Virus record (IMG/VR): IMGVR_UViG_3300020187_000010 | DNA length: 64,000 nucleotides | Direction: 5' to 3' (one strand) | DNA from: a virus | Part shown: positions 1 through 64,000 of the stretch, one piece after another | How positions within the stretch are numbered: position 1 is the stretch's first letter | Layout: every line of letters starts with the position of its first letter | The notes under the pieces: model-generated | Seen by the model: the letters and a program-made list of their open reading frames with translations, nothing else | Told to the model about the DNA's origin: nothing | The model's database searches: none | Position numbers and translations under genes: made by a program

Positions 1-173
1 TTATATCTTGACAAATGTTCTTCAAAATCTACAGAGTCTGGAGTGATCGCATCAAAGGTTATTATCTCATCGATGATACCCGCGTCAATTGCAGGCTGAA
101 AAGATTCACGAGAGATACGTGCGTACTCCTCGGATACTTTATCACCCTTTATTACTATCTGATATGCCTTCAA
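1..173 (-). CDS. Glycosyltransferase family 25-like protein, N-terminal part (runs off window)
   Basis: Not in the ORF track. Hand translation from TTG at 173 (TTGA overlap with the upstream stop) gives MKAYQIVIKGDKVSEEYARISRESF...IITFDAITPDS, resembling phage GT25-like N-termini; open to the window edge. Confidence 0.5.
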   Translation of the reverse strand, partial: MKAYQIVIKGDKVSEEYARISRESFQPAIDAGIIDEIITFDAITPDSVDFEEHLSRY

Positions 174-982
174 CTAGGGAGATTCCATTTTTCTTGAGGA
201 AGGTTCACAATACGGTGATGGGTCTCTGCGTCTAGGTTATCTGCACCTGCAAACTGCACGTGTACAAACTTGGTGTTATCATCTCTCCAGTCATGGAGTT
301 CTCTTCCATCCACACCTTTATATCTACTGTAATGAATATAAGAGTTCCACCCATTATCCATACGTTGTACTTCAAAGTCGTGTACAAACATCATTGCATG
401 TAGGTATGGTTGATCACAAGTATAGAACGAGTCTAATCCCATTTGACGAACTAACTCAACATATCTTTTAGGATCTAACCAAGTCTCCCGTGCCTTCACA
501 CGTCCTTCTTTTGAATACAAGACCATTCCAGTATTGAAGACATCAATACCATATGAATTTCTAGGTAAGTCCGTTCCGAACATATTCTTACATAACGCAG
601 CGAAACGTTCGTCTTGTTCGTGAGTGATGCGACCACCGGTAATAGTACGAATACGTGGTTGTTCTGGTTCTGTACAGATACCAATCTCACCAGTAAATTC
701 GTCAAAGATGTTTGCCTCTAGACCTTCTACCGGAAAGACATCAGTATCTGCAAATAGAATCTTATCATACTTGTCGAAGGATTCATCGTAGATAGGTTTG
801 AATGCACCGTAGTGGGGAGAGTAGTTACCAAAGTTGTAACCAAAATGATTTTTGAGAAACTGAGGGTTCTCTTCGAAGATGTACTCTGCACCAATACGTT
901 CTGCGTATTCTTGCATGGCCATAACACCGGCACGACATGATTCTCTTACTTCACCATCCCAATATTGATAGATCAGGTTCAT
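170..982 (-). CDS. GT-A fold glycosyltransferase (nucleotide-diphospho-sugar transferase)
   Basis: YDKILFADTDVF DxD motif, FNTGMVL, DQPYLH, WN and FVHVQF motifs; likely start ATG at 982 with AAGGA RBS. Confidence 0.7.
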   Translation of the reverse strand: MNLIYQYWDGEVRESCRAGVMAMQEYAERIGAEYIFEENPQFLKNHFGYNFGNYSPHYGAFKPIYDESFDKYDKILFADTDVFPVEGLEANIFDEFTGEIGICTEPEQPRIRTITGGRITHEQDERFAALCKNMFGTDLPRNSYGIDVFNTGMVLYSKEGRVKARETWLDPKRYVELVRQMGLDSFYTCDQPYLHAMMFVHDFEVQRMDNGWNSYIHYSRYKGVDGRELHDWRDDNTKFVHVQFAGADNLDAETHHRIVNLPQEKWNLPS

Positions 983-1037
983 GACAAATTTCCTTAAAGG
1001 TTGGGGCAAAGTCCCATGACCTCACCCGTTTTTCTTT

Positions 1038-1145
1038 TTATACCATCAGTGCACTAAATGTTATATAGAACGTAATTGCACTTGCTAAACTGACTATAGT
1101 CATTCCTAATCTCTCTGATATTTTATCAGATCGTGACCTTTCCAT
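1038..1145 (-). CDS. Putative small membrane protein (35 aa)
   Basis: MERSRSDKISERLGMTIVSLASAITFYITFSALMV*, one hydrophobic segment, GAGG upstream; below the ORF-track cutoff. Confidence 0.4.
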   Translation of the reverse strand: MERSRSDKISERLGMTIVSLASAITFYITFSALMV

Positions 1146-1252
1146 AACTTTTACTAACCTCTGTTTAATTATATAATGAATTATTTCATTACGTATATAT
1201 GTATATAAACGCATACTCTTGATAGAGGCTATGCAAAAATATCATACCGCAT

Positions 1253-1786
1253 TTAGAAATAAATGGATGGGTCAGGGTCTCCTTCAACACCGAAGGAAAA
1301 ACTTACTCGACTATCGTGGGGAATCACTTGATGGTGGGTACCCCGAGGCAACCATACATAGTCGCCAGGATTGAACCAAAATGGTTCATCGTTATTATGA
1401 CCCTCTACTCGCATTTCAACGGATGCCAGAACTTGTACTAAAAACACGTCCATCTGGTCGAAGTGCCAAGGGTAAGAGTCGGAGTTCTTACCAATACCCG
1501 TAAATGCGATATTGGTAATCTTGTTTCCATGCAAAGAAAAAACGTCCTGCATCTCTTGTTCAATGTCTCGTGCGAACTGAGGTGCAGAAGGTCTACTATG
1601 GAAAGAGTTCAATCCGATACGAAACTTGTTCGTATTCGAATCTATTTGTTTATCCGGATGAGTATTGAGTAGGTGCATATGTTTGTTCCAATCATACACA
1701 TCACTTATTTCAAGAGGAAGTTTCCCAAAGAACGGGATCTTATCCGCAATGAATTCATCTTTATCTGTAAATATATCAAACATCAC
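1253..1786 (-). CDS. JmjC/cupin-like 2OG-Fe(II) oxygenase
   Basis: PWHFDQMDVFLVQV (HxD) and FNPGDYVWLPRGTHHQV...RVSFSF cupin motifs. Confidence 0.75.
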   Translation of the reverse strand: MMFDIFTDKDEFIADKIPFFGKLPLEISDVYDWNKHMHLLNTHPDKQIDSNTNKFRIGLNSFHSRPSAPQFARDIEQEMQDVFSLHGNKITNIAFTGIGKNSDSYPWHFDQMDVFLVQVLASVEMRVEGHNNDEPFWFNPGDYVWLPRGTHHQVIPHDSRVSFSFGVEGDPDPSIYF

Positions 1787-2193
1787 TTATTTCCAATATT
1801 ATACTTAGGACAAAGCTCCCACTGGTCTTTATCTTTAAATCCAATAATCTTGATTGTACGCATAGGCGCACAGTCTTTTGCAACTTCTTTATTGTGGATC
1901 TCTACCAGACCCCAGTCTTGCAGTAAAGTTGCGATTGTATTTCTTCGTTGTACATCTCCAGTTTCTAGATTAGACTTCTTACCGTCTAACATAAAGAGTT
2001 CTTTGAAGTGTACAATAAAATATCTTCCCTGTTTGTGTAGTATATGACAGGACTGGAAAAGTTTATTATCACGTCTGGAGGCGATACCAATACGTGTGAG
2101 AGTTTCCTTGACTTTCAAAAAGTCATCTGGTTCTGCTAGGATAATTTCTAACATCAACCCAGAGTTCCATTCTACAATATTATTTTCTTCCAC
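1783..2193 (-). CDS. regA: Translational repressor RegA
   Basis: DDFLKVKETLTRIGIAS...LFQSCHILHKQGRYFIVHFKELFMLDG signature; T4 synteny after gp62. Confidence 0.97.
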   Translation of the reverse strand: MEENNIVEWNSGLMLEIILAEPDDFLKVKETLTRIGIASRRDNKLFQSCHILHKQGRYFIVHFKELFMLDGKKSNLETGDVQRRNTIATLLQDWGLVEIHNKEVAKDCAPMRTIKIIGFKDKDQWELCPKYNIGNK

Positions 2194-2575
2194 CTTTATT
2201 CACCTTATCTTTTATAATAGTTAGTTGTGTGGCGGAGAGTAACGGTAGGACTTGACGCGCTTTATCATTGCTATATCCATAATACTCTTTCACCAATTCA
2301 ATATCATTTTCTATTTCAGGTTTTACCCATTTAGAAAACCGTTTTCGTTTCCTAACTATATTTATAAGAAATTGATATTGTAACTTACTATCGATATGGT
2401 GATACCGATTCATCTCATTCGCCAGTGCAACTGTGTCGGGGAAGTACGACAAACTGCGATTGATAACGAAAGGGACATAACCCTTCTCGTTACCCTCATA
2501 TATATCTATCTTCGAGTGGTTTATGCTTTGTAAAAAATCAAACGGGGAGACGGTCTTCTTGTTTGCACCAGCCAT
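2180..2575 (-). CDS. gp62: Clamp loader small subunit gp62
   Basis: YVPFVINRSLSYFPDT...RKRKRFSKW...VKEYYGYS; upstream of regA. Confidence 0.93.
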   Translation of the reverse strand: MAGANKKTVSPFDFLQSINHSKIDIYEGNEKGYVPFVINRSLSYFPDTVALANEMNRYHHIDSKLQYQFLINIVRKRKRFSKWVKPEIENDIELVKEYYGYSNDKARQVLPLLSATQLTIIKDKVNKGGRK

Positions 2576-3197
2576 TTTTGTAATCCTTCAAGTAAAAGTT
2601 GCGAAGTTTCACCAGATGTTCTGGTGATATCGCATCATTATATAATTTCATTGTAGTTCGGTTTTCATGTAATCCACTAATGTCACGTTCTATTGTACAG
2701 GCTTCTTGGAGGAAGTCAAGAAGTTTCGGTATCTCGCTAATATGATAAACCATATCATAATCATCGGGATGACCCATGTACCAAGACTGTGTATAGAAGT
2801 GACTATTTTTCACCAAACCCCGTTCCATATCATCAATAACTCGATCAATCTGTAGTGATATATCTGGTAAATCTCTGCCATTTTTAATGTAGAAAGCACG
2901 TGCGGATTGAATGAATTCACACGCAGATTTGAATCTATCAATCGGATCGCGTCTTATAGCAATGCGATAAGAACCTTTTCTGAAGGGGATATCGAATTGA
3001 TCTGCGTGTTTCTTCACCGATAAAACTCTATCCACGAGTCCCAGAGGAGCTCTAGAAGCCAAAGATCTACGAAGAGCCTCTTTCACGGAAGACATACCAT
3101 TTTTAGGACATATCCTAACATCTATGTTATTAGGAAAATACAGTACATTGTCTGCCGGAGTCATCTCGTAAATATCATTAATCATTATATTTGACAT
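2538..3197 (-). CDS. Sulfotransferase family 2-like protein
   Basis: ICPKNGMSS (5'-PSB loop-like), RRDPIDRFKSA (3'-PB), HFYTQSWY; start position uncertain. Confidence 0.7.
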   Translation of the reverse strand: MSNIMINDIYEMTPADNVLYFPNNIDVRICPKNGMSSVKEALRRSLASRAPLGLVDRVLSVKKHADQFDIPFRKGSYRIAIRRDPIDRFKSACEFIQSARAFYIKNGRDLPDISLQIDRVIDDMERGLVKNSHFYTQSWYMGHPDDYDMVYHISEIPKLLDFLQEACTIERDISGLHENRTTMKLYNDAISPEHLVKLRNFYLKDYKNGWCKQEDRLPV

Positions 3198-3619
3198 ACG
3201 GGTATTCCACATTTTCCAAGAAAATCTATACCGTCTGTACTGCGCAAGTGCGGAGTACGGTAATAAACATTCTTGATACCTGATTGATATATTAGTTTAG
3301 CACAGTCTAAACACGGTGCCGTTGTAGTATATAGATCACTATTATAACACGATTCCGAGGATTGTGCAACCTTCGCAATCGCATTAGTTTCTGCGTGTAG
3401 AACTTCGTCTTTAGTGACTAGTTTCCTACCGTAACCTGTGTTGCCAGTCTTCACTTCATGTTCGCAGTTGTTGTCCCAACCAGAAGGCATACCGTTGTAT
3501 CCGATAGAGATGATGCGGTTCTCTTTCACAATGACACAACCAACCTTCAGTCGGTTAGCCGAAGACAATTTTGCATATGTCTCGGCAACCGCCATGTGCG
3601 CATCACTCCACTTAGACAC
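3185..3619 (-). CDS. cd: dCMP deaminase
   Basis: IISIGYNG, HAETNAI and PCLDCAK zinc motifs; probable GTG start at 3619. Confidence 0.92.
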   Translation of the reverse strand: MSKWSDAHMAVAETYAKLSSANRLKVGCVIVKENRIISIGYNGMPSGWDNNCEHEVKTGNTGYGRKLVTKDEVLHAETNAIAKVAQSSESCYNSDLYTTTAPCLDCAKLIYQSGIKNVYYRTPHLRSTDGIDFLGKCGIPVCQI

Positions 3620-3989
3620 CCAACACACTCGCAAGATCTGGTTCAGAGAATGTATCTGGTTTCATAATCTTACCTGTCTCGGGATTACGAATCGCAACGC
3701 CATCGGGAAACTTAGACATGTTAGAACGTTTAACTTCTTTCCAAATATCATTGAAGTCCATATCTAGAGTAGAGGCCAGACCCATGATAACCCATACCAT
3801 ATCTGCAAGACCATCTGCGACTTCTACAATATCACCGTGTAAGAATGCCTGTTTGGTCTCCCAAAATTCTTCCTCAATTAAATCCATATACAGATTTGCT
3901 TGATCGCTCTCCATCCCACTATGGTCAGGAACTTCGTGTCCTCCAATCACCATAAAATCTTCTACATCTTTTTGATAATCATTCATCAT
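3612..3989 (-). CDS. MazG-like / PRA-PH family nucleoside triphosphate pyrophosphohydrolase
   Basis: LIEEEFWE...EVADGLADMVWV...EVKRSNMSK...GKIMKP motifs. Confidence 0.8.
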   Translation of the reverse strand: MMNDYQKDVEDFMVIGGHEVPDHSGMESDQANLYMDLIEEEFWETKQAFLHGDIVEVADGLADMVWVIMGLASTLDMDFNDIWKEVKRSNMSKFPDGVAIRNPETGKIMKPDTFSEPDLASVLGV

Positions 3990-4936
3990 TTCACCTCTAC
4001 ATTAGCCATAATTTCGGTCATACATGCGACCAGATTCAGTTCGTGATCCGCAACAAAAGAATTCTTGTATTGATAATCAGCAAGAATCAATACCAGTTGC
4101 GGAATCGATTGGGGTTGTACATACTCGGACATTGCATCGTATATACCACGGAAGATAGACGCAGGTTCTACATCCATGTTATTGACAACCCATCCACGCA
4201 TCTTCTTAAAGTCTTTACCCTTCAGTGCCTTGAACAAGAGACTGTAGTTTGAGTTTGCGTCAGTGATAATAGACGTAGTTTCCAACTGACCAGAGATACT
4301 GTGTCGTTGTAGTTCGTTAAGTACACGTCTCCAGTCCGGTGCGTGTTTCATGATCAACTGTGCAAGTACATCTTTGTTATAGTTGACATTCTCACCTTCC
4401 AGAATATCCTGTGCACGTACCATAAACTGACCGCACAACTGTTGCATAATCTTCTTAGAGAAGTTAAACTCATAATTAGAACAACGACTGTGTAATGGTT
4501 CGATTACACGGTTCTTGAAGTTACATGTCAGAATGAACCGACAGTTATTAGAGAACTCCTCGATAAACCCACGGAGAGCGGGTTGGGTAGATTGTGGATT
4601 GAGATAGTCAGCCTCATCTAGGATAACAACCTTGTAACCACCGGACAGTGATACCGAGGATGCAAACTGTTTGATCTTACCACGAAGAGTATCAATGTTA
4701 CCCTCTTCAGATCCGTTGATGACAATATAGTCAAGACCAAGTTCGTCACACATGGCACGTGCGATAGTCGTCTTACCAGTACCCGCAGTACCAGAGAACA
4801 ACATGTTAGGTAGTTCACCACCATCTACGATCTTTTGGAATGTTACTTTTAGGTCAGACGACAGGATAGTGTCTGATACTTTCTGTGGACGAAACCGCTC
4901 GACCCATAAGAATTCATCTTTCATGTATTGCTCCAT
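3986..4936 (-). CDS. gp44: Clamp loader large subunit gp44 (AAA+)
   Basis: LWVERFRP, Walker A GTAGTGKTT, ILDEAD, LHSRC. Confidence 0.96.
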   Translation of the reverse strand: MEQYMKDEFLWVERFRPQKVSDTILSSDLKVTFQKIVDGGELPNMLFSGTAGTGKTTIARAMCDELGLDYIVINGSEEGNIDTLRGKIKQFASSVSLSGGYKVVILDEADYLNPQSTQPALRGFIEEFSNNCRFILTCNFKNRVIEPLHSRCSNYEFNFSKKIMQQLCGQFMVRAQDILEGENVNYNKDVLAQLIMKHAPDWRRVLNELQRHSISGQLETTSIITDANSNYSLLFKALKGKDFKKMRGWVVNNMDVEPASIFRGIYDAMSEYVQPQSIPQLVLILADYQYKNSFVADHELNLVACMTEIMANVEVK

Positions 4937-4953
4937 AATTTAATTTACAGGTA

Positions 4954-4982
4954 ATTATAACACACCTGTGTTTCATTGTCAA
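4954..4982 (-). promoter_or_regulatory. Sigma70-type promoter for gp44
   Basis: Exact TTGACA-N17-TATAAT on the minus strand. Confidence 0.85.
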
Positions 4983-4983
4983 T

Positions 4984-5008
4984 AAAAAACCCCCCTTTCG
5001 GGGGGGAT
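4984..5008 (-). terminator. Rho-independent terminator after peroxiredoxin
   Basis: C-run/GAAA/G-run stem followed by a T-tract on the minus strand. Confidence 0.8.
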
Positions 5009-5009
5009 A

Positions 5010-5540
5010 TTAACTGTTTCGTATTGTATCAAGAACATTCTGTGGGTCAGATACTTCGTATGGGTCGTCCGGACAATTGTCAGACATACCGTCTTCATCG
5101 AACCAACGTTCAATACTCATGTTATCAATGACTAGTGCGTAACGCCAAGAACGTTTGCCGAATCCCAGATTAGACTTATCAACTAAGTAACCCATACCAT
5201 CTGCAAACTGACCGTTACCGTCAGGTAACATCTTCACCTTGATGATACCAAGGTCTTTGGCCCACTTGTTCATCGAGAATGCATCATTCACCGAAGTGCA
5301 CCAGATCTCTTCAATACCTTCTGCAACAAACTCGTCATGGAGTCGTTCGAAGTTAGGTAGTTGTTCATTAGTGCAAGTGGGAGTAAATGCGCCAGGCAGT
5401 CCAAACACAACAACCTTCTTCCCTCCAAGCAATTCACTTGTCATCTTACGAACCCACTTGTAAGGATTATCTCCTCCAATAGATTCATCACGTTCCCGCA
5501 TATGGTGTACAACATCGGGGATATATGTTTTAAACAACAT
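5010..5540 (-). CDS. Peroxiredoxin (Prx5 type), auxiliary metabolic gene
   Basis: VVFGLPGAFTPTCT, SVNDAF, PDGNG, GKRSWRYA motifs. Confidence 0.92.
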   Translation of the reverse strand: MLFKTYIPDVVHHMRERDESIGGDNPYKWVRKMTSELLGGKKVVVFGLPGAFTPTCTNEQLPNFERLHDEFVAEGIEEIWCTSVNDAFSMNKWAKDLGIIKVKMLPDGNGQFADGMGYLVDKSNLGFGKRSWRYALVIDNMSIERWFDEDGMSDNCPDDPYEVSDPQNVLDTIRNS

Positions 5541-5559
5541 TCGTTCTCCTATAATAATA

Positions 5560-5633
5560 TGGAGCGGGTGGAGAGAATCGAACTCCCATCAAAAGGTTGG
5601 AAACCTCCTGTAATACCACTATACTACACCCGC
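5560..5633 (-). tRNA. tRNA-Gly (TCC)
   Basis: GCGGGTG acceptor stem, TCC anticodon, GTTCGATTC T-loop, encoded CCA. Confidence 0.93.
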
Positions 5634-5639
5634 ATTATT

Positions 5640-5716
5640 TGGCGCGTCTGGCAGGACTCGAACCTGCAATAATCCGCTTAGAAGGCGGATGCCTTATCCA
5701 ATTAGACGACAAACGC
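5640..5716 (-). tRNA. tRNA-Arg (TCT)
   Basis: GCGTTTG acceptor stem, CTTCTAA anticodon loop, GGTTCGAGTCC T-arm, encoded CCA. Confidence 0.93.
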
Positions 5717-5724
5717 TTAGTTGG

Positions 5725-5943
5725 TTACTGGTCTTGTAACTGTTCAACTAGTTGGATAGATTCAATTGCTTGATCTCGCAACTGACCAATCGTAGACAAT
5801 TCTTCACCTTTGAAGCCACCACGTTGTACTACAGTATCGATTACTGCGACAGTAGATCGTGAGACTCGATTAGCGAGGTCTAACAGTACTGCGATACGTT
5901 CGTCTTTAACTGGTGGTGTTGGTGCCTTTTCTTTGTTACTCAT
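5725..5943 (-). CDS. Hypothetical protein
   Basis: 72 aa, GGAG RBS, IDTVVQRGGFKGEELSTIGQLRD; directly after gp45. Confidence 0.7.
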   Translation of the reverse strand: MSNKEKAPTPPVKDERIAVLLDLANRVSRSTVAVIDTVVQRGGFKGEELSTIGQLRDQAIESIQLVEQLQDQ

Positions 5944-5946
5944 TTC

Positions 5947-6624
5947 TTATACTCCGTAAGTAGATGATTTTTCAAGTGCAATAAAATATTCAATGGACGA
6001 TTGTTTCGACTTAAAGTTAGAGATCAATTTCTTAGAAATACCAACCTCAAAGTCTTCGGAAACAATCTTCAAGTTGTTCACATTCAGGACAAAGTTGAAA
6101 TCAACTCCTTCTTGGAACTCTCCTTCAACATATGAGAAGAAACTATTAGAAGTTGCGTCATCGTTATCAACCACAGTAAGTTTGATAGACTTACCTTCGG
6201 GGGTGATAGAAATCGAATCGTGTCCTAGGACAGAGGACGCACGCTTCAATCGACTCAATGTATCAGTATCTAGGGTAAACTTAACTTCTGGTTCTGGCAT
6301 GATGACATCTTTACTAGGTGCAGACAACATATCAATGTCAGAATAGAAGTAACGGTTACCACGAAGACCGGTAGAGTCAGAGACTACTACGTGAGTCTTT
6401 TCGAATCTTAGTGCGGGTTTCTCAACTAGACCCAACACACTAAGGAATTCATTAAGGTCGTAGATACCGAAGGTGGATGGGATATCGTCATCTAGGGTAA
6501 CTTTTGCAAGAATATTCTTTGCGACCGAAATAGTTTTTAGTTCATTGCCTTCACGAAACACAATGTTAGAATTGATGTTTGCGAAGTTTTTAAGTACCGA
6601 TAAGGTACGATCAGATAGTTCCAT
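5947..6624 (-). CDS. gp45: Sliding clamp gp45
   Basis: MELSDRTLSVLKNFANINSNI...FGIYDLNEFL...YFIALE. Confidence 0.96.
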   Translation of the reverse strand: MELSDRTLSVLKNFANINSNIVFREGNELKTISVAKNILAKVTLDDDIPSTFGIYDLNEFLSVLGLVEKPALRFEKTHVVVSDSTGLRGNRYFYSDIDMLSAPSKDVIMPEPEVKFTLDTDTLSRLKRASSVLGHDSISITPEGKSIKLTVVDNDDATSNSFFSYVEGEFQEGVDFNFVLNVNNLKIVSEDFEVGISKKLISNFKSKQSSIEYFIALEKSSTYGV

Positions 6625-6653
6625 GATTTAGTTCTCTCAGTTAATATACAGTC

Positions 6654-6682
6654 ATTATATAACATTGGGCAACGTTTGTCAA
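6654..6682 (-). promoter_or_regulatory. Sigma70-type promoter for gp45
   Basis: Exact TTGACA-N17-TATAAT. Confidence 0.85.
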
Positions 6683-6685
6683 CCC

Positions 6686-8407
6686 TTATGCAGCTTTTAA
6701 TTTGGAAAAGTTTTTCTCTTTAACAAATTCCAGTTTACGTTGGAATTGAGCATCCTCAAGTTCCGACTTGTGAGAGATAACAAAAACGTTTGTCTCTTCC
6801 CCTAGACTATACAGGATTTTCATAAGATTGTCAACCCCATCATCGTCTAATGATGAATCAAAAGTCTCGTCCAAAATCAATAGATTGGTTGCGACTGAAT
6901 TCTTCATCTTAGCAATCTGTCTCCACGTAAACAATAGAGACAAATCGATTCGTTGTTTCTCACCTTCCGAGAAAGAATCATAAGAGAAGTTATCACGGAA
7001 ACGTGACCGGATAGTCTCTTGGAAACTCTCGTCCAGATCGAAATGTACAAAGAAGTCCAAGATCTGTAGGTACTGGTTGGTCAGTTGATTGATGACCGGA
7101 ATGTACTGTTTGATGATCTTGGTCTTGATACCAGTGTCACGTAACAACTCTGCATTCACTTGGTTGTACGAGTACTGTTCAGCAAGGATATACTTCTCGT
7201 CCTGAGTTTTGTGCAGTTCGGTGTTCAAAGTCTCTAACTCTTCGTTAGCACTCTTGAGGTCGCCGGTGGTTTCTGATTGTGAATCTATATCAGAACGAAT
7301 ACTATCATTCTGTTTGTATAACCTAGCAATCATCTGGTTATTGTTATTCACATTGTTCTGTAAAGTCTTGGTCTCTTCTAACCGACTATGGAGTTCTACA
7401 AGTTGTTCATCGTAAGTCCCCATCTGTTGAGTTGACTTAGACATTGCAGAGTTCAGTTCCTTTGCACGTGACTTCGCAGATACCTTCTTAGACTCACGTA
7501 GGTCTTCGGCAATACCTTGGTCACAGGTAGGACAGTGTTCGTTCTCGTCAAAGAACTTCGCTTCCTTAACCACAGTCTTAATCTGTGATTTGAAGGTCGA
7601 TTGGTACTCGATCAGTTTGTTACGATTTGAGTTTATACCTTCGATTTTCTTCGACACGTCTTCTAGTTGTGTCGTCACAATCTCCATGTGTTCAGTATTG
7701 TACCCCTGAAGAAACTCAATCTCAGTCTGGTTAGCCTCAATCTCCGACTCTTTCTCTTTACGATGTGCAGTATTGATTGCAGACAAATCACGTAGATACT
7801 TCTTCTGTGAGTTTATCTTGGTCTTACACATCTCTATGTTGTAACCATTCGTGGTTATCTGATCTCTCAACACAGACATCTTTTCTTTCAGAATACTATT
7901 CATCTTAGAGAAGATATTGATGTCGAGAAGATCCTCGATTACCTCACGTCTCGCACCACCAGTCAACTGCATAAACGGAACAAAGGAACTTGATCCGAGA
8001 ACAACAATCTGGTGAAAAGATTTGTGGGTAAGTTTTAGTATATTCTTCTCAAGCATAGACTGATATTCTTTTGCATGAGAGTCTTGGTTGATCATATTAC
8101 CACCAACCCAGATTTCGAATATGTTAGGTTTTATCCCACGAACAATCTTATATTCCTGTGAACCCATAGAGAACTCAACTTCAACAACTGTTCCTTTACC
8201 ATTAATGGTATTGACCAGTTGTCCTTTAGAGATCTTGCGGTGGGGTTTGCCAAACAAACCAAAGGATAATGCGTCCAACATAGTAGACTTACCCGCACCA
8301 TTGTGACCCACGACCAATGTCGTAGAGGATGCTGCAAAGTCTATCTCTGTAAAGGCATTACCAGATGACAGGAAGTTTTTATATCGTAGTTTACTAAATT
8401 TTATCAT
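6686..8407 (-). CDS. gp46: Recombination endonuclease subunit gp46 (Rad50/SbcC-like)
   Basis: GHNGAGKST Walker A, CPTC zinc hook, FSEGEKQRID signature, LILDE. Confidence 0.97.
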   Translation of the reverse strand: MIKFSKLRYKNFLSSGNAFTEIDFAASSTTLVVGHNGAGKSTMLDALSFGLFGKPHRKISKGQLVNTINGKGTVVEVEFSMGSQEYKIVRGIKPNIFEIWVGGNMINQDSHAKEYQSMLEKNILKLTHKSFHQIVVLGSSSFVPFMQLTGGARREVIEDLLDINIFSKMNSILKEKMSVLRDQITTNGYNIEMCKTKINSQKKYLRDLSAINTAHRKEKESEIEANQTEIEFLQGYNTEHMEIVTTQLEDVSKKIEGINSNRNKLIEYQSTFKSQIKTVVKEAKFFDENEHCPTCDQGIAEDLRESKKVSAKSRAKELNSAMSKSTQQMGTYDEQLVELHSRLEETKTLQNNVNNNNQMIARLYKQNDSIRSDIDSQSETTGDLKSANEELETLNTELHKTQDEKYILAEQYSYNQVNAELLRDTGIKTKIIKQYIPVINQLTNQYLQILDFFVHFDLDESFQETIRSRFRDNFSYDSFSEGEKQRIDLSLLFTWRQIAKMKNSVATNLLILDETFDSSLDDDGVDNLMKILYSLGEETNVFVISHKSELEDAQFQRKLEFVKEKNFSKLKAA

Positions 8408-8413
8408 ACAGGT

Positions 8414-8442
8414 ATTATACCATTAATAGTCAGTCTTGTCAA
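8414..8442 (-). promoter_or_regulatory. Sigma70-type promoter for gp46 (probably leaderless transcript)
   Basis: Exact TTGACA-N17-TATAAT; the -10 box ends 6 nt before the gp46 ATG. Confidence 0.8.
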
Positions 8443-8950
8443 ACTTTATTTTATCCCACACGCATTTAATAGAAGGGTCATATGACTTAGTGAATACATG
8501 AAACTCCACGTCCTCATAACCCCGAATGGCTCTGTCCCCGCCCTTCTGAAGTCCATAGTAGTCGAACCCAGTTGCCGCATAGATAGTACCATTGTGCATC
8601 CTACGGTCTGCCATTGTCAACACATACCTAGGTTTCAACATCTTCAATGCTCGCGATAGAAACCACGAGGTAATGTTATATTCGTTTTGGTGTTTGGCGG
8701 ATACGACCAGTCTGGCCATGTCCCAGAGTCCGGTCGTGGGGGAGTCCACTCCAAAGTAGATTGGAACGAAAGACGGATGACAATGACCGTCACTGAACTG
8801 AACCACCCCCACGACATCCTCACCGTGGATCAAACCATAAAACTTATTGGTCGGTGCATCCATGTATGGGGTACCAAGATAGTGGTACCTCTTAATACAA
8901 TCTGATCCTTGACTCATGGTTATCTCTCGAACACCATATTCACTCTTCAA
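8423..8950 (-). CDS. Mom-like GNAT-fold DNA (adenine) modification protein
   Basis: IKRYHYLG, DMARLVV, SWFLSRALKML, TMADRRMHNGTIYAATGFDYYG resemble Mom-family motifs (HY; RL; AD..H.G.IY.A..F/W.Y.G). Confidence 0.7.
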   Translation of the reverse strand: MKSEYGVREITMSQGSDCIKRYHYLGTPYMDAPTNKFYGLIHGEDVVGVVQFSDGHCHPSFVPIYFGVDSPTTGLWDMARLVVSAKHQNEYNITSWFLSRALKMLKPRYVLTMADRRMHNGTIYAATGFDYYGLQKGGDRAIRGYEDVEFHVFTKSYDPSIKCVWDKIKFDKTDY

Positions 8951-8951
8951 A

Positions 8952-10016
8952 TTAAATTACTTCCATACTTTGGGCTTCTTTCATAAGGTATGAAATCTCT
9001 GTTTTGATCCTGTCCTTATTCAGATCAGTATTAACATTGTCAATATAATCGTTGACTAAGGTATGAGTATCGTCAACAGATATGTTTTCGTCACCCACAT
9101 TCTCACCAAGGAAATCTTTGAAGTCTTCTGCAATCTTCAGTTCATGAATCTTCTGTTGTTGTACACGATCCACAAAACGTTCGAACTGTAGAGCATCACC
9201 CTTATTGTTCACTATGATCTTGACAAACTTATTATCTAAGTAAGACATATCCTTGAACTTCCACTCACCCATCTCTTCGTGGTCATAGTAAATCTTTTCG
9301 TAGATGGTGATTGGGTTACGGATCGCTTCCACTTCTCTTGTTTTGGTATCAAGGACATGGAAGTGTTTAGGGTCACCGCAATCATTCCAGAAGAATTCCA
9401 TCTGTGCACCAAGGTAGTGGATATTACCCTGTGATGATTTGGCATGGAAGTGTCCGGTCAGTACAGTTTCGAACCGATCAAACGCAGACTTATCCATACC
9501 ATCCTTACAGACTTGACCACGAGCCATCTCGAATCCTGCAAGTTCAAGGTGTGCACCCACAACTTCTGCTTTAGTGTTCTTCAGAAACTCAAGTGTTTCT
9601 TTCTCGTTCTCGGGATTGATCCAAGGAACCATTGCAACCTTCAGTCCACCATACTCCATAGTAGTCGGTTCCATGATAAGGTTAACCTCATTCATGTAGT
9701 GACCTTGGAGTTCCTTCAGTGCGTTTAGTTCATTGGTGTTCTTGTAGTACACGTCATGATTGCCCGGAATGATATCCATAGTGATACCATACTCTCGTAA
9801 CTTCTCTAGGAAGATCTTACGATTATGCGCAAGTGCTTTGAAGTTAATAGTCTTACGATTGTCGTAGTAATCTCCGAGATGGAGAATCTGTGTAATATTA
9901 TTCTCTAACAGATACGGGAAGAACACTTCGGAATAGAAACGTTCTTGGTAACCCATAAAGATATCAGAAGAATTACGACACCCTGCATGAGTGTCGTTTA
10001 GGATTGCCAGCTTCAT
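8952..10016 (-). CDS. gp47: Recombination endonuclease subunit gp47 (Mre11/SbcD-like)
   Basis: DTHAG, HLGDYYDNR, GNHD, GHFH phosphoesterase motifs. Confidence 0.96.
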   Translation of the reverse strand: MKLAILNDTHAGCRNSSDIFMGYQERFYSEVFFPYLLENNITQILHLGDYYDNRKTINFKALAHNRKIFLEKLREYGITMDIIPGNHDVYYKNTNELNALKELQGHYMNEVNLIMEPTTMEYGGLKVAMVPWINPENEKETLEFLKNTKAEVVGAHLELAGFEMARGQVCKDGMDKSAFDRFETVLTGHFHAKSSQGNIHYLGAQMEFFWNDCGDPKHFHVLDTKTREVEAIRNPITIYEKIYYDHEEMGEWKFKDMSYLDNKFVKIIVNNKGDALQFERFVDRVQQQKIHELKIAEDFKDFLGENVGDENISVDDTHTLVNDYIDNVNTDLNKDRIKTEISYLMKEAQSMEVI

Positions 10017-10046
10017 ATAATACTCATTTTATTAATAGATGTTACT

Positions 10047-10075
10047 ATTATACATGATAAAAATCAGTCTGTCAA
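10047..10075 (-). promoter_or_regulatory. Sigma70-type promoter for gp47
   Basis: Exact TTGACA-N17-TATAAT. Confidence 0.85.
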
Positions 10076-10656
10076 GTAAGAAAATCACTAAGATCAGAAT
10101 CGACATTAACTGCACGTCTCTTCCGCTGTTTCTTTTCTTCTTTAACATACTCTTTGAACTGTTTATCCGCATCTTTAACAGTATCAATTCGATGCCGTAA
10201 TCCTTCCACGACATGTTGTCCATAGGATTCGCCGTCACCAGATTCATCAACAAACATACTCACGTCCGCTTCTGCGATATACTTCATCTTGATGTCTTGT
10301 TGTTTCTTCTCTTTCTGGATTCTTCGGAGGAATGCGTACCAAGAGATCTGTGTAAAGTATGCGAAAGCATTGGGTGCGTTGGTGCGAGTAACTTTAGTGA
10401 TGTCATAGTTCTCGATAGCCTTGAGACAGTTTTCTACTGCATCCATGACCATCTCTTCACGGTAAGTGTAACGAACAAAGTTGGACTTGTGTGAAAGTCC
10501 TTCTGCAATCTTCAGAAAACACAATGCGATATAATCGTTAATCATCGGACGTTCATTACCGTTTAAGGTGGCGTTCTGCACACTTTCACAGTAATCTACT
10601 ACCGCTAAGGAGAACTCTTTGTTGTTTACGTAGTGCGGTCTATCTTTAGGTTTCAT
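10072..10656 (-). CDS. gp55: Late transcription sigma factor gp55
   Basis: HYVNNKEF, KIAEGLSHKSNF..YTYREEMVMDAVENC, NAFAYFTQI. Confidence 0.96.
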   Translation of the reverse strand: MKPKDRPHYVNNKEFSLAVVDYCESVQNATLNGNERPMINDYIALCFLKIAEGLSHKSNFVRYTYREEMVMDAVENCLKAIENYDITKVTRTNAPNAFAYFTQISWYAFLRRIQKEKKQQDIKMKYIAEADVSMFVDESGDGESYGQHVVEGLRHRIDTVKDADKQFKEYVKEEKKQRKRRAVNVDSDLSDFLT

Positions 10657-10683
10657 TTGGTACTCTCACTTTATATTTACCCT

Positions 10684-10712
10684 ATTATACTATCTTAGGG
10701 TATGAATGTCAA
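10684..10712 (-). promoter_or_regulatory. Sigma70-type promoter for gp55
   Basis: Exact TTGACA-N17-TATAAT. Confidence 0.85.
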
Positions 10713-10715
10713 GGG

Positions 10716-11204
10716 TTAACTGTTCTGTAGTTGTAACCAATCTTCTGCTTTCTTTCTTACCGCTTCTTCTTGGGTAACTTTCATACCCATCAGGGGGTCT
10801 TTCATGGATACTCGTTTGCGGAGGTCACTGGTCGAAAATCTGTGGTCTCTCTTATTAAAGTATATCTCTATACCACGGGCTGCACAAGTTGCACGTCCGG
10901 TGAAGGTCGTGTCTTTATATTCACTACCAATGATTCTCACATCGATATCAACCATCTTTAGAATGTCCTCCAAGTCCTTTTCGGTCTGGTACGGGATTAT
11001 CTCATCCACATACTTAACCGCAGATAGTTGGGTGTATCTTTCGACCAACGTCTGGACAGGAGAGTTTTTTTCTGAACGATCAGTAGAAGGGTCTATCTGA
11101 AGTGCGCATATAAGGTAGTCACACTGTGTCTTCGATTCACGTAACATTGATATATGACCTGCATGTAACAAATCAAATGTAGAGGCGGTTAAACCAACTT
11201 TCAT
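10716..11204 (-). CDS. Cytidylyltransferase (TagD / glycerol-3-phosphate cytidylyltransferase-like)
   Basis: TFDLLHAGH (HxGH), YVDEIIPY, RDHRFSTSDLR. Confidence 0.88.
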   Translation of the reverse strand: MKVGLTASTFDLLHAGHISMLRESKTQCDYLICALQIDPSTDRSEKNSPVQTLVERYTQLSAVKYVDEIIPYQTEKDLEDILKMVDIDVRIIGSEYKDTTFTGRATCAARGIEIYFNKRDHRFSTSDLRKRVSMKDPLMGMKVTQEEAVRKKAEDWLQLQNS

Positions 11205-11234
11205 AAAATAATCCTAATATAATTAAAATATAAC

Positions 11235-11263
11235 TTGACATAATCTTTTTTATGTGATAAAAT
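11235..11263 (+). promoter_or_regulatory. Possible antisense sigma70 promoter
   Basis: TTGACA-N17-TAAAAT with extended TGn on the plus strand in an intergenic gap. Confidence 0.5.
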
Positions 11264-11297
11264 AAGCATGTTGTCTGCCCCCCAGTCAATGTAACGT

Positions 11298-11687
11298 TTA
11301 GTGAATGGTTGTAGGGAACTTTAAAATGTTATTAGGTGAGTCACTATCCATCGAAACAAACTCATCGTCATACTCTGGTTCAGTACCTTCATAATCCATT
11401 ATAGAATCAACTGCTTGAACATACTGTTTCAAAATTTCGTCAACTGGATTAGCGATACTGACAATCTTATCCAACTTCAAAAGAATGAATCTATCCGGAT
11501 CATCCTGATAACACATGAACAAACGGAACGACCACATTCTCTGGCCATCTTCGGCTTGCGCAAACTGGATGGTAAGAGGATTTCTAATAATAAGATCATA
11601 ATCATCTTCCTCAAGGATCTCACACATGATCTCTTCACCAGTGGATAACTTGAGTTGTTTCACTTGTTTTAAATCATATATCATCAT
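11298..11687 (-). CDS. Conserved T4-like phage hypothetical protein (Sm-like fold) downstream of uvsW
   Basis: QLKLSTGEEIMCEI...IIRNPL motif; acidic C-tail. Confidence 0.7.
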   Translation of the reverse strand: MMIYDLKQVKQLKLSTGEEIMCEILEEDDYDLIIRNPLTIQFAQAEDGQRMWSFRLFMCYQDDPDRFILLKLDKIVSIANPVDEILKQYVQAVDSIMDYEGTEPEYDDEFVSMDSDSPNNILKFPTTIH

Positions 11688-13185
11688 CGTTTCCTTTTAG
11701 GTCTATCTTATATATCTTATACTTAAAACCCTCTTTCGTGTACATCTTAACACGTTCACCCGAATGGTTTAAAGTAAAGTTACGGTGTCCTTTTACAGAG
11801 AAGTCGTCAGCAATATCGAATAACTTTGTCACTGCTTCGTTGTCGGATTGTCTGAGTCCTCGTCCGATTGACTGAAGTACTTTGACTTGAGACTTTGATG
11901 GAGTCCCAAACACAATATTGTGAAGATTCCTAATGTTGATACCAGTACTAAAAGTCCCCAGACTAGCGACAATAATTGCATCATTTTCTTTCTCCACTAT
12001 TCCCCTAATTTTCTCTCGGTCAGTTGCATCAACTTCTCCCGATACATAGAATACTTTTCGGTCGGTATCTGATACCGAATCCTTTATCATCTCATACAGA
12101 ACTTTACCGTGTTTCTCAACGAACTGAAACATGACCAGACTATTACCTTCCAAGTCCTTTGTAAGTTTAGTAATGAACTTATTCCTGCGTTCATTTGTAA
12201 CTATGTAGTCAATCTCTTCCTGATAGGTTTTGTCCTTCATCCGTTGACAGATATCATTGTGATACCTCAGAAGAAGAATAGAGATCTCTAGGTCTGCAAG
12301 TGTCTTCTCTTCCTGCAACTTTGCAGTAGTAGTTACCTTATATACAGGGCCAAACAAACCCTCAAGTACAAGTTTGTTCGTCTCGGTACCATCCAGTGTA
12401 CCCGTAGTACCAAACCTATACTTCGCATTAACACATTTGTCCATCATGGTAGACAGAGACTTTGCCTTGAATAAGTGAACTTCGTCACCAAACACTGCAT
12501 CGAATTGTTCGAACCACTCCGGGCCAAACTTATAGATTGACTGCCAAGTAGAGATGATGACATCTTTATCAGTAACCTTCTCCTTACCGGAGTAGATCTT
12601 GTGACATTCGTTCTCTACGTCATAACCATAGTCAGCGAAGTCTTTATACATCTGTTCAACTAGACTTGTTGTAGGAACAATAACTAAAGTTTTACCTACA
12701 CCTTCTTTATCCTTGACAAACCGTAATAAATTGTATATAATAAAACTCTTGCCGCTGCCGGTTGGAGATAGTAACAAACACCGCTTGTTTTCAATACCAT
12801 GAGATATCGCTTCATACTGATAATCTCTTGTATCGAACGGACTACCGAGGTTTCCTAGATACTTTACCAACTCAGGATGATTAACCTTCGTAGTTGCACT
12901 AGGTACACCATACTCTTCATGTTCTAATATCTGTAGGGGATAGAATCTATCACCACAGAATTTACGCAAGTGATGATAAAGACCCACGTTCAAAGTCTTG
13001 GTCACGGTGTTGTAAAGTTTTACGCGGCCGTCCCAAACCTTACGTTTGTATGCCGGCATGTACTTATATCCAGGCACAAAAAATGCAAAGAACTCACGGA
13101 GTTCCATCTCTTGGGATGCGTTACTCTCTATCGCCAGATACGAGTGGTTTAACATCCTTATTCGTATCGTGTTGTCTTTGTTCAT
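11674..13185 (-). CDS. uvsW: UvsW DNA helicase
   Basis: RDYQ, SPTGSGKS, GDEVH, QSIGRGLR SF2 motifs. Confidence 0.96.
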   Translation of the reverse strand: MNKDNTIRIRMLNHSYLAIESNASQEMELREFFAFFVPGYKYMPAYKRKVWDGRVKLYNTVTKTLNVGLYHHLRKFCGDRFYPLQILEHEEYGVPSATTKVNHPELVKYLGNLGSPFDTRDYQYEAISHGIENKRCLLLSPTGSGKSFIIYNLLRFVKDKEGVGKTLVIVPTTSLVEQMYKDFADYGYDVENECHKIYSGKEKVTDKDVIISTWQSIYKFGPEWFEQFDAVFGDEVHLFKAKSLSTMMDKCVNAKYRFGTTGTLDGTETNKLVLEGLFGPVYKVTTTAKLQEEKTLADLEISILLLRYHNDICQRMKDKTYQEEIDYIVTNERRNKFITKLTKDLEGNSLVMFQFVEKHGKVLYEMIKDSVSDTDRKVFYVSGEVDATDREKIRGIVEKENDAIIVASLGTFSTGINIRNLHNIVFGTPSKSQVKVLQSIGRGLRQSDNEAVTKLFDIADDFSVKGHRNFTLNHSGERVKMYTKEGFKYKIYKIDLKGNDDDI

Positions 13186-13285
13186 ATAGTCTCTTTGCCA
13201 AGTCGATCATATTAAATTGTACACACATACCATGTTCGTGTAACCAATTCGCTTTGTCTAAGTCTTCGTCATCGTACTGTCGCAT
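13121..13285 (-). CDS. Small hypothetical protein
   Basis: ATG directly after the uvsY stop, filling the uvsY-uvsW gap; overlaps the uvsW start. Confidence 0.4.
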   Translation of the reverse strand: MRQYDDEDLDKANWLHEHGMCVQFNMIDLAKRLYEQRQHDTNKDVKPLVSGDRE

Positions 13286-13286
13286 C

Positions 13287-13733
13287 TTATGCACCCGCTT
13301 CAAACGCTCTATACCGAATCATATTTCCAATCGTTTGGTGTCTCCAGTTGAGACTTTGTACGATTTCTTTCAATGTATCTATAATTGTATTATAGTACTG
13401 TAACTTCTCTTCGGATTTCTGAATCTCAGGATCTGCATCATAATACAAATCCATGTCACCCTTGAGTACTTTGAGTCCATCGAATGGATCTAAATCCCAT
13501 CCAGTAGCAAGTAACTCTTTTTGATCCATCTTACCATTATAGTACTTCCATTTTTGTAACAAGAGAGTCTTCTGAGAGTTCTCTGCACGTTTGAGTTGTA
13601 ACTTTGTGAGAGATAGGTACTGTAAATATTTTGCATGTAGACTAGGTGTGTGTCGAGACGCCTCGTCCAGTTGGTGTTGTGGAATTTGGGAATCCTCTTT
13701 CCACTCTGATAATATACTTTCAAGGTCTAACAT
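13287..13733 (-). CDS. uvsY: UvsY recombination mediator
   Basis: LHAKYL...KWKYYNGK...YYDADPEI...WRHQTIGNMI; upstream of uvsW. Confidence 0.9.
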   Translation of the reverse strand: MLDLESILSEWKEDSQIPQHQLDEASRHTPSLHAKYLQYLSLTKLQLKRAENSQKTLLLQKWKYYNGKMDQKELLATGWDLDPFDGLKVLKGDMDLYYDADPEIQKSEEKLQYYNTIIDTLKEIVQSLNWRHQTIGNMIRYRAFEAGA

Positions 13734-13748
13734 AATAATCTCCAATAA

Positions 13749-14372
13749 TCAAACTGTATTTATATGATCAATAACGTCTTCCCAGAACTCTAGATTGAAC
13801 CCGAGAGTATATGAGAGGGTAATTCTTTTACTGTCTGTTGATGCGCAATGGTATATAATTTTATCTGTCTCTTCGGAAGAACCAAAGTATCCAGCCTTAC
13901 ATGTCCACCCCTTCTTATCCTTCATGCGAATATGATCTTTTGTTATGGGATCGACCCACTCAAAATAACCATCACCGGTCTCGCTCCATGTGAATATAAG
14001 ATTGTATGAAGATGCGTTTTGATTTGTATGCCATCCAATATATCCACCAACCGGATATAACTGACTAAGCGCAGAATTGCGCACTCCTAGTTCAGTCTTC
14101 AATCTTTCATCCAATGTTATATAGGATTTTCGGTAGTCCAGATTAGATGAATCGTCATGATCGGGCTTGAGACAATAAGACCTTGCTGATTCGGGTGATC
14201 CATCATGACCTACTTGTATAGATTGTAAGTATTCGTCACTAATCCAATGATCTCTATTCTCTCCATCAAGAAAGGTATTGGTCTTGGTAACATCGTATTT
14301 GTCAATAAACAACTCTCTAAAACCTTCTAGTATATCCAGAAGATTCTCATTCATAATATAGACGTGTCTCAT
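13749..14372 (-). CDS. 2OG-Fe(II) oxygenase-like protein (paralog of 34858-35553)
   Basis: YPVGGYIGWHTN...YHCA...RITLS double-stranded beta-helix pattern. Confidence 0.6.
   Translation of the reverse strand: MRHVYIMNENLLDILEGFRELFIDKYDVTKTNTFLDGENRDHWISDEYLQSIQVGHDGSPESARSYCLKPDHDDSSNLDYRKSYITLDERLKTELGVRNSALSQLYPVGGYIGWHTNQNASSYNLIFTWSETGDGYFEWVDPITKDHIRMKDKKGWTCKAGYFGSSEETDKIIYHCASTDSKRITLSYTLGFNLEFWEDVIDHINTV
13757..13764 (-). promoter_or_regulatory. T4-type late promoter upstream of uvsY
   Basis: TATAAATA on the minus strand. Confidence 0.65.
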
Positions 14373-14873
14373 TTATAACAACTCGAAAGAACTAAACCTA
14401 AAGCTTACTGTGAATGTAGGGTATTGTATATCACTAACATTAGATTGTAAAGTGATAGGACTCAAGTTTGTAGGAAGGGCATCAAAATACTTTATCTGCA
14501 CATTCTTGTTGTTGTGACTAGACATGATAATCAATGTTATATCTGCATAACTACTTCGTGTAGTACCCTCTGCGCCTACACTATTGTCTTGTCCCTGATT
14601 CACGATACGTTCCAACCAGTTCTGCATCTCTTTGTATGCAACAATATCTTCATCAAGAATGATCTCTACGGTGAGTTCCCCATAGGTAATTTTATCACCC
14701 GCAAGAGGAACCGAAGTAATACGTGCAACTGGTAGTTCTGTTGGATTAACTGAGGAGCCAGGATGTGTTACACTCTGCGCAAAATAACTCAGATTCTTAT
14801 AACCATCACCGGATATAATAATCTTAAATCCCGTGGGTTGTAGATAATTTTTATTTGATGTTAACTCTGCCAT
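14373..14873 (-). CDS. gp3: Tail tube terminator / tail completion protein gp3
   Basis: NYLQPTGF, YFAQSVTHPG, GDKITYGEL, ILDED, FDALPTNLS. Confidence 0.85.
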   Translation of the reverse strand: MAELTSNKNYLQPTGFKIIISGDGYKNLSYFAQSVTHPGSSVNPTELPVARITSVPLAGDKITYGELTVEIILDEDIVAYKEMQNWLERIVNQGQDNSVGAEGTTRSSYADITLIIMSSHNNKNVQIKYFDALPTNLSPITLQSNVSDIQYPTFTVSFRFSSFELL

Positions 14874-14897
14874 TATAACTCTCGTTGATTTTACTTT

Positions 14898-14905
14898 TAT
14901 TTATA
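14898..14905 (-). promoter_or_regulatory. T4-type late promoter upstream of gp3
   Basis: TATAAATA. Confidence 0.75.
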
Positions 14906-14908
14906 CAC

Positions 14909-14959
14909 ATTATAGTGGTCTATTAATGGACAATTATCTAAAATATAGACCACTATAAT
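14909..14959. repeat. 15-bp perfect inverted repeat with 21-nt spacer
   Basis: ATTATAGTGGTCTAT (14909-14923) and ATAGACCACTATAAT (14945-14959). Confidence 0.85.
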
Positions 14960-14965
14960 AGACAC

Positions 14966-14995
14966 AAAAAAAACCCCCATCCGAAGATGAGGGTC
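14966..14995 (-). terminator. Rho-independent terminator after gp23
   Basis: GACCCTCATC-TTCG-GATGGGGGT plus T-tract; cUUCGg tetraloop typical of T4-like phages. Confidence 0.88.
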
Positions 14996-15053
14996 AAAAG
15001 GTGATTTAACCGGGCGTTCCCGATCTATCACTCTTATTATTTTATACTACCAT

Positions 15054-16406
15054 CTACGCGAGAATATTGTCAACTCGGAAGATTCTGTAGTAAACATTGC
15101 TCTTAGCAGCGGCAAGACCGTTACTTGGAGTAGAACCGACAAACGGGTTAGACGCCATACCATAACGAGTCTTGAACCCGATACGTGGTTGGAAGTCATT
15201 CTCGCCAACGGCTTTAACCATTTGCAGTGGAACGTATGGGCAGTAGAATACACCTGCGTCATATGCGTTAGTACCTTTGTAACCTACAGTGATGTAGTCA
15301 GCAGAGGCATATGGGTCAATATAGACCTTAGTGCGACCGTTCAAAGTACCAGCAAAAGTATTACCAGTGTCATCAACCTGAAGGTTGGTAGACATTGCAG
15401 GAGTGTAGTCCAACATACCAGAAGCGGCAAGTGCAGTAGCAACGTCAGAAGAACAGATAACAACGTTACCCTTTCCACGGCGAGTTTCTTTTGCAATTAC
15501 GTTTGCTTCGCGGTCGATCTGTACAACCAGACCCTTGAACTTCTCAGCAGACCAACGACCGTCAGCATCAGTTGACAAGTCAAAGATACCTTTAGTAGCA
15601 ACGTTAGACTGGAGAGCACCAGTTTTTGCTTGACTGTTGATAGTACGAACAACTTCACGGTTGATTTCCGCAAGGATCTCAGTAGAGAGGATGTTAGCAA
15701 GTTCAGTTTCTGCATCCAGACCATGGATTGCTTTCAGGTCTTGTGCAAGTTCTAAACTGTACTCAGCTTTCAACGCACGAGATACGGCAGTTACAGTTGC
15801 CTTCTCGATGGTGAAACCCATTTCTGCGAAAGGTGCACCAACACCATCACCCAGTGCTTCAGCAGCAGCGGTAGTCATACCAGTTGCAGCAAGTGAAGTC
15901 AGACGAGAATCGTCTACACTTGAGTCAACAGTGCGAACACCAGTTGCAGAGTCATCAGAGATGCCGTTGAAACCAGAAGCGTTATCAGAATCGTGAGTAC
16001 CGGTACGGTCACCAGAGAACTGAGTTTCTGCTTCTTGGAACAATGCTTCACGTGAAGAAGTTGAACCAGCACCATAACGTGCCTTCATCGCGAAGATGAG
16101 ACCAGTTGGGCCAGACATTGGTTGAACGCCACATACGTCATATGCCATCAAGTTAGGCATTGCACGGCGAACGAGAGAGATCAATACTGGATCCCAGTTA
16201 CCCGCAGAAGTGGTGTTGTTGCCCGGCGCAGCTTCGTTTAAAGAACCGAAACCTGCGTGTTGAGCGCGTTCTTCCATCATTGCTTTCTCTTGGTTTTCCA
16301 AGATTGCAGCAGTAACAGCTCTACGTTGATGATCTTTAATCTCGCCAGCAGAACTTTCGTTCAGGACGGGAGCCCATTTTTCGATAAGAGTATCGTAAGA
16401 ATTCAT
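15054..16406 (-). CDS. gp23: Major capsid protein gp23
   Basis: LVRRAMP, GVQPMSGPTGLIFA, RALKAEYSLELAQDLKAIHGLDAE, YCPYVPL, GFKTRYG. Confidence 0.99.
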   Translation of the reverse strand: MNSYDTLIEKWAPVLNESSAGEIKDHQRRAVTAAILENQEKAMMEERAQHAGFGSLNEAAPGNNTTSAGNWDPVLISLVRRAMPNLMAYDVCGVQPMSGPTGLIFAMKARYGAGSTSSREALFQEAETQFSGDRTGTHDSDNASGFNGISDDSATGVRTVDSSVDDSRLTSLAATGMTTAAAEALGDGVGAPFAEMGFTIEKATVTAVSRALKAEYSLELAQDLKAIHGLDAETELANILSTEILAEINREVVRTINSQAKTGALQSNVATKGIFDLSTDADGRWSAEKFKGLVVQIDREANVIAKETRRGKGNVVICSSDVATALAASGMLDYTPAMSTNLQVDDTGNTFAGTLNGRTKVYIDPYASADYITVGYKGTNAYDAGVFYCPYVPLQMVKAVGENDFQPRIGFKTRYGMASNPFVGSTPSNGLAAAKSNVYYRIFRVDNILA

Positions 16407-16418
16407 ATTGGTTATTCC

Positions 16419-17456
16419 TTATTGAGTTCTAGAAGTTTTTCTAATTGCAGTGAGGTAAGAGTCCATGCTTGAAGACACTTCAACTGTTGTTTCAGGTTCC
16501 TCATCTACGGCAGCAACTTCTTCACTAATTTTTTGAGAAAAGTAAGATTCGCGGATAGTAGCAACTTTAGATGCGAATACTTCCGCACTTTCGAAATCGA
16601 TACTTTCAACGAGACCTTTCAGTTTCTCGACTTGGGTGTCTGCCAAACCACGAGCGGCTTCAGCAATGATAGAATCACGCTTCAACACTTCGAGTTCTTC
16701 TGACAGTTTAATGGACTCACCAGTTTGAGAATTTAACTTCTCTTCAAGTTCTTCAACTTGACCTGCGAGTTCATCAACTAGGTCTACCTTGGACTCAGGT
16801 ACTTCGATGTGAGATTCTACGAATAGATCCTTCATCTTGTCCATAAAGTTCTCTGCGATTTCAGTACGGAGACCGTTCTGAACAGCAACTTTATTATCTT
16901 CCATCCAAGTTTCAACTACGTAGTTTAAGTAAGAATCAACTTTCTCAACAAGATCACTCTTAATAGACGCGACTTCTTCAGATAGTTCTTCTTGGTATTG
17001 TTCCTCTAAACGAGAAACTTCTTCGGACAGTTTAGATTTAACAGCAGCTTCAAAGATAACTGAAGTTTTCTCTTTGAACTCATCAGACAAAGTTGCCTCT
17101 GACTCTACGAGTGCATCAAGTTCACTTACTGTATCAATTTTTTCTGCAACTACTTCAACATCAAACTCGACATCTTCGCCCATCATTTTACCGTATGCAG
17201 CCTGAAGATCCATTTTTTTCATGGAGTTCATCTTCTGGTACATAGAGTTAATCATGCCCGCTTTTGTCTTGGGTAATGTTGCTTTCTTAGTTGCATCGGC
17301 CGCCTTATCTACTGACGCTACAGACTCAGGTTCAGTTACACCATCAGTTGATGTTGCGCCTGCGCCTTTAGGTTCTGCTTTTTCTTCGAGAGTTTCCTCC
17401 ACGATTTCGTTAATATCATCGTGAAGTTCTACTTCGACATTAGTTTCATCAGTCAT
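16419..17456 (-). CDS. gp22: Prohead core scaffold protein gp22
   Basis: Acidic coiled coil; IFEAAV, VDSYLNYVVE.W; synteny. Confidence 0.93.
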   Translation of the reverse strand: MTDETNVEVELHDDINEIVEETLEEKAEPKGAGATSTDGVTEPESVASVDKAADATKKATLPKTKAGMINSMYQKMNSMKKMDLQAAYGKMMGEDVEFDVEVVAEKIDTVSELDALVESEATLSDEFKEKTSVIFEAAVKSKLSEEVSRLEEQYQEELSEEVASIKSDLVEKVDSYLNYVVETWMEDNKVAVQNGLRTEIAENFMDKMKDLFVESHIEVPESKVDLVDELAGQVEELEEKLNSQTGESIKLSEELEVLKRDSIIAEAARGLADTQVEKLKGLVESIDFESAEVFASKVATIRESYFSQKISEEVAAVDEEPETTVEVSSSMDSYLTAIRKTSRTQ

Positions 17457-17466
17457 TATAGACTCC

Positions 17467-18126
17467 TTACATATTAGATTTGATTAACGAGAGGAAATTT
17501 TTAAACTCACGAATTTGAACAGCAGAACTGTACGCCTTCGGTGCATTTTTGATTTCTGTCTCCATATCTTCAATTATCTGTTGTTCCAAAATACCGTTAT
17601 TCCAGATCCAATCCACACCTTCCATAATACCATTAACAAAAGCATCAGGTGCGGAGGGGTCTTGTACTATGTCGATAGTTGCAAGGTGAAAATCTTCACC
17701 AACATATGCGACACCATTTCGGTTCACTAGACTTCCCATACCACGAGTTGACACACCTAGTTGAACACCACCTTCTAGAAGACCTTGAACGATCTTACCC
17801 ATCGGAGTATCCAATATTTGTGCCTTTCCGACCACATCATTTCCCTCAAATCTGAGGTCAGTGATGAGATGCGAAACTTTATCCAAGTTAACAGTTGGGC
17901 CTTCGGGGTGATTCAATTCACCGACCGCACGTTTCTTGCTAACTTGTTCGGTAACGTACTTATTTACAGCACGTTCCATAATTGCTTTGGGGTAAATTCG
18001 CCCATTGCGATTCTTTTGATCTGCTTGAGCGAATACGCCCTCGATGACATATTTCTTGGCACCGTCTTCTTTCTTTTCTACGATACACTGAATGTCGTTT
18101 TCGTAGTATTCGCTAATCAGTTTCAT
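17467..18126 (-). CDS. gp21: Prohead protease gp21
   Basis: NRNGRIYP, GELNHP, LGVSTRGMGS, DPSAPDAFV. Confidence 0.97.
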   Translation of the reverse strand: MKLISEYYENDIQCIVEKKEDGAKKYVIEGVFAQADQKNRNGRIYPKAIMERAVNKYVTEQVSKKRAVGELNHPEGPTVNLDKVSHLITDLRFEGNDVVGKAQILDTPMGKIVQGLLEGGVQLGVSTRGMGSLVNRNGVAYVGEDFHLATIDIVQDPSAPDAFVNGIMEGVDWIWNNGILEQQIIEDMETEIKNAPKAYSSAVQIREFKNFLSLIKSNM

Positions 18127-18326
18127 TTTAATTCCTTTACGACTGTCTTTGCAGTCTTCTCAGCTTCTTTTTGATCCTTGAAGGTGTCTAACATATCACC
18201 GTCAATATACAAAACGAAACCCTTCGAGTCTTTCACGATCTTAACAGGTACTTTATCGATCTTCTTATTGAAGACGACTTTACCTTTGGAAGCGACAGCT
18301 TCTCTTAATTGACCGAATGTTTTCAT
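18123..18326 (-). CDS. Small head-region protein (gp68 position)
   Basis: MKTFGQLRE start typical of prohead core proteins; late promoter upstream. Confidence 0.6.
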   Translation of the reverse strand: MKTFGQLREAVASKGKVVFNKKIDKVPVKIVKDSKGFVLYIDGDMLDTFKDQKEAEKTAKTVVKELK

Positions 18327-18350
18327 TTTAAGTTTTTCCGTTTATGGTAT

Positions 18351-18358
18351 TATTTATA
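18351..18358 (-). promoter_or_regulatory. T4-type late promoter
   Basis: TATAAATA upstream of the gp68/gp21/gp22/gp23 operon. Confidence 0.75.
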
Positions 18359-18384
18359 CAAATTCCATCTTTAACAATAAACTT

Positions 18385-18648
18385 TTATTCGATATCGTCA
18401 GACTCGTATTCTGTTTCATCTTCTATTTCATCTTCGATGAGATCGTCATCTTCGAAGTCTATCTCCAGTTGATCTTCTTCTGCACCGTTAAAGATAGTGT
18501 CTGCAACAGAAATCTTTTCAACTTCCAATGCGTCATGCATCTTATCAGCCAACACGGCATCTAAAGAACCCTGTGCTGAGTTAAAATCTTGTTGTTGGAT
18601 CGCATCAATCAAATCATGGATGGGATTAGTTTCTACTTCTTCAGTCAT
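18385..18648 (-). CDS. Prohead core protein (gp67-like)
   Basis: Small, very acidic, directly after the portal gene as in T4. Confidence 0.65.
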   Translation of the reverse strand: MTEEVETNPIHDLIDAIQQQDFNSAQGSLDAVLADKMHDALEVEKISVADTIFNGAEEDQLEIDFEDDDLIEDEIEDETEYESDDIE

Positions 18649-18650
18649 AG

Positions 18651-20174
18651 TTATACTCCAAGGTCTTCTTCATTATCATCTCCGCCCTTTGCGTTCTCGG
18701 CTTCGACTTGGTTTTTCATTTCTTCAATATCATCATCAGACATCATCATGACATTCTTCATTACCCACTCACGTGAGAAGTATTCACCTACGTACTGTGA
18801 TACTTGGTCAAGGGTACTTAGTCTTTCTCTAAGTATCTCAGAATCCTTCAACTCGGTGAAATGATTATCACGAACAAAGTCTATCTGGATATCATTCTTC
18901 CAAATATCCCAATCCTGTTCTGTACAGATACCTTTGAGGATTAATTGTTTCTTCAGGATACCAGTGAATAGGCCAGAAAAACGTTTACGTAATCTATCGA
19001 TAAACTTCTGGAATTTAACTTCATCCCTAGAAATCTCGGTAGAACGACCCAGACTAAACTGTGACTCTTGTTCTAAACGGTTGATAGGTACATTCAAAGA
19101 ACGATACAATCTCTTCTGGAAGTATACAATATCGTCAATCTGCCCAAGGTTCTCACCGCCAGGTAGTGTACTAATCTCGGTACCACGACCACCTTCTCTA
19201 CGAGGTAACCAGAAGTCCTCCAACATAGACATATGTTTACGGTCATCTTTAAGGTTACCGGTACTCGCATCGTATACTAACTTATTACGATAACGACCCA
19301 TGATATCCTTCATGTGTTGTTCTGCTTTGTTAGCAGGTAAGTTACCAACATCAATATAAAAGATTCTACGTTCTGGTGCACGTGCGAGACGATAAATTAC
19401 CAGACTATCTTCCATCATACGTAACTGGTTGATGGGTTTAATTGCTTTCTGTAAGTAAGATAAAATACGTTTCTTACTAGGATCTGTAAGACCCGAAGTC
19501 ACATATGATACTGCATCCGGAGAAATCTTTACCGCACTCTGCGTAGAACTCTTCTCTTGGAACACGTAGAACTCTTCGGTTTTATCTACGATCTTTGCAC
19601 CAGTCAGTGTATCTTTTTTATACTTTACTTCTTTTACTTTACGAATCTTGGGGGTGTCTATAGGACGGATCTCTTGGATACCGGCCTTCGCATTAGATTC
19701 GTTTACTACTAAGTGATGGACAAGACGACCGTCAATATACCATGAACGGAATATGTCGTGTCCCATCTCGGAAAAGTTTAACATGGAACATATCCCATCA
19801 AACTCTTCTACCATTAATTTTTTAATTTTATCTGACGTTTCGATACCGTCTAGATTCAGTTCTACAGGAGAGGTTGTCTCCGAACCAGAAATACTTTCGT
19901 TTACAATATCTTCAATCGCTGCGTCAACTTCTGGATGGTTGGCCACACCGCGATACTTCATGATGAGTTCTGCATTGTCCTTTGCGTTATCACCATTAAT
20001 GTCAATGTACTGACCATAGTGAGAACCAGACGCAGTTACATAACCCGCACCATCGTCATCCGCTTTCGGAACGATAGAAGGTAATTTATCATTTTCTTTA
20101 CCGGTTTCTTTTTTCGATGCTCTTTTGAGTTCGAAACCGAATAATTTCATAATACTGTTATTGTCGTCTGCCAT
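18651..20174 (-). CDS. gp20: Portal protein gp20
   Basis: WYIDGR, NQLRMMEDSLVIYRLARAPERRIFYIDVGN, EDFWLPRREGGRGTEI. Confidence 0.99.
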   Translation of the reverse strand: MADDNNSIMKLFGFELKRASKKETGKENDKLPSIVPKADDDGAGYVTASGSHYGQYIDINGDNAKDNAELIMKYRGVANHPEVDAAIEDIVNESISGSETTSPVELNLDGIETSDKIKKLMVEEFDGICSMLNFSEMGHDIFRSWYIDGRLVHHLVVNESNAKAGIQEIRPIDTPKIRKVKEVKYKKDTLTGAKIVDKTEEFYVFQEKSSTQSAVKISPDAVSYVTSGLTDPSKKRILSYLQKAIKPINQLRMMEDSLVIYRLARAPERRIFYIDVGNLPANKAEQHMKDIMGRYRNKLVYDASTGNLKDDRKHMSMLEDFWLPRREGGRGTEISTLPGGENLGQIDDIVYFQKRLYRSLNVPINRLEQESQFSLGRSTEISRDEVKFQKFIDRLRKRFSGLFTGILKKQLILKGICTEQDWDIWKNDIQIDFVRDNHFTELKDSEILRERLSTLDQVSQYVGEYFSREWVMKNVMMMSDDDIEEMKNQVEAENAKGGDDNEEDLGV

Positions 20175-20188
20175 CTTTGCCTCAAAGT

Positions 20189-20222
20189 AAAAATAATACG
20201 CAGGGGGAAAATCCCCCTACGC
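20189..20222 (-). terminator. Stem-loop between gp19 and gp20 (terminator or leader hairpin)
   Basis: CGTAGGGGGA-TTT-TCCCCCTGCG followed by TATTATTTTT. Confidence 0.6.
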
Positions 20223-20239
20223 ATATATTTAGTCACAAC

Positions 20240-20767
20240 TTAACTAGTTGTGCCTGACTCCCAATATTGTACTTGGAATGTTACGGTAAACTCTTCGATA
20301 GTGTCTACTGTATCATAGTTCAAGTCAATAGCAGAAATCACGGTTGGGAAACAAGAACGGAAGTTGTAAGTCTTAATTACAAGTCCATCTTTGTCCAACT
20401 GGTCTACTGACAGGTCAGTTTGGTAATCCGCAGGATCATTGAATCCGGTATTCGCATTGTGCGAATTGATACCGTTCATCCAACGTTCCATTGCATCACG
20501 TATTTCAAAACCTGTGTCGTTAATGACGGTTACTGTCCACTCTTCGAATGTACGGTCACCGGCAATCTTCAGTTGACGACCACGGAAAGGTACCGTGATC
20601 GGAGCAACGTTAGAAGAAGGTAACTGTGCACCCTTCACCATGAAAGAAGTCAGTTCTGCATCACCAAGGGCATATGCAGGAAAGTTCAACTTACAGTTGA
20701 AGAGGTTAGGACGAGCACCACCGCCTTTTAGTTTTGATTTAAAATCATCTACACCTAAAATAGCCAT
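20240..20767 (-). CDS. gp19: Tail tube protein gp19
   Basis: GGGARPNLF, FRGRQLKIAGDRTFEEWTVT, IEEFTVTF. Confidence 0.97.
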   Translation of the reverse strand: MAILGVDDFKSKLKGGGARPNLFNCKLNFPAYALGDAELTSFMVKGAQLPSSNVAPITVPFRGRQLKIAGDRTFEEWTVTVINDTGFEIRDAMERWMNGINSHNANTGFNDPADYQTDLSVDQLDKDGLVIKTYNFRSCFPTVISAIDLNYDTVDTIEEFTVTFQVQYWESGTTS

Positions 20768-20771
20768 TGTA

Positions 20772-22580
20772 TTATGCTCCTACCGTGCCGATAACTTCTT
20801 CAAAGTCCACACCACTTCTAACAGCAACAAAGTTCAATTGAACGAAGTTGATAGAACGTGCGGGTTTAACGAAGATACTTGCAACAAATTGGTTATTGTC
20901 CACAACTTCTTGATTGTTGTTTGTTTCATCACATACAACACGGAAGTCAGTTATACCTCTACGACCCTTAACTCTACGGAGGAAAGGTTCAACGATATTT
21001 ACGAACTCTGCACGAGTAAACTCGTCATTGAATTCGAACATCACGTTTTTCGCAGCTTCACCAATAGACTTCTCAATCGCAATAAACAAACGTCTTACGT
21101 TGATACGGTCAAAGGCAGAAGGTCGGCTTTCCAACGTCTTATCACCAAACAAGATCAGACCAGTGCCTGGAATGTTTGCGATAGGGTTGACACCTGCTTT
21201 ATACAGAGAATCACGTTGGGTTTGATTAGGGTTAGTTAAGATATCGGTAACACCACGATAATTACCACGTCTCTGTCCGGCAGGTGAGTACCAAGGATCT
21301 GCGATAATGTCAGTAGCAGCCATCAGACCCGCAGTGCTTGAAGCAGCAGGGATGTTGATGTACTTGTCGTTGTACTTATCAAAGATCTTGATGAAGTTGT
21401 TATCGACAATTAAGTAAGAGGATTTAGTTAATCCGCCAACGAAGGAAACCGCATTGGTTGTTGCTTGTGCATCGGTCTTACCCACAAGATTGTCTCTGTC
21501 TACAGAAGTTATTACAACACAATCTTTACGTGCAGTTGCAATTGACGTTAGGTCATTTGTAACAGTCGCGCCTTGTGCGGCAGTTGGGTGCATAGGAGCA
21601 ATCAGGAAGTCAATCTCGGTAGTGAGTTTGTCTTCGAACAGATCGTAACCTTCTGAGATATCGCCAGTAGATAGAGTTGCAGACGCTTGTCCACCACCAA
21701 GATTTACTGTACGAACACCATCTACAAGAGCTGCACCGAGACCATAGTTGGTCGCAGTATCTACATCAGGAGTAGTTCCCCAGTTTCCGCCAAGATCTAA
21801 GAAGTCAGAACCGAAGGCAGAGTCATCACCGAAGTAACCATTCCAGATATACTGAGAGTTTGCATTCAGTACGTCAGAGATATAGTTAGGTGAATTGTCA
21901 GGAGTTACTGCGCCTTTAGCAACAGAGAGATATTCAAACTTTTCAAGAACTGCACCAACAGTACCAGAGATTAGACCGGTACGGTCAATAATAGCAACGT
22001 GAACTTCGTCATTAGATGCACCATTGCTGGTTGCATAAGTAGAAGATCCGGGCGCGCCATTGAACTGTGATGCGTATGACCAACCAGTAAAGTGATCAAC
22101 ACTTGCAGAGTCGCCAGCAGGACAGAAAGATACAGTCAAAGCGTTACCAATGTCGCCTGGATATTTTGCAATCCAAGTACCACTAGAAGTTTTTGAAACA
22201 CCTTCACCTACTGCGTCTTTGACAGTATTTTCCCAGTGAGAGCCATTGTTGACAATCATAGAGTTAAGGTCAGAGTCACCTGCAAGTTTGGTCACTGCAC
22301 CGTGTGCGTTTTGTCCACCATTGTTCTCGCGAACAACTTGAAGAGTTTGTGAGTATTTTAAGAAATACGCAGCGGAATGAAAATCCACTGAGTTCGTGTC
22401 GTTAGGTGCGGCAAATGCAGTAACTAAACCCGTCTCGTCAGAGATAAGAGTTCGTTCATGCACAGGGCCCCAACGGAAGTTTCCTACGAAACCAGCACCA
22501 GAAGCACCGACAGCAGGCACGATTGCCGTTTTGTCGATCTCACTGATATTGATCCGTGGAGATGCGGGTTTTACAGCCAT
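20772..22580 (-). CDS. gp18: Tail sheath protein gp18
   Basis: F.WGP, WYSPAG..RG, GDKT...SAFDRINVRRLF, KPARSINF. Confidence 0.98.
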   Translation of the reverse strand: MAVKPASPRINISEIDKTAIVPAVGASGAGFVGNFRWGPVHERTLISDETGLVTAFAAPNDTNSVDFHSAAYFLKYSQTLQVVRENNGGQNAHGAVTKLAGDSDLNSMIVNNGSHWENTVKDAVGEGVSKTSSGTWIAKYPGDIGNALTVSFCPAGDSASVDHFTGWSYASQFNGAPGSSTYATSNGASNDEVHVAIIDRTGLISGTVGAVLEKFEYLSVAKGAVTPDNSPNYISDVLNANSQYIWNGYFGDDSAFGSDFLDLGGNWGTTPDVDTATNYGLGAALVDGVRTVNLGGGQASATLSTGDISEGYDLFEDKLTTEIDFLIAPMHPTAAQGATVTNDLTSIATARKDCVVITSVDRDNLVGKTDAQATTNAVSFVGGLTKSSYLIVDNNFIKIFDKYNDKYINIPAASSTAGLMAATDIIADPWYSPAGQRRGNYRGVTDILTNPNQTQRDSLYKAGVNPIANIPGTGLILFGDKTLESRPSAFDRINVRRLFIAIEKSIGEAAKNVMFEFNDEFTRAEFVNIVEPFLRRVKGRRGITDFRVVCDETNNNQEVVDNNQFVASIFVKPARSINFVQLNFVAVRSGVDFEEVIGTVGA

Positions 22581-22646
22581 AGCATTTTCCTTTAGTTTCG
22601 TTAACGAATGATAAGTAAATCATAATACGGTTATTTTCAATACTAG

Positions 22647-22654
22647 TATTTATA
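22647..22654 (-). promoter_or_regulatory. T4-type late promoter upstream of gp18
   Basis: TATAAATA. Confidence 0.75.
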
Positions 22655-22667
22655 AGAATACTATTCT

Positions 22668-24275
22668 CTACCAGTCTCGATCACCTATCGTGTCTATAGA
22701 GTGCCATCCTTGGTATGTGTTATCTTGTTCTTCGATATAATCCGATCCATCATCAATGAAACCGAACGGTACTATATCATTTTCTATTGCGGACATCTTA
22801 TCTCGGAACATCATGTCCTTTAGATTAATGTCTGTCATATCCGCAAAGAATTGGGTGGATACGAAATATCCAAACATCACTAGGTTCATCATAAGGTCAT
22901 CGTGGTTACCACTAGAGGCTTCGTATGATTGTCCTTTACCTATGAATGTTGATATCTCTAGGATGGTGTTCTCATCCACTATGTTTATTTTGTTTGTTTC
23001 TATAATGTCTTTGATTGAGGAACACCCAAGTCTCTTGACTTTTCGGTTCATTTCTATACCGAGTGCGTCTGCCTTGGTTGCACTGGAGGTGTGGAGGTTC
23101 TCATATTCTAAGTCATAATATAGTCCATTACAAACTACTGTACCCTGATCATTTGATTCAACGACTACCCACGATTGATTGTAGAGATTCGCATACTTAT
23201 ATATAATGTTAGGAAAGAGTAGTGGAGAAATAGTATTGCACCGATACACCGCGACTTGTTTGAAAGGTCGTGAGGTAATATCGATTACGTTAAACGTAGA
23301 ATAATCCTGTCCTCTTCCCTTCGATACATCAACTGCCATGATGTATTCGTAATCCTTAATTGGTTCGTCATATATAAGGCAGTCACCCCCTTCAAGAACA
23401 CTTGAAGGATTTTGTGCTCTGAGACCCATCAGGGTTTCTGCACCTATGAGTGTATCACCCGTACCAAAGAAAGTATTACCAAATTCTTGGTCGAACTGTA
23501 ATTGAGAAGTGTTCGCAATTGTTTGCAACTTCCATTTCTCATCCCTGCCCGGCACATCCCACCAATCCACACGGAATGGTTGGTATGCATTCGTTCCTTG
23601 AACGGCACCAGTCCAAATCTTTTCGTACTGATTACCAATACCATTTGCGGTAGAGGTGATGATTACTTTGGTGTCTTTACCCGAAGATACAACAGGATAC
23701 GTTGACGTATAGAACTCAGCCGCATTCTCAACGAAAGCAAACTCATCGAGAAAAAGAAGATTAACAGACATACCACGAATAGAAGACCCACTAGTAGCAG
23801 CGGCAATGATTCTAGAATTATTACTAAACTCAATAGAACCTTTGTTGAGTGCCTTACAACCCGGCTGCAAAAAGAAAGGAAGGTTTTCCAACATGAGTGT
23901 AACACGTGCGAGCATCTCTCGTGCGGTTGCACCTTTGTTTGCAAGTACTGCGATAGTTTTCTCGGAATGGAAACAAGCATACCATAGAAGGTACCCAACC
24001 GAACTGATTGACTTACCGGATTGACGACATGCAAGTACGATAGAGAAACGATTCTTTTCGAAATGGTCAAACATCTTTTCTTGATATTCGTATAAATCAA
24101 AATTAACCAGACCACGGTCAAGATGCACCACCTTTACGTATGTACGACAGAAGTGTACGGGGTCTCCCATACACTTTTGGTATTCTTTTATCTTCTCTTC
24201 TGTCCAATTCTCGGCAACCCCATCCCGCTTCACCATTGGGTTTCCGAGGTAGCTCTCTTTAGTCTGAGTCGTCAT
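22668..24275 (-). CDS. gp17: Terminase large subunit gp17
   Basis: RQSGKS, LDEFAF, ITSTANG, DVSKGRGQDYS, HDDLMM. Confidence 0.98.
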   Translation of the reverse strand: MTTQTKESYLGNPMVKRDGVAENWTEEKIKEYQKCMGDPVHFCRTYVKVVHLDRGLVNFDLYEYQEKMFDHFEKNRFSIVLACRQSGKSISSVGYLLWYACFHSEKTIAVLANKGATAREMLARVTLMLENLPFFLQPGCKALNKGSIEFSNNSRIIAAATSGSSIRGMSVNLLFLDEFAFVENAAEFYTSTYPVVSSGKDTKVIITSTANGIGNQYEKIWTGAVQGTNAYQPFRVDWWDVPGRDEKWKLQTIANTSQLQFDQEFGNTFFGTGDTLIGAETLMGLRAQNPSSVLEGGDCLIYDEPIKDYEYIMAVDVSKGRGQDYSTFNVIDITSRPFKQVAVYRCNTISPLLFPNIIYKYANLYNQSWVVVESNDQGTVVCNGLYYDLEYENLHTSSATKADALGIEMNRKVKRLGCSSIKDIIETNKINIVDENTILEISTFIGKGQSYEASSGNHDDLMMNLVMFGYFVSTQFFADMTDINLKDMMFRDKMSAIENDIVPFGFIDDGSDYIEEQDNTYQGWHSIDTIGDRDW

Positions 24276-24612
24276 GCGGGATCACTTGTTTCTCATTCTG
24301 TAAAAATCGTTGGAGTTCGGTTGTTGAACCCAGAAAAACATTGTTGGTGGTATTACCTCTATTCTCCAGAGCTGGAACATCAGACTTCTCGACATCCTTT
24401 TTCTTTTTCTGGAGATCCATTAACTTATCGTTAACATCAGCAATACCTTTTATCATACCAGACAATACTTCGAATGCGCGAGGGTGTTCACTCTCACGTG
24501 CAACTTCAATCATGAGTTCCAGAGATTCACGTCCCTTTTCAATTAGGTCGTAGTAGGTCTCTCTAGAATAGTCATAATCACTTTTGATGTTATCATTACT
24601 ATCATCTGACAT
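24259..24612 (-). CDS. gp16: Terminase small subunit gp16
   Basis: DYDYSR, SEHPRAFEV, NNVFLGSTTELQ. Confidence 0.94.
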   Translation of the reverse strand: MSDDSNDNIKSDYDYSRETYYDLIEKGRESLELMIEVARESEHPRAFEVLSGMIKGIADVNDKLMDLQKKKKDVEKSDVPALENRGNTTNNVFLGSTTELQRFLQNEKQVIPHDDSD

Positions 24613-25388
24613 TAAAATGCACTATCCAAATATAATTCTAAAAATCCATAGTCGCTATCTGCACTAATTCCAACCGGAGTTGGTGTAGTTTGGATGCGTG
24701 TGTGAAACAGATCTCCGTCTGCTCCTATAGTATATAGATTATTATTAACTTCGCGTATGACCGGTGATTGTGAGGTTGGGCCGTAGAAGTTTATTTTCAT
24801 ACCGAATGATAGTGTGTATATGATGGTTCTTCGATCACCAACAGAACCTTCAAAGTCGTCCGAGAAAGATATTGCCTGTAATGTAATAGGTACGTCTTCT
24901 TTTATCTCGGGGAACTCTGAACTGAAAGGTTTTACACCAACCGTATATGATGGGTTGAAATATGGTATAATCTGTTCGACCATTTGCAATGCGTCATCTT
25001 GACTCTTTGCATATACGTTGACATCAAATGTCATATCATATGGTACGGACACATAGAAGTTATTACGTTTAGTCTCACTACCTTGCAGTGTTGTCGAGAA
25101 CGTATTTGTCTTGGGTAGTTGTCTCTGAGGGTCATACGCCATAGAAGTAATCTCGAAAGACATCCGAGGCAACTTAATTGCAACTCTACGTTCCTGTTCT
25201 TCACCTTCTCTCATTTCCTGAAGACGTTGAATGAAACTTCTCTTGGGGGCATATGATAACGGAACTTTGACTTGAGAGATAGTCTCTCCTGCCGAGTTAG
25301 TTCTCAACACATATATGTTATTAAATAAAGAACCGAATACGGATACCGCAGTTCTTACTCTCTTGTGATAAAAATGTGTTCCGAACAT
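24612..25388 (-). CDS. gp15: Tail sheath stabilizer gp15
   Basis: FGSLFNNI, VPLSYAPK, LPRMSFE, QIIPYFNP, RRTIIYTL. Confidence 0.95.
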   Translation of the reverse strand: MFGTHFYHKRVRTAVSVFGSLFNNIYVLRTNSAGETISQVKVPLSYAPKRSFIQRLQEMREGEEQERRVAIKLPRMSFEITSMAYDPQRQLPKTNTFSTTLQGSETKRNNFYVSVPYDMTFDVNVYAKSQDDALQMVEQIIPYFNPSYTVGVKPFSSEFPEIKEDVPITLQAISFSDDFEGSVGDRRTIIYTLSFGMKINFYGPTSQSPVIREVNNNLYTIGADGDLFHTRIQTTPTPVGISADSDYGFLELYLDSAF

Positions 25389-27139
25389 TATGACATATCT
25401 CCAAACGGATTTCCTTCAGAAAAATCTAAAAAATCACTTTCGAAATCATCAAAGTAATCTCCCTGAGAAAGACCTGCGGCCACCTCTTCTATTTGTTGTA
25501 ACTCTTCTACCAGATTCGGTGCATAGGTTGCACTAGGAGAAACTACCGCTCTTGTTGTATTGAATGTATGATACTTACCGTCTGTCGCACCCACATGAGC
25601 CAGATACAAAGTATTGTCCGAGTCAGACCATTTTGCAACCTCGCCGGTCATGGAGTATCCACTACCAGACTGTGTTACTATCTCACCACGTTTGTAATCA
25701 TTAACACTGTATGGAGCAGAAATCGTTACGGTCGGTGGTTCGTTGTAATATATACCCGAGTTTGTCAAGATAAATGAATCTATCACACCATCCGAATCGA
25801 TTGTAGATGTAGCGGTTGCACTGATTGCATCGAAATGTAACAGTACGGCATCTTTATCATCTGCACTATATGCGGCTTCAGTAGTTACTATTACGTTATC
25901 AACACCAACAACAGTATATCTTGGTTCTAGAAGTTCTGCCTTCGTGCCAACTTGAACACGGAATTCATCGATGAATCCATTCAATCCACTCCAGTCAACA
26001 CCATCGACTGTACGTGCCGCAGTTCCGCCTACCGAGTAACCATTATCAGACACCCAGTCGAAAGTAACACCTGCAAGATTATCATCAAACTTTTTCTCGA
26101 AATCAAAGTATATAACTAGATTATTTGTATCAAATGCACCGATAAGTATGTGATGCCAAGTATCTTCTTGGAATAAAACGTTATTACCAGTAAGTACTGT
26201 GACACCACCGCCAGAATTATCACCACGACTATATGTTAACTGACCACTACTATTGACACCCCAGAAATATCGGGCAGGAAGATCGTCATCACTTCCACCT
26301 GTTTCGAAAAAGATTGACTGACCAGTAGAAGGTAAATCATCAATATATATCCAAGCTTCAATTACACCATGCAATCCGGTTTGTGTGTAATTAGATTCTG
26401 AACCACGACCACGACCTACATCCAGAGACGCATTACCGAACTGCGAATTACTACCCAAGGCAGATTCTAGAGTTATTGTGGGTGCAGAAGTATATCCCTT
26501 ACCTGCGAAACCAGTTTGAAACTGTGTCACTTGTCCATCGAGATTGATCAGTGTAGTTGCAGTTGCTCTCGCAACCTCCGGAGACTCCATGACCAGTTTA
26601 TATTGGTATGCACTCTCAACCTCCACGTCATCAATACCTTCGATATCAGTATCAAAGTCTTCGTCATTATATTCGAATAACTCACACTGAAGTCTGAACG
26701 TTGGTAATTGACTTAGTTGATAGAAAGGTGTTTCGGTTTCTACTTTGAAGATCTCAAACATAGACTGAGAGAATGGGATGTATATGATATCACCTTCTCT
26801 TGGACGGAAGTTATACGCATCTAGTTTATCACCGATGAGTCCTTTCCATCTTCTTCGTGCACAAACAAATGTTGCTTGATCACGTAACTCTACTCCGAAC
26901 TTGGAGAATAAGTCAGCCTCTCCTCCAAACCCATCTACATTCTCTACATACATTTCTATTTTGTATGCGTCACTGAAATGCGAAGGAACGTCATCAAGGA
27001 ACACTTTATCTACATTGACAAGTTCACGGGGTAAATAATATACATCTTGACCATAGAACTTCAAGGACTCGATTACCAAGTCCTCGTATAAGTTCTGTTC
27101 GCCACGTACTGCTTGGGAAACCCACGGATTCGTTGCCAT
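25388..27139 (-). CDS. gp14: Neck protein gp14 with inserted LamG/concanavalin-like domain
   Basis: gp14 N-terminus (YGQDVYYLPRE, FSKFG, RPREGD, CELFEY) and C-terminal DFSEGNPFG; internal IEAWIY...TWHHI...GFIDEFRV LamG-like segment. Confidence 0.88.
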   Translation of the reverse strand: MATNPWVSQAVRGEQNLYEDLVIESLKFYGQDVYYLPRELVNVDKVFLDDVPSHFSDAYKIEMYVENVDGFGGEADLFSKFGVELRDQATFVCARRRWKGLIGDKLDAYNFRPREGDIIYIPFSQSMFEIFKVETETPFYQLSQLPTFRLQCELFEYNDEDFDTDIEGIDDVEVESAYQYKLVMESPEVARATATTLINLDGQVTQFQTGFAGKGYTSAPTITLESALGSNSQFGNASLDVGRGRGSESNYTQTGLHGVIEAWIYIDDLPSTGQSIFFETGGSDDDLPARYFWGVNSSGQLTYSRGDNSGGGVTVLTGNNVLFQEDTWHHILIGAFDTNNLVIYFDFEKKFDDNLAGVTFDWVSDNGYSVGGTAARTVDGVDWSGLNGFIDEFRVQVGTKAELLEPRYTVVGVDNVIVTTEAAYSADDKDAVLLHFDAISATATSTIDSDGVIDSFILTNSGIYYNEPPTVTISAPYSVNDYKRGEIVTQSGSGYSMTGEVAKWSDSDNTLYLAHVGATDGKYHTFNTTRAVVSPSATYAPNLVEELQQIEEVAAGLSQGDYFDDFESDFLDFSEGNPFGDMS

Positions 27140-27142
27140 TTT

Positions 27143-27904
27143 TTATCCTACAAAGAACATTGGGCCAATGTCTTCTTCTTCTCTGAATTTAATCATGATT
27201 TGTTCTATCTCTGCAACAGCATCATCATAGATCTGTCGTCCCGAAATAGTAACACCGCCAGGTAATTGCATACCTTCGAACTTAGACATATTCTGTCCCC
27301 ACTGTTTCTTGAGTAGTGCGATAGAATATTGTTTTAAAAACTTATGGTTCCATAGTGAATTCAAATCCGAGTTTGTTCCCGCATTAGGATCAATATCACC
27401 ATATACCTCAAAGACCACATAGTTACCTACTGTGAAATCTGCCTTATCATGATAGAAATATACTCTGTCATTCTGTCGGTCAAATGTAATCTGTGGTTCC
27501 CCACTTAGTTTCATATCAAGTAATGATAGGTGTTGTTGCATTTGTTCATAGTATGCCATGTCACCACTATGTCTATTTAGATCACTAATATCATTCAATC
27601 TCATCTGATACTTAATATCAAAGAAGTTGGTTGATGCAGTCACACTATCCACACGGAACATGCGTACAACAGTTAATAGATCTTCTTGTAGTTCGAAAAA
27701 CCCTGCGTCAATTTCTGCCTGAACAAGTTGATGTGTAATGTAAAATCGTCTTTTACCATCAGGGTGATATTCACGAAACCATTGTAAAGCTTCGTCAATA
27801 CGATCTTCGATCTGTTCGTCCGCCACATTAATTTCGAGTACAGGAGATCCTAATGCCCGTAGACAGTAGTCAATATGTTCGTCTCTTGTATTTGGATTGG
27901 CCAT
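27143..27904 (-). CDS. gp13: Neck protein gp13
   Basis: YCLRALGSPVLEINV, KKQWGQNMSKF.GMQLPGGVT. Confidence 0.95.
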   Translation of the reverse strand: MANPNTRDEHIDYCLRALGSPVLEINVADEQIEDRIDEALQWFREYHPDGKRRFYITHQLVQAEIDAGFFELQEDLLTVVRMFRVDSVTASTNFFDIKYQMRLNDISDLNRHSGDMAYYEQMQQHLSLLDMKLSGEPQITFDRQNDRVYFYHDKADFTVGNYVVFEVYGDIDPNAGTNSDLNSLWNHKFLKQYSIALLKKQWGQNMSKFEGMQLPGGVTISGRQIYDDAVAEIEQIMIKFREEEDIGPMFFVG

Positions 27905-27915
27905 GTTATTACCTA

Positions 27916-30900
27916 TTAGTTAAGTAGCGTTCCCGCAGAGTTATATACGTTGATTCGATAATGCGAACCTTGTTGACCATCAAGAACATCAGCATCCAGA
28001 CCTGAACCCGATCCATCTACAGTCTTGACCGCAGTCAACAGTTCATTTGCAGTAGAGTATGTTTCATCTACCGAGAACTGACCAGTCGCAGAGTCATATG
28101 CGATATCACCAGTAACACTGAATTGATCACGAATGTTTTGTGTCGTGACCTTGTTATAGGTAATTGTACCAGTTCCAGAGTTATAACTTAAAGAACCGAA
28201 TCCAGTACCATTATTATTGATACCGATTGCACCACGTGCAAGAGTATCAGTATACTGTGTAATGGTAGTTGAAATCGCCCCATCGGTGATTGAGATACCA
28301 GTACTTGCGGATATTGCAGAACGGATGTTTGCATCTGTTACCTTCGCAAAACTAAACTCTCCATTTGAATATGAGAGTGTACCATATCCGGTACCACTAT
28401 TTGCAGCAGAGAACAATGCAAGAGTTGACGCAGAGTCTACGCCAGGATTTGCTAAACTAAACTGTCCGGTCGCACTATCATATCCAAGACCCGAATTATC
28501 TACACTGAATAAGTTACGGATAGTAGACGTATGGTTGGATAGACTCGATACAGTACCAGTTACGTCACCTGTTAGGTTTGCGGTGATTGCAGTTGCAGTA
28601 AAGTTACCCGAACCATCACGTTCAACAATTGTACTTGCGGTATTCGCAGAAGTCGCAGTAGTTGCAGAATTCTGTACCTTACCCGCAGTTGAGATTGTTC
28701 CGAGTTTAGTATCTGCAATCGCAGCATTTGTATTGATGTCAGCATTGACAATAGTATTCGCAGTAATCCCAGTCGTAATAGTAATGTTACTAGTACCATC
28801 AAACGAAGTTGCGGTACCAGTCACATCACCAGAAATACCAATAGTTCTTGAAGTGAGAAGACTATTTGCGGTAGACGCATTACCCGTTACTGCACCAGTA
28901 ACATTACCATATAATCTGTTGACTTGCAAGTCTGCGAGTTCAAAAGATGGGTCTGAAGTATTGATGTTTCCACCAACTTCTGGATCGTATTTGTTGAAGA
29001 ACTTCCAACGACTATCTGTGGTATCACGGAAGACACCCGCATGGGTATATGGCGCATCAATCGTATTGTAGTTACCGACAATACCAAAATCTTGATTGAT
29101 TGGTTGTGCGTCACCTTTCCAGTAGTTGTTTAAAGTGTGACCAGTAGGAGACGAGAAAGTTACCTTGACATTATATCTTAATGGTACAAGAGTATTATCT
29201 ACACCCAAGTTCCAAGAGGTAGGGCCTGTACCACCGTCCGAATCAAACGATAACGGAGTAAACTCGCCAATACCTTCCGCAGAGTCGAAACCCCATTGGA
29301 TAGTATCACCTGCACTATCGGTTCCGGTTATCTTGACAAAATACGTTCTGTCAGAATCACCTTCATAATATTCTTTGAAAGTCGCATCATTAAGTCCAGA
29401 TATACCCGCACCGAATACTGTTTCGATGGTATCACCTGCACCAACATAGATGAACTGATCACCAACGTTTAGAGACTGTACAGTAGTTGTTGTTTCAGAA
29501 CCAAGGATGTTCAGATTACCTGCGATAGTGACATCACCATCTACACGTTGGTTACCTTGAACACGAATGTTCTCTGCAATCTCTGGAGCAAGACGGATCT
29601 GAATACAACCACCGACATTACCACCAGTTGCGGAATCCGAAACAAGTACCGTACCAACTTGATATGGCCAGTTAGGATAATCAGGAGAAAATGCTACCAT
29701 TTCACCCGCACTATCAGGAGAAACGTGAAGGGTATCACCCACATTAAAGGATGCAGTATTCAACCCACCGTATAGACCACGTACTGTTACATAACCATAT
29801 GCACCATTAGCGATAGTACTTGATGCAAGTCCAGATGTTGTGTATGTTGTACTGAAGTTATCTGCCTTTGCAAGTGAGATTGTCGGGAAGTCATTTGCAG
29901 CACCAGTTACATATACAACTTTACCCTTGGGAATAGATGATCCCGAGTTGTTGAAAACTCGCATGATTTCATCTTGACCAACTTTGACATTGATTGATGA
30001 GTTCGAGTATACAAGTGCATCAGGGCCTTGCATATAAAACAAGTTACCTTCACGGAAAGCAGGAAGGTTATTGGGAACATCGATATCCGAGTAGGATGAT
30101 ATGTCTACGTTAAGTAGTTTGAAGTCACCAGAATCCGCAGTGATTTTACCATCAACAATCATACGGTCTTCAACACGGATATATTCTGCGTGTTCTTTCT
30201 CAACGTTTACAAGTAGTGAACCCGAAGTAGAATCTACTGAGATTACACGACCTACGTGTGTAGGATAACCTTGGTCGATTGATACTTCAGTTGTAGACCA
30301 CTTACCCGCACTATCAGCAGAAAGGTATGCAAATGCACCTTCGATCATATTCGAAGTGTTCAAACCATTTACTAAACCGAACTGAGTCACATAACCGTGG
30401 TTCCCGTTCGGGATATCCATAGTTGCAATACCAGTAACATTTGCTGTAGAAGAAGCATCTGCCTTTGCAAGAGATATTTGGGGGTGGATACCGTGTGCAG
30501 TACCGGATACGTATACTGCATCACCATTGTTAATCTGTCCACCGGTCAAGTTATGAACATATATTAAATGTTCTTGACCGAGGTTGATTGTTACATCTTG
30601 AACCAATTCATTGGTTGTTGGTATAAACGATATACCTTTCTGTGGGTTTGAATCATAGTAGAGTAAACCCGCAAGACTATTAGGTGCAGTTTCTTGTTTA
30701 GTTAAGTGTAGACATCCAATCTCTGCGGAGTCAACAGTTACCTTACCGAATACAATATCATCGGTAGTTCCGACAGACTGTGCAATCGCAATAGACCCGT
30801 CAGTGATTGTGACACCAGTTCCACCAGAGAAATGTGCACGAGTCTCGGATGCACTAGGGCCTGTGTATGTAATTACACCAGTACCGTTATTATAAGATAG

Positions 30901-32145
30901 AGAACCATCTCCACCTGCATCTGTTACTGAGACCAGACCACGTACTTCTGAGTCTGTTCTTTGTGTGAAAGAGTATCTACCAGTCGCAGAGTCATATGAT
31001 AAATCACCACCGGCAGATAAATGCGCACGGACTTCACTCGCATTTGGGCCAGTGTATGTAAAGATACCTGTGGATGAATCATATGAAAGAGACCCATCAC
31101 CCCCAGCATCGTTTACTGATACTGTGCCACGTGCGTCTGCATCTGTATATTGTGTAATACTTGTCGAGATTTGACCATTGGTGATACCAATACCTGTACC
31201 TGCACTAAAATGTGCACGGACTTCGGCCGCAGAAGGGCCGGTAAAGGAGAACGTACCTGTAGAACTATCATACGAGAATGAACCATCTCCGCCATTGTCA
31301 GTCGCAGATACCGCAGCACGTGCTCTGGCATTGTTGAAATAGAGATTGGTAGAACCACCTTCACTTAAATCATTGGTAGTTTTTAACGCAAAGTCAGAAT
31401 CAAATCCTGCATATGATACTTCGGTATAACCTAGTGTACCAGTTGCAGCGTTATATGTCAACGGTAAACCACTTACACCAATCGCATTTCGTGCGGTAGT
31501 TGTGGTGGTTGCGGAATCGTAATAGAGGTTAGTCGAGCCTTGTGTTAGGTCGTCTGTTGTTTTGGTTGCAAGATCTGTATTGAATAGAGATGTTGCATAA
31601 TATTTGTTTGTGCTACCTTGGGTAAGATCGTCTGTTGTTTTAAGAGCAAGACGATCATCGAATGCGGAGTCTGCACGTGCAGTTGTGTAGTAAAGGTTAG
31701 TCCCTTCACTTAAATCCGAAGTCGAGAAATGTTGCAGACCAATTCGTGCATTGAATGAACCACCATCTGCGGTGGCCAGTGTAAGAGTTGCATTAGAGGA
31801 ATCGAAGGATAACCCCGAAACACCTGCAACAGTAACAGTTCCCGCACTATCAATTTGACCTTGCGCATTGATAGTCAATACTGGAATGGTTGTGGTAGAA
31901 CCATAGGTACCTGCACCGACACCAGTGTTGGTGATACTTAACTCACCGTTGGTCTCGGTAATGCCGGTTCCACCAGATACTTGTCTGAGTGTTACGATAG
32001 AACTAGAGGATGCAGAATCCGTTGTCTTGAAGAAAAGACGACCATCATTTGTGTTGATCGCTAATTCGCCAAGTTCTATATTTGATGTAGTCGGGCTCTT
32101 GCCCTTAACTGCACTTCTCTTTAATCTAAAAAGTGTATTCGACAT
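27916..32145 (-). CDS. Large fibre/structural protein with repeats (1409 aa)
   Basis: N-terminal RLKRS...LGELAINTNDGRLF module; TTDDL.(E/Q)G.TNLYY and YDS.TG repeats; duplicated central domain; C-terminal GSGLDAD.LDG. Confidence 0.75.
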   Translation of the reverse strand: MSNTLFRLKRSAVKGKSPTTSNIELGELAINTNDGRLFFKTTDSASSSSIVTLRQVSGGTGITETNGELSITNTGVGAGTYGSTTTIPVLTINAQGQIDSAGTVTVAGVSGLSFDSSNATLTLATADGGSFNARIGLQHFSTSDLSEGTNLYYTTARADSAFDDRLALKTTDDLTQGSTNKYYATSLFNTDLATKTTDDLTQGSTNLYYDSATTTTTARNAIGVSGLPLTYNAATGTLGYTEVSYAGFDSDFALKTTNDLSEGGSTNLYFNNARARAAVSATDNGGDGSFSYDSSTGTFSFTGPSAAEVRAHFSAGTGIGITNGQISTSITQYTDADARGTVSVNDAGGDGSLSYDSSTGIFTYTGPNASEVRAHLSAGGDLSYDSATGRYSFTQRTDSEVRGLVSVTDAGGDGSLSYNNGTGVITYTGPSASETRAHFSGGTGVTITDGSIAIAQSVGTTDDIVFGKVTVDSAEIGCLHLTKQETAPNSLAGLLYYDSNPQKGISFIPTTNELVQDVTINLGQEHLIYVHNLTGGQINNGDAVYVSGTAHGIHPQISLAKADASSTANVTGIATMDIPNGNHGYVTQFGLVNGLNTSNMIEGAFAYLSADSAGKWSTTEVSIDQGYPTHVGRVISVDSTSGSLLVNVEKEHAEYIRVEDRMIVDGKITADSGDFKLLNVDISSYSDIDVPNNLPAFREGNLFYMQGPDALVYSNSSINVKVGQDEIMRVFNNSGSSIPKGKVVYVTGAANDFPTISLAKADNFSTTYTTSGLASSTIANGAYGYVTVRGLYGGLNTASFNVGDTLHVSPDSAGEMVAFSPDYPNWPYQVGTVLVSDSATGGNVGGCIQIRLAPEIAENIRVQGNQRVDGDVTIAGNLNILGSETTTTVQSLNVGDQFIYVGAGDTIETVFGAGISGLNDATFKEYYEGDSDRTYFVKITGTDSAGDTIQWGFDSAEGIGEFTPLSFDSDGGTGPTSWNLGVDNTLVPLRYNVKVTFSSPTGHTLNNYWKGDAQPINQDFGIVGNYNTIDAPYTHAGVFRDTTDSRWKFFNKYDPEVGGNINTSDPSFELADLQVNRLYGNVTGAVTGNASTANSLLTSRTIGISGDVTGTATSFDGTSNITITTGITANTIVNADINTNAAIADTKLGTISTAGKVQNSATTATSANTASTIVERDGSGNFTATAITANLTGDVTGTVSSLSNHTSTIRNLFSVDNSGLGYDSATGQFSLANPGVDSASTLALFSAANSGTGYGTLSYSNGEFSFAKVTDANIRSAISASTGISITDGAISTTITQYTDTLARGAIGINNNGTGFGSLSYNSGTGTITYNKVTTQNIRDQFSVTGDIAYDSATGQFSVDETYSTANELLTAVKTVDGSGSGLDADVLDGQQGSHYRINVYNSAGTLLN

Positions 32146-32172
32146 TTGTCAACCTTTTCCAATATTGGATAA

Positions 32173-32192
32173 ACCCCCTTATAGAAGGGGGT
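32173..32192 (-). terminator. Stem-loop between fibre genes
   Basis: ACCCCCTT-N4-AAGGGGGT hairpin with a weak U-tract. Confidence 0.5.
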
Positions 32193-32205
32193 GATATTCT
32201 ATTAT

Positions 32206-34197
32206 TTAGTATGTTCCACCATCGAGTGTTGCGATAGTCACAAAACCAGATGTAATGGTGAATTGGTCTGAGTCAAAAGACGCAACACCTTTGTTAGTAT
32301 AACTTGCAATCTCTGCCGCGAATGTGATAGTATTATCACTGTCTTGTGCAGCACCATAGGTAATGTCCATACCTTCACCGGCAGCGAAGAATGTGTTACC
32401 TAGATGGTCTTCGATATATTCACGAAGAACCGTACCATTGCGATAGATCTCACCACCAACATCTAGATCTTTGTTGGTGTTCCACTTGTCTCCTGCAACA
32501 GAGTAAGTGATTGTTGCATTTGCACCATTGACCGTAATACCTGCACCATTTGCAGCGGTCGCATCTGCGGCACTATCTGCAAGAACAAGGTTAAGGTCAT
32601 TGATCGACATAGTAGTCGAGTTAATGATTGTCTGCGTACCCTGTACAACAAGGTCACCCAGTACAAGAACTTGACCACCGTTAGAGTCTCCACCTTTAGG
32701 GTCAAGTACAAGAACCTCGGTAGAACTGTTAGTAGAGATCTTGTTACCATCGATACGAATTGTATCGGTAGTAATACCGGTTAGACCGGTGAGATCTGTA
32801 ATAGTCGCACCAAGTGCAACCGTAGTATCACCTATTGTGATGTCATCATTTACTAAATCTGCATTTGCAATAGACGCAGCCTTCAGACTTACGTGACCAT
32901 TCGATATATCAAAGTCAGTATCTTCGAAAGATGCAATACCTTTGTTGGCACCATTCGCATCTTCACCTTCGATAGAGATGTTAGTACCTGCATGACCTAC
33001 ATTGATACCTTCTCCACCAAGGATAGATACCATGTGACCAGTAATAGGAACAATACCATCATCAGTTGTGATTTGTTTCACTACCGAAGAATCGAGACTT
33101 ACGTCACCAGAGTTGAGTGTGAAGTCACTCGAATTAAATTTAGCGGTACCCAGTTGTGAATACGATGCGGTTCTTGGTGTAATAGTTACTGTTGCACCTG
33201 CACCAGTTACATCCAGACCCTGTACGCCATTACCGAGGATATTGAAATCATGTCCGATAGGAGTTACAGATCCAGAGTCTGTAGTGATGAGTTTTACTAC
33301 ATCATCCACCAAAGATACTGAACCGGAAGTTACATCAAAGTCATCAGAGAGGAACTGAGCAACACCCTTCGAAGAAGTAGTCGCATCATCAATTGCATAG
33401 TCTACAGTATTTGTAGTTGCGGTATATGTAAGAGTGAGACCATTACCGGTTGCGGTAAATGTCAAGTCCGAGTCAAGTAGACTGATAGGATCTGAGTTGA
33501 CAGTCAAGTTTGTTGCAACGTTCGCAACAGAAGCCGCAGTCAAACGACCTTGTGCATCAACTGTGAAAGTTGGAATCTGTGTGGTAGAACCATATGACCC
33601 AGGCGTTACCGCAGTACTGTCTAAGTCAAAAGTAATTGCATCATCAGTAACAGTAGATGTCAGACCTGTACCACCACCGAATGTCAATATACCGGTAGAA
33701 GTATTGAACGTGTCATTAGTACCGTTATCTGCACCGATAGTAAAAGTGTTGGTAGCAATTTGATCATCTACATATCCTTTGTTCGCAGCATCCGAGTCAT
33801 GGGTAGGAGTCGCAACACCGTGAAGTTGTACGTTTAGAAAATCGACTTCATTACCTTGAGTGTCAATTGTAAGTCCACCAGTTACACTGATAGAACTCCC
33901 ATCAATAATAATGTCATCGACTTTTAAAATATCAAGTTTGCTATCCGCATCAACAATGAGTGCACTATTCGGGGTAACTGTGCCTTTGTCATGGTCGAGC
34001 ATTTGAGTGAAGAATTTACCACCAATAACTTCGTGGTTGACTGCATTACCTGCGATTTCAGTACCAGTACCGATATATAAACGGTCACCACCATTGGAAC
34101 CATTATCGGGCAAGTATGAATATGCTAATTCACCTTGGCCAAGTGTGGACGGATCTCCCGAAGTCCCCGACCGTTTTATTCTTAATAATGATGCCAT
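32206..34197 (-). CDS. Fibre/structural protein (663 aa)
   Basis: N-terminal RIKRSGTSG.P..L.QGELAYS module, KG(V/I)A.F...DF repeats, C-terminal LDGGTY. Confidence 0.7.
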   Translation of the reverse strand: MASLLRIKRSGTSGDPSTLGQGELAYSYLPDNGSNGGDRLYIGTGTEIAGNAVNHEVIGGKFFTQMLDHDKGTVTPNSALIVDADSKLDILKVDDIIIDGSSISVTGGLTIDTQGNEVDFLNVQLHGVATPTHDSDAANKGYVDDQIATNTFTIGADNGTNDTFNTSTGILTFGGGTGLTSTVTDDAITFDLDSTAVTPGSYGSTTQIPTFTVDAQGRLTAASVANVATNLTVNSDPISLLDSDLTFTATGNGLTLTYTATTNTVDYAIDDATTSSKGVAQFLSDDFDVTSGSVSLVDDVVKLITTDSGSVTPIGHDFNILGNGVQGLDVTGAGATVTITPRTASYSQLGTAKFNSSDFTLNSGDVSLDSSVVKQITTDDGIVPITGHMVSILGGEGINVGHAGTNISIEGEDANGANKGIASFEDTDFDISNGHVSLKAASIANADLVNDDITIGDTTVALGATITDLTGLTGITTDTIRIDGNKISTNSSTEVLVLDPKGGDSNGGQVLVLGDLVVQGTQTIINSTTMSINDLNLVLADSAADATAANGAGITVNGANATITYSVAGDKWNTNKDLDVGGEIYRNGTVLREYIEDHLGNTFFAAGEGMDITYGAAQDSDNTITFAAEIASYTNKGVASFDSDQFTITSGFVTIATLDGGTY

Positions 34198-34421
34198 TAG
34201 TATTGGCCTCCGTTAACTTCTTGATTGTTTAATTCAGTTTTTGCCTCAAAATTGCCTGTGGATTCACTGAATACTAGAACTGCACCATCCGTAACATTAC
34301 TGGTATCTACACCACCGATATTATTGATATTGCCTGTAGTTGATGTGATACGTCTGATTGGTTTCCCAACAACGACCCTTTTAACTTTAGTTTTTCCTCT
34401 AAGGGATACCGTGACAGCCAT
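34197..34421 (-). CDS. Small virion protein
   Basis: 74 aa, DGAVLVF and C-terminal NGGQY; TAATG coupling to the next gene. Confidence 0.6.
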   Translation of the reverse strand: MAVTVSLRGKTKVKRVVVGKPIRRITSTTGNINNIGGVDTSNVTDGAVLVFSESTGNFEAKTELNNQEVNGGQY

Positions 34422-34425
34422 ATAT

Positions 34426-34785
34426 TTACCTTGTTACCGAAGGTGAGACTTTGATCTTACCCTCTAAAATTCGTTCAATGAGAATATTACCGTCACTATC
34501 ATTGACCGCTAATTCAACGTCATAGACGTAACGTGTTCTGGTATTGAGGGTGTCAGTTTGAGTATTTGTGAGGGATAAAACTGCAATACCATCTGTTGCG
34601 GGTTCGCTAACGATAGTGGTGAAATCTAGGATCTCATCACTGTCAACAGAAGTGTAACTACGTTTCATTTTTGCGTTAACGGTATGTCCAGTCAAGTTTT
34701 TCTTGGAACCGTCAGTTTCCTGAAGGTGCAACTCGATTGCAACGTCTGCGCCTTGATCAATTGTAAAGTCTTCGTAATCTGCCAT
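34426..34785 (-). CDS. Conserved virion adaptor-like protein (beta-sandwich)
   Basis: IDQGAD...LSLTNTQT...RYVYDVE...RILEG.I.V.PSVTR family common in marine T4-like phages. Confidence 0.7.
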   Translation of the reverse strand: MADYEDFTIDQGADVAIELHLQETDGSKKNLTGHTVNAKMKRSYTSVDSDEILDFTTIVSEPATDGIAVLSLTNTQTDTLNTRTRYVYDVELAVNDSDGNILIERILEGKIKVSPSVTR

Positions 34786-34822
34786 TCCAGTTCCCATCAA
34801 ACCAAAGTTGTGTCTATGGTTT

Positions 34823-34830
34823 TATTTATA
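34823..34830 (-). promoter_or_regulatory. T4-type late promoter
   Basis: TATAAATA upstream of the 34785 ORF. Confidence 0.7.
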
Positions 34831-34857
34831 TGTTTTGGAAACTGGAAAACGAGATAT

Positions 34858-35553
34858 TTATTCGTCTGAACTAATTTCTTCGAGTAAATCTTCGCGAAGT
34901 TCAGCGGATAGTTGGGAAGTATCGAAAGTGAAAGATACTGTACATCTCCAACAGTCAGTCTTCGCGGCATGATAGAACAATCTTTCGGGTTCACCGTAAT
35001 GACCAAAGTATGCTGCCTTGCACTGCCACCCTGGCTTATCTTCCATCACCACAACTTCTTTTGATATAGGATCTACATATTCGAATTGACCTTCTCCAGT
35101 TTCCGACCACGTGAAGATCAAATTATACGCTGCTGCATTTGCATTATTGTGCCAAGAGATAAAACCACCGGGCGGATACCATGCGGTTAGTGCATTATTT
35201 TTCACACCCAACCAATTCATAAGTCCTTGATTCATGTGCGCGAGTTCTGCGGTTCTATCTTTTCTTACCGAGGGATGAACCCCGTTATTGAAAAATTCAT
35301 GTCCCTTGCGACCAACACTCATTTCATAACCATACATCTGATCGGGAAATCCTTCGTGTCGGGTTCCTTGATCTAATATTTCTTCCAGATGACCTTTACC
35401 CGCCCAGAAATGTCTATTCCGTGATTCGTGAGAACAACTCTTATGAAATGTTTCCTCGAAGTCAGGGATATCTCTGGTCAAGAAATCTCGATAGGCATTT
35501 AATTTCACCAATAAGTCTTGGTTCATCACCGGAATGTCTTGCATATAACTCAT
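34858..35553 (-). CDS. 2OG-Fe(II) oxygenase-like protein (HxN variant)
   Basis: YPPGGFISWHNN...FYHAA...RCTVSF; clear paralog of 13749-14372 (shared YNLIFTWSETG.G.F, GW.CKA.YFG). Confidence 0.6.
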   Translation of the reverse strand: MSYMQDIPVMNQDLLVKLNAYRDFLTRDIPDFEETFHKSCSHESRNRHFWAGKGHLEEILDQGTRHEGFPDQMYGYEMSVGRKGHEFFNNGVHPSVRKDRTAELAHMNQGLMNWLGVKNNALTAWYPPGGFISWHNNANAAAYNLIFTWSETGEGQFEYVDPISKEVVVMEDKPGWQCKAAYFGHYGEPERLFYHAAKTDCWRCTVSFTFDTSQLSAELREDLLEEISSDE

Positions 35554-36284
35554 ATAATATATCCGTCCTTATCTAATCCACAGGAATAATGTCTGACAAT
35601 AACTTCACCTTCTGGTCTAGTCCTTGCCCAGTTGAATGCGTTATAATAGTTCCAACGCAAATCATCTTCCAAGATACCATACTTCAGGTCTTTGTATTTA
35701 GGTTCTTTCTCGGTCAACCACCAAAGACTGAACTGATCCCATGACCGAAGACTTTCTATATATCCTTCAGGCCACCAGTCACGATCCATTTGTCTGCGTG
35801 TGAGATCCCACCAATCATCCATGAACTCACGTACAATAGGTTTGGTCATATCGTAAAGTGCAACACCACCACATAGAGTGAACTTGGATGGGCCATCGGG
35901 AGTATCAAAACTTCTTTCGGCATAGACATATTCACGATCATCGGTCAATTCAGAGAATAAGATGTCTTCGTCACGTCTTTCCAATTCATCAAAACAAATG
36001 CGGATATCTTCGTGTTCCACTTCCATATCAACATCGAGGTACATGGTTAGGTCATATGGAGAACGAGCCATACCATCTAGTTTTGCACGGTAGTGGGATG
36101 AACACCATTCAACATTATCAAATAAATCTCGGTGTATTTCTTCGAACATCCACTCTTCGCAGAATAGTGTAATCTTCGCATCTTCGTAATAATCCAGAAT
36201 AGATTCTGCTAGATTGATCGCATACCGATAGAAGTTAATCTTATTCGATGCAACCAACACATAACCTTTAGACTTCTCAGACAT
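35550..36284 (-). CDS. GT-A fold glycosyltransferase
   Basis: SPYDLTMYLDVD (DxD), WDQFSLW, RWNYY, IVRHYS. Confidence 0.7.
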   Translation of the reverse strand: MSEKSKGYVLVASNKINFYRYAINLAESILDYYEDAKITLFCEEWMFEEIHRDLFDNVEWCSSHYRAKLDGMARSPYDLTMYLDVDMEVEHEDIRICFDELERRDEDILFSELTDDREYVYAERSFDTPDGPSKFTLCGGVALYDMTKPIVREFMDDWWDLTRRQMDRDWWPEGYIESLRSWDQFSLWWLTEKEPKYKDLKYGILEDDLRWNYYNAFNWARTRPEGEVIVRHYSCGLDKDGYII

Positions 36285-36732
36285 CTTCCTCAACTCCAAG
36301 TTCTTCTTTTAAAAGCAACATAGCAAAAAGATTCGCTTCTACCTTGGACTTTGCTCGTCTAAGTTTAGACTTGAGTTTTCTGTTCTTAGAGTTTTTAATT
36401 TCTTCGGTTTCGAAGATTTCTAATTTATAGTTAAAGAGTTCTTCTAACTTACGTGCACGTGCGTGTTCCACATCACGTTGTTTATCTTCTTCTTTTTCGG
36501 CAGCTTTACGAATCTTACGGTCTTCGGTATTTCTATCTACAGACTCTTCACCTAAAGCATCAATGACTTCATTGAACAATTCATTTTCACTACCATCCTT
36601 ATTCTTGCGACTCAACATCATTACTTGTCGGGTCTCGCGATCCAGATCATCTTTCATTTCTAGGATACAGTTGAGTTTTTCTTTCTCCTCTGTTTCCCAG
36701 AACGCATTATCCATCCATCTTTTATAACTCAT
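36277..36732 (-). CDS. Hypothetical charged helical protein (possible assembly chaperone)
   Basis: 151 aa, GGAG RBS, overlaps the start of the glycosyltransferase gene. Confidence 0.65.
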   Translation of the reverse strand: MSYKRWMDNAFWETEEKEKLNCILEMKDDLDRETRQVMMLSRKNKDGSENELFNEVIDALGEESVDRNTEDRKIRKAAEKEEDKQRDVEHARARKLEELFNYKLEIFETEEIKNSKNRKLKSKLRRAKSKVEANLFAMLLLKEELGVEEDV

Positions 36733-36781
36733 TTCAGTTCTCCAATTGTATATTATTTACATTATACTATATATCAAAAGA

Positions 36782-39700
36782 TTAAGCAACCCTTACGTAC
36801 AAGGTATATGTCTCAATCACTCCTGTTCCGGAATCAACAGTTGTTCCGGTATAATTACCAGTAAAGTTTCTGGCATAATTTCCTGCGAATGTTCTACTAT
36901 AGTTACCCGCAAAACCTCTACTATAATTACCAGTAAAGTCACCTAAGTATGACGAGGTTCTAGTTCTAGTAGAATCTATGGTATATGCTGAATTTCGACT
37001 TCTACTAAAAGTGGATACTCTAGTTCGTGCAGAGGTTCTGACCGAAGTTCTTGAGTAGTCCCCAACAAAAGTTCTACTATAGTTACCAGTAAAGTCTCCG
37101 ACATAATTAGAAGATCGGGTTCTTGCATATTCACCAACAAAGGTTCTATTGTAGTTACCCACAAAGTTACCCGCAAAGTCTGAAGTAGAATCCCGAGTAT
37201 ATTCTCCTACAAAGTTTCTGTTGTAGTTACCAACAAAATCTCCTACGAAAGTCCGGCCATAATTACCACCAAATATTCTTGAGAAGTTACCAGTGTATTC
37301 TCCTACAAAATCAGTCGCACGAGTTCTTGCATATTCTCCCACAAAGTTTCTGTTGTAGTTGCCGACATAGTTACCCGCAAAACCTCTTGCATAGTTACCA
37401 ACAAATCCTCTATTGTAGTTACCGACAAAATTACCCGCGAATGTACTGATACTATTTCTTGTGTATTCCCCAACAAAAGTTCTATTGAAATTGCCGGTAT
37501 AATTACCCCCAAATCCACGATTGTAATTACCTGCGAATGCACGAGCATAGTCACCAATAAAGTTTCCAATAGAGTCGGTTACCCGAGTCCTAGAATAGTT
37601 ACCTGCGAATGCACGAGCATAGTTACCTTCAAATGCACGAGTCGAAGTGCGGAGAGATATACGGGTATAGTTACCAACGAATCCTCTATTATAGTTACCG
37701 ACAAAATTACCTGCGAATGTACTGATACTATTTCTGGTATAGTTTCCGGTAAAGGTTCTACCATAGTCACCAACAAAGTTTCCAATAGAGTCGGTTATAC
37801 GAGTTCTTGCGTAGGCAGATACACGATTACGAATATAAGACGATGCACGAGTACGTATATATGTGGATATTCTACTACGGGTCGATATACGAGTATATTC
37901 ACCAGTATAGTTGCCGGTGTAGTTGCCTGCAAATCCACGAGTATAATCACCAGTGAAATTACCTGCGAACGTGCGAGTATAGTTCGATGACAATGTGAGC
38001 ATATCAGTGATACTAGGACTTGCTGCGTTTGTAGTATCATCTACACGAGGTTCCCAGAACTGTTGATTGGTCGCGGTATCTGTTGAGTAATACAAGTATG
38101 TTCTGTGGTATGCAGTAGTGTTACCACTCCAGACAAAATCATTCTGAGCGGATACAACTTTCTCACCCGCCATATTATAGATACCAGAGTCAGCATGAGC
38201 CGCACCGGTACCAGAACCTTCGGGGAAAACGTGACCGACTACCAAAAACCATTCGTTTTGAGATTCGGTACCATACCACCAACCTCTCGCTTGGAAGTAC
38301 GGATTACTGTTAGATGCACCATTACTTCTGTTCAATACTGTTCCGCCAACACCAAGATAGAATGAACCATTACCAATAACTTTACGTCTTACCCATGTAG
38401 AGAATCTGTATAGTTTGGTTTTATCAACTGAGAAAGCTGAAGTATTCCAACCACCATCTGCATTAGATGTCGCATCTTGATTTGACACATCCCAAACGAT
38501 ATCAGTACCCTTCGGAGAAGTGTCGGAAATACGTGAGTTACCGTCCCCGTTCTGATTATAGTTAGTTGCAGAACCAGTACCAACTGTCCAAGCAGGAAAG
38601 TTCTGCCACAACAAGTTAGATTGATCTGAGTAACGTGTACCAGTTGTACCTACGAACTGAACGATACTATCACGAGTTGATGTACGAGTATACGTAGAAC
38701 TTCTGTTTTGAATACGAGTTCTTGTGTAATTACTAGGTCTACTGCGTGTAGATATTCTAATGTATGCGGATGATCTACTACGTGCCGATATACGAGTATA
38801 TGTGGAGAGACGGCCGCGGGTCGATGGGTTTATTGAAGTGCGAATATATGAAGAATTTCTACTACGGGTCGATATTCTAGTATACGCAGAGATGCGAGTT
38901 CGCGAATAGTCACCTATAAAGTTTCGCGAATAGTTTCCTATGTAGTCTCCGGTATAATATCCAATGCGAGTGTAGTCGCCTATGTAGTCACCTGCATAAG
39001 ATCCAATGCGAGTATAGTCACCCGTAAAGTCACCTGCGTAATATCCAATGCGAGTAAAGTATAATGGAGTTATTCTATTACGAATAGATATGCGAGTATA
39101 GTCTCCGGTATAGTACAATGTGCGAGTATAGTTACCGATGTAATATAGAGTTCGAGTATAGTCGCCTGTATAATACAATGTACGAGTATAGTTACCGGTG
39201 TAATATAGAGTTCGAGTATAGTCGCCCGTAAAGTTACCTATATAATATCCGGTTCGGATATAGGTATCGATTCGATTCGAAGTACGGGTACTTGTTCTAA
39301 TGTACGTACCGGTTCCAATTCTAGTACGTATAGATGTTCTGATATAATATCCGGTCGCAGTTCTGGTTCTCGAAGAATATCTCAGGTAATTCGCAACCCC
39401 CAAATAATCACCGGTATAATACACTGTCTGTTTAACTATTCGAGTATAGTCACCTACATAGTTAACTATTCTATTATAGTTACCTACAAAATTACCAACA
39501 TAATACAATGTACGAGTGTAGTTACCTGTGAAATTACCAATGTAATACAATGTACGAGTGTAGTTACCTGTGAAATCACCTGCATAATATGATGTACGTT
39601 GGTAGTATAATGTAGCAATTCTGTCTCTTATTGATATACGTTGGTAGTTACCAGTCGCAATTCTGGTACGAATATATGTTCCGGTGGCAGTTCTGGTACG

Positions 39701-42142
39701 AATATATGTTCCGGTGGCAGTTCTGGTTCTGATATAGTCACCAGTTGCAATTCTTATACGAGTATAATTTCCGGTATAGTTACCAGTATAGGTCGAATCA
39801 CGAGTATATGTTAAAATTCGACTACTAGTTCGAAGACTCGTTCGGATATAGTTGAGTGTGCGAACTGAAGTTCGAAGACTCGTTCGGATATAGTTGAGTG
39901 TGCGAACTGAAATACGTGTGCTGTTTCTGGTATATGCAGAAGGACGAGTACGGCCATATTCTCCTACGAACCCTCTATTATAATTGCCAGTATAATTGCC
40001 AGCAAACGCACGAGTATAATTTCCGGTATAGTTACCAATGTAGTTTCCGGCAAATGTTCTTTGGTAGTTACCAGTATAGTCGCCAGCAAACGCACGGTTA
40101 TAATTTCCGGTATAGTTACCAGCAAATGATCTACCATAGTCGCCGACATAATTACCGACAAATGTTCTTGCGTAATTACCACCAAAGTTACCGACATATC
40201 CTTGGAATCTGTCGCGAGTATATGTTACCAATGAATTCCGTGAAGAAATACGAGTGTAGTTGGAACCTCTTGTTCTTGCACTAATACGTGTTGATATACG
40301 AGAATAGTTGCCGGTATAGTCACCCGCAAACCCACGTGAATAGTTACCTATAAATGTTCTATTATAATTACCAACAAATGTTCTATTATAGTTACCAACA
40401 TAGTCACCGGTAAAAGTTACAAGTCTATCCCGAACATAATTGGAAACTCGGCCACGAGTGTAGTTACCAATAAAGTCACCGGTAAAGTCTGTTACTCGAT
40501 CACGTGTATATGCGGATATTCTCGTGCGTGTATAATTGCCTGTATAATTACCTGCATAATTAGAAACACGAATTCTTGCGTATGCAGAGATACGAGTACG
40601 GCCGTAGTTACCAACATAGTTACCGGTAAAAGTCGTTAGTTGATCTCTGGTGTATGTGGAGCTTCTAGTTCGGGTATATGCGGAGATACGAGTACGGGTA
40701 CTTATTCTAGAGTATGATGATACTCTGTTACGTGCATAGTTGCCAACAAAGTCGCCAATAAAGGATGTTACTCGATCACGAATATATGCACTGGTACGTG
40801 TTCGCGAATATGTTGATATGCGATTACGTGAGTATGTTCCTGCGTATGCGGATACTCTAGTACGGGAATAATCCCCAACAAAATTACCAATATAGTTTCC
40901 CGAAAACACGGTTGTGTATGTAGATGTTCTGTTACGAGTATATGTACTCAACCTGTTGCGAATACTATTTCTACTGTATGCAGATACTCTTGTTCTAGAA
41001 TAATTGCCTACAAAGTTACCTGTGAAAGTATTGATACTATCTCTGGTATATGCAGAAGATCTATTGCGAACATACTCGCCCACAAAGATTCTAGAGAAAG
41101 TATCAGTACTGTTTCTAGTGAAAGTTGAAGCACGGTTTCTTGTGTACTCACCTACGTAATTACCGACATACTCACCCACATAATCTCTGATATATTGTCC
41201 CGAAAAGTTTCGAGTGTAGTTGCCAATATAATTTCCACCAAAATCTCGGGTGAACGTATTTGTGCTATTACGAGTGTATAGTGAAGTTCTTGTTCTTGCG
41301 TATGCGGATGAACGATCACGAGTATAAGAAGATGCACGAGTACGAACATATGCAAGTTCTGAAGTTGTTCTTTTAGTATTGGTCGCAGTACCTTTTGCGG
41401 CCCAAGTTCCTGCACTTACCGGAGTTCCCTGAGTCGCAGATCTTAATTGGTAAGAACCAATATTACCCACCTTTCCCCTAAGAGTTTTACAGTGTTGTCC
41501 ATAAGTGTAAGTAATCTGGTTAACAGATTGTTCTTGTAATCCACCAAAACTGGCGGCAGAACCTGACCCAATCATACCAATCGGAGACGTGGCTGTCGGT
41601 GCAGTCATTGCATCACGTTGGTAGATATTGTATACTGTAGAAGTTCCGTTACCTAATGTATCTGTGTATACAGCGGGGATAAATGTACCATAGTCCGCAC
41701 TAGGTGCAGAAGAACCGAGGTAAAAGGTGCCTGGATAATCAGATATTGCAATACGTGCATTCAGACGAGTACATAAGGTATCCATATCTACATCAGTAAA
41801 TTCATGAATACCTACATCACCCGAAGTGTTCCAACCAACCGGTCTGTTATAAAAACTACCAGTATAGTTCGCATCATTAGATAGTTGTCTTAGATTAGTC
41901 GTAGTTGTGCCGGAAGTGATAGATGATGCGGGATGGGTACCATCAGGTTCATTGTAGAAAGTATCAACGAAAGAACCAATGATAGTACCACTAGAGAGAT
42001 GCAAGTCTCCCGCAGAAGAACCCGAAGAATTCTTTAGTTGAATACCTGCAAGATAGGCGAGATAGTTCTCTTCCGTAGGAGTCATCTCCTTCAGATCACC
42101 ATTCGTACCTTCTAACTTTAGTGGGATATCAGATGCGGCCAC
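36782..42142 (-). CDS. Giant self-complementary tetrapeptide-repeat protein A (1786 aa), predicted beta-hairpin filament with an inserted globular domain
   Basis: GTG start; ~265-aa N-terminal domain shared with the paralog; xGxY/xRxR/xSxY/xRxF words; 221-aa insert; C-terminal ETYTLYVRVA. Confidence 0.85.
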   Translation of the reverse strand: MAASDIPLKLEGTNGDLKEMTPTEENYLAYLAGIQLKNSSGSSAGDLHLSSGTIIGSFVDTFYNEPDGTHPASSITSGTTTTNLRQLSNDANYTGSFYNRPVGWNTSGDVGIHEFTDVDMDTLCTRLNARIAISDYPGTFYLGSSAPSADYGTFIPAVYTDTLGNGTSTVYNIYQRDAMTAPTATSPIGMIGSGSAASFGGLQEQSVNQITYTYGQHCKTLRGKVGNIGSYQLRSATQGTPVSAGTWAAKGTATNTKRTTSELAYVRTRASSYTRDRSSAYARTRTSLYTRNSTNTFTRDFGGNYIGNYTRNFSGQYIRDYVGEYVGNYVGEYTRNRASTFTRNSTDTFSRIFVGEYVRNRSSAYTRDSINTFTGNFVGNYSRTRVSAYSRNSIRNRLSTYTRNRTSTYTTVFSGNYIGNFVGDYSRTRVSAYAGTYSRNRISTYSRTRTSAYIRDRVTSFIGDFVGNYARNRVSSYSRISTRTRISAYTRTRSSTYTRDQLTTFTGNYVGNYGRTRISAYARIRVSNYAGNYTGNYTRTRISAYTRDRVTDFTGDFIGNYTRGRVSNYVRDRLVTFTGDYVGNYNRTFVGNYNRTFIGNYSRGFAGDYTGNYSRISTRISARTRGSNYTRISSRNSLVTYTRDRFQGYVGNFGGNYARTFVGNYVGDYGRSFAGNYTGNYNRAFAGDYTGNYQRTFAGNYIGNYTGNYTRAFAGNYTGNYNRGFVGEYGRTRPSAYTRNSTRISVRTLNYIRTSLRTSVRTLNYIRTSLRTSSRILTYTRDSTYTGNYTGNYTRIRIATGDYIRTRTATGTYIRTRTATGTYIRTRIATGNYQRISIRDRIATLYYQRTSYYAGDFTGNYTRTLYYIGNFTGNYTRTLYYVGNFVGNYNRIVNYVGDYTRIVKQTVYYTGDYLGVANYLRYSSRTRTATGYYIRTSIRTRIGTGTYIRTSTRTSNRIDTYIRTGYYIGNFTGDYTRTLYYTGNYTRTLYYTGDYTRTLYYIGNYTRTLYYTGDYTRISIRNRITPLYFTRIGYYAGDFTGDYTRIGSYAGDYIGDYTRIGYYTGDYIGNYSRNFIGDYSRTRISAYTRISTRSRNSSYIRTSINPSTRGRLSTYTRISARSRSSAYIRISTRSRPSNYTRTRIQNRSSTYTRTSTRDSIVQFVGTTGTRYSDQSNLLWQNFPAWTVGTGSATNYNQNGDGNSRISDTSPKGTDIVWDVSNQDATSNADGGWNTSAFSVDKTKLYRFSTWVRRKVIGNGSFYLGVGGTVLNRSNGASNSNPYFQARGWWYGTESQNEWFLVVGHVFPEGSGTGAAHADSGIYNMAGEKVVSAQNDFVWSGNTTAYHRTYLYYSTDTATNQQFWEPRVDDTTNAASPSITDMLTLSSNYTRTFAGNFTGDYTRGFAGNYTGNYTGEYTRISTRSRISTYIRTRASSYIRNRVSAYARTRITDSIGNFVGDYGRTFTGNYTRNSISTFAGNFVGNYNRGFVGNYTRISLRTSTRAFEGNYARAFAGNYSRTRVTDSIGNFIGDYARAFAGNYNRGFGGNYTGNFNRTFVGEYTRNSISTFAGNFVGNYNRGFVGNYARGFAGNYVGNYNRNFVGEYARTRATDFVGEYTGNFSRIFGGNYGRTFVGDFVGNYNRNFVGEYTRDSTSDFAGNFVGNYNRTFVGEYARTRSSNYVGDFTGNYSRTFVGDYSRTSVRTSARTRVSTFSRSRNSAYTIDSTRTRTSSYLGDFTGNYSRGFAGNYSRTFAGNYARNFTGNYTGTTVDSGTGVIETYTLYVRVA
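39661..39726. repeat. 30-bp tandem repeat (IRTRTATGTY)
   Basis: TTCTGGTACGAATATATGTTCCGGTGGCAG twice, plus a partial third copy. Confidence 0.85.
39827..39910. repeat. Perfect 42-bp tandem duplication (VRTLNYIRTSLRTS)
   Basis: AGTTCGAAGACTCGTTCGGATATAGTTGAGTGTGCGAACTGA twice. Confidence 0.9.
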
Positions 42143-42175
42143 AAATTCACTTCTCTAATTTATTAAACTTATTTC

Positions 42176-42183
42176 TATTTATA
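42176..42183 (-). promoter_or_regulatory. T4-type late promoter upstream of repeat protein A
   Basis: TATAAATA about 34 nt before the GTG. Confidence 0.75.
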
Positions 42184-42190
42184 AGTTTAT

Positions 42191-45100
42191 TTATGCGGTT
42201 CTTACATACAGAGTATATGTTTCAACTGAGAATGTAGTATCCCTAATAGTCTGACCCACGTAGTCTCCTACAAAGTCTCTGGAATAATTACCGGCAAAGT
42301 TTCTACTATAATTACCGGTATAGTTGCCGCCAAAATCTCTAGTACTTGTTCGAGTAGACTCTCTAGTATATGAAGATCCTCTAGTTCTGGTGTATGTAGA
42401 CCCACGATTTCTTATAAAGTTTGTATTACTTACACGGGTATAGTTGGAGTTTCTATTTCTGGTAAACTCACCAGTATAATCACCGACATAATCCGCAGCA
42501 TAAACTCCAACGTATGTAGATGCTCTTAAAGTTATGTATGACGAAACCCGAGATCTACTGAAAGAATCGAACCTTGTTCTGGCTGATATTCGTGTGAAAT
42601 CTCCGGTATAGTTGCCGCCAAAATCTCTTGTGTAATTACCTGCAAAGTTTCTTGAGTAAGACGATACCCGAGTTCTGATATATGTCGAATAACGATCATT
42701 TAAACTAACTCTGGTAAATAGACCTGCATAATTACCGGTATAGTTACCGGCAAAGTCTCTCGTATATTCACCGGTATAGTTACCAGTATAGAGTGAAACC
42801 CTAGTCCGTATATAATTACTGTTTCTTTCTCGGGTAAAGTCTCTTGCATACTGTCCCGAGAAAGTAGAAGACCTAGTCAGTATATAATTACTGTTTCTTT
42901 CTCGGGTAAAGTCTCTTGAATATTGTCCCGAGAAAGTAGAAGATCTAGATCTTATGTAACTAGAATCTCTATTTCTGGTAAAGTCCCTCGCATATTCTCC
43001 CGCAAAAGTAGAAGATCTAACTCTTATGTAATTCGAATTTCTAGTTCTTTCATAGTTTCTTGAGTATTCGCCAACAAACAATCTATTATAACTTGATACT
43101 CTGGCTCTTTCGAAGTTTCTTGAGTATTCCCCAGCAAACTCTCTAGAATAAGTAGATACCCGAGTCCTAGTAAATTCGCGAGTGAATCCCTGCAAATATG
43201 AACTGACTCTTGTGAAATCACCAATGTATGAAGGAACCGTCCTAGTAGCTATAAAGTCACCGGTATACGTAGCGGGGCCAGCAAAGTAAAGACCACCACC
43301 CGATTTGTCGTATCTGACAGAATTCACAAATCCCGCAAAAGTAGATGTACTGTTACGAGTATATTCTCCTCCCGGCAATCCCAAATAACCAGCACCCACA
43401 AAGTCTCTTGTGTAATCACCAGTATAGTATAAAGTACCTTTTAGGTATTCTGCACGAGCTCGTGTATAATTACTTACTCTAACACCACCATATGTGGATG
43501 TCGAAGTGCGTGTAAAGTTTAATGTTCGAGTGAAGTTGCCAATATATGTTGAGAAACGAGTTCTGCTGAAGTTTCTATTATATGTAGAAATTCTATCTCT
43601 TGTATAGTCACGTGCATATTCACCAACAAAGGCTCTATTATATGCTGAACTTCTATCTCTAGTGAAGTCACGTGCATAGTTACCAATATATGTGGCAGTA
43701 TAATTGCCAGTGTAAGTTGATGACCTAATTCTAGTGAAGTCACGTGAATATTGTCCAGAGAAAAATCTGGAGTAATTGCCAGTGTAAGTTGATGACCTAA
43801 TTCTAGTGAAGTTACGTGCATATTGTCCAGAGAAAAGTCTGGTATAATCGCCAGTGTAATTAGAATTTCTAATTCTAGTGTAGTCACGTGCATATTGTCC
43901 AGAGAAAAATCTGGTGTAATCGCCAGTGTAATTAGAATTTCTACTTACTATTCTTGTTCTGGTATAGGTAGATGTTCTAGCACGTGTCGAGATTCGTGTA
44001 TATTCACCTACATAGTTACCAGCATAGTTGCCAAGAAACATTCTAGTATAGTTGCCGGTAAAGTCTCTGGAATAATTAGATGTACGAGTTCTACCATAAG
44101 CCGATTCCCGAGTCCGTGTGAAGTCTCTGGTATAATTGCCTGTAAATTCACCGGCATATGAACTGATACGTGTCGCTATGAAATCTCTAAAAAAGGTACG
44201 TGAAAAGTTGCGACTGAAGTTACCTGTGTAATTTCCAATATAGTTGCCTGTAAAGTCTCTAGAATAGTCTCCGACAAAAGTTCTACCATAGTCGCCAGTA
44301 AAATCACCGGTATAATTGCCCGTAAATTCTCTGGTATAGTTTCCTATAAATTCTCTGGTGTAATTGCCTGTGAATTCACCGGCATATGAAGTTGTCCCTG
44401 TGCGAGTGTAATCATCAGCGTAAGCCGAAGGTCTAGTTCTCGTGTATAAAGATGCTCGTGTGCGAGTATAGTTCTGTTCACTGACAACACGAATGGTGTT
44501 TGCAGCACTACCTACATTCTTCCAAGTACCACCGACAGGTATACCCTGCGAAGAAGTTCTAAGTTCATATGATCCGACCGCACCATCAATTGCACGTCTG
44601 GTTTTCGCACGTTGACCAATAGTCACTTGAACTTGACGATCTGTTAATGCTTGTAATCCTTCATAAGTACCAGAGGCGCCACTACTTCTCTTCAGTCCCG
44701 CGAGAGTGACCGAAGTTGGAGCAGTCATTGCAGTTCTACGCCATATACTATAGTCATTTACAGTATATGGGTTCCCCGAAGAGTCAGCACGTTGATCATG
44801 CAAAACACTAGGGACTAGAATGTCATAGTCTGCACTAGGTCTGGTCGAAGACAACTTGAGAGAGCCTGGATAGTCAGATAGTGCGATACGACCATTGATA
44901 TCATCGATGAAAGTGTTCAGATCATTATCCGACATTTCATATACATTACTTTCATAATGTCCGACTGGTTTTCTCCAATCACTATCATTCTCTAGTGCGG
45001 TACCATTGATCTGATATAAATTTGTTGTGGTGGTAATAACCGATTGGGCATTATATGGATGAGTTCCAACGGGTTCTGGATAATAGGTATCCGTCAGAGA

Positions 45101-45277
45101 TCCAAGAGACCTATTTCCACTTGCACTGAGCGTAAGAAGCCCTACATCGCTACTGTCCGCAATTGCGTTCTGTAGTCCTGCGAGGTAGGCAACATAATTT
45201 TTCTCGGTTGCATTTATCTGTTGGAGATTACCATTAATGTCTTTTAATTTTAACGGTAATGTCTTATTATCTGACAT
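42191..45277 (-). CDS. Giant self-complementary tetrapeptide-repeat protein B (1028 aa)
   Basis: Paralog of A (PLKL, NY.AYLAG, SDYPG, AMTAPT, GSY.LR; C-terminal ETYTLYVRTA) with the same word vocabulary. Confidence 0.85.
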   Translation of the reverse strand: MSDNKTLPLKLKDINGNLQQINATEKNYVAYLAGLQNAIADSSDVGLLTLSASGNRSLGSLTDTYYPEPVGTHPYNAQSVITTTTNLYQINGTALENDSDWRKPVGHYESNVYEMSDNDLNTFIDDINGRIALSDYPGSLKLSSTRPSADYDILVPSVLHDQRADSSGNPYTVNDYSIWRRTAMTAPTSVTLAGLKRSSGASGTYEGLQALTDRQVQVTIGQRAKTRRAIDGAVGSYELRTSSQGIPVGGTWKNVGSAANTIRVVSEQNYTRTRASLYTRTRPSAYADDYTRTGTTSYAGEFTGNYTREFIGNYTREFTGNYTGDFTGDYGRTFVGDYSRDFTGNYIGNYTGNFSRNFSRTFFRDFIATRISSYAGEFTGNYTRDFTRTRESAYGRTRTSNYSRDFTGNYTRMFLGNYAGNYVGEYTRISTRARTSTYTRTRIVSRNSNYTGDYTRFFSGQYARDYTRIRNSNYTGDYTRLFSGQYARNFTRIRSSTYTGNYSRFFSGQYSRDFTRIRSSTYTGNYTATYIGNYARDFTRDRSSAYNRAFVGEYARDYTRDRISTYNRNFSRTRFSTYIGNFTRTLNFTRTSTSTYGGVRVSNYTRARAEYLKGTLYYTGDYTRDFVGAGYLGLPGGEYTRNSTSTFAGFVNSVRYDKSGGGLYFAGPATYTGDFIATRTVPSYIGDFTRVSSYLQGFTREFTRTRVSTYSREFAGEYSRNFERARVSSYNRLFVGEYSRNYERTRNSNYIRVRSSTFAGEYARDFTRNRDSSYIRSRSSTFSGQYSRDFTRERNSNYILTRSSTFSGQYARDFTRERNSNYIRTRVSLYTGNYTGEYTRDFAGNYTGNYAGLFTRVSLNDRYSTYIRTRVSSYSRNFAGNYTRDFGGNYTGDFTRISARTRFDSFSRSRVSSYITLRASTYVGVYAADYVGDYTGEFTRNRNSNYTRVSNTNFIRNRGSTYTRTRGSSYTRESTRTSTRDFGGNYTGNYSRNFAGNYSRDFVGDYVGQTIRDTTFSVETYTLYVRTA

Positions 45278-45291
45278 TCTCTTTCCTACTA

Positions 45292-48200
45292 TTAGTTTAG
45301 AAGAGTACCGTTTTCGTCATAGATTAAGACAGTTCTAGATGCCAGTTCATTTAACGCTTTAACAATACTATCATTATTTATACCTTCAAAGAAGTTGCCT
45401 GGCGCAGAACTGTCAAGTGTATTCAACTGACCAACTCGATTACTCAAGTTTAGAATGTCTGTGTCATTACTTGTGACTCTACCCTTTACGACTTCAATTT
45501 CACCAACCGCACTATCCAGTTGGGTGTGGATCTCATTGATAGCCGGAACAATAAACTTACTTGTTGTATCCAGTGTGGAGATACCTGTTCCTGACATGTT
45601 CGCAGTTGTACCACCGGACTGTATAATGTCCAGATGCGCACGGGTTATAAGTTTCTCGGACTCTATCTCGGTAACTGCACTATCTAGTTGCAAATGAAGT
45701 TCATTGATACCACCCGCAACATCTTGTGCGGTAGTGTCTAGATCTTCGTCAGTGTGGAATGCACGACCATGTATCTCTACCTTAGTTGCATCCATTTCGA
45801 TTGCAAGACCAGTACCAGAATAAATGTCCAGATGATTGCCAGAGTTTCGGAATTCACCAAACTGAACGGTTGCATCTTTAAGGAATACATTACCACCGTC
45901 TGCATCAAGTGTAATATCACCGGAGACATCATACGTCAGATTTCCTACAACATCAACTTCTTGGTTTGTACCAAGGTTATAGGTGAACTTAGTTACACCG
46001 CCATCCTTGAAGAAGATGTCCGCGCCATTCGCGTCAAGTGTAATATCACCTTCTGCATCAAGAAGAATATTTGTTCCTGCATTGATGGTTGCAGTTGTTC
46101 CTGCGGTAGTAGATGTAGATCCACCGGCAGTCTGTACAATACTACCTGTAGTAGTCAGACCATACGAGTCCGCACTATCATTTAATGCACCGATGATAGC
46201 ATTTACTAATGTGCCACCAACAGTAGTAGTTTTGTTTACAGTAATATTCTCTTTTACCGAACCACCAATAGTTAGACTATAACCATTTGTAGTAGTCAAA
46301 GATGCAGAATCACTTACCGATATATTATAATCTCCGGTAACAGTGATGTTGTTTGTTGCACCTAATTGATGACGGATGCGTGTGGATGCACCGTCTTTGA
46401 AGTAAATGTCGTTTCCATCTGCGTCAAGTGTAATATCACCAGAAGCATCGATCAAGTAATTACCATCTGCTGTATGGGTTTGTCCCAATGATGTTGTGGT
46501 CAATGTACCCAAAGTAGTATGAGACATTGCACCACTAGAAGTAACTGAGTAAGTACCACCAGCACTATCAGATTGGTTACCTGATACAGTTTGTGTAAGA
46601 TTACCGTTAACATCTAAAGTGTTTGACGCACCCATTCCATATGAGAAACGAGAAGTACCTGCATCTTTGAAGTCGATGTCTCCACCGTCTGCATCCAGTA
46701 CTATATCACCTGCCACATCGACAGTTAAGTTGCCGGTGGGTACGTCAATCTCTTGATTCGCACCCATAACGAAGTCGAATCTGATCGCCCCATTATCTTT
46801 AAGTGTAACATTACCGCCATTTGCATCAAGGTTAATATCACCCTCAACATCTGCGGTTAGGTTACCACCAGCGGTAAGACCCATGTTTGATTCAGTAACA
46901 AGATTGAACGCACCACCCGCAGTATTCGTCATCGGGCCACGAGTGTCGATATTAATACCGTTAGTCGAAGAGATGTCACGAGTACCAGAAGCACTGTCAG
47001 AGTGATCTCCTGCCACTGTAAGGGTGTTGTTACCCGAAGTAGTAGTAGTGAGTGTACCTGTAACATCTAAAGTATTTGCTGAACCCAGTCCGTAAGCAAA
47101 ACGAGTCGTTCCAGCTTGTTTGAGGTCAATGTCACCACCACCGGCATCCAATACAATATCATTGACAACATCAAAGATCAACGAACCGACAACATCAATC
47201 TCTTGATTCGTACCGAAATTATATGTTACCTTATTGGCACCACCATCTGTTAGATATAGTTGTCCACCATCAGCATCGAGAGTAATATCTCCAGATGCAT
47301 CAACAGTGAAGTTTCCCGCCACATTATGGGTTTGTCCCAATGATGTTGTGGTGAGAGTACCAAGAGTGGTATGAGACATCGCACCAGTTGAGGTGATGTC
47401 ACGAGTACCATTTGCACTGTCTGAGAAGTTGCCTGAGACGGTTTGAGTTAGATTACCTGTAATGTCTAAGGTATTAGATGCACCAAGTCCGTATTCAAAT
47501 CTAGATACTCCACCGTCTTTTAGGTCGATGTTTGCGCCATCTGCGTCTAATATAATATTACCAGACACATCAAGAGTATAATTGCCAGTTACGGCTTCGG
47601 TGTTAGTGGTACCCATCGTATATGCAATACGAGTAACACCACCATCTTTGTATGTAATGTTTGCCCCATCTGCATCGAAGATTATATCACCCGAGATGTC
47701 AAATGTCAAGTTTCCGGTACGAGAAACTGTACCGTCAGTAGCAAAGTCGTACTCTGTGACACCAGCATCTTTGAATGTGACATTACCACCATCAGCATCA
47801 AGGATAATATCTCCGGACGCATCGACAGTGTATGTGGTCGTTTCTATTCTAGTTGCACCGGTAGAGGTAAGAGTTGTATCACCAGATACATCGATATCTA
47901 AGTTAGAAGAAATATCAAGATCAAGGATACCAGTCACACCAACTGTGTTAGTGGTACCTAATGTGAATGCAATACGACTGACCGAATCATCAAGGAAGTT
48001 GATGTTAGATCCACCGGCATCTAAATTAATATCACCTACCGCATCAACGTTGAAGTTTGCACCGACATTGAATTGTACATCAGTACCACTTGCTTGATTA
48101 GTACTGATTAGTAAACGAGTTTGAGTTTCCCCTTGGAGGGCATTTCCCGTAGGATAAATGATTTCACCGGAAGATGCGTCAAACACTCTTTCGATTTCGT

Positions 48201-48333
48201 TGATGGCCATGACCACATCACTATCACCGTGAGTGAGAAGATCCACCGGATCGCCAACATTATAAGAGACAGTGTTGAGGTTGTCTCGCATTATCTTGAA
48301 CGAGTCACTTAGTTTCGTAAATGGTCTTGACAT
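45292..48333 (-). CDS. Fibre protein with DI.LDADG beta repeats (1013 aa)
   Basis: Many GDI.LDA.G.....KD.G repeats, AINE coiled segments, C-terminal IYDENGTLLN. Confidence 0.7.
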   Translation of the reverse strand: MSRPFTKLSDSFKIMRDNLNTVSYNVGDPVDLLTHGDSDVVMAINEIERVFDASSGEIIYPTGNALQGETQTRLLISTNQASGTDVQFNVGANFNVDAVGDINLDAGGSNINFLDDSVSRIAFTLGTTNTVGVTGILDLDISSNLDIDVSGDTTLTSTGATRIETTTYTVDASGDIILDADGGNVTFKDAGVTEYDFATDGTVSRTGNLTFDISGDIIFDADGANITYKDGGVTRIAYTMGTTNTEAVTGNYTLDVSGNIILDADGANIDLKDGGVSRFEYGLGASNTLDITGNLTQTVSGNFSDSANGTRDITSTGAMSHTTLGTLTTTSLGQTHNVAGNFTVDASGDITLDADGGQLYLTDGGANKVTYNFGTNQEIDVVGSLIFDVVNDIVLDAGGGDIDLKQAGTTRFAYGLGSANTLDVTGTLTTTTSGNNTLTVAGDHSDSASGTRDISSTNGINIDTRGPMTNTAGGAFNLVTESNMGLTAGGNLTADVEGDINLDANGGNVTLKDNGAIRFDFVMGANQEIDVPTGNLTVDVAGDIVLDADGGDIDFKDAGTSRFSYGMGASNTLDVNGNLTQTVSGNQSDSAGGTYSVTSSGAMSHTTLGTLTTTSLGQTHTADGNYLIDASGDITLDADGNDIYFKDGASTRIRHQLGATNNITVTGDYNISVSDSASLTTTNGYSLTIGGSVKENITVNKTTTVGGTLVNAIIGALNDSADSYGLTTTGSIVQTAGGSTSTTAGTTATINAGTNILLDAEGDITLDANGADIFFKDGGVTKFTYNLGTNQEVDVVGNLTYDVSGDITLDADGGNVFLKDATVQFGEFRNSGNHLDIYSGTGLAIEMDATKVEIHGRAFHTDEDLDTTAQDVAGGINELHLQLDSAVTEIESEKLITRAHLDIIQSGGTTANMSGTGISTLDTTSKFIVPAINEIHTQLDSAVGEIEVVKGRVTSNDTDILNLSNRVGQLNTLDSSAPGNFFEGINNDSIVKALNELASRTVLIYDENGTLLN

Positions 48334-48570
48334 CTATAGTTTCTCTACTAGTTGTGAAAGTAAGGATTTGATATCATGGATATCTGACTCTAGTCTATCA
48401 ACCTTTACTTTAAGATTCTTTTCATCTTGCATCTTTTGTTTACGGAGTTTCTTCTGTTCCCGTGCAAGTTGTATTTCACTTCTATTTATATTAATAATGG
48501 CACCCGACTCTGCATCTCTTGCAAAATCGGGTTCATCTTTTACGTGTACCAACTGTCTCTGTTTTCTCAT
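48334..48570 (-). CDS. Small coiled-coil conserved hypothetical protein
   Basis: RDAESGAIININ...LESDIHDIKSLLSQL; commonly follows VrlC-like genes. Confidence 0.7.
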   Translation of the reverse strand: MRKQRQLVHVKDEPDFARDAESGAIININRSEIQLAREQKKLRKQKMQDEKNLKVKVDRLESDIHDIKSLLSQLVEKL

Positions 48571-48571
48571 A

Positions 48572-51500
48572 TTATACTGCCAGTGATATAATTCTCAAGT
48601 CACGGAATGAAGGTACTTTCGCACTGTTGGTCGATCTCATAACAATCTTAACTTGGAACTGTGTGAATGGTGACATAGTACCACCATCACCACCTACAAG
48701 ATAACGGTATTCACGGAACACGTTCTTGTTAGTATCAACTGGTAGAACGGTTTCAGAATTAACCAGAGTCCATGCAGATCTCTTAATGTCATCACCCGCA
48801 CTTGCGACTTTCCAATAAACTTGGAAGTCTGACTCAGGAGGTCTATTCGCAGCAAGTAAGATCTTCAGTCCAACAGCCTGTTCGGTAAGAGTTGTTATTT
48901 TAGTAACATGTTTTGCAGACTCAGTACCATATAGAGGGTTAGTTTCACCGACATAAGATAATGGTACATTGAAACCATCCGTAGACGAAGAATCTTGTCT
49001 AGAGATCATGTTGTGAATAGTGTTCAACTTACAACGTTGTAAATCAATGACTGGAGACAAGTATGGATTGGTTGTCTTCAATGTTAACTGTACAGTAGCA
49101 GATCTCTCGCCATTGAGTTTACCTGCGGTTGACAGATTCTCGGTGCGTCTGTTAAATAGTGCACGAGGATTTGTGAACTCATTATTCTTCTTGTTCTCAA
49201 TGATGTTATATGAACCATCTTTAACAAATCGAACTTGACTTCCTGCCAATGCGGACTGACTAGTAGTCTTAATCGACATAGTGTAGTTAGTCTCGCCTGG
49301 TTGTTTGATATCAATCTCGGGTCTCAATACTTCGAAGTTCATGTTTCTCTGAGAAGTTACAGAAGAACCACCGAACCACTTACGAGAGGTCGCAGATGAA
49401 GTTGCAGCATAGGTGTAACCAGAGTTATCAAAATCGATAACAGTACGTACCCCATTAACATCTGCACCGGTCAAACCGTTACCAAAGTCAGTTGCAGAGT
49501 CGATACCTCGAATCCAAGTCTTATCACCATCTCTAAGGCCATGACCTTTGAACATAACACGTACTGTGTTAGATCCAGAATCCACTACCAAAGGATCTTT
49601 AGACAAAGATACTGGAGGTATGTTTGCATTCTCAAGGATAGCATTACCAGAGGTTTCAAACTTAGCAACATTGATTCTGTATGAAAGATCTTGACCACTA
49701 GAAGGTTCCCACAATTTAGCATTCTGAGATTTAAAGAATCCACCCAGAGTTGTTTGTTGTGAGATGAACGCTTCGTTAGAGTTCAATTGGTGTTCACCGA
49801 CAGTTGCAACATATACGTTATAGTCCGGATCATTGTTGCCCGGTCTTAGTACGAGTGCATACTCTCCACCCGCAACAAATACCGGATGATCAAATGTAAA
49901 CGTAGTAGCATTCTGCAACATTTGTTTGTTGGTAGATCCTTCTGGAACAAGAGATACTTGACTTGCAGATAATTTCTTAGTTGCAATAATCTTACTTGAA
50001 GACGGAACGCCATTCACAGTAGGTCTCAACTCACAGAATACAGGAGCAGAAGAAGACTTACTTGCAAAGTAAACATCAACAGATGTAATGAATACACCGG
50101 CAATTTGTTTAACCAAGAAGGTCTGCGCGATTGGATCGTTATATTCTAGTCTATTATTGGTATGTCTGTAATTGATACCACCTTTACCCTGTCGAGTAGT
50201 TCTTTCTACTGGAGTTAGGTCGGCATCAGTCACCGCACCGCCCGGAGGAACTGTAGTGTCTGTTACATGATCTACCGGAGTGATTTGGTTGAGATAATTT
50301 ACCTCAGAAGTTTCACCAACATGTTCTGTAGATGATGTGGTATCACCGACCAGAGTAGAATATGTTTCGGTAGATACTACATCTGTAGCAATTTCTGTCG
50401 AGATAACAGATTCAGTCCATACAGTTGAACTTGAAGCAATTGTTCTATCAACATCACTGGTACTGTTACCTACGATTTTAAGTACGCGAGTTACTTCGAC
50501 TTCATCTTCATACTCTTCGAGAACACCTTTAGAGTGGAACATTGCTCTACCATAAGACATTGCAGCACTGAAGTCATTGACATTTACGTCAAGTAATGCA
50601 AACTCACGAGGCCCTGTGTAGAAACGCATTGCTTGGTTGTTAGGTACTTCGAACGAACCAATAATACTACCTTCTGCGTCAGATATAAGGTTGGTCTTAC
50701 CAGAACTATGTTCTTGGGTAGTACGTTGAACACCTTCACCATCTTCAGTACTTTTAGATGCAAGGTAATTGCGTTGAGCCCAAGTACTGAACGTAGTCTG
50801 TTCCCTACAGAAAGAAGATACGTTAGAACCATCAAAGAATGGGAAGTACTGTGTATTAGGACGCAGACCTTCAGCTTTGAATTGAATATCAATCGAACGC
50901 ATGAAAGGAATGACCGATACATCGATAACCTTTTTACCAACTACGTCACGAATAGTAGACTCACTCGCAATACGGTTTACTGTATTGGAAGTTGTTGTTG
51001 TTGTTGTGGTATCCGTAGTAGACTCATACGCATTTTCAGTTTCGATTGTGCGTGTGGTTTCATAAGTAGATGTGTTAACAGTCTTAACTTTATCTCTAGT
51101 TTCGGTAGTAACAACATCCCACATATCAGTGGTAATTTGTTCGGCAGTCCAAGGGTTGTAATAACCATATGAATAAGAACCTGTTCCACCTAAGCCAAAG
51201 TAAGAACCAGACCAGTTACCAGTCCAACCACCCCAATAGTTATGGTTCCACCAAGAATCTATTACTGTACGTGAGATTTCTTCTTCACGTTCACGTGATA
51301 CTTCTACAGTTTCGGTATAAAGAGTTTCAACATCAGTCACATGACCGACTTCAACCCACTCACCGAGAGTTTCGGTTGTCTCGGTACCAATAAGAACAGG
51401 ATCTGAACTATTGTGTGTTATCGAAGTTGCGGTACCACTTACAAATGAAGTTGCAGCATCACCAGCTTCTAGGTCAGAAGGATCTACACCAAACCATTCG

Positions 51501-54454
51501 TTCTCGGAGTTGTTCCAGTTCAATGCGTGTTTGAGGTCAAATTCACTTGAACGACCCACAACAGTTTCACCAATCTTCTGAGTCTCTTTCCAAGAATCAG
51601 TTTCCGGAGAAAGTTCTACACTACCGACAATGGTAGGAACATAGAAAGGTGCGAGGTTTTCTGTACCAGAAGCGAGTTCTTGCGCTTCATATGCAATTTC
51701 GGTATGGTTCAACATAACGAAGTCACCGAATACACCGGTACGTAGTTGACCGACATGATCACTGTCATAGAAAAGATCTGCACAGTCTTCTACAAAAGTA
51801 GGACGTAACAGTTTACCTCTCTTGTCAATCGCAGCACGATATTCAGGAGACTTAGTTTGAGAATGAGAATGTGACTTGAAGTTGTCTACAAAGAATCCAG
51901 ACTTAGCACGATCATTACCCGCAGAATCCAAAACATTCATCATTTTAGTATTCAATTCGAGAAGTGACAATGTAGTCATTTCTTCAAGACGATCAACTTT
52001 CTCTTCTAGTTTGTTGATGTCCTGCATCGTATAACCCTTACGTGGAATAAGAGTTGTTCTCAAATCCTGAGTGTGCATGGTATTAGCATTCAGTCTCAGT
52101 TTATAAAGATCAATACAATCCACAGGAACATCAGGGTATTTCGGACTTAACGAAGAAGAACCGGTGATATAACGAAGTTCACCTTGTTTAGATATTACCA
52201 GACGGTCTGCACGAGGTAAGTAGTATTCGGCATCTGTAGTGATAGTATCAGTAGGTACCGGAAGAGGACAAATTGAACCAGCAGAAAATGAACCAGAACC
52301 ATCAGTTGAAGGACGGAAGTCGATTGCATCACGTAGTGACAGAAGACCACCATCAGGCAATTTCTGGCCAGGAACTTTAAGATAATCCAATTGACCATCA
52401 TAAGAGTTCACAGCATAGAACTGCCCACTTACCGAAGGTTCGAAATACTTATATCGTACAAATACGGATTGATCTGCACTATCAAAACCACCACCAGAAT
52501 AGATTAATCTACTGTCATCTTGGTGAGTAGTACGGTTACCCGCATCGAATAAGAAACTGGTGAATACATCTTCACCATCAGAATCATTAAGAGATACACG
52601 TTGAATACTATAGACATCAGATTTACCGAGAGGAAGGAAATATACACCTGCGCCATCAGAGTCTAATGAAGCAGTTACCACGGTTTCTGTCAGTGTCTTT
52701 GTTTTAACACTTGCGTTAGTTTTTCTTATGAATACAATTGCTTCATATGCAACACCATTCGACAACCCACTGAACAAAATGTCTGTGTTTCCGGATTGGA
52801 TATTTGATGCAACACTTGAAGGTGCAAACTCAGTTGCAGAAGCAACAAGGATATCACTTTCATTAACAAAACGTTCACCAGCATCGGTCAGTGTGATTGT
52901 GTGACTAGTACCAGAAGCCGTAAAGTTGTACTTCTTCATAAATGTCATAGTGACATCAGTGAAAGACTTGGGTCGTCTTAATGGAGTATCAAACAGTAAA
53001 GCATTTTTCTTAGGTTCATGTACAATACTTCCGCCATTACCTGTTACTTGAACAAGGTTTATGTAGTGAGTATTGGTCGAAGATTTAATAGATTTGACAT
53101 CACGTAAACTATAATTATAGTTATCTCGTTGGATGTCGAATAAATGTGCCTTGTATAAAGGTGGTCTCACATAGGTGTATCCACCAGTACGAAGTCCGGT
53201 GGAACCTTCGGTCAATGCACGAATGTGTGCAGTACCGATTGCACTATCTGCACCATCAAAACCCGCATATAATGTCACCTCTTCGCAAGTATCAATATCC
53301 AACATACCAACACCACTATCGAAATAGTAGTAGTTCCCGTAGTCGATACCAATCTGTTCTTCTTCTCTTGCAATAGTGTCTCTTGCTTTAGGAATCGGTA
53401 TATTGCGAGTAGAAGTAGTTGCAGCTCTATATCCATCGATATATGCTGTGCCTGGATCTACCTTCAACATCAATGTAGATGATGCGTTTGTACCATTAGG
53501 TTCTACGCGAAGTTTCCAATACTTCTGGATGAAGTCTCCATTAATCTCTCGGACACGTGTAGCAACGTGATTCCGGACTCTATTGAAACCTTCATCATCA
53601 GATTGTTGATCGACTAATCTACCACCTTCGATACGACCGAAATACACGAAGGTATCTCCGGTCACCATCTGGTCTCGTCTAATCAGTTCTAATCGAATAC
53701 GGTATCTGTCTGCGCCAGGCGAAGCACGGTTAGGAGTTACATTTTGATTGTCATACAGTGCATCAGTATCGGATACTGTTATAATGTCTTGAATAACTTT
53801 AAAACCAATATCTGCTGTCTGGAAATTCTTATACTTATCAAGGAATAGACTCTGTTTAGGACAGAATACAAAGTGTCCTTGAACATAAAATTCTGATTGT
53901 CCAACTTCAACCTGAGAACCATATCCGACTGCCGGATTGGTAGATGTGTTGATTGTTTGAACTGTTAAGTTAATGTTAGACCCGTTGGAGAGTACTTCGC
54001 CAGGCGTAACAAAGGTACTAGTAGTAAGTGGTAGACTAGGACTCTGTGTATTTGGATTGTCCAAGTACTGGACAAAAAGAGTATCAGGGTCACTGTTCAC
54101 AGAAGCAACTGCTTCATAGATCTTGACTTTGATACTCGAATCCGCACCAGTTAACACGACACCCTTCAATGCACTTACAGTATCAAAAGAGTTATTTTGA
54201 TCGTTCTCTATTTTGATGAACGCATAATGGTTGTTAGGTGCAACACCACCAGCTTTAGTAGGAACACCATCCTTTTGGAATATGTTATCAGCAAACCTTT
54301 TAATTTCTTTTTGGATGATGGTCTGCATCTGTGTAAGTTCACGTGCTTGCAATGCACGACCGGCATTGAACAAGATACGTGAGTAATTATCACTATCCGC
54401 GTGATCATCCTTGTAGGTTGATCTGAATGTTTGTTCTGTAAATGTGTTTGGCAT
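48572..54454 (-). CDS. Large baseplate-associated structural protein (DUF4815/VrlC-like)
   Basis: YSRILFNAGRALQARELTQMQT, PGADRY, YTMQDI.KLE, GFFVDNF, DPIAQTF, C-terminal DLRIISLA. Confidence 0.85.
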   Translation of the reverse strand: MPNTFTEQTFRSTYKDDHADSDNYSRILFNAGRALQARELTQMQTIIQKEIKRFADNIFQKDGVPTKAGGVAPNNHYAFIKIENDQNNSFDTVSALKGVVLTGADSSIKVKIYEAVASVNSDPDTLFVQYLDNPNTQSPSLPLTTSTFVTPGEVLSNGSNINLTVQTINTSTNPAVGYGSQVEVGQSEFYVQGHFVFCPKQSLFLDKYKNFQTADIGFKVIQDIITVSDTDALYDNQNVTPNRASPGADRYRIRLELIRRDQMVTGDTFVYFGRIEGGRLVDQQSDDEGFNRVRNHVATRVREINGDFIQKYWKLRVEPNGTNASSTLMLKVDPGTAYIDGYRAATTSTRNIPIPKARDTIAREEEQIGIDYGNYYYFDSGVGMLDIDTCEEVTLYAGFDGADSAIGTAHIRALTEGSTGLRTGGYTYVRPPLYKAHLFDIQRDNYNYSLRDVKSIKSSTNTHYINLVQVTGNGGSIVHEPKKNALLFDTPLRRPKSFTDVTMTFMKKYNFTASGTSHTITLTDAGERFVNESDILVASATEFAPSSVASNIQSGNTDILFSGLSNGVAYEAIVFIRKTNASVKTKTLTETVVTASLDSDGAGVYFLPLGKSDVYSIQRVSLNDSDGEDVFTSFLFDAGNRTTHQDDSRLIYSGGGFDSADQSVFVRYKYFEPSVSGQFYAVNSYDGQLDYLKVPGQKLPDGGLLSLRDAIDFRPSTDGSGSFSAGSICPLPVPTDTITTDAEYYLPRADRLVISKQGELRYITGSSSLSPKYPDVPVDCIDLYKLRLNANTMHTQDLRTTLIPRKGYTMQDINKLEEKVDRLEEMTTLSLLELNTKMMNVLDSAGNDRAKSGFFVDNFKSHSHSQTKSPEYRAAIDKRGKLLRPTFVEDCADLFYDSDHVGQLRTGVFGDFVMLNHTEIAYEAQELASGTENLAPFYVPTIVGSVELSPETDSWKETQKIGETVVGRSSEFDLKHALNWNNSENEWFGVDPSDLEAGDAATSFVSGTATSITHNSSDPVLIGTETTETLGEWVEVGHVTDVETLYTETVEVSREREEEISRTVIDSWWNHNYWGGWTGNWSGSYFGLGGTGSYSYGYYNPWTAEQITTDMWDVVTTETRDKVKTVNTSTYETTRTIETENAYESTTDTTTTTTTSNTVNRIASESTIRDVVGKKVIDVSVIPFMRSIDIQFKAEGLRPNTQYFPFFDGSNVSSFCREQTTFSTWAQRNYLASKSTEDGEGVQRTTQEHSSGKTNLISDAEGSIIGSFEVPNNQAMRFYTGPREFALLDVNVNDFSAAMSYGRAMFHSKGVLEEYEDEVEVTRVLKIVGNSTSDVDRTIASSSTVWTESVISTEIATDVVSTETYSTLVGDTTSSTEHVGETSEVNYLNQITPVDHVTDTTVPPGGAVTDADLTPVERTTRQGKGGINYRHTNNRLEYNDPIAQTFLVKQIAGVFITSVDVYFASKSSSAPVFCELRPTVNGVPSSSKIIATKKLSASQVSLVPEGSTNKQMLQNATTFTFDHPVFVAGGEYALVLRPGNNDPDYNVYVATVGEHQLNSNEAFISQQTTLGGFFKSQNAKLWEPSSGQDLSYRINVAKFETSGNAILENANIPPVSLSKDPLVVDSGSNTVRVMFKGHGLRDGDKTWIRGIDSATDFGNGLTGADVNGVRTVIDFDNSGYTYAATSSATSRKWFGGSSVTSQRNMNFEVLRPEIDIKQPGETNYTMSIKTTSQSALAGSQVRFVKDGSYNIIENKKNNEFTNPRALFNRRTENLSTAGKLNGERSATVQLTLKTTNPYLSPVIDLQRCKLNTIHNMISRQDSSSTDGFNVPLSYVGETNPLYGTESAKHVTKITTLTEQAVGLKILLAANRPPESDFQVYWKVASAGDDIKRSAWTLVNSETVLPVDTNKNVFREYRYLVGGDGGTMSPFTQFQVKIVMRSTNSAKVPSFRDLRIISLAV

Positions 54455-54463
54455 TTCTTAATC

Positions 54464-55834
54464 CTAGATAGTAATTACGATTTTCAGGTCTTCGGTTTGA
54501 TCGGTGGATCGCGTTACAGCTGAACGGTTATCAATATATAGTAGATCCCCAGTGTACGGATTAAACTCACCGTCTACTTTACTGGTTATCGAACCGTTAA
54601 TATTTGTGTTACCTACCACCTGAATTTCTTCTGCAACTTGGAAGGAAGTGAATCCAGTTGTTTCGTTTTGATGATACCAGATTGTATCCGAATCATTAGT
54701 GTTGTCGATGATTGCAACTGCGCCAGAAGTAACACCTTGAATCTGAGATTTTTGCACAATAGACTTGACAAATCCTGATCCATCGTGTATAATACTATTA
54801 AGTGCCAGAGCGGAAGTAGATGTAAGTAAAACACCTTCTGCACTATCAACTCTTGGATTGCGTACCAATAACACTTGACGGAATATCTCGTCACCAGTAA
54901 TAAAGTCACCGTTTTCAATACCATCTGGTTTGGAGTTAAACATAACACCATTTGCCTTCAGGTCAATAACAGGATTAGATCCAACACCAGATGCTTGTCC
55001 CAATACAGGACGAACAATACAAGAGTCACCACCACCACCAGAAATTAATACGTTTGCATAGTCGTAACCACTACCAAAGTAAGAGTTGCCCGAGTTACCC
55101 GCAGAGTCGGCCTTGACCTTGATGTCTACGATAGTCTCACCCGCACGTACCGCATAAGCAATCGCACCAGTACCATTACCTACGATACTTACCGAAGGTG
55201 CAGATGTATAACCAGATCCACCATTAGTTACTTTATAACCAACGATTTGTCCTTTTACCGCAGCGTTCTGGACTAGTTGTTGTTGTAGATCTTCGGCAGG
55301 AGAATCCGAGTCGGTTGAACCAACAAATCTTACAGGCATATATGCAGATGACAAAAACTTATCTGCACGTAATGCACCGATAGAGTAAAGGAACTTCCAC
55401 GTGTAACCATCCGCAGTACGGAATGGTGTACCGGTAGTGTTACCAGTAGGTTGGTTGGTAGATAACTGCGAAGAACCATCCTGTTTCTTACCCTGTTCCA
55501 AACAGATGTAAATCTCGTTATTCGAGTTGATTACATAGAAAGGATTCTCGGGGAAACCTACATCGTTATCATCATATGCAGAGTAGATAAGGTTAGCAAC
55601 CCATATTCTACGTGGAATTACATATGAGGCATCTTCGATGAGTTTTGCAGATTGCAAAGAATTTCTTGCCTGTCTGACAGAACGTGAATCATTAGTAGGA
55701 ACAGTCGCAAGATCAGAAGCATTCCAATCTTCGGATCTACCAATGGCCGCATAGTATCTTACAGAAGAAGAGTCCAAGTCCGTAAGAAGATCATCTAAGA
55801 CCTGTTTTTTAAATTGATCGGTAATTACTGGCAT
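54464..55834 (-). CDS. gp8: Baseplate wedge subunit gp8
   Basis: FYVINS...YICL, TADGYTWKFLYSI, GDLLYIDNR...QTEDLKIVI. Confidence 0.9.
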   Translation of the reverse strand: MPVITDQFKKQVLDDLLTDLDSSSVRYYAAIGRSEDWNASDLATVPTNDSRSVRQARNSLQSAKLIEDASYVIPRRIWVANLIYSAYDDNDVGFPENPFYVINSNNEIYICLEQGKKQDGSSQLSTNQPTGNTTGTPFRTADGYTWKFLYSIGALRADKFLSSAYMPVRFVGSTDSDSPAEDLQQQLVQNAAVKGQIVGYKVTNGGSGYTSAPSVSIVGNGTGAIAYAVRAGETIVDIKVKADSAGNSGNSYFGSGYDYANVLISGGGGDSCIVRPVLGQASGVGSNPVIDLKANGVMFNSKPDGIENGDFITGDEIFRQVLLVRNPRVDSAEGVLLTSTSALALNSIIHDGSGFVKSIVQKSQIQGVTSGAVAIIDNTNDSDTIWYHQNETTGFTSFQVAEEIQVVGNTNINGSITSKVDGEFNPYTGDLLYIDNRSAVTRSTDQTEDLKIVITI

Positions 55835-55847
55835 TTTTTATATATTC

Positions 55848-56849
55848 CTACGAAGTTGTTACGTTATCAGTTTTATTTATCACAATCCACTGAGTCCCAA
55901 ACCACATCAAAGTAACAGATTCGTTCTGTGGTAGTATAAGACTTGCATACGCAGCAAGATTACTTGAAGTTTCGTTAATAGTTTGTGTACCCGCACCTTT
56001 ATTAACAAGATATTTAACTTCACCATTTAGTCCAGATGTACCACTCGCTAAACTGTGTGCACCGGTAGTACTATTGGTGAATAATGTTATTGGTGAATTT
56101 GCACTTACAGTACCACCACCTGTCGAAATACCCTGTGTTTTTAATACAAGTTTAGAGTCAACTTTAACTCCACCATTACCCGAACCCTTGAGTGATAGTG
56201 CGGAGTTTGGTTCACCCGCAGCTTGCACTATTGCAGGTACGCTAGTGGGGGAGTTACCAATTCGAATAAAGTTTGTTGCAGAACCGGAGTCTTGGAATTG
56301 TATTAATTCGTTACCCGCACTATCAAGAATCTCTTTACCGATAACCGGAGAGTTAAGAGTAGGATTCTGAAGTGTCTTGTTCTTTAATATTGCGGTGTGG
56401 TCATTAAATACAAAAGTATCTGCCGCACCCAACAGTGGTAATGTAATTGTTCTATTCGCAGCCAACTCATTCACTGCAACCACATATCTGTGATTCGATG
56501 AAGTGTCATTAATCTGTGGGGTAGTCAAAATAGGACTTAGTAAAGTCTTGTTAGACAATGTTTGTGTTGCAGAGTCCATAACCAATGCACCAGAATAGTT
56601 CGGTATTGTAACCGTGTTATCTGCTGTTGGGTTAGCGACTTGCAAACGAGTCTCAAAATTGTTCTCGACAGATCCTTCGAATATAATACCCGAAGAGTCA
56701 AAGTCGATCAACGCCATCAGAGATGCACCATCTCCAAGTTTGCTGTAGATCTCTTGGAAGTTTTGTTCAATCTTCAACGATGCAGTACGAAGTGTATCAC
56801 CCGTACCATCGTTCGCGATTGTGCCTCTGTTTAATACTTGTCTAGTCAT
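55848..56849 (-). CDS. Baseplate tail-fibre connector (gp9/gp10-like N-terminus)
   Basis: GTIANDGTGDTLRTA..KI..NF.EIY motif; QTL.NKTL..P repeats. Confidence 0.75.
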   Translation of the reverse strand: MTRQVLNRGTIANDGTGDTLRTASLKIEQNFQEIYSKLGDGASLMALIDFDSSGIIFEGSVENNFETRLQVANPTADNTVTIPNYSGALVMDSATQTLSNKTLLSPILTTPQINDTSSNHRYVVAVNELAANRTITLPLLGAADTFVFNDHTAILKNKTLQNPTLNSPVIGKEILDSAGNELIQFQDSGSATNFIRIGNSPTSVPAIVQAAGEPNSALSLKGSGNGGVKVDSKLVLKTQGISTGGGTVSANSPITLFTNSTTGAHSLASGTSGLNGEVKYLVNKGAGTQTINETSSNLAAYASLILPQNESVTLMWFGTQWIVINKTDNVTTS

Positions 56850-56877
56850 TCTCTTTTTACCTAAAGATTATATGTTC

Positions 56878-56885
56878 TATTTATA
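56878..56885 (-). promoter_or_regulatory. T4-type late promoter
   Basis: TATAAATA upstream of the gp9-like gene. Confidence 0.72.
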
Positions 56886-57995
56886 CTAATAATTGTTATC
56901 TATTACTTCACGGAGAGAAATTTCTCCATCAGAATCTCCGACCGGAGTCTGGAATAGATTATTATCAGAATCTATACGAGAAACCTGTGGGTTCCACGTG
57001 AAGGTTTCTTGATCTATACTTTCTGTAGATGATAAATCGAATCCAGAGTAAGTAGTTGAACCGTCACTATCATCATCCAACGTTGGGGAATCAGGCGTGA
57101 GGTATTCACCAAGACTTGAATACAGTCTATCGAGGTTATCGATTGTAAGATCTTGCACGTCATTCAGGTCATTACCCATAGGTATACCCAGATACAATTC
57201 ACTTGAGTCTCTGGCCAGGCCTGCACTACTACCCATATTTGTTCGGAACTTCAAAGTTCCTCCTTCATCGGTCGCACCAAAGTCGAATAGTGCGGTATGT
57301 TGTTGGAAACCAAGTGGTGATAATCCACCAATACCTTCCAATACAATCGGTGGTTTGATTGCTTCGCCCGGATCATACTGTAACTGATCTATTGATGCAG
57401 TACCTACGATTTGAGTGAGACCACCAAGGTACATACCGGCAGGATGCACCATGAGTTTATATGCATCACGCCATTGCGCAAGAGAAAGTTCTGATCTAAT
57501 CTGTATTGCGTAGGTTTGATATAGTTTATTGTCAGTAAGGTACCTTGCACTCTCTGCACCAACCTTAGACTCATTCAACTTGAATATGTATTGTTTTGTG
57601 TAAACAACATCTGGTTCAATGTCAAAGAAAGTTTTAAAGAATTGTCGAATACTGTATCTAGTACCTTTGGCACGATACAGATAACTTGAGTATTTTACTG
57701 CGGTTCTTTTATCAACAAACCCTTGAAAGTAATTCTGACCTAACAGATACTCATCTTCAAAATAAGTAAGAAGATCCAAATCTGTTTGTGACACATCTCG
57801 CGTCTCGAACATGTTGTTCAAAAAACGAGTCAACGAATCTTCTTGATTCTCAAAGTCAAAGTAGGCCTTGATGAAACTTACAAACTTAGGATACTCTGCA
57901 AGGATATGCGAAGGTAAGACGGACTCGATCTGATCCGCTCTCAGATTGATGTCACGTCTTGTAGTATCTTTATGTGTTTTATCGAATATTGACAT
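56886..57995 (-). CDS. Baseplate wedge protein (gp7-like)
   Basis: YPKFVSFIKAYF, YRAKGT..SI..FF, MVHPAGM; follows gp6. Confidence 0.75.
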   Translation of the reverse strand: MSIFDKTHKDTTRRDINLRADQIESVLPSHILAEYPKFVSFIKAYFDFENQEDSLTRFLNNMFETRDVSQTDLDLLTYFEDEYLLGQNYFQGFVDKRTAVKYSSYLYRAKGTRYSIRQFFKTFFDIEPDVVYTKQYIFKLNESKVGAESARYLTDNKLYQTYAIQIRSELSLAQWRDAYKLMVHPAGMYLGGLTQIVGTASIDQLQYDPGEAIKPPIVLEGIGGLSPLGFQQHTALFDFGATDEGGTLKFRTNMGSSAGLARDSSELYLGIPMGNDLNDVQDLTIDNLDRLYSSLGEYLTPDSPTLDDDSDGSTTYSGFDLSSTESIDQETFTWNPQVSRIDSDNNLFQTPVGDSDGEISLREVIDNNY

Positions 57996-59842
57996 TAGTT
58001 ACTCGCTGTGGTACGTAAACCTTTCGCACTTAATCTCGTATTATCATAATCTAGAATGTATTCTCTCTGTGGTACTATAGCACTTGCGTTAGCAGGAGTA
58101 CATGAAAGTTTGATCAACTTCGATTCGTCCGACTTAAATCCTACAAGATTGATGATACCAGAACCGGATTCGTAGAAACCGATGTTGTCGGACTTCACGT
58201 CACCTGTACCAACATCAATGATCTGGAGTTTGTTTGTGGTCAGAAGATTTCTAATCTTACAGTTTAATGATTGTCCACCAAAGGTACGTTTGAACGTAGA
58301 AGATTCTATAATGAAGTTCACATCATCCGGATTGGCGATAGGAGAAGGAAAACTAAATTTGAAATCCTGTTCTACACCAGCCGAAGGCGTGAAACGTTGT
58401 TGCATCTTCACATCTGCGCGAGATGATAGAATAGCAGGACTCACGTCATCCACCAAAGTCAATAAGTTAGACCTACGGAATGCCTGTCCAAACTTACCGG
58501 TATTGGTCGAGAAGTAATCTAGCATTACACCTTTAACTTGTTCTTGAAGTGCATTGATCGACAAGTTAGTATAGTCCGGATTGTATTGGAAGAAGACATT
58601 GGTTTCGACAAAAGTCTCTACCGGATCAGTAAATTGTAATCCAAACGAAGCAATAGAAAGTTGATCGACCAACACTCTGATATCGTCTTTAGTGATATCT
58701 TCTAGGGATTGTGTAACATCCCCTTTGAATTTTATTGACAGGAAAGTCTGACCATATTCTGGTTGAAGATTGTCTTCTCCACCCCATGCGATAATGTCTT
58801 CGATCAATGCACCATATGAACGTAACACCAAGTTAGCATAGTCAACGTGTGTTACCATTCTATTCTGTGTTGCATATCGGAATGGCGCATTTCGTCTAAT
58901 AGAATCCAATGTTTCTTTATTAGTACCACCAACAGATCTATTGACTGTTGATACTACAGGTAATCTTTGTAGACCACTACCACTAGTCGGTTCGGTCACT
59001 TCTACCGTATTAAGGGGTTCGAATAATCGTCCACCATTTGCATTCGCACCATCTACCGAGAGATACTCAACTGTGATCTTTGCACCAGCTTTAGGTACCG
59101 CACCAAGTGTGGAACCATTACCAAAGGTTAACTCATAGTAACCATTTGGTGCTTCCTTTAGAATGTATGCAGGAGTGGTTGCAGTTATATTAGTTGCGGT
59201 TTCTAGATTGACATAAGTGGTAAAGTCATCCGAAGTCGAACTCTCGTATATCTTAACTACCGCAGTCGCACGGTCAAGGTTAAGATCGGGAATGATGTAC
59301 ATAGTTTCTTCTGCATCTTCCCCTGCAAAGAAAGTTTTAGTCTTTGCAACACCTTCGTAAATAGGGATACTGGTAGAACCCGACAGTGTTGTGAACTGGA
59401 AGAAGTTGTTACCATCATTAGTAGCCTGAATCAATTCCTGAGTCTGGAATGTATAAGACGCATCATCAATAGCTGCGGTAAACTTATATCCAGATGCAAT
59501 CTGTAGAGTTTCGGGTACATCTGATTGATCGATACCAATGTTGAAAGACATGTTGATATTTGCTTGTGCCGCAGTTTTTGACTGTGGTACATAACCCAGT
59601 GTCTCTGCGTGTGATACGACCGAAGATCTCAACTGTGCAGTATTCAAGAATGATTCATTCAATGCCATATTTGCAGTGAGACCATTCAAATGCGTATTGT
59701 AAGCCAATACATCCAATAGATTAGATATACCAGACGCTTCGAAGTCATAGTCCGAAAACTCCGACTGTTGTTTTAAATATGTCTTTAGATTGTTTTTGAT
59801 TGCATCAAAATCTAAAGATGAGGAGTTAATAGTCGTTGCCAT
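57995..59842 (-). CDS. gp6: Baseplate wedge subunit gp6
   Basis: LDFD.IK.NL, DYDFEASG...LLDVLAYNTH, AQLRSSVVSHA, QNRMVT..DY. Confidence 0.96.
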   Translation of the reverse strand: MATTINSSSLDFDAIKNNLKTYLKQQSEFSDYDFEASGISNLLDVLAYNTHLNGLTANMALNESFLNTAQLRSSVVSHAETLGYVPQSKTAAQANINMSFNIGIDQSDVPETLQIASGYKFTAAIDDASYTFQTQELIQATNDGNNFFQFTTLSGSTSIPIYEGVAKTKTFFAGEDAEETMYIIPDLNLDRATAVVKIYESSTSDDFTTYVNLETATNITATTPAYILKEAPNGYYELTFGNGSTLGAVPKAGAKITVEYLSVDGANANGGRLFEPLNTVEVTEPTSGSGLQRLPVVSTVNRSVGGTNKETLDSIRRNAPFRYATQNRMVTHVDYANLVLRSYGALIEDIIAWGGEDNLQPEYGQTFLSIKFKGDVTQSLEDITKDDIRVLVDQLSIASFGLQFTDPVETFVETNVFFQYNPDYTNLSINALQEQVKGVMLDYFSTNTGKFGQAFRRSNLLTLVDDVSPAILSSRADVKMQQRFTPSAGVEQDFKFSFPSPIANPDDVNFIIESSTFKRTFGGQSLNCKIRNLLTTNKLQIIDVGTGDVKSDNIGFYESGSGIINLVGFKSDESKLIKLSCTPANASAIVPQREYILDYDNTRLSAKGLRTTASN

Positions 59843-60291
59843 TATCGTAACCTATTCAGTCTGGTTGTAAATTCTACGGATTGACTAGAATTTACGATGT
59901 TAAAAATTATCGTAAGTGTAACACTGTTTCCGTTCTCATCTACTTCGGGAATTACTTGTAGAGTTTCGGAATTTATTCTTGGTTCGAAAACACGAATATT
60001 CTGTATAATCGCATTCTGCATTTGATTGATTGTGCCTTGATCCATCAACTCAAAAAGATAACTATTGAGGTTCGCACCAAAGTATGGAGAAAAAGGTTTC
60101 TCGGTGCGGTTGGTCATCAATAAGTTTTTCAAAGATTGTGTGACAGATGATACCGCAGTTTTCTTATACACGTCACCGGCACCCTTCGCTGCAAACGAAA
60201 GGTCAATGTCGATATACTCATTGTTCGATGTCGATTTGACAGTTGAAAAGTTTCCTAATCCCCCGTCTTCTATAGAAAATGCTCTAGCCAT
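59842..60291 (-). CDS. gp25: Baseplate wedge subunit gp25
   Basis: YIDIDLSF, SLKNLLMTN..EKPF.P.FGANL, FEPRI. Confidence 0.93.
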   Translation of the reverse strand: MARAFSIEDGGLGNFSTVKSTSNNEYIDIDLSFAAKGAGDVYKKTAVSSVTQSLKNLLMTNRTEKPFSPYFGANLNSYLFELMDQGTINQMQNAIIQNIRVFEPRINSETLQVIPEVDENGNSVTLTIIFNIVNSSQSVEFTTRLNRLR

Positions 60292-60317
60292 TTGTCTTTC
60301 CTAAAATATTATAGTTC

Positions 60318-60325
60318 TATTTATA
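60318..60325 (-). promoter_or_regulatory. T4-type late promoter upstream of gp25
   Basis: TATAAATA. Confidence 0.72.
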
Positions 60326-60938
60326 CATCTTCGAGAACTTCTACCAACTCATTCTTTGCAAAAAGTATTCCGTTGTATCTTGTTTCCAATTCATTTTTAT
60401 AGTATAACTTCCAAGTAATTCCATCTACCTTTGGCATTACGACTGTTACTTGTGCATTGAGTTTTCCTGTTGGATCCCACTTATCATATTCTAGAATAAG
60501 TTTATCGTATCCAACATAGTCCTTGATATACTCAGCAAGATCGAATGTTCTTTCATAATCGATCTCACCCTTCTCATCAACTACTTTGTAACTTACCATT
60601 TGACCGTCTTGTTTTAGAAGATTTTCTCCTGCAACTGTTTCTAGAGGGCCACCACGATAAACCCCTTCCGATACAATAAGACGCACATCTTTGAACATGT
60701 CAATGTTTCCATTGATTCTACGGAACAACTCTGCGTGTAGATAGAGATTGTATGCAAGTTGTTGTCTATCATTAGGACTGTTTTGATATTTGTCTATGGT
60801 CGATAAACTACATGGGTTTCCTTTACTGCCAAGAAACTTAGAGACTGATACTCCAGGCGCAAGTTTAGTGAACGAAGTAATATCCTTCGCATCAACTAAA
60901 GCTGGATTGTATTTCTGATCTGGTACAATTGTTATCAT
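60321..60938 (-). CDS. Hypothetical baseplate-region protein
   Basis: 205 aa, ATGA-coupled to the gp5-like gene; YDKLILEY motif. Confidence 0.6.
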   Translation of the reverse strand: MITIVPDQKYNPALVDAKDITSFTKLAPGVSVSKFLGSKGNPCSLSTIDKYQNSPNDRQQLAYNLYLHAELFRRINGNIDMFKDVRLIVSEGVYRGGPLETVAGENLLKQDGQMVSYKVVDEKGEIDYERTFDLAEYIKDYVGYDKLILEYDKWDPTGKLNAQVTVVMPKVDGITWKLYYKNELETRYNGILFAKNELVEVLEDV

Positions 60939-62371
60939 TTGAATCTTTTACCTCTATTCTTCACGGAGTTACCAAGTGGAGTATAACCAAATCTTGGAGA
61001 TGTTTCTTTCTTGGCAATACGTCCTACCTTCGGAGGTAAAGGATTTTCCCAGTCGGATGCAATCATACCATTCTTTATCAGTGCATCGGGGAATGAGATA
61101 CCTTTCTCGTTCACGATTGTTCTGTTCGCTTCGTCTCGCATGGTAGATCGAATTTCATTTATAGTGGGTTCTTTTTCAAACAGTCCCGCATAGTCATCAC
61201 GTAACAGTATATGATTGCGTATTGCATCTTTACTATCAATTGATATTGCACGTATAGACAAATGTCCATCTGACAGAAGACCTGCAACTGCATCTGTCTT
61301 AGGTATTGGTTTCAGTGGAGATAAAGATTCCATATTCTTAGGCACATCAGGCGCCCCTCCGGAGGGTTGTCCACCTTTCTCCTTGGATGCAAGTTGCGCA
61401 GTCTTCGCATTCTCTGCTTTATGCGCATACTTGGATTTGATTGCTTCGAGTGCCTGTCCATGGAAAGAACCATAGAATGATGCACCCGAAGTAAATGGTA
61501 CCGCACCTTGTGGCCCCATGTAAACAGGGCCAGTGAACTCGACTTGTTCCCCTCCAATCGCACCTTTCATACCAAGTACTGATATTTCAGTTGCAGAGAT
61601 ATTACCCTGCAATGCAGTCATCACAAATTCTTCTTCGGCAGATACATGGAAACGATTACCGGTGAACATTTCAATCTCAGCACCTACGTTATTTTTCCAA
61701 TGACCTTTGATGGTACCATAACAGTTACCCAAAACAATATCTGATTTGTGTTCGACTGTCTTGTTTACCGCAGTACCTTTAGTTGTATAATTGGTGTTCA
61801 GTCCTACCGTTGTGGTGTTGTTCTTACGTATCTCGGTGTTGGTATTGCCATCAACGTTGACATTGTAATCACCCCCAACATTGACATTATAGTCACCTGT
61901 CACTTCAAGGTTGAGGTTTCCATTATACACCAACTTACCGTTACCTTCAACAATGACAGTTTGGTCACCACCAGTAACCTCGACCTTGTTATTGACCGCA
62001 GAGATGACCACAGACCCGTCTGCGCGGACTTCTACACCCGCACCCTTACGGTGTTTGATAAGAATACGTTCACCGCCAGGCGTGTCATCATACGAGATGA
62101 TATGACCCGATGCGGTTTCTTTTACTTGGTTGAACGGGAAACGAGAAGGTTCTTGGTCTTCGAGATCCAAGTCTGTTCCTTCGGTACCACCACCAAGATA
62201 AAGATTCTCTACTTTGAGACCACGTGCAGATCTATTTAATGAAGACCCATAATGATATTCCCTTTTGGGAAATTCTCCAGTAGGATCTTGGAAACCATCA
62301 ATTGGAACACCTTCGGTATTTTCAATTGCAGGATTGTCACCTATCGTTTTTTTATTTGTTGTAGTTGTCAT
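60935..62371 (-). CDS. Baseplate hub gp5 C-terminal part (beta-helix spike), no lysozyme or OB domain
   Basis: FQDPTGEFP, FPFNQVKETASGHIISYDDTPGGERI..H..G, V.G repeats. Confidence 0.8.
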   Translation of the reverse strand: MTTTTNKKTIGDNPAIENTEGVPIDGFQDPTGEFPKREYHYGSSLNRSARGLKVENLYLGGGTEGTDLDLEDQEPSRFPFNQVKETASGHIISYDDTPGGERILIKHRKGAGVEVRADGSVVISAVNNKVEVTGGDQTVIVEGNGKLVYNGNLNLEVTGDYNVNVGGDYNVNVDGNTNTEIRKNNTTTVGLNTNYTTKGTAVNKTVEHKSDIVLGNCYGTIKGHWKNNVGAEIEMFTGNRFHVSAEEEFVMTALQGNISATEISVLGMKGAIGGEQVEFTGPVYMGPQGAVPFTSGASFYGSFHGQALEAIKSKYAHKAENAKTAQLASKEKGGQPSGGAPDVPKNMESLSPLKPIPKTDAVAGLLSDGHLSIRAISIDSKDAIRNHILLRDDYAGLFEKEPTINEIRSTMRDEANRTIVNEKGISFPDALIKNGMIASDWENPLPPKVGRIAKKETSPRFGYTPLGNSVKNRGKRFK

Positions 62372-64000
62372 ACGGCCTTCTTCAGTTTCAGACCATTTCG
62401 GTCTAATGATGTTTCTGTCAATGGATCTGCGTAAACAGTCTTCTTACCAAACTTGTTCTCAACAAAAGATATAACATCAAAGTACGGATCTTGAGATGAG
62501 ATGTCAATGTCATTGTGACCGAGAACTTGACCGCCCGGAACTATCTGGTAGAATATTTCTAGAATATTTTCTAGTGTCTTCATCTGAGATATAGTGAATG
62601 AACTCGCGGACAAATTCAATAAAGGATTGTCAGCTTCGGTCGCGACATTCACACCACCTACCAAACACACATCAATACAGTTAAACTTGTGGCGGTTGAT
62701 GTCACTTGCATCCGCAACATTATCTAAGGGTAGTCCACGTTGAAGTGTTCCGTCACGTCTAATGACCAGATGGTATTGGATACCAACATGTCCTGCTTCG
62801 TTGTGTCTTAGTTGAATCTCTTCTGCACCAATGTTTGCATTCGTGTAGGTTTCACTTGCATGAATTACAACCTCGGATATCTGTCGAGTCATTTTAACAA
62901 ACTCTAATCCAAGTTCTTCTTTAGAGTCTATGTAAGAAAATTCTCTAATATACCCTGCGGAATATCTTTTAGAGAGTTCCAATAGATCCAAATCTTCGGT
63001 GAAGAATTCACCCGCTTCGGAGACAACACTTCCTGCTATTGTAGTATCTACTTGACTAAGTGCATTCTCAATCTTAACAGACTGATTTTTAAAGTTTTGT
63101 AATTCGGTCTCGGATATTCCGGCAGCTCTTGCTTTACTCTGAACCTTGAGATTAAATTCTTCAACATTATTAGCATCTGTGCCTCTAATTATTGTTTTTA
63201 ATTCTGGAGATAATGTTTTATCTTTCAGTGTCAGTGCTTTGGTTGCTTTGGTGAGATTGATATCCCCGCCAGTCATGACATCGTTCATGATACCAGAGAG
63301 GAAATCTTTATCGAGTTCTTCACCTGCACCGAACAGTCCCGTAAGAATACCGCCGACCGAACCAGTCAAATCTTCGAATAGATCTTGTGCAGTACCAAAT
63401 CCTAAGTTTATATCAGAAGAAACATTGTTAACAAGATCTGTTACCGCACTTCCGATACTACTTGTAATAGCACTGAACCCATCCGAGATTATACCTTTTG
63501 CTTCATTGAGTCCAGTCTCTAATGCGGAAGTCAGTGATCCTGTCGCTGTCGCAGATGCGTTGGCAATAGTATTACCGACACCTTCGACTGCGGATACCGC
63601 ACTTGCAACTTCATCTAGTAAACCACCACTCTTTGACTTATTGGCAACTTCATCCAATTTACTCTGTACGTTCCCTATACCTTCGGTTATAGAAGCACCC
63701 AATTCATCACCACCGGCTTTGGCTTCGGATGCTGTTGTCTTGATCGAACTCAATAACGTACCTTTTCTTTCGGACGCATCTTCGATTGCACCGGCAAGTT
63801 CATCAAGTGCAGAACCACCCAATGAAACGATAGTGATACTTTCTACAGGCGGAATGATTCCTGTCAATGATTTTGTAATCTCGGGAACAGTACTCGGTGA
63901 GTTTTCTCCGGTCTGTACTACGGTAGGTACTAATTCACCATCAACCAATTGTGTTATTGGATTACCTGCGGAATCTTCGGTAGGGAGTCCGCTCCCATCT
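62368..64000 (-). CDS. Baseplate-region protein with C-terminal N-acetylmuramoyl-L-alanine amidase (Amidase_2, T7 lysozyme-like); 5' end outside window
   Basis: VVIHASET, GIQYHLVIRRDG..Q.G.P, VCLVGG, LGHND...QDPYFDV; frame stays open from 63948 to the window edge. Confidence 0.8.
   Translation of the reverse strand, partial: DGSGLPTEDSAGNPITQLVDGELVPTVVQTGENSPSTVPEITKSLTGIIPPVESITIVSLGGSALDELAGAIEDASERKGTLLSSIKTTASEAKAGGDELGASITEGIGNVQSKLDEVANKSKSGGLLDEVASAVSAVEGVGNTIANASATATGSLTSALETGLNEAKGIISDGFSAITSSIGSAVTDLVNNVSSDINLGFGTAQDLFEDLTGSVGGILTGLFGAGEELDKDFLSGIMNDVMTGGDINLTKATKALTLKDKTLSPELKTIIRGTDANNVEEFNLKVQSKARAAGISETELQNFKNQSVKIENALSQVDTTIAGSVVSEAGEFFTEDLDLLELSKRYSAGYIREFSYIDSKEELGLEFVKMTRQISEVVIHASETYTNANIGAEEIQLRHNEAGHVGIQYHLVIRRDGTLQRGLPLDNVADASDINRHKFNCIDVCLVGGVNVATEADNPLLNLSASSFTISQMKTLENILEIFYQIVPGGQVLGHNDIDISSQDPYFDVISFVENKFGKKTVYADPLTETSLDRNGLKLKKAV

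Follow-up and report, generated by a model that had tools for sequence, protein, structure and literature searches.

The window, i.e. the entire 64,000-nucleotide stretch of DNA analysed here (IMG/VR record IMGVR_UViG_3300020187_000010), comes from an uncultured aquatic T4-like phage. In the interval from the gene of a large baseplate protein (48572-54454, phrog_358) to those of the neck (24612-27904) lies a locus with all its genes on the minus strand, in which two large paralogous fibre genes, B and A, are followed by three small genes (hereinafter the trio) coding for a 151-aa charged protein, a GT8-like glycosyltransferase (GT) and a double-stranded beta-helix (DSBH) protein (Table 1). The gene following the trio codes for an LtfC-like tail-fibre assembly protein, which in addition to its PHROG matches recovered the Pfam model PF23926 with 20.3 bits, under the cutoff of 27.

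Table 1. Genes and promoter-like motifs of the fibre locus, with the second DSBH gene of the window
Feature	Coordinates	Strand	Remarks
TATAAATA late-promoter-like motif	45375..45382	-	~100 nt before fibre gene B
Fibre paralog B	42191..45277	-	1028 aa
TATAAATA late-promoter-like motif	42176..42183	-	34 nt upstream of the fibre A start
Fibre A	36782..42142	-	1786 aa, GTG start
Fibre A globular insert (aa 1141-1400)	37943..38722	-	Homologs in Vibrio phage 'virion structural proteins'
151-aa charged protein gene	36277..36732	-	Directly after fibre A
GT8-like glycosyltransferase (GT) gene	35550..36284	-	244 aa from ATG; upstream in-frame TTG at 36299
DSBH protein gene	34858..35553	-	231 aa
TATAAATA motif	34823..34830	-	Just past the DSBH stop; opens the next late unit, before the LtfC-like gene
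LtfC-like tail-fibre assembly protein	34426..34797	-	phrog_3304 E 3.4e-13, phrog_1084 E 8e-21
DSBH paralog	13749..14372	-	207 aa, 37% identical, H-x-N retained

The motif TATAAATA is present in 11 copies in the window, where 4.5 would be expected; all of them are on the coding strand, and none of 100 shuffles reached 11. The copy preceding fibre A, which a preliminary description of this DNA had already recognized as a late promoter, is the only such motif for fibre A and the trio. That description had also noted overlaps between the trio genes and the absence of a terminator among them, and both observations hold: the reading frames of the 151-aa and GT genes share 8 nt (ATGTCTGA), those of the GT and DSBH genes share 4 nt (ATGA), and a search of the minus strand from 34000 to 46000 found no terminator-like sites and thus none between the trio genes. 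The trio genes are translationally coupled and form part of the late transcription unit of the fibre.

Fibre B consists of a conserved N-terminal domain of ~260 aa, aromatic tetrad repeats of period 4 and a conserved C-terminal ETYTLYVR-x-A tail. Fibre A has the N-terminal domain (aa 1-260), the tetrad repeats, with an aromatic autocorrelation of 0.4-0.75 at lags 4, 8 and 24, a globular insert, which is probably its receptor-binding part, and the C-terminal tail ETYTLYVRVA. In tandem fibre pairs the first fibre carries an A_N-type domain. The N-x-S/T sequons to which the preliminary description had drawn attention are indeed numerous (56 in fibre A and 33 in fibre B), and within the repeats their number is higher than in composition shuffles (31 versus 18.2 expected, z 3.6; 28 versus 14.4, z 4.4) on account of the repeated word G-N-[YF]-[ST]. 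The argument for modification drawn from them is not supported: across 85 fibres no more than 44% of the tetrads have Ser or Thr after G-N-[YF], the proportion per fibre ranging from 0 to 0.75. The richness in Arg and Tyr, which had been taken as the defining trait of the substrate, is not supported as such: the fibres linked to a trio vary from 1 to 15% in Arg and from 4 to 15% in Tyr, and the trio is retained beside Phe-type fibres (locus L097) and nearly repeat-free ones (locus L154). Pro and Lys are almost absent from the repeats, only three invariant Pro are found in the N-terminal domain, and none of the proposed acceptor residue types (sequon Asn, Arg or Tyr) is conserved among the trio-linked fibres.

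Searches with the GT recovered no match to PF01501 or any other Pfam model even at an E-value of 10, and PHROG and PDB-sequence searches likewise gave it no name. Its AlphaFold2 model (pLDDT 90.3) recovered LgtC and glycogenin as best Foldseek matches (E about 2e-7), while structural alignment with VIA-align gave Z-scores of 17.1 for glycogenin-1 (3t7n_A), 15.2 for the Skp1 alpha-galactosyltransferase Gat1 (PDB 6mw5), 14.8 for S. pneumoniae GlyE, 14.7 for LgtC and 14.3 for the PBCV-1 capsid glycosyltransferase A64R (PDB 2p72). With the GT8 retaining GT-A enzymes (the above glycogenin, LgtC, Gat1 and GlyE, and LARGE1), several of which act in the cytoplasm as protein glycosyltransferases, it has in common the fold, with about 195/249 residues aligned at only 13-17% identity, and the DxD, x-G-G, D-Q-x-x-L and H-x-x-G-x-x-K motifs. 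These four GT8 motifs vary in none of 78 distinct homologs, their invariant residues being D89-x-D91, C143-G144, D188-Q189 and H237..K244 (numbering of the TTG ORF). The model thus identifies the middle gene of the trio, at the fold level, as a GT8-like (glycogenin-like) retaining GT-A glycosyltransferase, in line with the earlier assignment from its DxD motif. Unlike its GT8 relatives, it is minimal in size at 244 aa, is encoded by a phage and has a fixed place in an operon, after a fibre gene. It is single-copy both in the nearest record and in phage C48C1; no fused GT forms were found, which is weak evidence against the fibre-dedicated reading favoured below.

The DSBH protein similarly remained without assignment in Pfam (including PF13640), PHROG and PDB-sequence searches. 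Its AlphaFold2 model (pLDDT 93.9) has the PHD2/prolyl-4-hydroxylase fold: the DSBH with N-terminal helices is common to PHD2 (VIA-align Z 11.4), the P. putida P4H (PPHD; 11.0), Dictyostelium PhyA and PBCV-1 vCPH (Z 11.4 to 9.8, ~150-160 residues aligned), as is a Y-P-x-G...H motif. Its His-to-His (60) and His-to-Arg (8) spacings correspond to those of PHD2, the relevant residues of which are H313/H374/R383. The invariant residues of the phage protein are Y126, W134, H135-x-N137, H195 and R203-x-T205; in 85 trio-linked copies no change occurs at H135, N137, H195, R203 or T205, and none occurs at the first four of these in 34 members that are 24-49% identical to the DSBH protein of the window. 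The metal motif is accordingly an invariant His-x-Asn...His...Arg, with Asn in the place of the Asp of the canonical His-x-Asp. Hence, the 2OG-Fe(II) oxygenase originally seen in this gene is borne out by the modelled fold but not by the metal triad, and lacking the carboxylate ligand its oxygenase activity is uncertain. In one phage (locus L179) a canonical PF13640 oxygenase is inserted between the GT and DSBH genes.

The DSBH family comprises 656 representative clusters and is multi-copy inside one phage. Among 185,579 prokaryote species genomes its matches are confined to five loci, all on MAG contigs, and four of these loci also hold fibre or virion genes of this phage. The paralog in the window adjoins a tail-tube-fold gene (14373-14873) with its own TATAAATA at 14898, and is followed by uvsY; like the DSBH gene of the trio it is the final gene of a late unit opened by a virion gene. 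The placement of the trio among fibre genes stands as previously described, but its DSBH component is not exclusive to fibres.

The 151-aa protein is charged, as had been stated, to an extent of 47% of its residues (K+R 22%, D+E 25%), has no Pro and recovered no family in Pfam, PHROG or PDB-sequence searches. Its conserved segments are an N-terminal W..NAFWE and a C-terminal basic KLE..F..EIKNSKNR.LK.KLRR. No hydrophobic segment was found in it, and no membrane segments in any of the three trio proteins.

The linkage between the small genes and the fibres, proposed from a single locus, proved to be general when put to the comparison across genomes that the preliminary description had itself suggested. 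All informative loci (>100) of the public phage contigs examined keep the fibre first, the trio next and the LtfC-like gene last. In the GT-seeded set a fibre lies upstream in all loci with upstream sequence, while in the fibre-seeded set the trio and LtfC-like gene lie downstream in 47/47 informative loci, and the linkage holds across fibre lengths of 421 to 3346 aa, with the 151-aa gene always immediately after the fibre gene. TATAAATA precedes 37 of 49 relatives' fibres and directly follows the trio in 64 of 65 relatives, and was found before the 151-aa gene in none of 66 loci. Even a remote GT and DSBH pair (25% identity; locus L182) are still neighbours. All these loci belong to one T4-like clade with a broadly syntenic structural module, so that the perfect co-occurrence is phylogenetically non-independent.

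In the reading that we tentatively favour, the trio serves as a module dedicated to the fibre, for its tailoring or maturation, a proposal that appears quite plausible while being far from assured. In its favour count, besides the folds, invariant motifs and linkage described, the still neighbouring GT and DSBH genes of L182, the additional oxygenase of L179, the like position of the DSBH paralog and the absence of membrane segments; the missing carboxylate ligand, the DSBH paralogs, the unconserved acceptor residues and the non-independence of the loci speak against it. The main rival, which seems unlikely, is that, late in infection, the GT8 protein and its partners alter the lipopolysaccharide of the host or some other glycan on its surface, either masking receptors against progeny loss on debris or excluding competitors, with the trio lying beside the fibre only since both concern the receptor. 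The pelagimyophage/cyanomyophage host recognition cluster, which has the same genomic position, has been reported to contain GT8 genes among the tail fibres, the glycosyltransferases being taken as variable LPS-related auxiliary genes and host O-chain modifiers (PMC7029224); the fixed fibre-plus-trio operon and the His-x-Asn protein are not described there, and 'oxygenase' occurs 0 times in its text. Such a role would also fit the presence of LgtC, an LPS galactosyltransferase, among the best structural matches of the GT, and of a cytidylyltransferase-like (rfaE-type) gene in the window (10716-11204). However, VIA-align places glycogenin over LgtC, the expression appears purely late and fibre-coupled, whereas competitor exclusion would require early expression, and the module is invariant, in contrast to the other enzymes of the island, which are described as variable. 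Moreover, the GTs of the window and of its nearest relative are 100% identical, as against ~65% for the putative receptor-binding insert of fibre A, the rest of which is much more similar (88% over the whole fibre, 1598/1815 positions); thus, the GT does not track receptor specificity.

Rather improbable is a purely structural role, in which the trio proteins would work without catalysis in the folding or trimerisation of the long repeat fibre, as chaperones or scaffolds comparable to T4 gp57A and gp38; their enzyme folds would then be recruited binding modules, and the His-x-Asn protein a pseudo-oxygenase. The absence of the carboxylate ligand, the succeeding LtfC-like assembly gene and the charged, Pro-free 151-aa protein, whose likeness to phage fibre chaperones is confined to composition, are consistent with this, as is the non-enzymatic role proposed for the Skp1 glycogenin-like transferase (PMC13278062). 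Against it, the catalytic motifs of the GT (DxD, DQ and His...Lys) show the invariance of an enzyme, and both His and the 2OG-binding Arg of the DSBH protein are unchanged even in relatives of ~25% identity, indicating that the ligand-binding active site is conserved and has not decayed.

It is likewise improbable that the trio acts elsewhere than on the upstream fibre, be it on other virion proteins or on a sugar-nucleotide or small molecule, which the DSBH protein would modify before transfer by the GT. The DSBH paralogs at other structural loci and the lack of a conserved acceptor residue type in the repeats would accommodate such substrates; the single-copy status of the GT and the strict adjacency and translational coupling to this one fibre family, despite very different fibre lengths, argue otherwise. 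Finally, a collagen-like pathway, the original proposal, in which an oxygenase would hydroxylate repeat Arg/Tyr and the GT then glycosylate the sequons or new hydroxyls, is very improbable: both enzyme folds are present and the sequons are in excess of shuffles, but the sequon is unconserved (44% across all fibres, down to 0% in one or more of them), as is Arg or Tyr richness, the repeats are nearly devoid of Pro and Lys, the DSBH triad is His-x-Asn, and N-glycosyltransferase activity is not known among GT8-type retaining GT-A enzymes.

For the favoured fibre-dedicated module there are several precedents. In the Skp1 pathway of protists (bioRxiv 10.1101/764241) a cytoplasmic PHD-type prolyl hydroxylase and a glycogenin-like transferase act on one dedicated protein, and both its PhyA (6t8m) and its Gat1 were recovered as structural matches to the two phage proteins. 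That pathway requires a Pro as target and three more transferases, with Gat1 adding the last sugar and not the first, whereas the phage repeats contain hardly any Pro and the partner resembling a hydroxylase is non-canonical. Virion glycosylation by phage-encoded enzymes is known from mycobacteriophages (Freeman et al. 2023, PMC10527164, as relayed in PMC12582341), in which, as in PBCV-1, a viral GT-A enzyme encoded with structural genes is proposed or shown to decorate the virion. In these systems the targets are capsid and tail tube, the hosts differ, and neither a DSBH partner nor a small helical partner is known; the present target would be a baseplate-side repeat fibre. AspH, an active 2OG oxygenase with two His (PMC13168262), offers a parallel for the missing Asp.

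While the identities of the genes in terms of folds and motifs, their operon and the strict synteny are shown, the substrate, chemistry and order of steps that we infer for the trio are as follows. The three proteins would be produced cytoplasmically at a late stage of infection, sharing a transcript with the tetrad-repeat tail fibre. The GT is predicted to be an active, metal-dependent, retaining GT8-type transferase, most likely placing a sugar on Ser/Thr/Tyr hydroxyls of the fibre or of a conserved fibre end. The DSBH protein, which keeps both His, the 2-oxoglutarate-binding Arg-x-Thr and the conserved Tyr, with Asn replacing the iron-binding Asp, might catalyze an atypical Fe/2OG reaction on the substrate of the GT or act as a substrate-holding partner, and the helical 151-aa protein could serve as an adaptor or chaperone for this pair. 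Judged from sequence and models, the phage thus probably provides for the decoration or maturation of its own fibre.

The window covers the part of a T4-like phage genome that carries structural and replication genes, and every gene in it lies on the minus strand. Two long period-4 repeat tail-fibre paralogs (fibres A and B), and the trio of genes that follows them, are situated between the phrog_358 and hub-type genes and the neck genes. This trio encodes a 151-aa protein, a GT8-like glycosyltransferase (GT) and a double-stranded beta-helix (DSBH) protein; the coding sequences of the first two share 8 nt (ATGTCTGA) and those of the last two 4 nt (ATGA). The window has 11 copies of the T4-type late-promoter-like motif TATAAATA, all of them on the coding strand, where 4.5 would be expected; none of 100 shuffles had as many as 11. 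As in a T4-type late unit, the motif is found at the -10 position before the first gene, with no internal copy in the unit (including the spacer between fibre A and the 151-aa gene) and no terminator-like site in a simple scan of the minus strand over 34000-46000. Thus, the cluster, its promoter, the overlaps and the lack of a terminator between the three small genes, all part of the preliminary description, are borne out.

Features of the window around the fibre genes, the DSBH paralog and other enzyme genes
Feature	Coordinates	Strand	Remarks
Baseplate wedge genes	54464-59842	-	PHROG matches
1960-aa phrog_358 protein	48572-54454	-	PHROG match
1013-aa protein	45292-48333	-	gp5/baseplate-hub-type matches
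TATAAATA	45375	-	upstream of fibre B
Fibre B	42191-45277	-	
TATAAATA	42176	-	34 nt upstream of fibre A
Fibre A	36782-42142	-	
Globular insert of fibre A	37943-38722	-	
151-aa gene	36277-36732	-	
GT gene	35550-36284/36299	-	244/249 aa
DSBH gene	34858-35553	-	231 aa
TATAAATA	34823	-	immediately past the DSBH gene stop
LtfC-like fibre-assembly gene	34426-34797	-	
74-aa gene, then 663-aa gene, then 1409-aa fibre-like gene	downstream of the LtfC-like gene	-	
Neck and sheath-stabiliser genes	24612-27904	-	PHROG matches
Tail-tube-fold gene	14373-14873	-	abuts the DSBH paralog (TAAATG); own TATAAATA at 14898
DSBH paralog	13749-14372	-	207 aa; His-x-Asn; 37% identical to the fibre-linked copy
Cytidylyltransferase-like rfaE-type nucleotidyltransferase	10716-11204	-	PF01467, E 3.3e-13; phrog_7878, E 6.3e-33; replication part
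Peroxiredoxin	5010-5540	-	Redoxin, E 4.6e-22; replication part
JmjC_2-domain protein	1253-1786	-	E 1.1e-9; replication part

In relatives TATAAATA is present upstream of the fibre at 37 of 49 loci and upstream of the LtfC-like gene at 64 of 65; it precedes the 151-aa gene at none of 66 distinct loci, which rules out an internal late promoter at this point. Contigs from four RNA-labelled libraries span 33913-37412, i.e. the 3' end of fibre A, the trio and the next genes, these contigs being 2.4-14 kb long, possibly carried-over DNA, and broken inside the repeats. Across the stretch 32000-48500, marine- and estuary-labelled DNA runs cover 98-100% of the sampled words, while RNA-labelled runs (freshwater or aquatic) yield contigs 95-99% identical to it, with all assemblies breaking in the fibre repeats; the phage or its close relatives therefore span a salinity range.

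A megablast search with the region recovered nothing from 50,697 phage records, and tblastn found a single deposited relative, phage C48C1 (Kyanoviridae), on which no relevant literature was found and which has the same gene order behind a 3347-aa fibre. A scan of IMG/VR with a GT profile recovered the operon in at least 226 contig stretches from marine, estuarine and freshwater samples. In the best 80 of these 226 loci, wherever the upstream part is present, a period-4 fibre with the same N-terminal domain precedes the homolog of the 151-aa protein, with two extra ORFs intervening at one locus (L071). The reverse search, seeded with a profile of the fibre N-terminal domain, gave the same picture: each of the 47 loci extending beyond the fibre, whether this is one gene or a tandem pair, continues with the whole trio in the same order and then the LtfC-like gene. 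Hence the co-occurrence and synteny that had been put forward as a check on the original proposal hold across fibres of 421-3346 aa, including a Phe-for-Tyr, Arg-poor version (L097) and short ones with few tetrads (L154).

Fibres A and B both open with a conserved N-terminal domain (about 260 aa) and close with the same C-terminal ETYTLYVR-x-A tail, and the repeats between the two have an aromatic residue at one position in four (autocorrelation of 0.4-0.75 for lags of 4, 8 and 24); neither fibre showed a match in Pfam, PHROGs or the PDB by phmmer or profile searches. The dozens of N-x-S/T sequons reported in their repeat arms are indeed present (56 in A and 33 in B), and they are more numerous in the repeat parts than in shuffles of the same composition (z 3.6 and 4.4, respectively). 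As an acceptor code, they were rejected: across 85 trio-linked fibres, S/T follows G-N-[YF] in 44% of 3471 tetrads, with per-fibre fractions from 0 to 0.75. Likewise, richness in Arg and Tyr fails as a defining trait of the substrate, since these fibres contain anywhere between 1 and 15% Arg and between 4 and 15% Tyr, and the Arg-poor L097 fibre retains the trio. The variable sequons, Arg and Tyr are therefore traits of the repeats of this phage rather than of the constant partner of the trio; what is constant across trio-linked fibres is the N-terminal domain, which has three invariant Pro residues, the x-G-[ND]-[YF] tetrad and the C-terminal tail.

Fibre A is 88% identical to the fibre of the nearest relative (L002:4071-9515) overall, and only about 65% identical in its globular insert, which is probably the receptor-binding part. 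This insert has homologs, at 33-37% identity, in 'virion structural proteins' of Vibrio phages of approximately 228-254 kb (e.g. F86 and 6E35.1a), indicating that the domain has been shuffled between very different phages. The L002 fibre also carries two separate 14-residue insertions, one in TRTLYY-type and the other in IRTRTATG-type repeats, a pair that looks like matched duplications on the two arms of the fibre. At the other extreme, the shortest fibres linked to the trio, of about 440 aa (L154:9986-11302, + strand), have six PTNYAG and four AVNYLGE-type units in place of the long tetrad arms, flanked by two near-identical DFVGTFETTFTG segments.

The GT recovered no Pfam family up to E 10 and none in PHROGs, and the only hit of its profile to PDB sequences was heparosan synthase B (E 0.2), over the DxD region. 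Its 244 homologs at E <= 0.001 are all metagenomic and either unnamed or 'hypothetical'; fused forms were not found among longer proteins, though this is weak evidence. The AlphaFold2 model (pLDDT 90.3) has a GT-A Rossmann-like fold, for which the leading Foldseek hits are LgtC (E 1.7e-7) and glycogenin (E 2.6e-7). VIA-align superposes it on human glycogenin-1 (3t7n_A) with Z 17.1 and rmsd 3.5 over 196 residues, followed by Skp1 alpha-galactosyltransferase (Z 15.2), LARGE1 (14.9), GlyE (14.8), LgtC (14.7) and the PBCV-1 capsid glycosyltransferase (14.3). The metal and nucleotide-sugar-binding DxD motif (D89-V-D91), already noted for this glycosyltransferase, is invariant in sets of 30 and 78 homologs; C143-G144, D188-Q189 and H237...K244 are likewise invariant in 78 distinct homologs and together with D89-x-D91 constitute the four GT8 hallmark motifs. 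Judging by their order, the latter three would be equivalent to the x-G-G/V, D-Q-x-x-L (LgtC D188/Q189 region) and C-terminal H-x-x-G-x-x-K motifs of LgtC and glycogenin, the last of which contains the metal His. Since no family profile matches it, the protein is classified as GT8-like by fold and motifs, and not as a curated member of PF01501.

The DSBH protein belongs to a family of 671 homologs at E <= 0.001, metagenomic and almost none of them named. Its AlphaFold2 model (pLDDT 93.9) displays a PHD/P4H-type double-stranded beta-helix core preceded by N-terminal helices; Foldseek recovers the Pseudomonas putida P4H (4j25; E 4e-6), and VIA-align gives Z 11.4 to PHD2 (3oui) and 11.0 to P4H (4j25_F), with about 150 residues aligned. 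Its conserved motif runs Y126-P-P-G-G-F-I-S-W-H135-N-N137, then H195, and finally R203-x-T205, an invariant element of the type that binds the 2OG C5-carboxylate, 8 residues past H195 in a region (203-210) modelled as a strand. The canonical His-x-Asp/Glu...His triad is absent, Asn being invariant in 29, 34 diverse and 85 sequences. The equivalent residues of PHD2 (H313, H374 and R383) have the same 60- and 8-residue spacings, indicating that Asn137 occupies the position of the iron-binding Asp. Thus, the earlier designation of this gene as 2OG-Fe(II) oxygenase-like stands with respect to the fold and R203-x-T205, and fails with respect to the metal-binding triad and family profiles. As AspH is an active 2OG oxygenase with a two-His site (PMC13168262), the protein may nevertheless possess oxygenase activity.

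A profile search of the whole library placed 656 representative clusters in this family. In 34 members that are 24-49% identical to the protein of the window, Y126, W134, H135, N137, W176, H195 and R203 are invariant, and neither these nor the query from the window (P0001) matched any Pfam or PHROG family; searches of PDB sequences with the latter were equally negative. In 185,579 prokaryote species genomes the family was found at only five MAG-contig loci, four of them with the fibre or virion genes of this phage; this result comes from a tighter profile, one built from very diverse members being too loose. The clusters, the invariant residues and this distribution together define a large uncharacterised family, found almost only in phage sequence, that retains a ligand-binding site without the canonical triad.

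The GT is single-copy in both the nearest record (G001) and C48C1. The DSBH family is not exclusive to fibres, as the window encodes a paralog outside the fibre region and C48C1 has three copies. The paralog of the window is followed by uvsY, and C48C1 and two MAG-binned phage contigs show the same succession of MCP, tube-like gene, paralog and uvsY. Given the promoter at 14898, both copies in the window terminate a late unit that starts with a virion gene, which fits a role in virion morphogenesis, albeit without proving it. A phage contig binned in a MAG has the gene of a canonical 2OG-Fe(II) oxygenase (L179:5347-5973, + strand; PF13640, E 1.5e-12; H-K-D...H...R-N-S) inserted between the GT gene and the His-x-Asn gene, and thus shows the usual motif within the same operon. 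On a 5.4-kb contig (L182:26-1619, + strand) a remote GT (E 2.6e-34 to the family profile) directly precedes a His-x-Asn protein of 25% identity, the upstream part being cut by the contig end.

The 151-aa protein, described from the outset as charged, has 47% charged residues and lacks both Pro and any hydrophobic segment. It had no match in Pfam, PHROGs or PDB sequences, and its look-alikes in the ESM Atlas all belong to viral clusters without names, none of them scoring as high as 0.9.

These observations lead us to propose, tentatively and at slightly less than an even chance, that the trio is a putative tailoring or maturation module dedicated to the fibre and made up of a GT resembling glycogenin, a PHD-fold protein with an atypical His-x-Asn site, and a helical partner. 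Of the preliminary description, which envisaged hydroxylation and glycosylation of Arg/Tyr-rich repeat filaments, the fibre-coupled trio with its two enzyme folds is retained and the arguments from sequons and Arg/Tyr content are discarded. Such a module would be a variant of virus-encoded virion glycosylation and of hydroxylase-plus-GT protein tailoring. In collagen- or Skp1-type tailoring the hydroxylated target is a conserved Pro or Lys; the phage fibres have the three invariant Pro of the N-terminal domain, and in their repeats the median Pro content is 0.7% and Lys is nearly absent. The nucleotidyltransferase encoded in the replication part could potentially be a source of activated sugar. 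Alternatively, the substrate of the enzymes may be a sugar nucleotide or virion proteins other than the fibre. The GT may also alter host O-chains, as has been suggested for GT8 genes of the 'host recognition cluster' of pelagimyophages and cyanomyophages (PMC7029224), to which the fibre and trio correspond in position; yet it is apparently expressed only late and in coupling with the fibre, and it is 100% identical to its counterpart in the nearest relative despite the divergence of the fibre insert. A purely chaperone role of the trio fits poorly with its invariant catalytic motifs.

A broader version of the fibre-module proposal, which we consider rather improbable, is that the His-x-Asn DSBH proteins form a large phage-restricted class of Fe/2OG enzymes with a two-His-plus-Asn site, each paralog being placed behind the virion gene whose product it modifies, and that the fibre copy, the glycogenin-like GT and the helical adaptor build a covalently decorated tetrad-repeat fibre. 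If true, this would represent new metal-site chemistry in the Fe/2OG superfamily and, among T4-like phages whose hosts are Gram-negative or aquatic, the first pathway that glycosylates a virion fibre.

Tail fibres determine which cells a phage can infect and, to our knowledge, their covalent decoration by phage-encoded enzymes is documented only in a few systems, such as the capsids and tails of mycobacteriophages and the capsids of chloroviruses. Here, a compact and strictly conserved operon links a giant repeat fibre to a protein-type sugar transferase, an uncharacterised protein resembling prolyl hydroxylases and a small helical protein. If the fibre is indeed their target, this would provide a testable substrate for the numerous oxygenase-like and GT8 orphan genes that marine T4-like phages carry, currently read as LPS modifiers in the literature, and would define a family of hundreds of representative clusters whose metal site has the unusual His-x-Asn motif. 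It would also mean that the fibre sequence alone is insufficient to describe the surface that these phages show to their hosts.

Follow-up and report, generated by a model that had tools for sequence, protein, structure and literature searches.

The DNA analysed here, a stretch of 64,000 nucleotides from a virus (IMG/VR record IMGVR_UViG_3300020187_000010) that we refer to as the window, encodes a protein with two long arms that can be parsed into words of four or six residues. The locus raises the question of whether these arms are complementary to each other when one of them is read backwards and, if so, what kind of virion structure a chain of this type would build.

The gene for protein A and its surroundings

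The gene for this protein, termed protein A (P0001) in the following, extends from position 36,782 to 42,142 on the minus strand, as do all the features described below. It is a single open frame for 1786 aa and starts with GTG, which is also the annotated start codon of a homolog from phage C48C1. A motif reminiscent of late promoters, TATAAATA (42,176 to 42,183), was read from the sequence 33 nt upstream of the GTG and matches the late-promoter consensus of T4. A Shine-Dalgarno-like GAGAAG is located between this motif and the start codon. Behind the late-promoter-like element, the gene is part of a T4-like module for baseplate and fibres, with baseplate genes on one side of it and fibre-assembly-like genes on the other. 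The genes for baseplate hub and wedge, sheath, portal and major head proteins reside on the same strand, and the downstream cassette, which includes an LtfC-like gene, is conserved. Also downstream are genes for a 249-aa protein, a glycosyltransferase candidate, and for a 231-aa protein, either of which may modify the stalk. A blastn search with the baseplate region against phage records yielded no match. The source of the DNA appears to be an uncultured T4-like marine myovirus, and protein A would be one of its late virion proteins, similar in kind to tail fibres.

The chain starts with a conserved globular N-terminal domain (residues 1-265; 41,348 to 42,142) that is matched by 329 cluster representatives at E ≤ 1e-3, 148 of them at E ≤ 1e-30, from about residue 1-6 onwards. 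The outgoing N arm of 634 aa follows (residues 266-899; 39,446 to 41,347) and leads to the apex TRIVKQTVYY (residues 900-909; 39,416 to 39,445), where the chain would reverse. In the return arm, an inner part (residues 910-1165; 38,648 to 39,415) is separated from an outer part (residues 1387-1764; 36,851 to 37,984) by a globular insert of 221 aa (residues 1166-1386; 37,985 to 38,647). A tail carrying the conserved motif ..ETYTLYVRVA completes the protein (residues 1765-1786 and the stop codon; 36,782 to 36,850). The initial annotation of this DNA had placed the paired region at residues 266-1764 (36,851 to 41,347) and had given the same ten residues as its apex, and both assignments were exact. 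With the 221-aa domain set aside, the arms contribute exactly 634 stalk residues each. The adjoining gene (42,191 to 45,277) encodes a paralog of 1028 aa, paralog B, which has a like N-domain and tail and a predicted hairpin stalk of its own.

Complementary words in the two arms

When the two arms of protein A were aligned in antiparallel orientation, pairing was found in 151 of 152 words of four or six residues. The class pairs are xRx(R/S) opposite xGx(Y/F), xSxY opposite xRxF, and xRxLYY opposite xAxGxY. For the outer arms, words beginning at residue 266+4k were set against words beginning at residue 1761-4k. Pairs were counted as allowed under the rules of the initial annotation and as strict under the rules n:G and s:R. 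It had been claimed from a manual alignment that the first 94 word pairs, which join residues 266-641 to the outer return arm, run without a register slip, and indeed all 94 obeyed the proposed rules and 80 the strict ones. The accompanying count, according to which every word ending in a non-aromatic residue is opposite one whose second residue is Gly, was reproduced as well (53 of 53). Other antiparallel registers of the outer arms reached at most 66 allowed and 41 strict pairs out of 94, and shuffling in blocks of 1-6 words, with 20,000 shuffles per block size, gave maxima of 74 and 55, corresponding to a z-score of about 9-10. In parallel orientation, the best circular shift produced 71 allowed and 49 strict pairs, compared with the 94 and 80 observed, and on this basis neither parallel pairing nor a direct repeat of the solenoid type was retained. 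The comparison of all offsets with shuffled controls left a single sharp anti-diagonal, as had been predicted.

In the inner arms (residues 646-899 against 910-1163), 56 of 57 word pairs were allowed, compared with a maximum of 36 at any other offset, the sole violation being FQGY opposite IVQF. Thirteen of these pairs consist of 6-residue words facing 6-residue words, an arrangement that had been noted near the centre, and the pairing converges on the apex from both sides. The 221-aa insert sits between positions 2 and 3 of a single word, and pairing resumes beyond it as proposed: the split word V1164 G1165 / N1387 Y1388 faces an n-word at residue 642. A perfect 42-bp tandem duplication in the N arm (residues 746-773; 39,827 to 39,910) is opposite a diverged two-unit repeat in the return arm (residues 1036-1063).

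At the DNA level, reverse-complement identity at the pairing offset amounted to 0.30, compared with a background of 0.26 ± 0.04. Because this value is within the background, the symmetry exists at the protein level only, and a DNA palindrome or antisense origin was ruled out. Neither arm contains His or Cys, the stalk is very rich in Arg with a net charge near +125, and the residues carried at odd word positions (T, V, I, A, N) are small or beta-branched. Within n:G pairs, covariation at odd positions was significant but confounded by regional repeat dialects, for which reason it was set aside for fixing the register. Within a word pair, the sequence fits registers of a+b = 4, 5 or 6, and Arg and Tyr lying directly across from each other would be one option among these. 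Partner residues i and j would accordingly sum to 2030 ± 1 in the outer arms and to 1809 ± 1 in the inner arms. Considered together with the homologs, mirrored indels and structural models described below, the pattern of words strongly supports antiparallel pairing of both arms within one chain.

Mirrored indels, homologs and inserted domains

The initial annotation had suggested looking for anti-diagonal covariation in homologs, and changes in arm length did prove to be mirrored and equal. In close relatives, arm indels occur as pairs of the same length and of complementary class at mirrored positions. The near relative G001, which is 90% identical, carries 14 additional residues in the N arm and 14 in the return arm, the extra units being G G 6 and 6 n n. 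Its pairing stays on one ungapped diagonal, where 59 of 60 pairs hold. The remaining indels of protein A all fall within the globular insert, and substitutions affecting 56 word pairs changed the word class in none. A +20/+20 pair was found for paralog B. Two family pairs picked by k-mer screening showed +16/+16 (P0063/P0076) and +12/+12 (P0073/P0086), again of complementary classes and flanking apical domains, such that mirrored indels are present in four independent protein pairs. Equal indels in P0062/P0171 (+16/+16) were left out, as one of the two lies in a region outside the stalk. If the arms do pair, the +14/+14, +20/+20, +16/+16 and +12/+12 changes would provide a clean natural case of compensatory indels in a single protein.

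Homologs were scored with a residue-pair matrix trained on protein A alone, which has limited sensitivity for distant dialects. Paralog B, which shares 45% identity with protein A in the N-domain, reached a self-antiparallel score of 226, compared with 80 ± 16 for shuffles, and 62 of its 85 words were allowed at offset 0, compared with a maximum of 53 elsewhere. Its stalk tip is irregular and rich in Gly and aromatic residues, and 16 of its first 78 words break the rules of protein A in a systematic manner (R:R, s:s). When the arms of protein A and paralog B were crossed with each other, the self-score of paralog B did not exceed the cross scores under this matrix trained on protein A. The other large proteins of the window scored at background. 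The homolog of phage C48C1, an anonymous open reading frame of 3347 aa with arms of about 1025 residues, scored 403 in antiparallel and 177 in parallel orientation, compared with 110 ± 17 for 8-mer shuffles. Here, residues 275-1296 aligned against residues 3317-1369 with inserted domains skipped, and one ungapped diagonal of 417 residues alone scored 252, the next best reaching 106. About five of the domains inserted in this homolog are in its return arm, and one more is close to the tip.

Among 104 metagenomic homologs, most scored far above their own shuffles, and pairing always began just past the N-domain, against the extreme C-terminus. Of 242 family members retrieved, 145 carry the tail motif, the remainder being mostly fragments, and in alignment A1 the motif hardly varies; 76 of the 145 tail-bearing members scored more than twice their own shuffles. 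The apex is identical in relative A2 except for one residue. In some homologs, the apex is replaced by a compact globular domain with matched arms on either side of it; the tips of relatives vary, and as many as six globular domains are inserted. The proteins define a new family that combines an N-domain of approximately 265 aa, a predicted hairpin stalk and a tail of the form ..ETYTLYVRxA. The relatives are annotated as hypothetical proteins only, and a literature search retrieved neither a description of such proteins nor any report on phage C48C1.

The insert of protein A is not repetitive and is 31-37% identical to Vibrio phage proteins labelled 'virion structural proteins'. It found no Pfam match at E ≤ 1 and no sequence match in the PDB. 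The homolog P0003 carries, somewhere along its chain, a precomputed match to PF13385, which bears on the question of a fold of the concanavalin-A-like or LamG lectin type. In the comparison with relative A2, the insert is the most divergent part of protein A (52-78% identity), and such rapid evolution is as expected of a receptor-binding module. We consider it a probable binding domain. It is the only globular domain in the stalk of protein A and is located on its side, approximately 255 residues from the tip.

Proposed architecture of the stalk

AlphaFold2 was applied to a minimal family member of 436 aa (P0166) with a 73-sequence alignment and returned a pTM of 0.70, with pLDDT above 90 for the N-domain and of 90-98 for the C-terminal tail, which was modelled together with its own N-domain. 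Long strands, confident near the base, were predicted for residues 260-294, where the N arm begins, and for residues 398-434 at the C-terminus, and from their lengths and positions we infer that they pair with each other. For residues 742-1068 of protein A, AlphaFold2 without an alignment produced an uninformative meander (pLDDT 37). Beyond the base, the stalk models are of low confidence, in this fragment and also at mid-stalk in P0166 (residues 294-398, pLDDT below 50). Three viral ESM-Atlas clusters share the shape of P0166 including the C-terminus, and fold matches span its residues 4-436. Small Atlas members of the family measure 330-390 aa. With the P0166 model as query, Foldseek detected nothing at E ≤ 0.001 in either PDB or BFVD. 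Upon VIA-align of the N-domain model, MABP/beta-prism-like domains were the best matches, with Z values of 5-7 that are within the noise range; T4 gp11 reached Z 2.8 over 47 residues and the KP1 baseplate cup Z 2.7. Neither VIA-align nor Foldseek revealed convincing similarity of the N-domain to known baseplate-attachment domains of the T4 gp10, gp11 or gp12 type. Sequence searches gave no match for the N-domain in Pfam, PHROG or PDB, no Pfam family for P0001 at E ≤ 0.01 and nothing relevant for the two arms in the PDB.

Our preferred reading, to which we assign a probability of roughly 80%, is that protein A is a late tail-fibre-like virion protein with an intrachain antiparallel beta-hairpin stalk. 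The N-domain and the last 22 or so residues would form one base module that presumably docks on the baseplate. From there, the chain would run outward for 634 residues, turn tightly at residues 900-909 and come back over 634 residues as paired beta-strands, and in each word pair a bulky or cationic side chain would meet Gly, a small residue or an aromatic one. Since the order of classes is aperiodic, a single register would satisfy all pairs and the repetitive stalk therefore could not slip; locking of the register may be the purpose of the code. Stalk length would change only via matched insertions in both arms, and globular, probably glycan-binding domains could be spliced into the return arm or, in relatives, the tip with the register undisturbed. 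Of the filament claimed initially, antiparallel pairing in one chain is strongly supported; its two-strandedness, the direct Arg-Tyr contact and the length of up to about 210 nm are putative.

The statement that no described fibre has such an architecture holds at this scale, but there is a short six-stranded antiparallel precedent in the needle of T4 gp37, which was reportedly described by Bartual et al. in 2010. This needle (PDB 2XGF) is a trimer with six antiparallel strands in which the chain runs to the tip and back (PMC9659904, PMC6957217). Protein A and the needle are alike as elongated elements of T4-like fibres with an out-and-back chain, antiparallel strands and a like proximal-to-distal direction, the out-and-back course of protein A being read at the level of sequence. 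They differ in that the gp37 arms comprise less than about 100 residues, compared with 634 in protein A and about 1025 in C48C1, and in that gp37 relies on seven Fe ions, bound at HxH motifs, to hold it together and has no tetrad word code. The gp37 receptor site resides in a head domain at the tip, whereas the domain of protein A is in the side of the return arm. The needle is a proven trimer, whereas protein A may be a trimer or a monomer.

In a refinement of the hairpin reading, three hairpins would bundle to give a needle of six antiparallel strands, comparable to that of gp37 but without iron and enormously longer, and the stalk would then not be a two-stranded filament. Trimers are the usual form of phage fibres, and within the gp37 trimer a chain reaches the tip and returns (PMC9659904, PMC6957217, PMC12143355). 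In protein A, the small and beta-branched residues at odd positions could line a narrow core, and the gene belongs to a T4-like fibre module with an LtfC-like assembly gene downstream. On the other side, the arms have no His with which to form iron sites of the HxH type, and neither the Pfam search with P0001 nor the PDB search with both arms detected sequence or profile similarity to gp37. On balance, we give the homotrimer slightly better than even odds and judge it likelier than a lone ribbon. A free-standing monomeric two-stranded beta-ribbon of about 0.2 micrometres (about 0.3 micrometres in C48C1), held together by a peptide-word pairing code, is a tentative reading that we rather doubt. 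A ribbon of approximately 200 nm that carries this net charge and lacks a classical hydrophobic core would be physically unusual. If it were true, proteins would have a natural counterpart to the nucleic-acid stem, one that evolves through compensatory double indels, takes up spliced-in domains as bulges and could be re-programmed for designed beta-filaments; the more conservative trimeric needle would still lack iron and be 6-10 times longer than the needle of T4 gp37.

The triple beta-helix (T4 gp5C, gp12), the triple beta-spiral (adenovirus fibre) and coiled coils are formed by parallel in-register chains with an N-terminal anchor and a C-terminal distal domain. Protein A has in common with these folds short repeats, fibre gene context and the need for assembly factors, and differs from them in that there is no parallel arm signal and in that N- and C-termini would meet at the base. 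The central sheet of Borrelia OspA and the staphylococcal SasG G5-E rods are thin beta structures with cross-strand side-chain contacts and no hydrophobic core. They are not phage proteins, however, and consist of three-stranded domain repeats of tens of residues without the long-range anti-diagonal or the complementary word classes of protein A. Nucleic-acid stem-loops, by analogy only, share with it antiparallel complementary units, a terminal loop, bulged inserts, mirrored indels that compensate each other and a register set by aperiodic sequence. The units of protein A, in contrast, are peptide words of 4-6 residues in about five classes with degenerate rules, and base pairing is replaced by complementarity in side-chain size, charge and aromaticity. 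If the hairpin reading is true, a small alphabet of complementary words would build long thin rods unlike every characterised phage fibre fold, T4-like marine phages that are abundant and uncultured would possess a new fibre architecture, and a rule set would become available for designing the register of beta-strands and for inserting domains into a beta-ribbon that stays intact.

The hairpin protein could also serve in a role other than host recognition, as some other component of the virion or of the infected cell such as a cationic ruler, a scaffold or a polyanion-binding filament, a possibility prompted by its Arg-rich, strongly positive stalk and by the lateral position of its one globular stalk domain. 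We regard this as unlikely, given the location of the gene between baseplate and fibre-assembly-like genes behind a late-promoter-like motif, the fast evolution of the insert and its resemblance to Vibrio phage virion structural proteins, and the multiple inserted domains and variable tips of relatives. Still less probable is pairing between chains, in an antiparallel domain-swapped dimer or a head-to-tail polymer. Complementarity of sequence by itself cannot separate intrachain from interchain pairing, but the pairing of protein A is gapless up to an apex of 10 residues, the conserved tail of P0166 is modelled with its own N-domain within a fold matched over nearly the entire protein, and homologs place a compact globular domain between matched arms at the apex; a swapped dimer, in addition, would have attachment domains at both ends. 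Finally, the idea that periodic repeats of low complexity, or the way in which the repeats expanded, produced the anti-diagonal without any physical pairing can draw on the few word classes and the local period-2 and period-3 alternation, which raise background allowed pairing to about 58%, but is effectively refuted by the 100% allowed and 85% strict pairing observed, compared with shuffle and offset maxima of about 79% and 59%, by DNA that is not palindromic (we know of no genetic mechanism that copies a protein sequence in reverse order), by the mirrored indels and by the persistence of the signal in homologs with a different word order.

Word pairing between the two arms of protein A

The gene for protein A, a tail-fibre-like protein of 1786 amino acids, is a single open reading frame with a GTG start (36782-42142, minus strand). 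The initial annotation had divided the protein into four-residue words from residue 266 onward, and this parse was reproduced. Its coordinates were exact (nt 36851-41347 for residues 266-1764 and nt 39416-39445 for residues 900-909, the apex between the arms). Words were assigned to class n (non-aromatic last residue, typically xRx[RS]), s (xSx[YF]), G (xGx[YF]) or R (xRxF). By composition count, His, Cys, Trp and Met are absent from the arms, Lys occurs once, and the net charge of the arms is near +125.

For the outer arms, the word at 266+4k was set against the word at 1761-4k, with n:G, s:R, s:G and G:G counted as allowed pairs and n:G or s:R as strict. All 94 pairs were allowed and 80 were strict. 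Each of the 53 words ending in a non-aromatic residue lay opposite a Gly word (53/53), the same figure as in the original hand count. The claimed register also withstood offset and shuffle controls: no other antiparallel register exceeded 66 allowed or 41 strict pairs of 94, and shuffles in blocks of 1-6 words (20,000 per block size) gave maxima of 74 and 55. In parallel orientation, the outer arms reached at most 71 allowed and 49 strict pairs. The inner arms (642-899 and 910-1163) were parsed by a rule admitting six-residue words. Here, 56 of 57 pairs follow the code, compared with at most 36 at any other offset, and six-residue words face six-residue words in 13 of 13 cases, as had been proposed for the centre. 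Both arms together yield 151 of 152 word pairs that follow the code.

Pairing had also been claimed to resume past a non-repetitive insert of 221 residues (1166-1386; window 37985-38647, minus strand). The insert interrupts one word between positions 2 and 3 (V1164 G1165 / N1387 Y1388), and the rejoined word, V1164 G1165 N1387 Y1388, indeed faces the n-word at 642. Once the insert is set aside, each arm comprises exactly 634 residues. The symmetry is confined to the protein level and absent from the DNA, as the identity of arm DNA with the reverse complement of the other arm was at chance level (0.30 versus 0.26 +/- 0.04). No mutational mechanism writes proteins backwards, which leaves selection for a physical interaction as the one reasonable origin of this symmetry.

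Residues 746-773 of the outgoing arm are encoded by a 42-bp tandem duplication that is perfect at the DNA level (window 39827-39910), while the copies of the two-unit repeat facing it in the return arm (window 38925-39060) are just 73-81% identical. Either matched duplications of unequal age or homogenisation of one side would account for this.

Mirrored indels and related proteins

A close virus record (G001) has 44% of the window's 31-mers in common and carries orthologs of both protein A and its neighbouring paralog B, termed A2 and B2. A2 is 90% identical to A, and its arms differ by just two indels, 14 additional residues after residue 868 and 14 after residue 932. The extra units are G-word, G-word, six-residue word in the outgoing arm and six-residue word, n-word, n-word in the return arm. 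The diagonal stays single and ungapped, with paired positions summing to 1837 instead of 1809. Of the 60 inner pairs, 59 follow the code. All other A2 indels (8, 3 and 1 residues) lie within the globular insert. The substitutions that separate A from A2 affect 56 word pairs, with 0 changes of word class. B2 has 20 additional residues in each arm relative to B. Among metagenomic family members, matched indels of complementary classes flank apical globular domains in two further pairs of close relatives, P0063/P0076 (+16/+16) and P0073/P0086 (+12/+12). The initial annotation had named mirrored arm-length change as a test of the hairpin, and the proposal stood up to it in each of these comparisons.

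A residue-pair log-odds matrix was built from the 630 mirrored residue pairs of protein A and then used on other proteins. Among cultured or deposited phages there is just one relative, a 3347-aa 'hypothetical protein' encoded by phage C48C1 (OQ984149.1, Kyanoviridae; 5439-15482), which has the same N-terminal domain and C-terminal tail as protein A. Its N arm (275-1296) scored 403 against 3317-1369 in antiparallel orientation; the parallel score was 177 and 8-mer shuffles gave 110 +/- 17. The antiparallel alignment steps over several inserted globular domains. A single ungapped diagonal covers 417 residues with a score of 252 versus 106 for the next best. Thus the C48C1 arms, of about 1025 residues each, are likewise matched. 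This protein has one globular domain near the tip and about five spliced into the return arm. It also carries a near-exact internal duplication, about 75 residues long (~2010-2085 and 2083-2158), where its lectin-like insert ends. Most of the 104 metagenomic homologs, all annotated hypothetical, exceed their own shuffles by many standard deviations, and pairing always starts directly after the N-domain, opposite the extreme C-terminus. Seven other large window proteins scored for self-antiparallel pairing gave background level only.

Paralog B (1028 aa; 42191-45277, minus strand) adjoins the protein A gene, shares the termini of protein A and has a hairpin of its own (self-score 226 versus 80 +/- 16; 62 of 85 words allowed at offset 0, at most 53 elsewhere). 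Its exceptions to the rules of A are systematic, namely R:R (xRD[FY]) and s:s pairs, so the code differs between the co-expressed paralogs. In a region of 24-residue repeats (~447-571 versus ~703-830), xRD[FY] opposite xRD[FY] and xSxY opposite xSxF are regularly spaced.

Structure prediction and stalk model

AF2 without an alignment was uninformative for residues 742-1068 (pLDDT 37). Searching 1.84 billion representatives by phmmer with the N-domain as query returned 329 family members, some of only about 400 aa, and one member (P0166, 436 aa) was folded from an alignment of 73 complete members. In the model (mean pLDDT 77.6, pTM 0.70, N-domain >90), residues 260-294 and 398-434 form two very long strands whose pLDDT near the base is 70-98, and the distal stalk (294-398) is the only unconfident portion. 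The mirrored placement of these predicted strands, 35 and 37 residues long, is what would be expected of a ribbon leaving the base. Fold matches of the model cover residues 4-436, which indicates that the C-terminus is part of the base. No known fold convincingly matches the N-domain: Foldseek gave no match in PDB or BFVD at E<=0.001, and the best VIA-align Z was 7, to MABP/beta-prism-like domains.

We commit to the reading of the stalk as an intrachain antiparallel beta-hairpin. The N-domain and C-tail would make up the base and the two arms would zip onto each other. As the complementary word classes follow one another aperiodically, the correct register alone is fully satisfied; the runner-up reaches about 70% of allowed pairs. 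Stalk length would evolve through matched duplications, and putative binding domains would form bulges where they are spliced in, at the tip or within the return arm. Different residue-level registers within a word pair would give different contacts. If a+b=6, the contacts would be R:Y, R:G, S:F and Y:R, and R:Y, L:G and Y:A in six-residue words. If a+b=5, the position-2 Arg would meet the position-3 Asn, Asp or Glu of G-words. This register would also turn the xRD[FY]:xRD[FY] pairs of paralog B into reciprocal Arg-Asp contacts, and a two-residue K904-Q905 turn would close the apex.

We class the family as phage fibres with a chain-reversal stalk. Among known systems, the T4 gp37 needle comes closest: six antiparallel strands form a bundle, and every chain runs out to the tip and back (PMC9659904, PMC6957217). 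Chain-reversal topology, here read from sequence, is common to both. However, the hairpin-stalk family lacks the iron-binding HxH feature that defines gp37, has no detectable homology to it, has arms 6-10 times longer and is built on a word code that we have not found described; full-text literature searches returned nothing on such a protein or code. A free two-stranded ribbon, should the stalk prove to be one, would constitute a categorically new protein architecture.

Globular insert and genomic context

The insert of protein A shares 31-37% identity with a portion of the 'virion structural proteins' encoded by about 15 jumbo-sized Vibrio phages (228-254 kb) otherwise without the hairpin family. 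Hence this putative binding domain appears to be a mobile module common to unrelated fibres.

The window corresponds to the structural module of a T4-like myovirus and carries, on a single strand, genes for the major head protein (15054-16406), portal (18651-20174), sheath (20772-22580), large terminase (22668-24275), a gp5-like hub (45292-48333, minus strand; phrog_430 match, DUF2345 and a weak gp5 C-terminal trimerisation match), a giant DUF4815 protein (48572-54454) and baseplate wedge proteins (54464-55834 and 57995-59842). A second gene matching phrog_430 (gp5-like baseplate hub / tail lysozyme) lies at 60935-62371 (minus strand). By wedge protein, the nearest phages are C48C1 (36% identity) and then pelagimyophages and cyanomyoviruses (~27%). 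The motif TATAAATA, which matches the T4 late-promoter consensus, is located 33 nt upstream of the protein A GTG.

Directly downstream of the protein A gene follows a four-gene cassette (window 34426-36732; 36277-36732, 35550-36299, 34858-35553 and 34426-34800, minus strand), whose order is conserved behind the C48C1 3347-aa gene at 45-68% identity, far above the identity between the fibres themselves. Its products could be stalk-modifying enzymes or assembly chaperones. The 124-aa protein is weakly LtfC-like, ESM-Atlas (language-model) features of the 249-aa protein lead to nucleotide-diphospho-sugar transferases (score 0.97), and the 231-aa protein gave only faint leads (0.87) to a 2OG-Fe(II) oxygenase or Asp/Asn hydroxylase.

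Follow-up and report, generated by a model that had tools for sequence, protein, structure and literature searches.

Complementary tetrapeptide arms in a large protein of an uncultured T4-like phage suggest an out-and-back fibre

What kind of structure could a phage build from long runs of four-residue words? The question is raised by two adjacent genes in a 64,000-nucleotide stretch of viral DNA (IMG/VR record IMGVR_UViG_3300020187_000010; in the following, the window), the products of which, proteins B and A, both carry such words. The original prediction, made from the letters alone, held that the two word arms of each protein pair with each other by a common code and form filaments of different length on a common anchor. 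The source of the window is an uncultured marine-type T4-like myovirus. Every long ORF lies on the minus strand, and the identity of the wedge protein to that of any deposited phage, cyanophages and pelagiphages included, is only 26-36%. Searches with B returned no family in Pfam and none in PHROGs; with A there was no Pfam family and one marginal PHROG of unknown function (E 4.8e-4).

The features of the locus are collected in Table 1. The segment 42260-44467, to which the original prediction referred, corresponds to B residues 271-1006. Its word layout was confirmed, with arms at 271-588 and 689-1006 (318 residues each) around an irregular apex of about 100 residues. Among the 148 aromatic-delimited words of B, 85 are 4-mers and 33 are 8-mers. 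The arms are strongly basic (R 16%, D+E 8%) and contain 4.6% A and 0.2% P; in the composition count histidine was absent from them. Within the words, the even positions (G/R/S and Y/F) make up a conserved face and the odd positions (T/V/S and N/D) a variable one. On the conserved face roughly one residue in four is an arginine and acidic partners are absent there, which is odd for a buried core.

Table 1. Positions in the window of the features of proteins B and A
Feature	Position	Strand	Basis or remark
Gene for putative hairpin protein B (P0001), 1028 aa, stop codon included	42191..45277	(-)	ORF list, translation
N-terminal globular domain of B, residues 1-270, putative base or anchor	44468..45277	(-)	AF2 pLDDT ~90
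Ascending N-arm, residues 271-588	43514..44467	(-)	78 tetrapeptide words (271-582) + hexamer TRTLNF
Irregular Gly/aromatic apex, residues 589-688 (100 residues)	43214..43513	(-)	shared by close ortholog only
Candidate reversal turn P635-G636-G637-E638	43364..43375	(-)	antidiagonal centre, i+j = 1277-1278
Descending C-arm, residues 689-1006	42260..43213	(-)	hexamer TRVSSY + 78 tetrapeptide words (695-1006)
C-tail, 22 residues, strand TYTLYVR = 1020-1026	42194..42259	(-)	docked in N-domain in complex model
Paralog A (P0002), 1786 aa, next gene downstream of B	36782..42142	(-)	domain, tail, pairing rule as in B
TATAAATA late-promoter motif of B	45375..45382	(-)	98 nt before B start
TATAAATA late-promoter motif of A	42176-42183		34 nt before A start

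For the comparison of the arms the words were assigned to four classes: a (xRxR-like, without a terminal aromatic), b (xSxY following an a word), g (xGxY/F) and r (xRxF/Y). With the C-arm of B reversed and laid ungapped against the N-arm at shift 0, 34 of the 78 word pairs were a:g; the others included 20 b:r, 6 b:b, 5 r:r, 3 g:g and 2 a:a. The 60 other antiparallel shifts gave 4-17 a:g pairs each. When the words were counted independently of register, 24 of the 28 RxR words faced GxY/F along one antidiagonal, whereas in 1000 word-order shuffles the maximum averaged 7.5 and never exceeded 12 (z 16.7). The anti-diagonal analysis proposed in the original prediction thus yields a significant signal. 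Each of the word pairs quoted there is present (rows 1-4, 8, 10 and 11 of the alignment), and the looser patch that it had placed around words 18-26 is found at rows 18-29. The two arms of B are complementary, and since they match word for word when one of them is reversed, the chain most likely folds back on itself.

Two other explanations of the pattern were rejected. Parallel (diagonal) pairing gave 14 matches at best, compared with 24 for the antiparallel arrangement. The B gene contains no DNA inverted repeat; a DNA-level palindrome is therefore not the cause and the signal belongs to the protein.

The pairing rule is mainly that xRxR never faces xRxR but faces xGxY/F. Because the remaining positions pair as b:r, b:b or r:r, the word "code" holds only loosely: of the shared code that had been proposed, the a:g complementarity is strong and the rest is degenerate. 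Counted in the register i+j = 1278, which the models suggest, the arms would form 64 Arg:aromatic and 27 Arg:Gly cross-strand pairs, 4 Arg:Arg pairs and no aromatic:aromatic pair, with almost each aromatic opposite an arginine, a serine or a glycine. The unit of four residues and the antiparallel long-range signal set B apart from pentapeptide-repeat and beta-solenoid proteins, the units of which have 5 residues (or form coils of 15-25) and stack in parallel.

Paralog A follows the same plan at larger size. As predicted, the N-terminal domains of A and B are related (42% identical, E 6e-63), the tail is 22 residues long in both and ends in ETYTLYVR.A, and the word order differs between the two proteins. 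In A, 32 of 48 RxR words lie on its antidiagonal. A lower stem pairs residues 266-640 with 1396-1764 and an upper stem pairs 640-900 with 905-1165. In the upper stem 14-mers stand opposite 14-mers and 10-mers opposite 10-mers, and R-density on one side runs against G-density on the other (r = -0.78 over 261 pairs). The descending arm of A is interrupted by a globular insert of ~225 residues (about 1165-1388), which had no Pfam match at E up to 10 and, rather than the apex, is the part most variable between orthologs (64% identity, compared with 96-99% for lower stems, domain and tail). Of the two filaments of differing length that had been proposed, the ratio of the arms stands (base to turn ~368 residues in B, ~639 in A), whereas their filamentous form and length in nm are predicted.

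The family of B was gathered by a word-index search and an exhaustive phmmer search (E up to 1e-3). It comprises 534 clusters at 50% identity, with full-length members of 404-4046 aa (median 823). In members of 3347 and 4046 aa a fully extended arm would measure 0.5-0.6 micrometres, which is very long for a fibre. Among 50,697 deposited phage records only one, C48C1, encodes a member (3347 aa). A literature search on motifs, phage name and architecture found nothing on the family, and the ESM Atlas feature search returned unnamed viral clusters only.

In homologs of 724-1786 aa nearly all xRxR words lie on one antidiagonal that starts at the base of the arms. This was the case for 16 of 16 RxR words in P0004, 16 of 17 in P0003 and 13 of 14 in P0005, and for 19/22, 18/23 and 18/23 in further close full-length homologs. 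A member of 1144 aa on a 146-kb contig of another phage, where an A/B-type paralog pair also occurs, had 35 of 35. The z values against shuffles were 12-16 for the close full-length homologs and 13-19 for a set of nine proteins. With the antidiagonal written as i+j = K, K minus length was 238-259 in each of these homologs; hence the antidiagonal spans the arms from first to last word, whatever the length of the protein. With a broader marker, the best antidiagonal was base-anchored in 44 of 101 scorable full-length members, compared with 5.2% of shuffles. In many distant members RxR words are scarce or missing, and the plain RxR test fails there for that reason; roughly half of the family falls short of the xRxR words that it needs, and the generalised marker rescues these in part only. 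No single antidiagonal was found in the 3347-aa homolog of C48C1.

Independent support comes from the nearest virus record compared (G001), in which B and A have orthologs that are 91% and 90% identical to them. The B ortholog has two 20-residue insertions, one after B530 and one after B749. These positions sum to 1279, that is, they mirror each other across the antidiagonal, and the longer protein keeps 30 of 35 pairs on one antidiagonal. The mirrored insertions are a compensatory indel. The upper stem of the A ortholog contains two inserted 14-mers, a G-type one on one side and an R-type one on the other, and in other homolog pairs the indels lie in the apex or are roughly mirrored. The N-domain and the C-tail of B are 98% and 100% identical to those of the ortholog, the arms 86-89%. 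Substitutions between them at word positions 1-4 number 28, 8, 36 and 9 of 156; for A the corresponding values are 14, 0, 10 and 2 of 188. Such a preference for odd positions would be expected of a beta strand in which one face is constrained. Substitutions at mirrored positions of B were not enriched (20 observed, 20.9 expected). As point-substitution covariation is not seen at 91% identity, the evidence for covariation consists of the indels and the word order.

Could the pairing nevertheless be a chance by-product of low-complexity repeats? With few word types some matches are expected, as the 4-17 pairs at other shifts illustrate. Yet the signal has one sharp shift, a high z in nine proteins and compensatory indels at its side, and the frequency of base-anchored antidiagonals in the family far exceeds that in shuffles. 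Chance is excluded by the shuffle and shift controls, and we give this explanation practically no weight.

How are the two ends of the arms held? In the AF2 model of full-length B the tail reaches a pLDDT of 72-94 next to a well-predicted N-domain, whereas the arms have a pLDDT of ~23, so that there is no usable AF2 model of them. The shortest family member, of 404 aa, was modelled with a 71-row alignment at a mean pLDDT of 80.9 (tail 92-98), with two long strands (242-277 and 365-402) leaving the domain. In the AF2 models the hairpin is drawn no further than its first 10-20 residues. B residues 1-298 and 979-1028 were also modelled as two separate chains. The score was 0.92, compared with 0.68 for the best of three controls; 58 of 80 solved complexes reach the score mark, as do 2 of 110 mismatched pairs, which is a rough guide since our own alignment was used. 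Contact agreement in the two-chain runs was at least 81% and the pLDDT of the partner at least 65.

In the complex model strands 234-239 and 252-258 flank the tail strand 1021-1026, and there are contacts between residues 250-280 and 996-1028. For contacts between 252-258 and 1021-1026 the residue numbers add up to 1277-1279, which is the antidiagonal of the arms; hence the arms look like a continuation of a hairpin that begins in the domain. The tail motif occurs in 109 of 163 family sequences, with L, Y and R invariant. Both the docking of the tail and the beta strands at the base are thus model-supported, and the proposal that the C-tail completes the N-terminal domain agrees with contacts in the models, the two-chain score and a tail pLDDT of 72-98.

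The shape of this putative base knob offers a lead. Domain plus tail resembled beta-prisms of the MABP type, here given as the MVB12 MABP (3tow), the C-terminal domain of Plu-MACPF (2qp2), Mp2Ba1 (8b6v) and P2 of perforin-2 (6sb1), with VIA Z scores of 7.1, 6.7, 5.8 and 5.0 and the next row at 2.8. The same four structures lead for the B model. The Z scores are below the level that the tool calls clear, and the alignments cover 115-123 of about 290 residues at an rmsd of 3.6-6.0 A and 6-9% identity, so that the likeness may be taken as a lead only. None of these domains bears a long hairpin. Foldseek against PDB and BFVD and an Atlas shape search, with both models, returned nothing beyond the clusters of the family itself, and the family alignment had no hits when searched against PDB profiles.

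At the other end, the centre of the antidiagonal of B falls at E638/Y639, right after P635-G636-G637, which makes this a plausible point of reversal. The core of the apex matches the close ortholog (89%) and no other family member. The antidiagonal centres of homologs are occupied by unrelated sequences, several of them small domain-like inserts, and the size of the insert varies (+100 residues in P0008 compared with P0010). As these centres are unrelated, the distal end is a variable cassette across the family. Hypervariability of the apex had been proposed; it does not hold between close orthologs, where the apex is 91% identical and the arms 86-89%; between more distant homologs the apex is unrelated. 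The distal end would presumably carry the host-binding part.

The reading that we favor is that B is a late virion fibre consisting of one long out-and-back beta-hairpin, which is closed at a base knob and the length of which is set by matched words; we put its probability at roughly 0.7. The chain would leave the globular N-terminal domain as an extended strand of tetrapeptide words, reverse near P635-G636-G637 and return in antiparallel register along the full length. The last strand, TYTLYVR, would then insert between two strands of the N-terminal domain, by which both chain ends would come to lie in one base knob. If each xRxR word must face an xGxY/F word, the arms have to match word for word, and thus length could change only via matched insertions on both arms, so that fibre length would be genetically fixed. 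Attachment to the tail or baseplate would be through the base knob, with the variable part at the distal end. Full extension of the ribbon, pairing within one chain, the site of attachment and receptor binding are the steps of this scheme that we infer.

Phage fibres are usually trimers, which raises the question whether the arms instead pair between chains, as in a domain-swapped dimer or trimer or in a rod capped by N-domains at both ends. A signal of the form i+j = K is likewise expected from an antiparallel homo-oligomer, and the tail test, done with two separate chains, does not distinguish between a protein's own tail and that of its neighbor. Moreover, intertwined trimers are common among phage fibres, T4 gp37 being an example (PMC6957217). 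However, AF2 gives a confident monomer model in which the N-domain is folded with its own tail, the centre of symmetry comes right after Pro-Gly-Gly, and the unrelated inserts of very different size at the centres of homologs fit a tip rather than a dyad in the middle of a rod. We regard pairing between chains as unlikely.

For the single-chain hairpin a more detailed picture can be drawn, which we offer tentatively and at less than even odds. The chain would be zipped into a two-stranded beta-ribbon of ~0.1-0.6 micrometre, held by a cross-strand ladder of arginines and aromatics, and would represent a new fibrous class. Glycine "holes" would lie opposite the second arginine of the xRxR words, and the length of the ribbon would be programmed by the number of matched words, evolving by compensatory insertions like RNA stems.

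A paired ribbon could also be coiled up or packed into a compact body, for example a superhelix, a solenoid or a sandwich, in which case its length would not follow from ~0.33 nm per residue. AF2 yields no usable model of the arms, the members of 3347-4046 aa would be implausibly long if extended, and the comparison of orthologs gives a 4-residue pattern with glycine and not a plain 2-residue one. Yet the substitutions, with their odd/even alternation, fit plain beta strands, and at the base of the 404-aa member AF2 draws straight strands of 36-38 residues. In addition, a gapless, residue-for-residue antiparallel match over 312 residues is most simply explained by a two-stranded ribbon. A compact body therefore seems quite unlikely to us.

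The proposed assignment of B to the virion tail is based on its genomic setting. Upstream (5') of B are genes for a gp5-like baseplate hub (PF10106, phrog_430), a gp8-like wedge protein, a gp9/10-like protein (Pfam, PHROGs) and a DUF4815 protein of 1960 aa. On the 3' side follow paralog A, three small genes, an LtfC-like protein and further fibre-like proteins, and there is a tail-fibre PHROG match among the neighbor genes. The T4-type late-promoter motif TATAAATA has 11 matches in the window, all on the coding strand, where 4.5 would be expected on both strands together. The gene module with B is present in two other phage genomes. A whisker of the head or neck, or a late protein outside the virion, would be the alternative to a tail fibre. 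This would be compatible with the lack of homology to any fibre family in Pfam, PHROGs and PDB profiles and with the strongly basic arms, in which R (16%) is twice as frequent as D+E (8%). It is nevertheless very unlikely, as the gene lies inside a baseplate/fibre module, after the gp5-like hub and before the LtfC-like and PHROG tail-fibre proteins, keeps this position in the two other genomes and has a late-promoter motif, and as variable distal cassettes are typical of host-recognition proteins.

Among known designs, the collar and needle of T4 gp37 appear to come closest by analogy. Its collar domain D10 is made of residues 811-881 and 1010-1026, and D11 is the needle (PMC6957217). From the collar the chain extends to the tip and comes back, its C-terminus completing the base domain; glycines of the stem lie opposite aromatics of the partner strand, such as G921 with F970 (PMC6957217). 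B would share with the gp37 tip the out-and-back course and a C-terminus that completes the base domain, in the case of B as judged from the antidiagonal and the models only, and both would, with B as proposed, be tail-fibre proteins of T4-type phages. The differences are considerable. The gp37 needle has ~130 residues, whereas each arm here has 318-640 or more (3-10 times longer); the arms of B lack the His-x-His iron sites of the needle, and gp37 has neither a tetrapeptide word repeat nor the xRxR/xGxY rule. Furthermore, unlike in gp37, in B the out-and-back part would be the whole protein, closing on the N-terminal domain. No Pfam, PHROG or PDB-profile match and no significant Foldseek match related B to gp37 D10/D11 or the gp10/gp11/gp12 collar; T4 gp11 aligned with the model of the base knob at Z 2.8 over 49 residues.

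A second analogy concerns topology only. In the streptococcal antigen I/II proteins (SpaP, SspB) an Ala-rich helix and a Pro-rich PPII helix of one chain pair repeat to repeat, forming a stalk that carries a variable domain distally and has both termini at its base. These are bacterial adhesins of alpha/PPII structure, whereas B is predicted to be beta and has no homology to them; their Ala- and Pro-rich arms have no match in those of B (A 4.6%, P 0.2%). The hairpin may also be likened to an RNA stem-loop. The arms are complementary in opposite directions, indels and word swaps on one arm are compensated on the other, and irregular loops or inserts are found at the apex or as bulges, for example the globular insert of A. 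Unlike in RNA, it is classes of tetrapeptides that pair, and they do so by a degenerate rule. As far as our searches reach, no relative of the proposed hairpin design appears to have been described or solved, and nothing searched offers a counterpart to the tetrapeptide pairing rule.

If the model holds, a simple and readable sequence rule would specify a protein rod of chosen length in a single chain. For protein design and nanomaterials this would provide a length-programmable scaffold, and for the study of protein evolution a case in which the sequence itself reveals compensatory indels and "base-pair-like" covariation. For phage biology it would mean that abundant uncultured marine T4-like phages carry a large family of fibres, so far unannotated, that presumably serve host recognition. 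A practical means to locate, in each member of the family, the distal cassette that is likely to bind the receptor would then be the centre of the antidiagonal.

The arms of protein B, the 1028-aa hairpin protein, have an extreme composition (R 16%, T 14.5%, S 12%, Y 12%, G 8.5%, N 8%, F 8%); K, H, C and W are absent, and the net charge is strongly positive. Many junctions between the tetrapeptide words create N-x-T/S triplets (GNY-T, RNST). The tandemly repeated 24-residue blocks lie opposite one another across the arms, and the arms appear to have grown by tandem duplication on both sides.

In protein A, the 1786-aa paralog, no other part varies nearly as much between orthologs as the globular insert, which shows 64% identity, whereas its flanks are 96-99% identical. 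It had no Pfam match, even at an E-value of 10. The insert is a candidate receptor-binding domain, which would then be located in the middle of the fibre and not at its tip.

Features discussed in this part, with coordinates in the window unless a record is named
Feature	Coordinates	Strand	Remark
Protein B arms	42260-44467	minus	
72-nt (24-residue) tandem direct repeats, protein B arms	43698-43936, 42834-43009	minus	one set per arm
Globular non-repeat insert of protein A	37979-38650	minus	residues about 1165-1388; descending arm, junction of lower and upper stem
Three small ORFs	36277-36732, 35550-36299, 34858-35553 (span 34858-36732)	minus	downstream of both hairpin genes
124-aa ORF	34426-34800	minus	weak match to PF23926 (LtfC-like beta-sandwich), E 8.6e-4, below cut-off
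TATAAATA, example sites	48483-48490, 45375-45382, 42176-42183, 34823-34830	minus	motif matches
3347-aa homolog of phage C48C1 (OQ984149)	L001 11992-22035	plus	

The three small genes that follow the hairpin genes are better conserved than the fibres. They share 65%, 68% and 45% identity with the trio behind the C48C1 homolog, and their order is also kept on contig L007. None of the three products has a sequence match in Pfam, PHROG or PDB. The 151-aa product, a highly charged protein, appears helical, and the 249-aa protein contains a DxD-like motif, DVDMEV. Fibre chaperones or tailoring enzymes are candidate roles for these products.

The motif TATAAATA occurs 11 times in the window, compared with 4.5 copies expected on both strands, and all 11 are on the minus (coding) strand. 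This distribution is consistent with T4-type late promoters ahead of structural genes. One copy precedes the ORF with the LtfC-like match.

In the C48C1 homolog, several antidiagonals, the lines of matches between two stretches with one read backwards, are strong but local (K 2662, 2977, 1036), and none of them is anchored at the base. The layout of this protein is probably multi-stem or branched, with inserts.

Different word sets are found in three family members from metagenomes, P0157 (422 aa), P0113 and P0137. In P0157, about seven xGVRxVNF octamers of the N-terminal arm are opposite five xGPQPQxF octamers of the C-terminal arm, and in P0137 TRNSTxDF octamers are opposite xGDF/xGNF words. 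The pairing idea may thus extend to several 'alphabets'.
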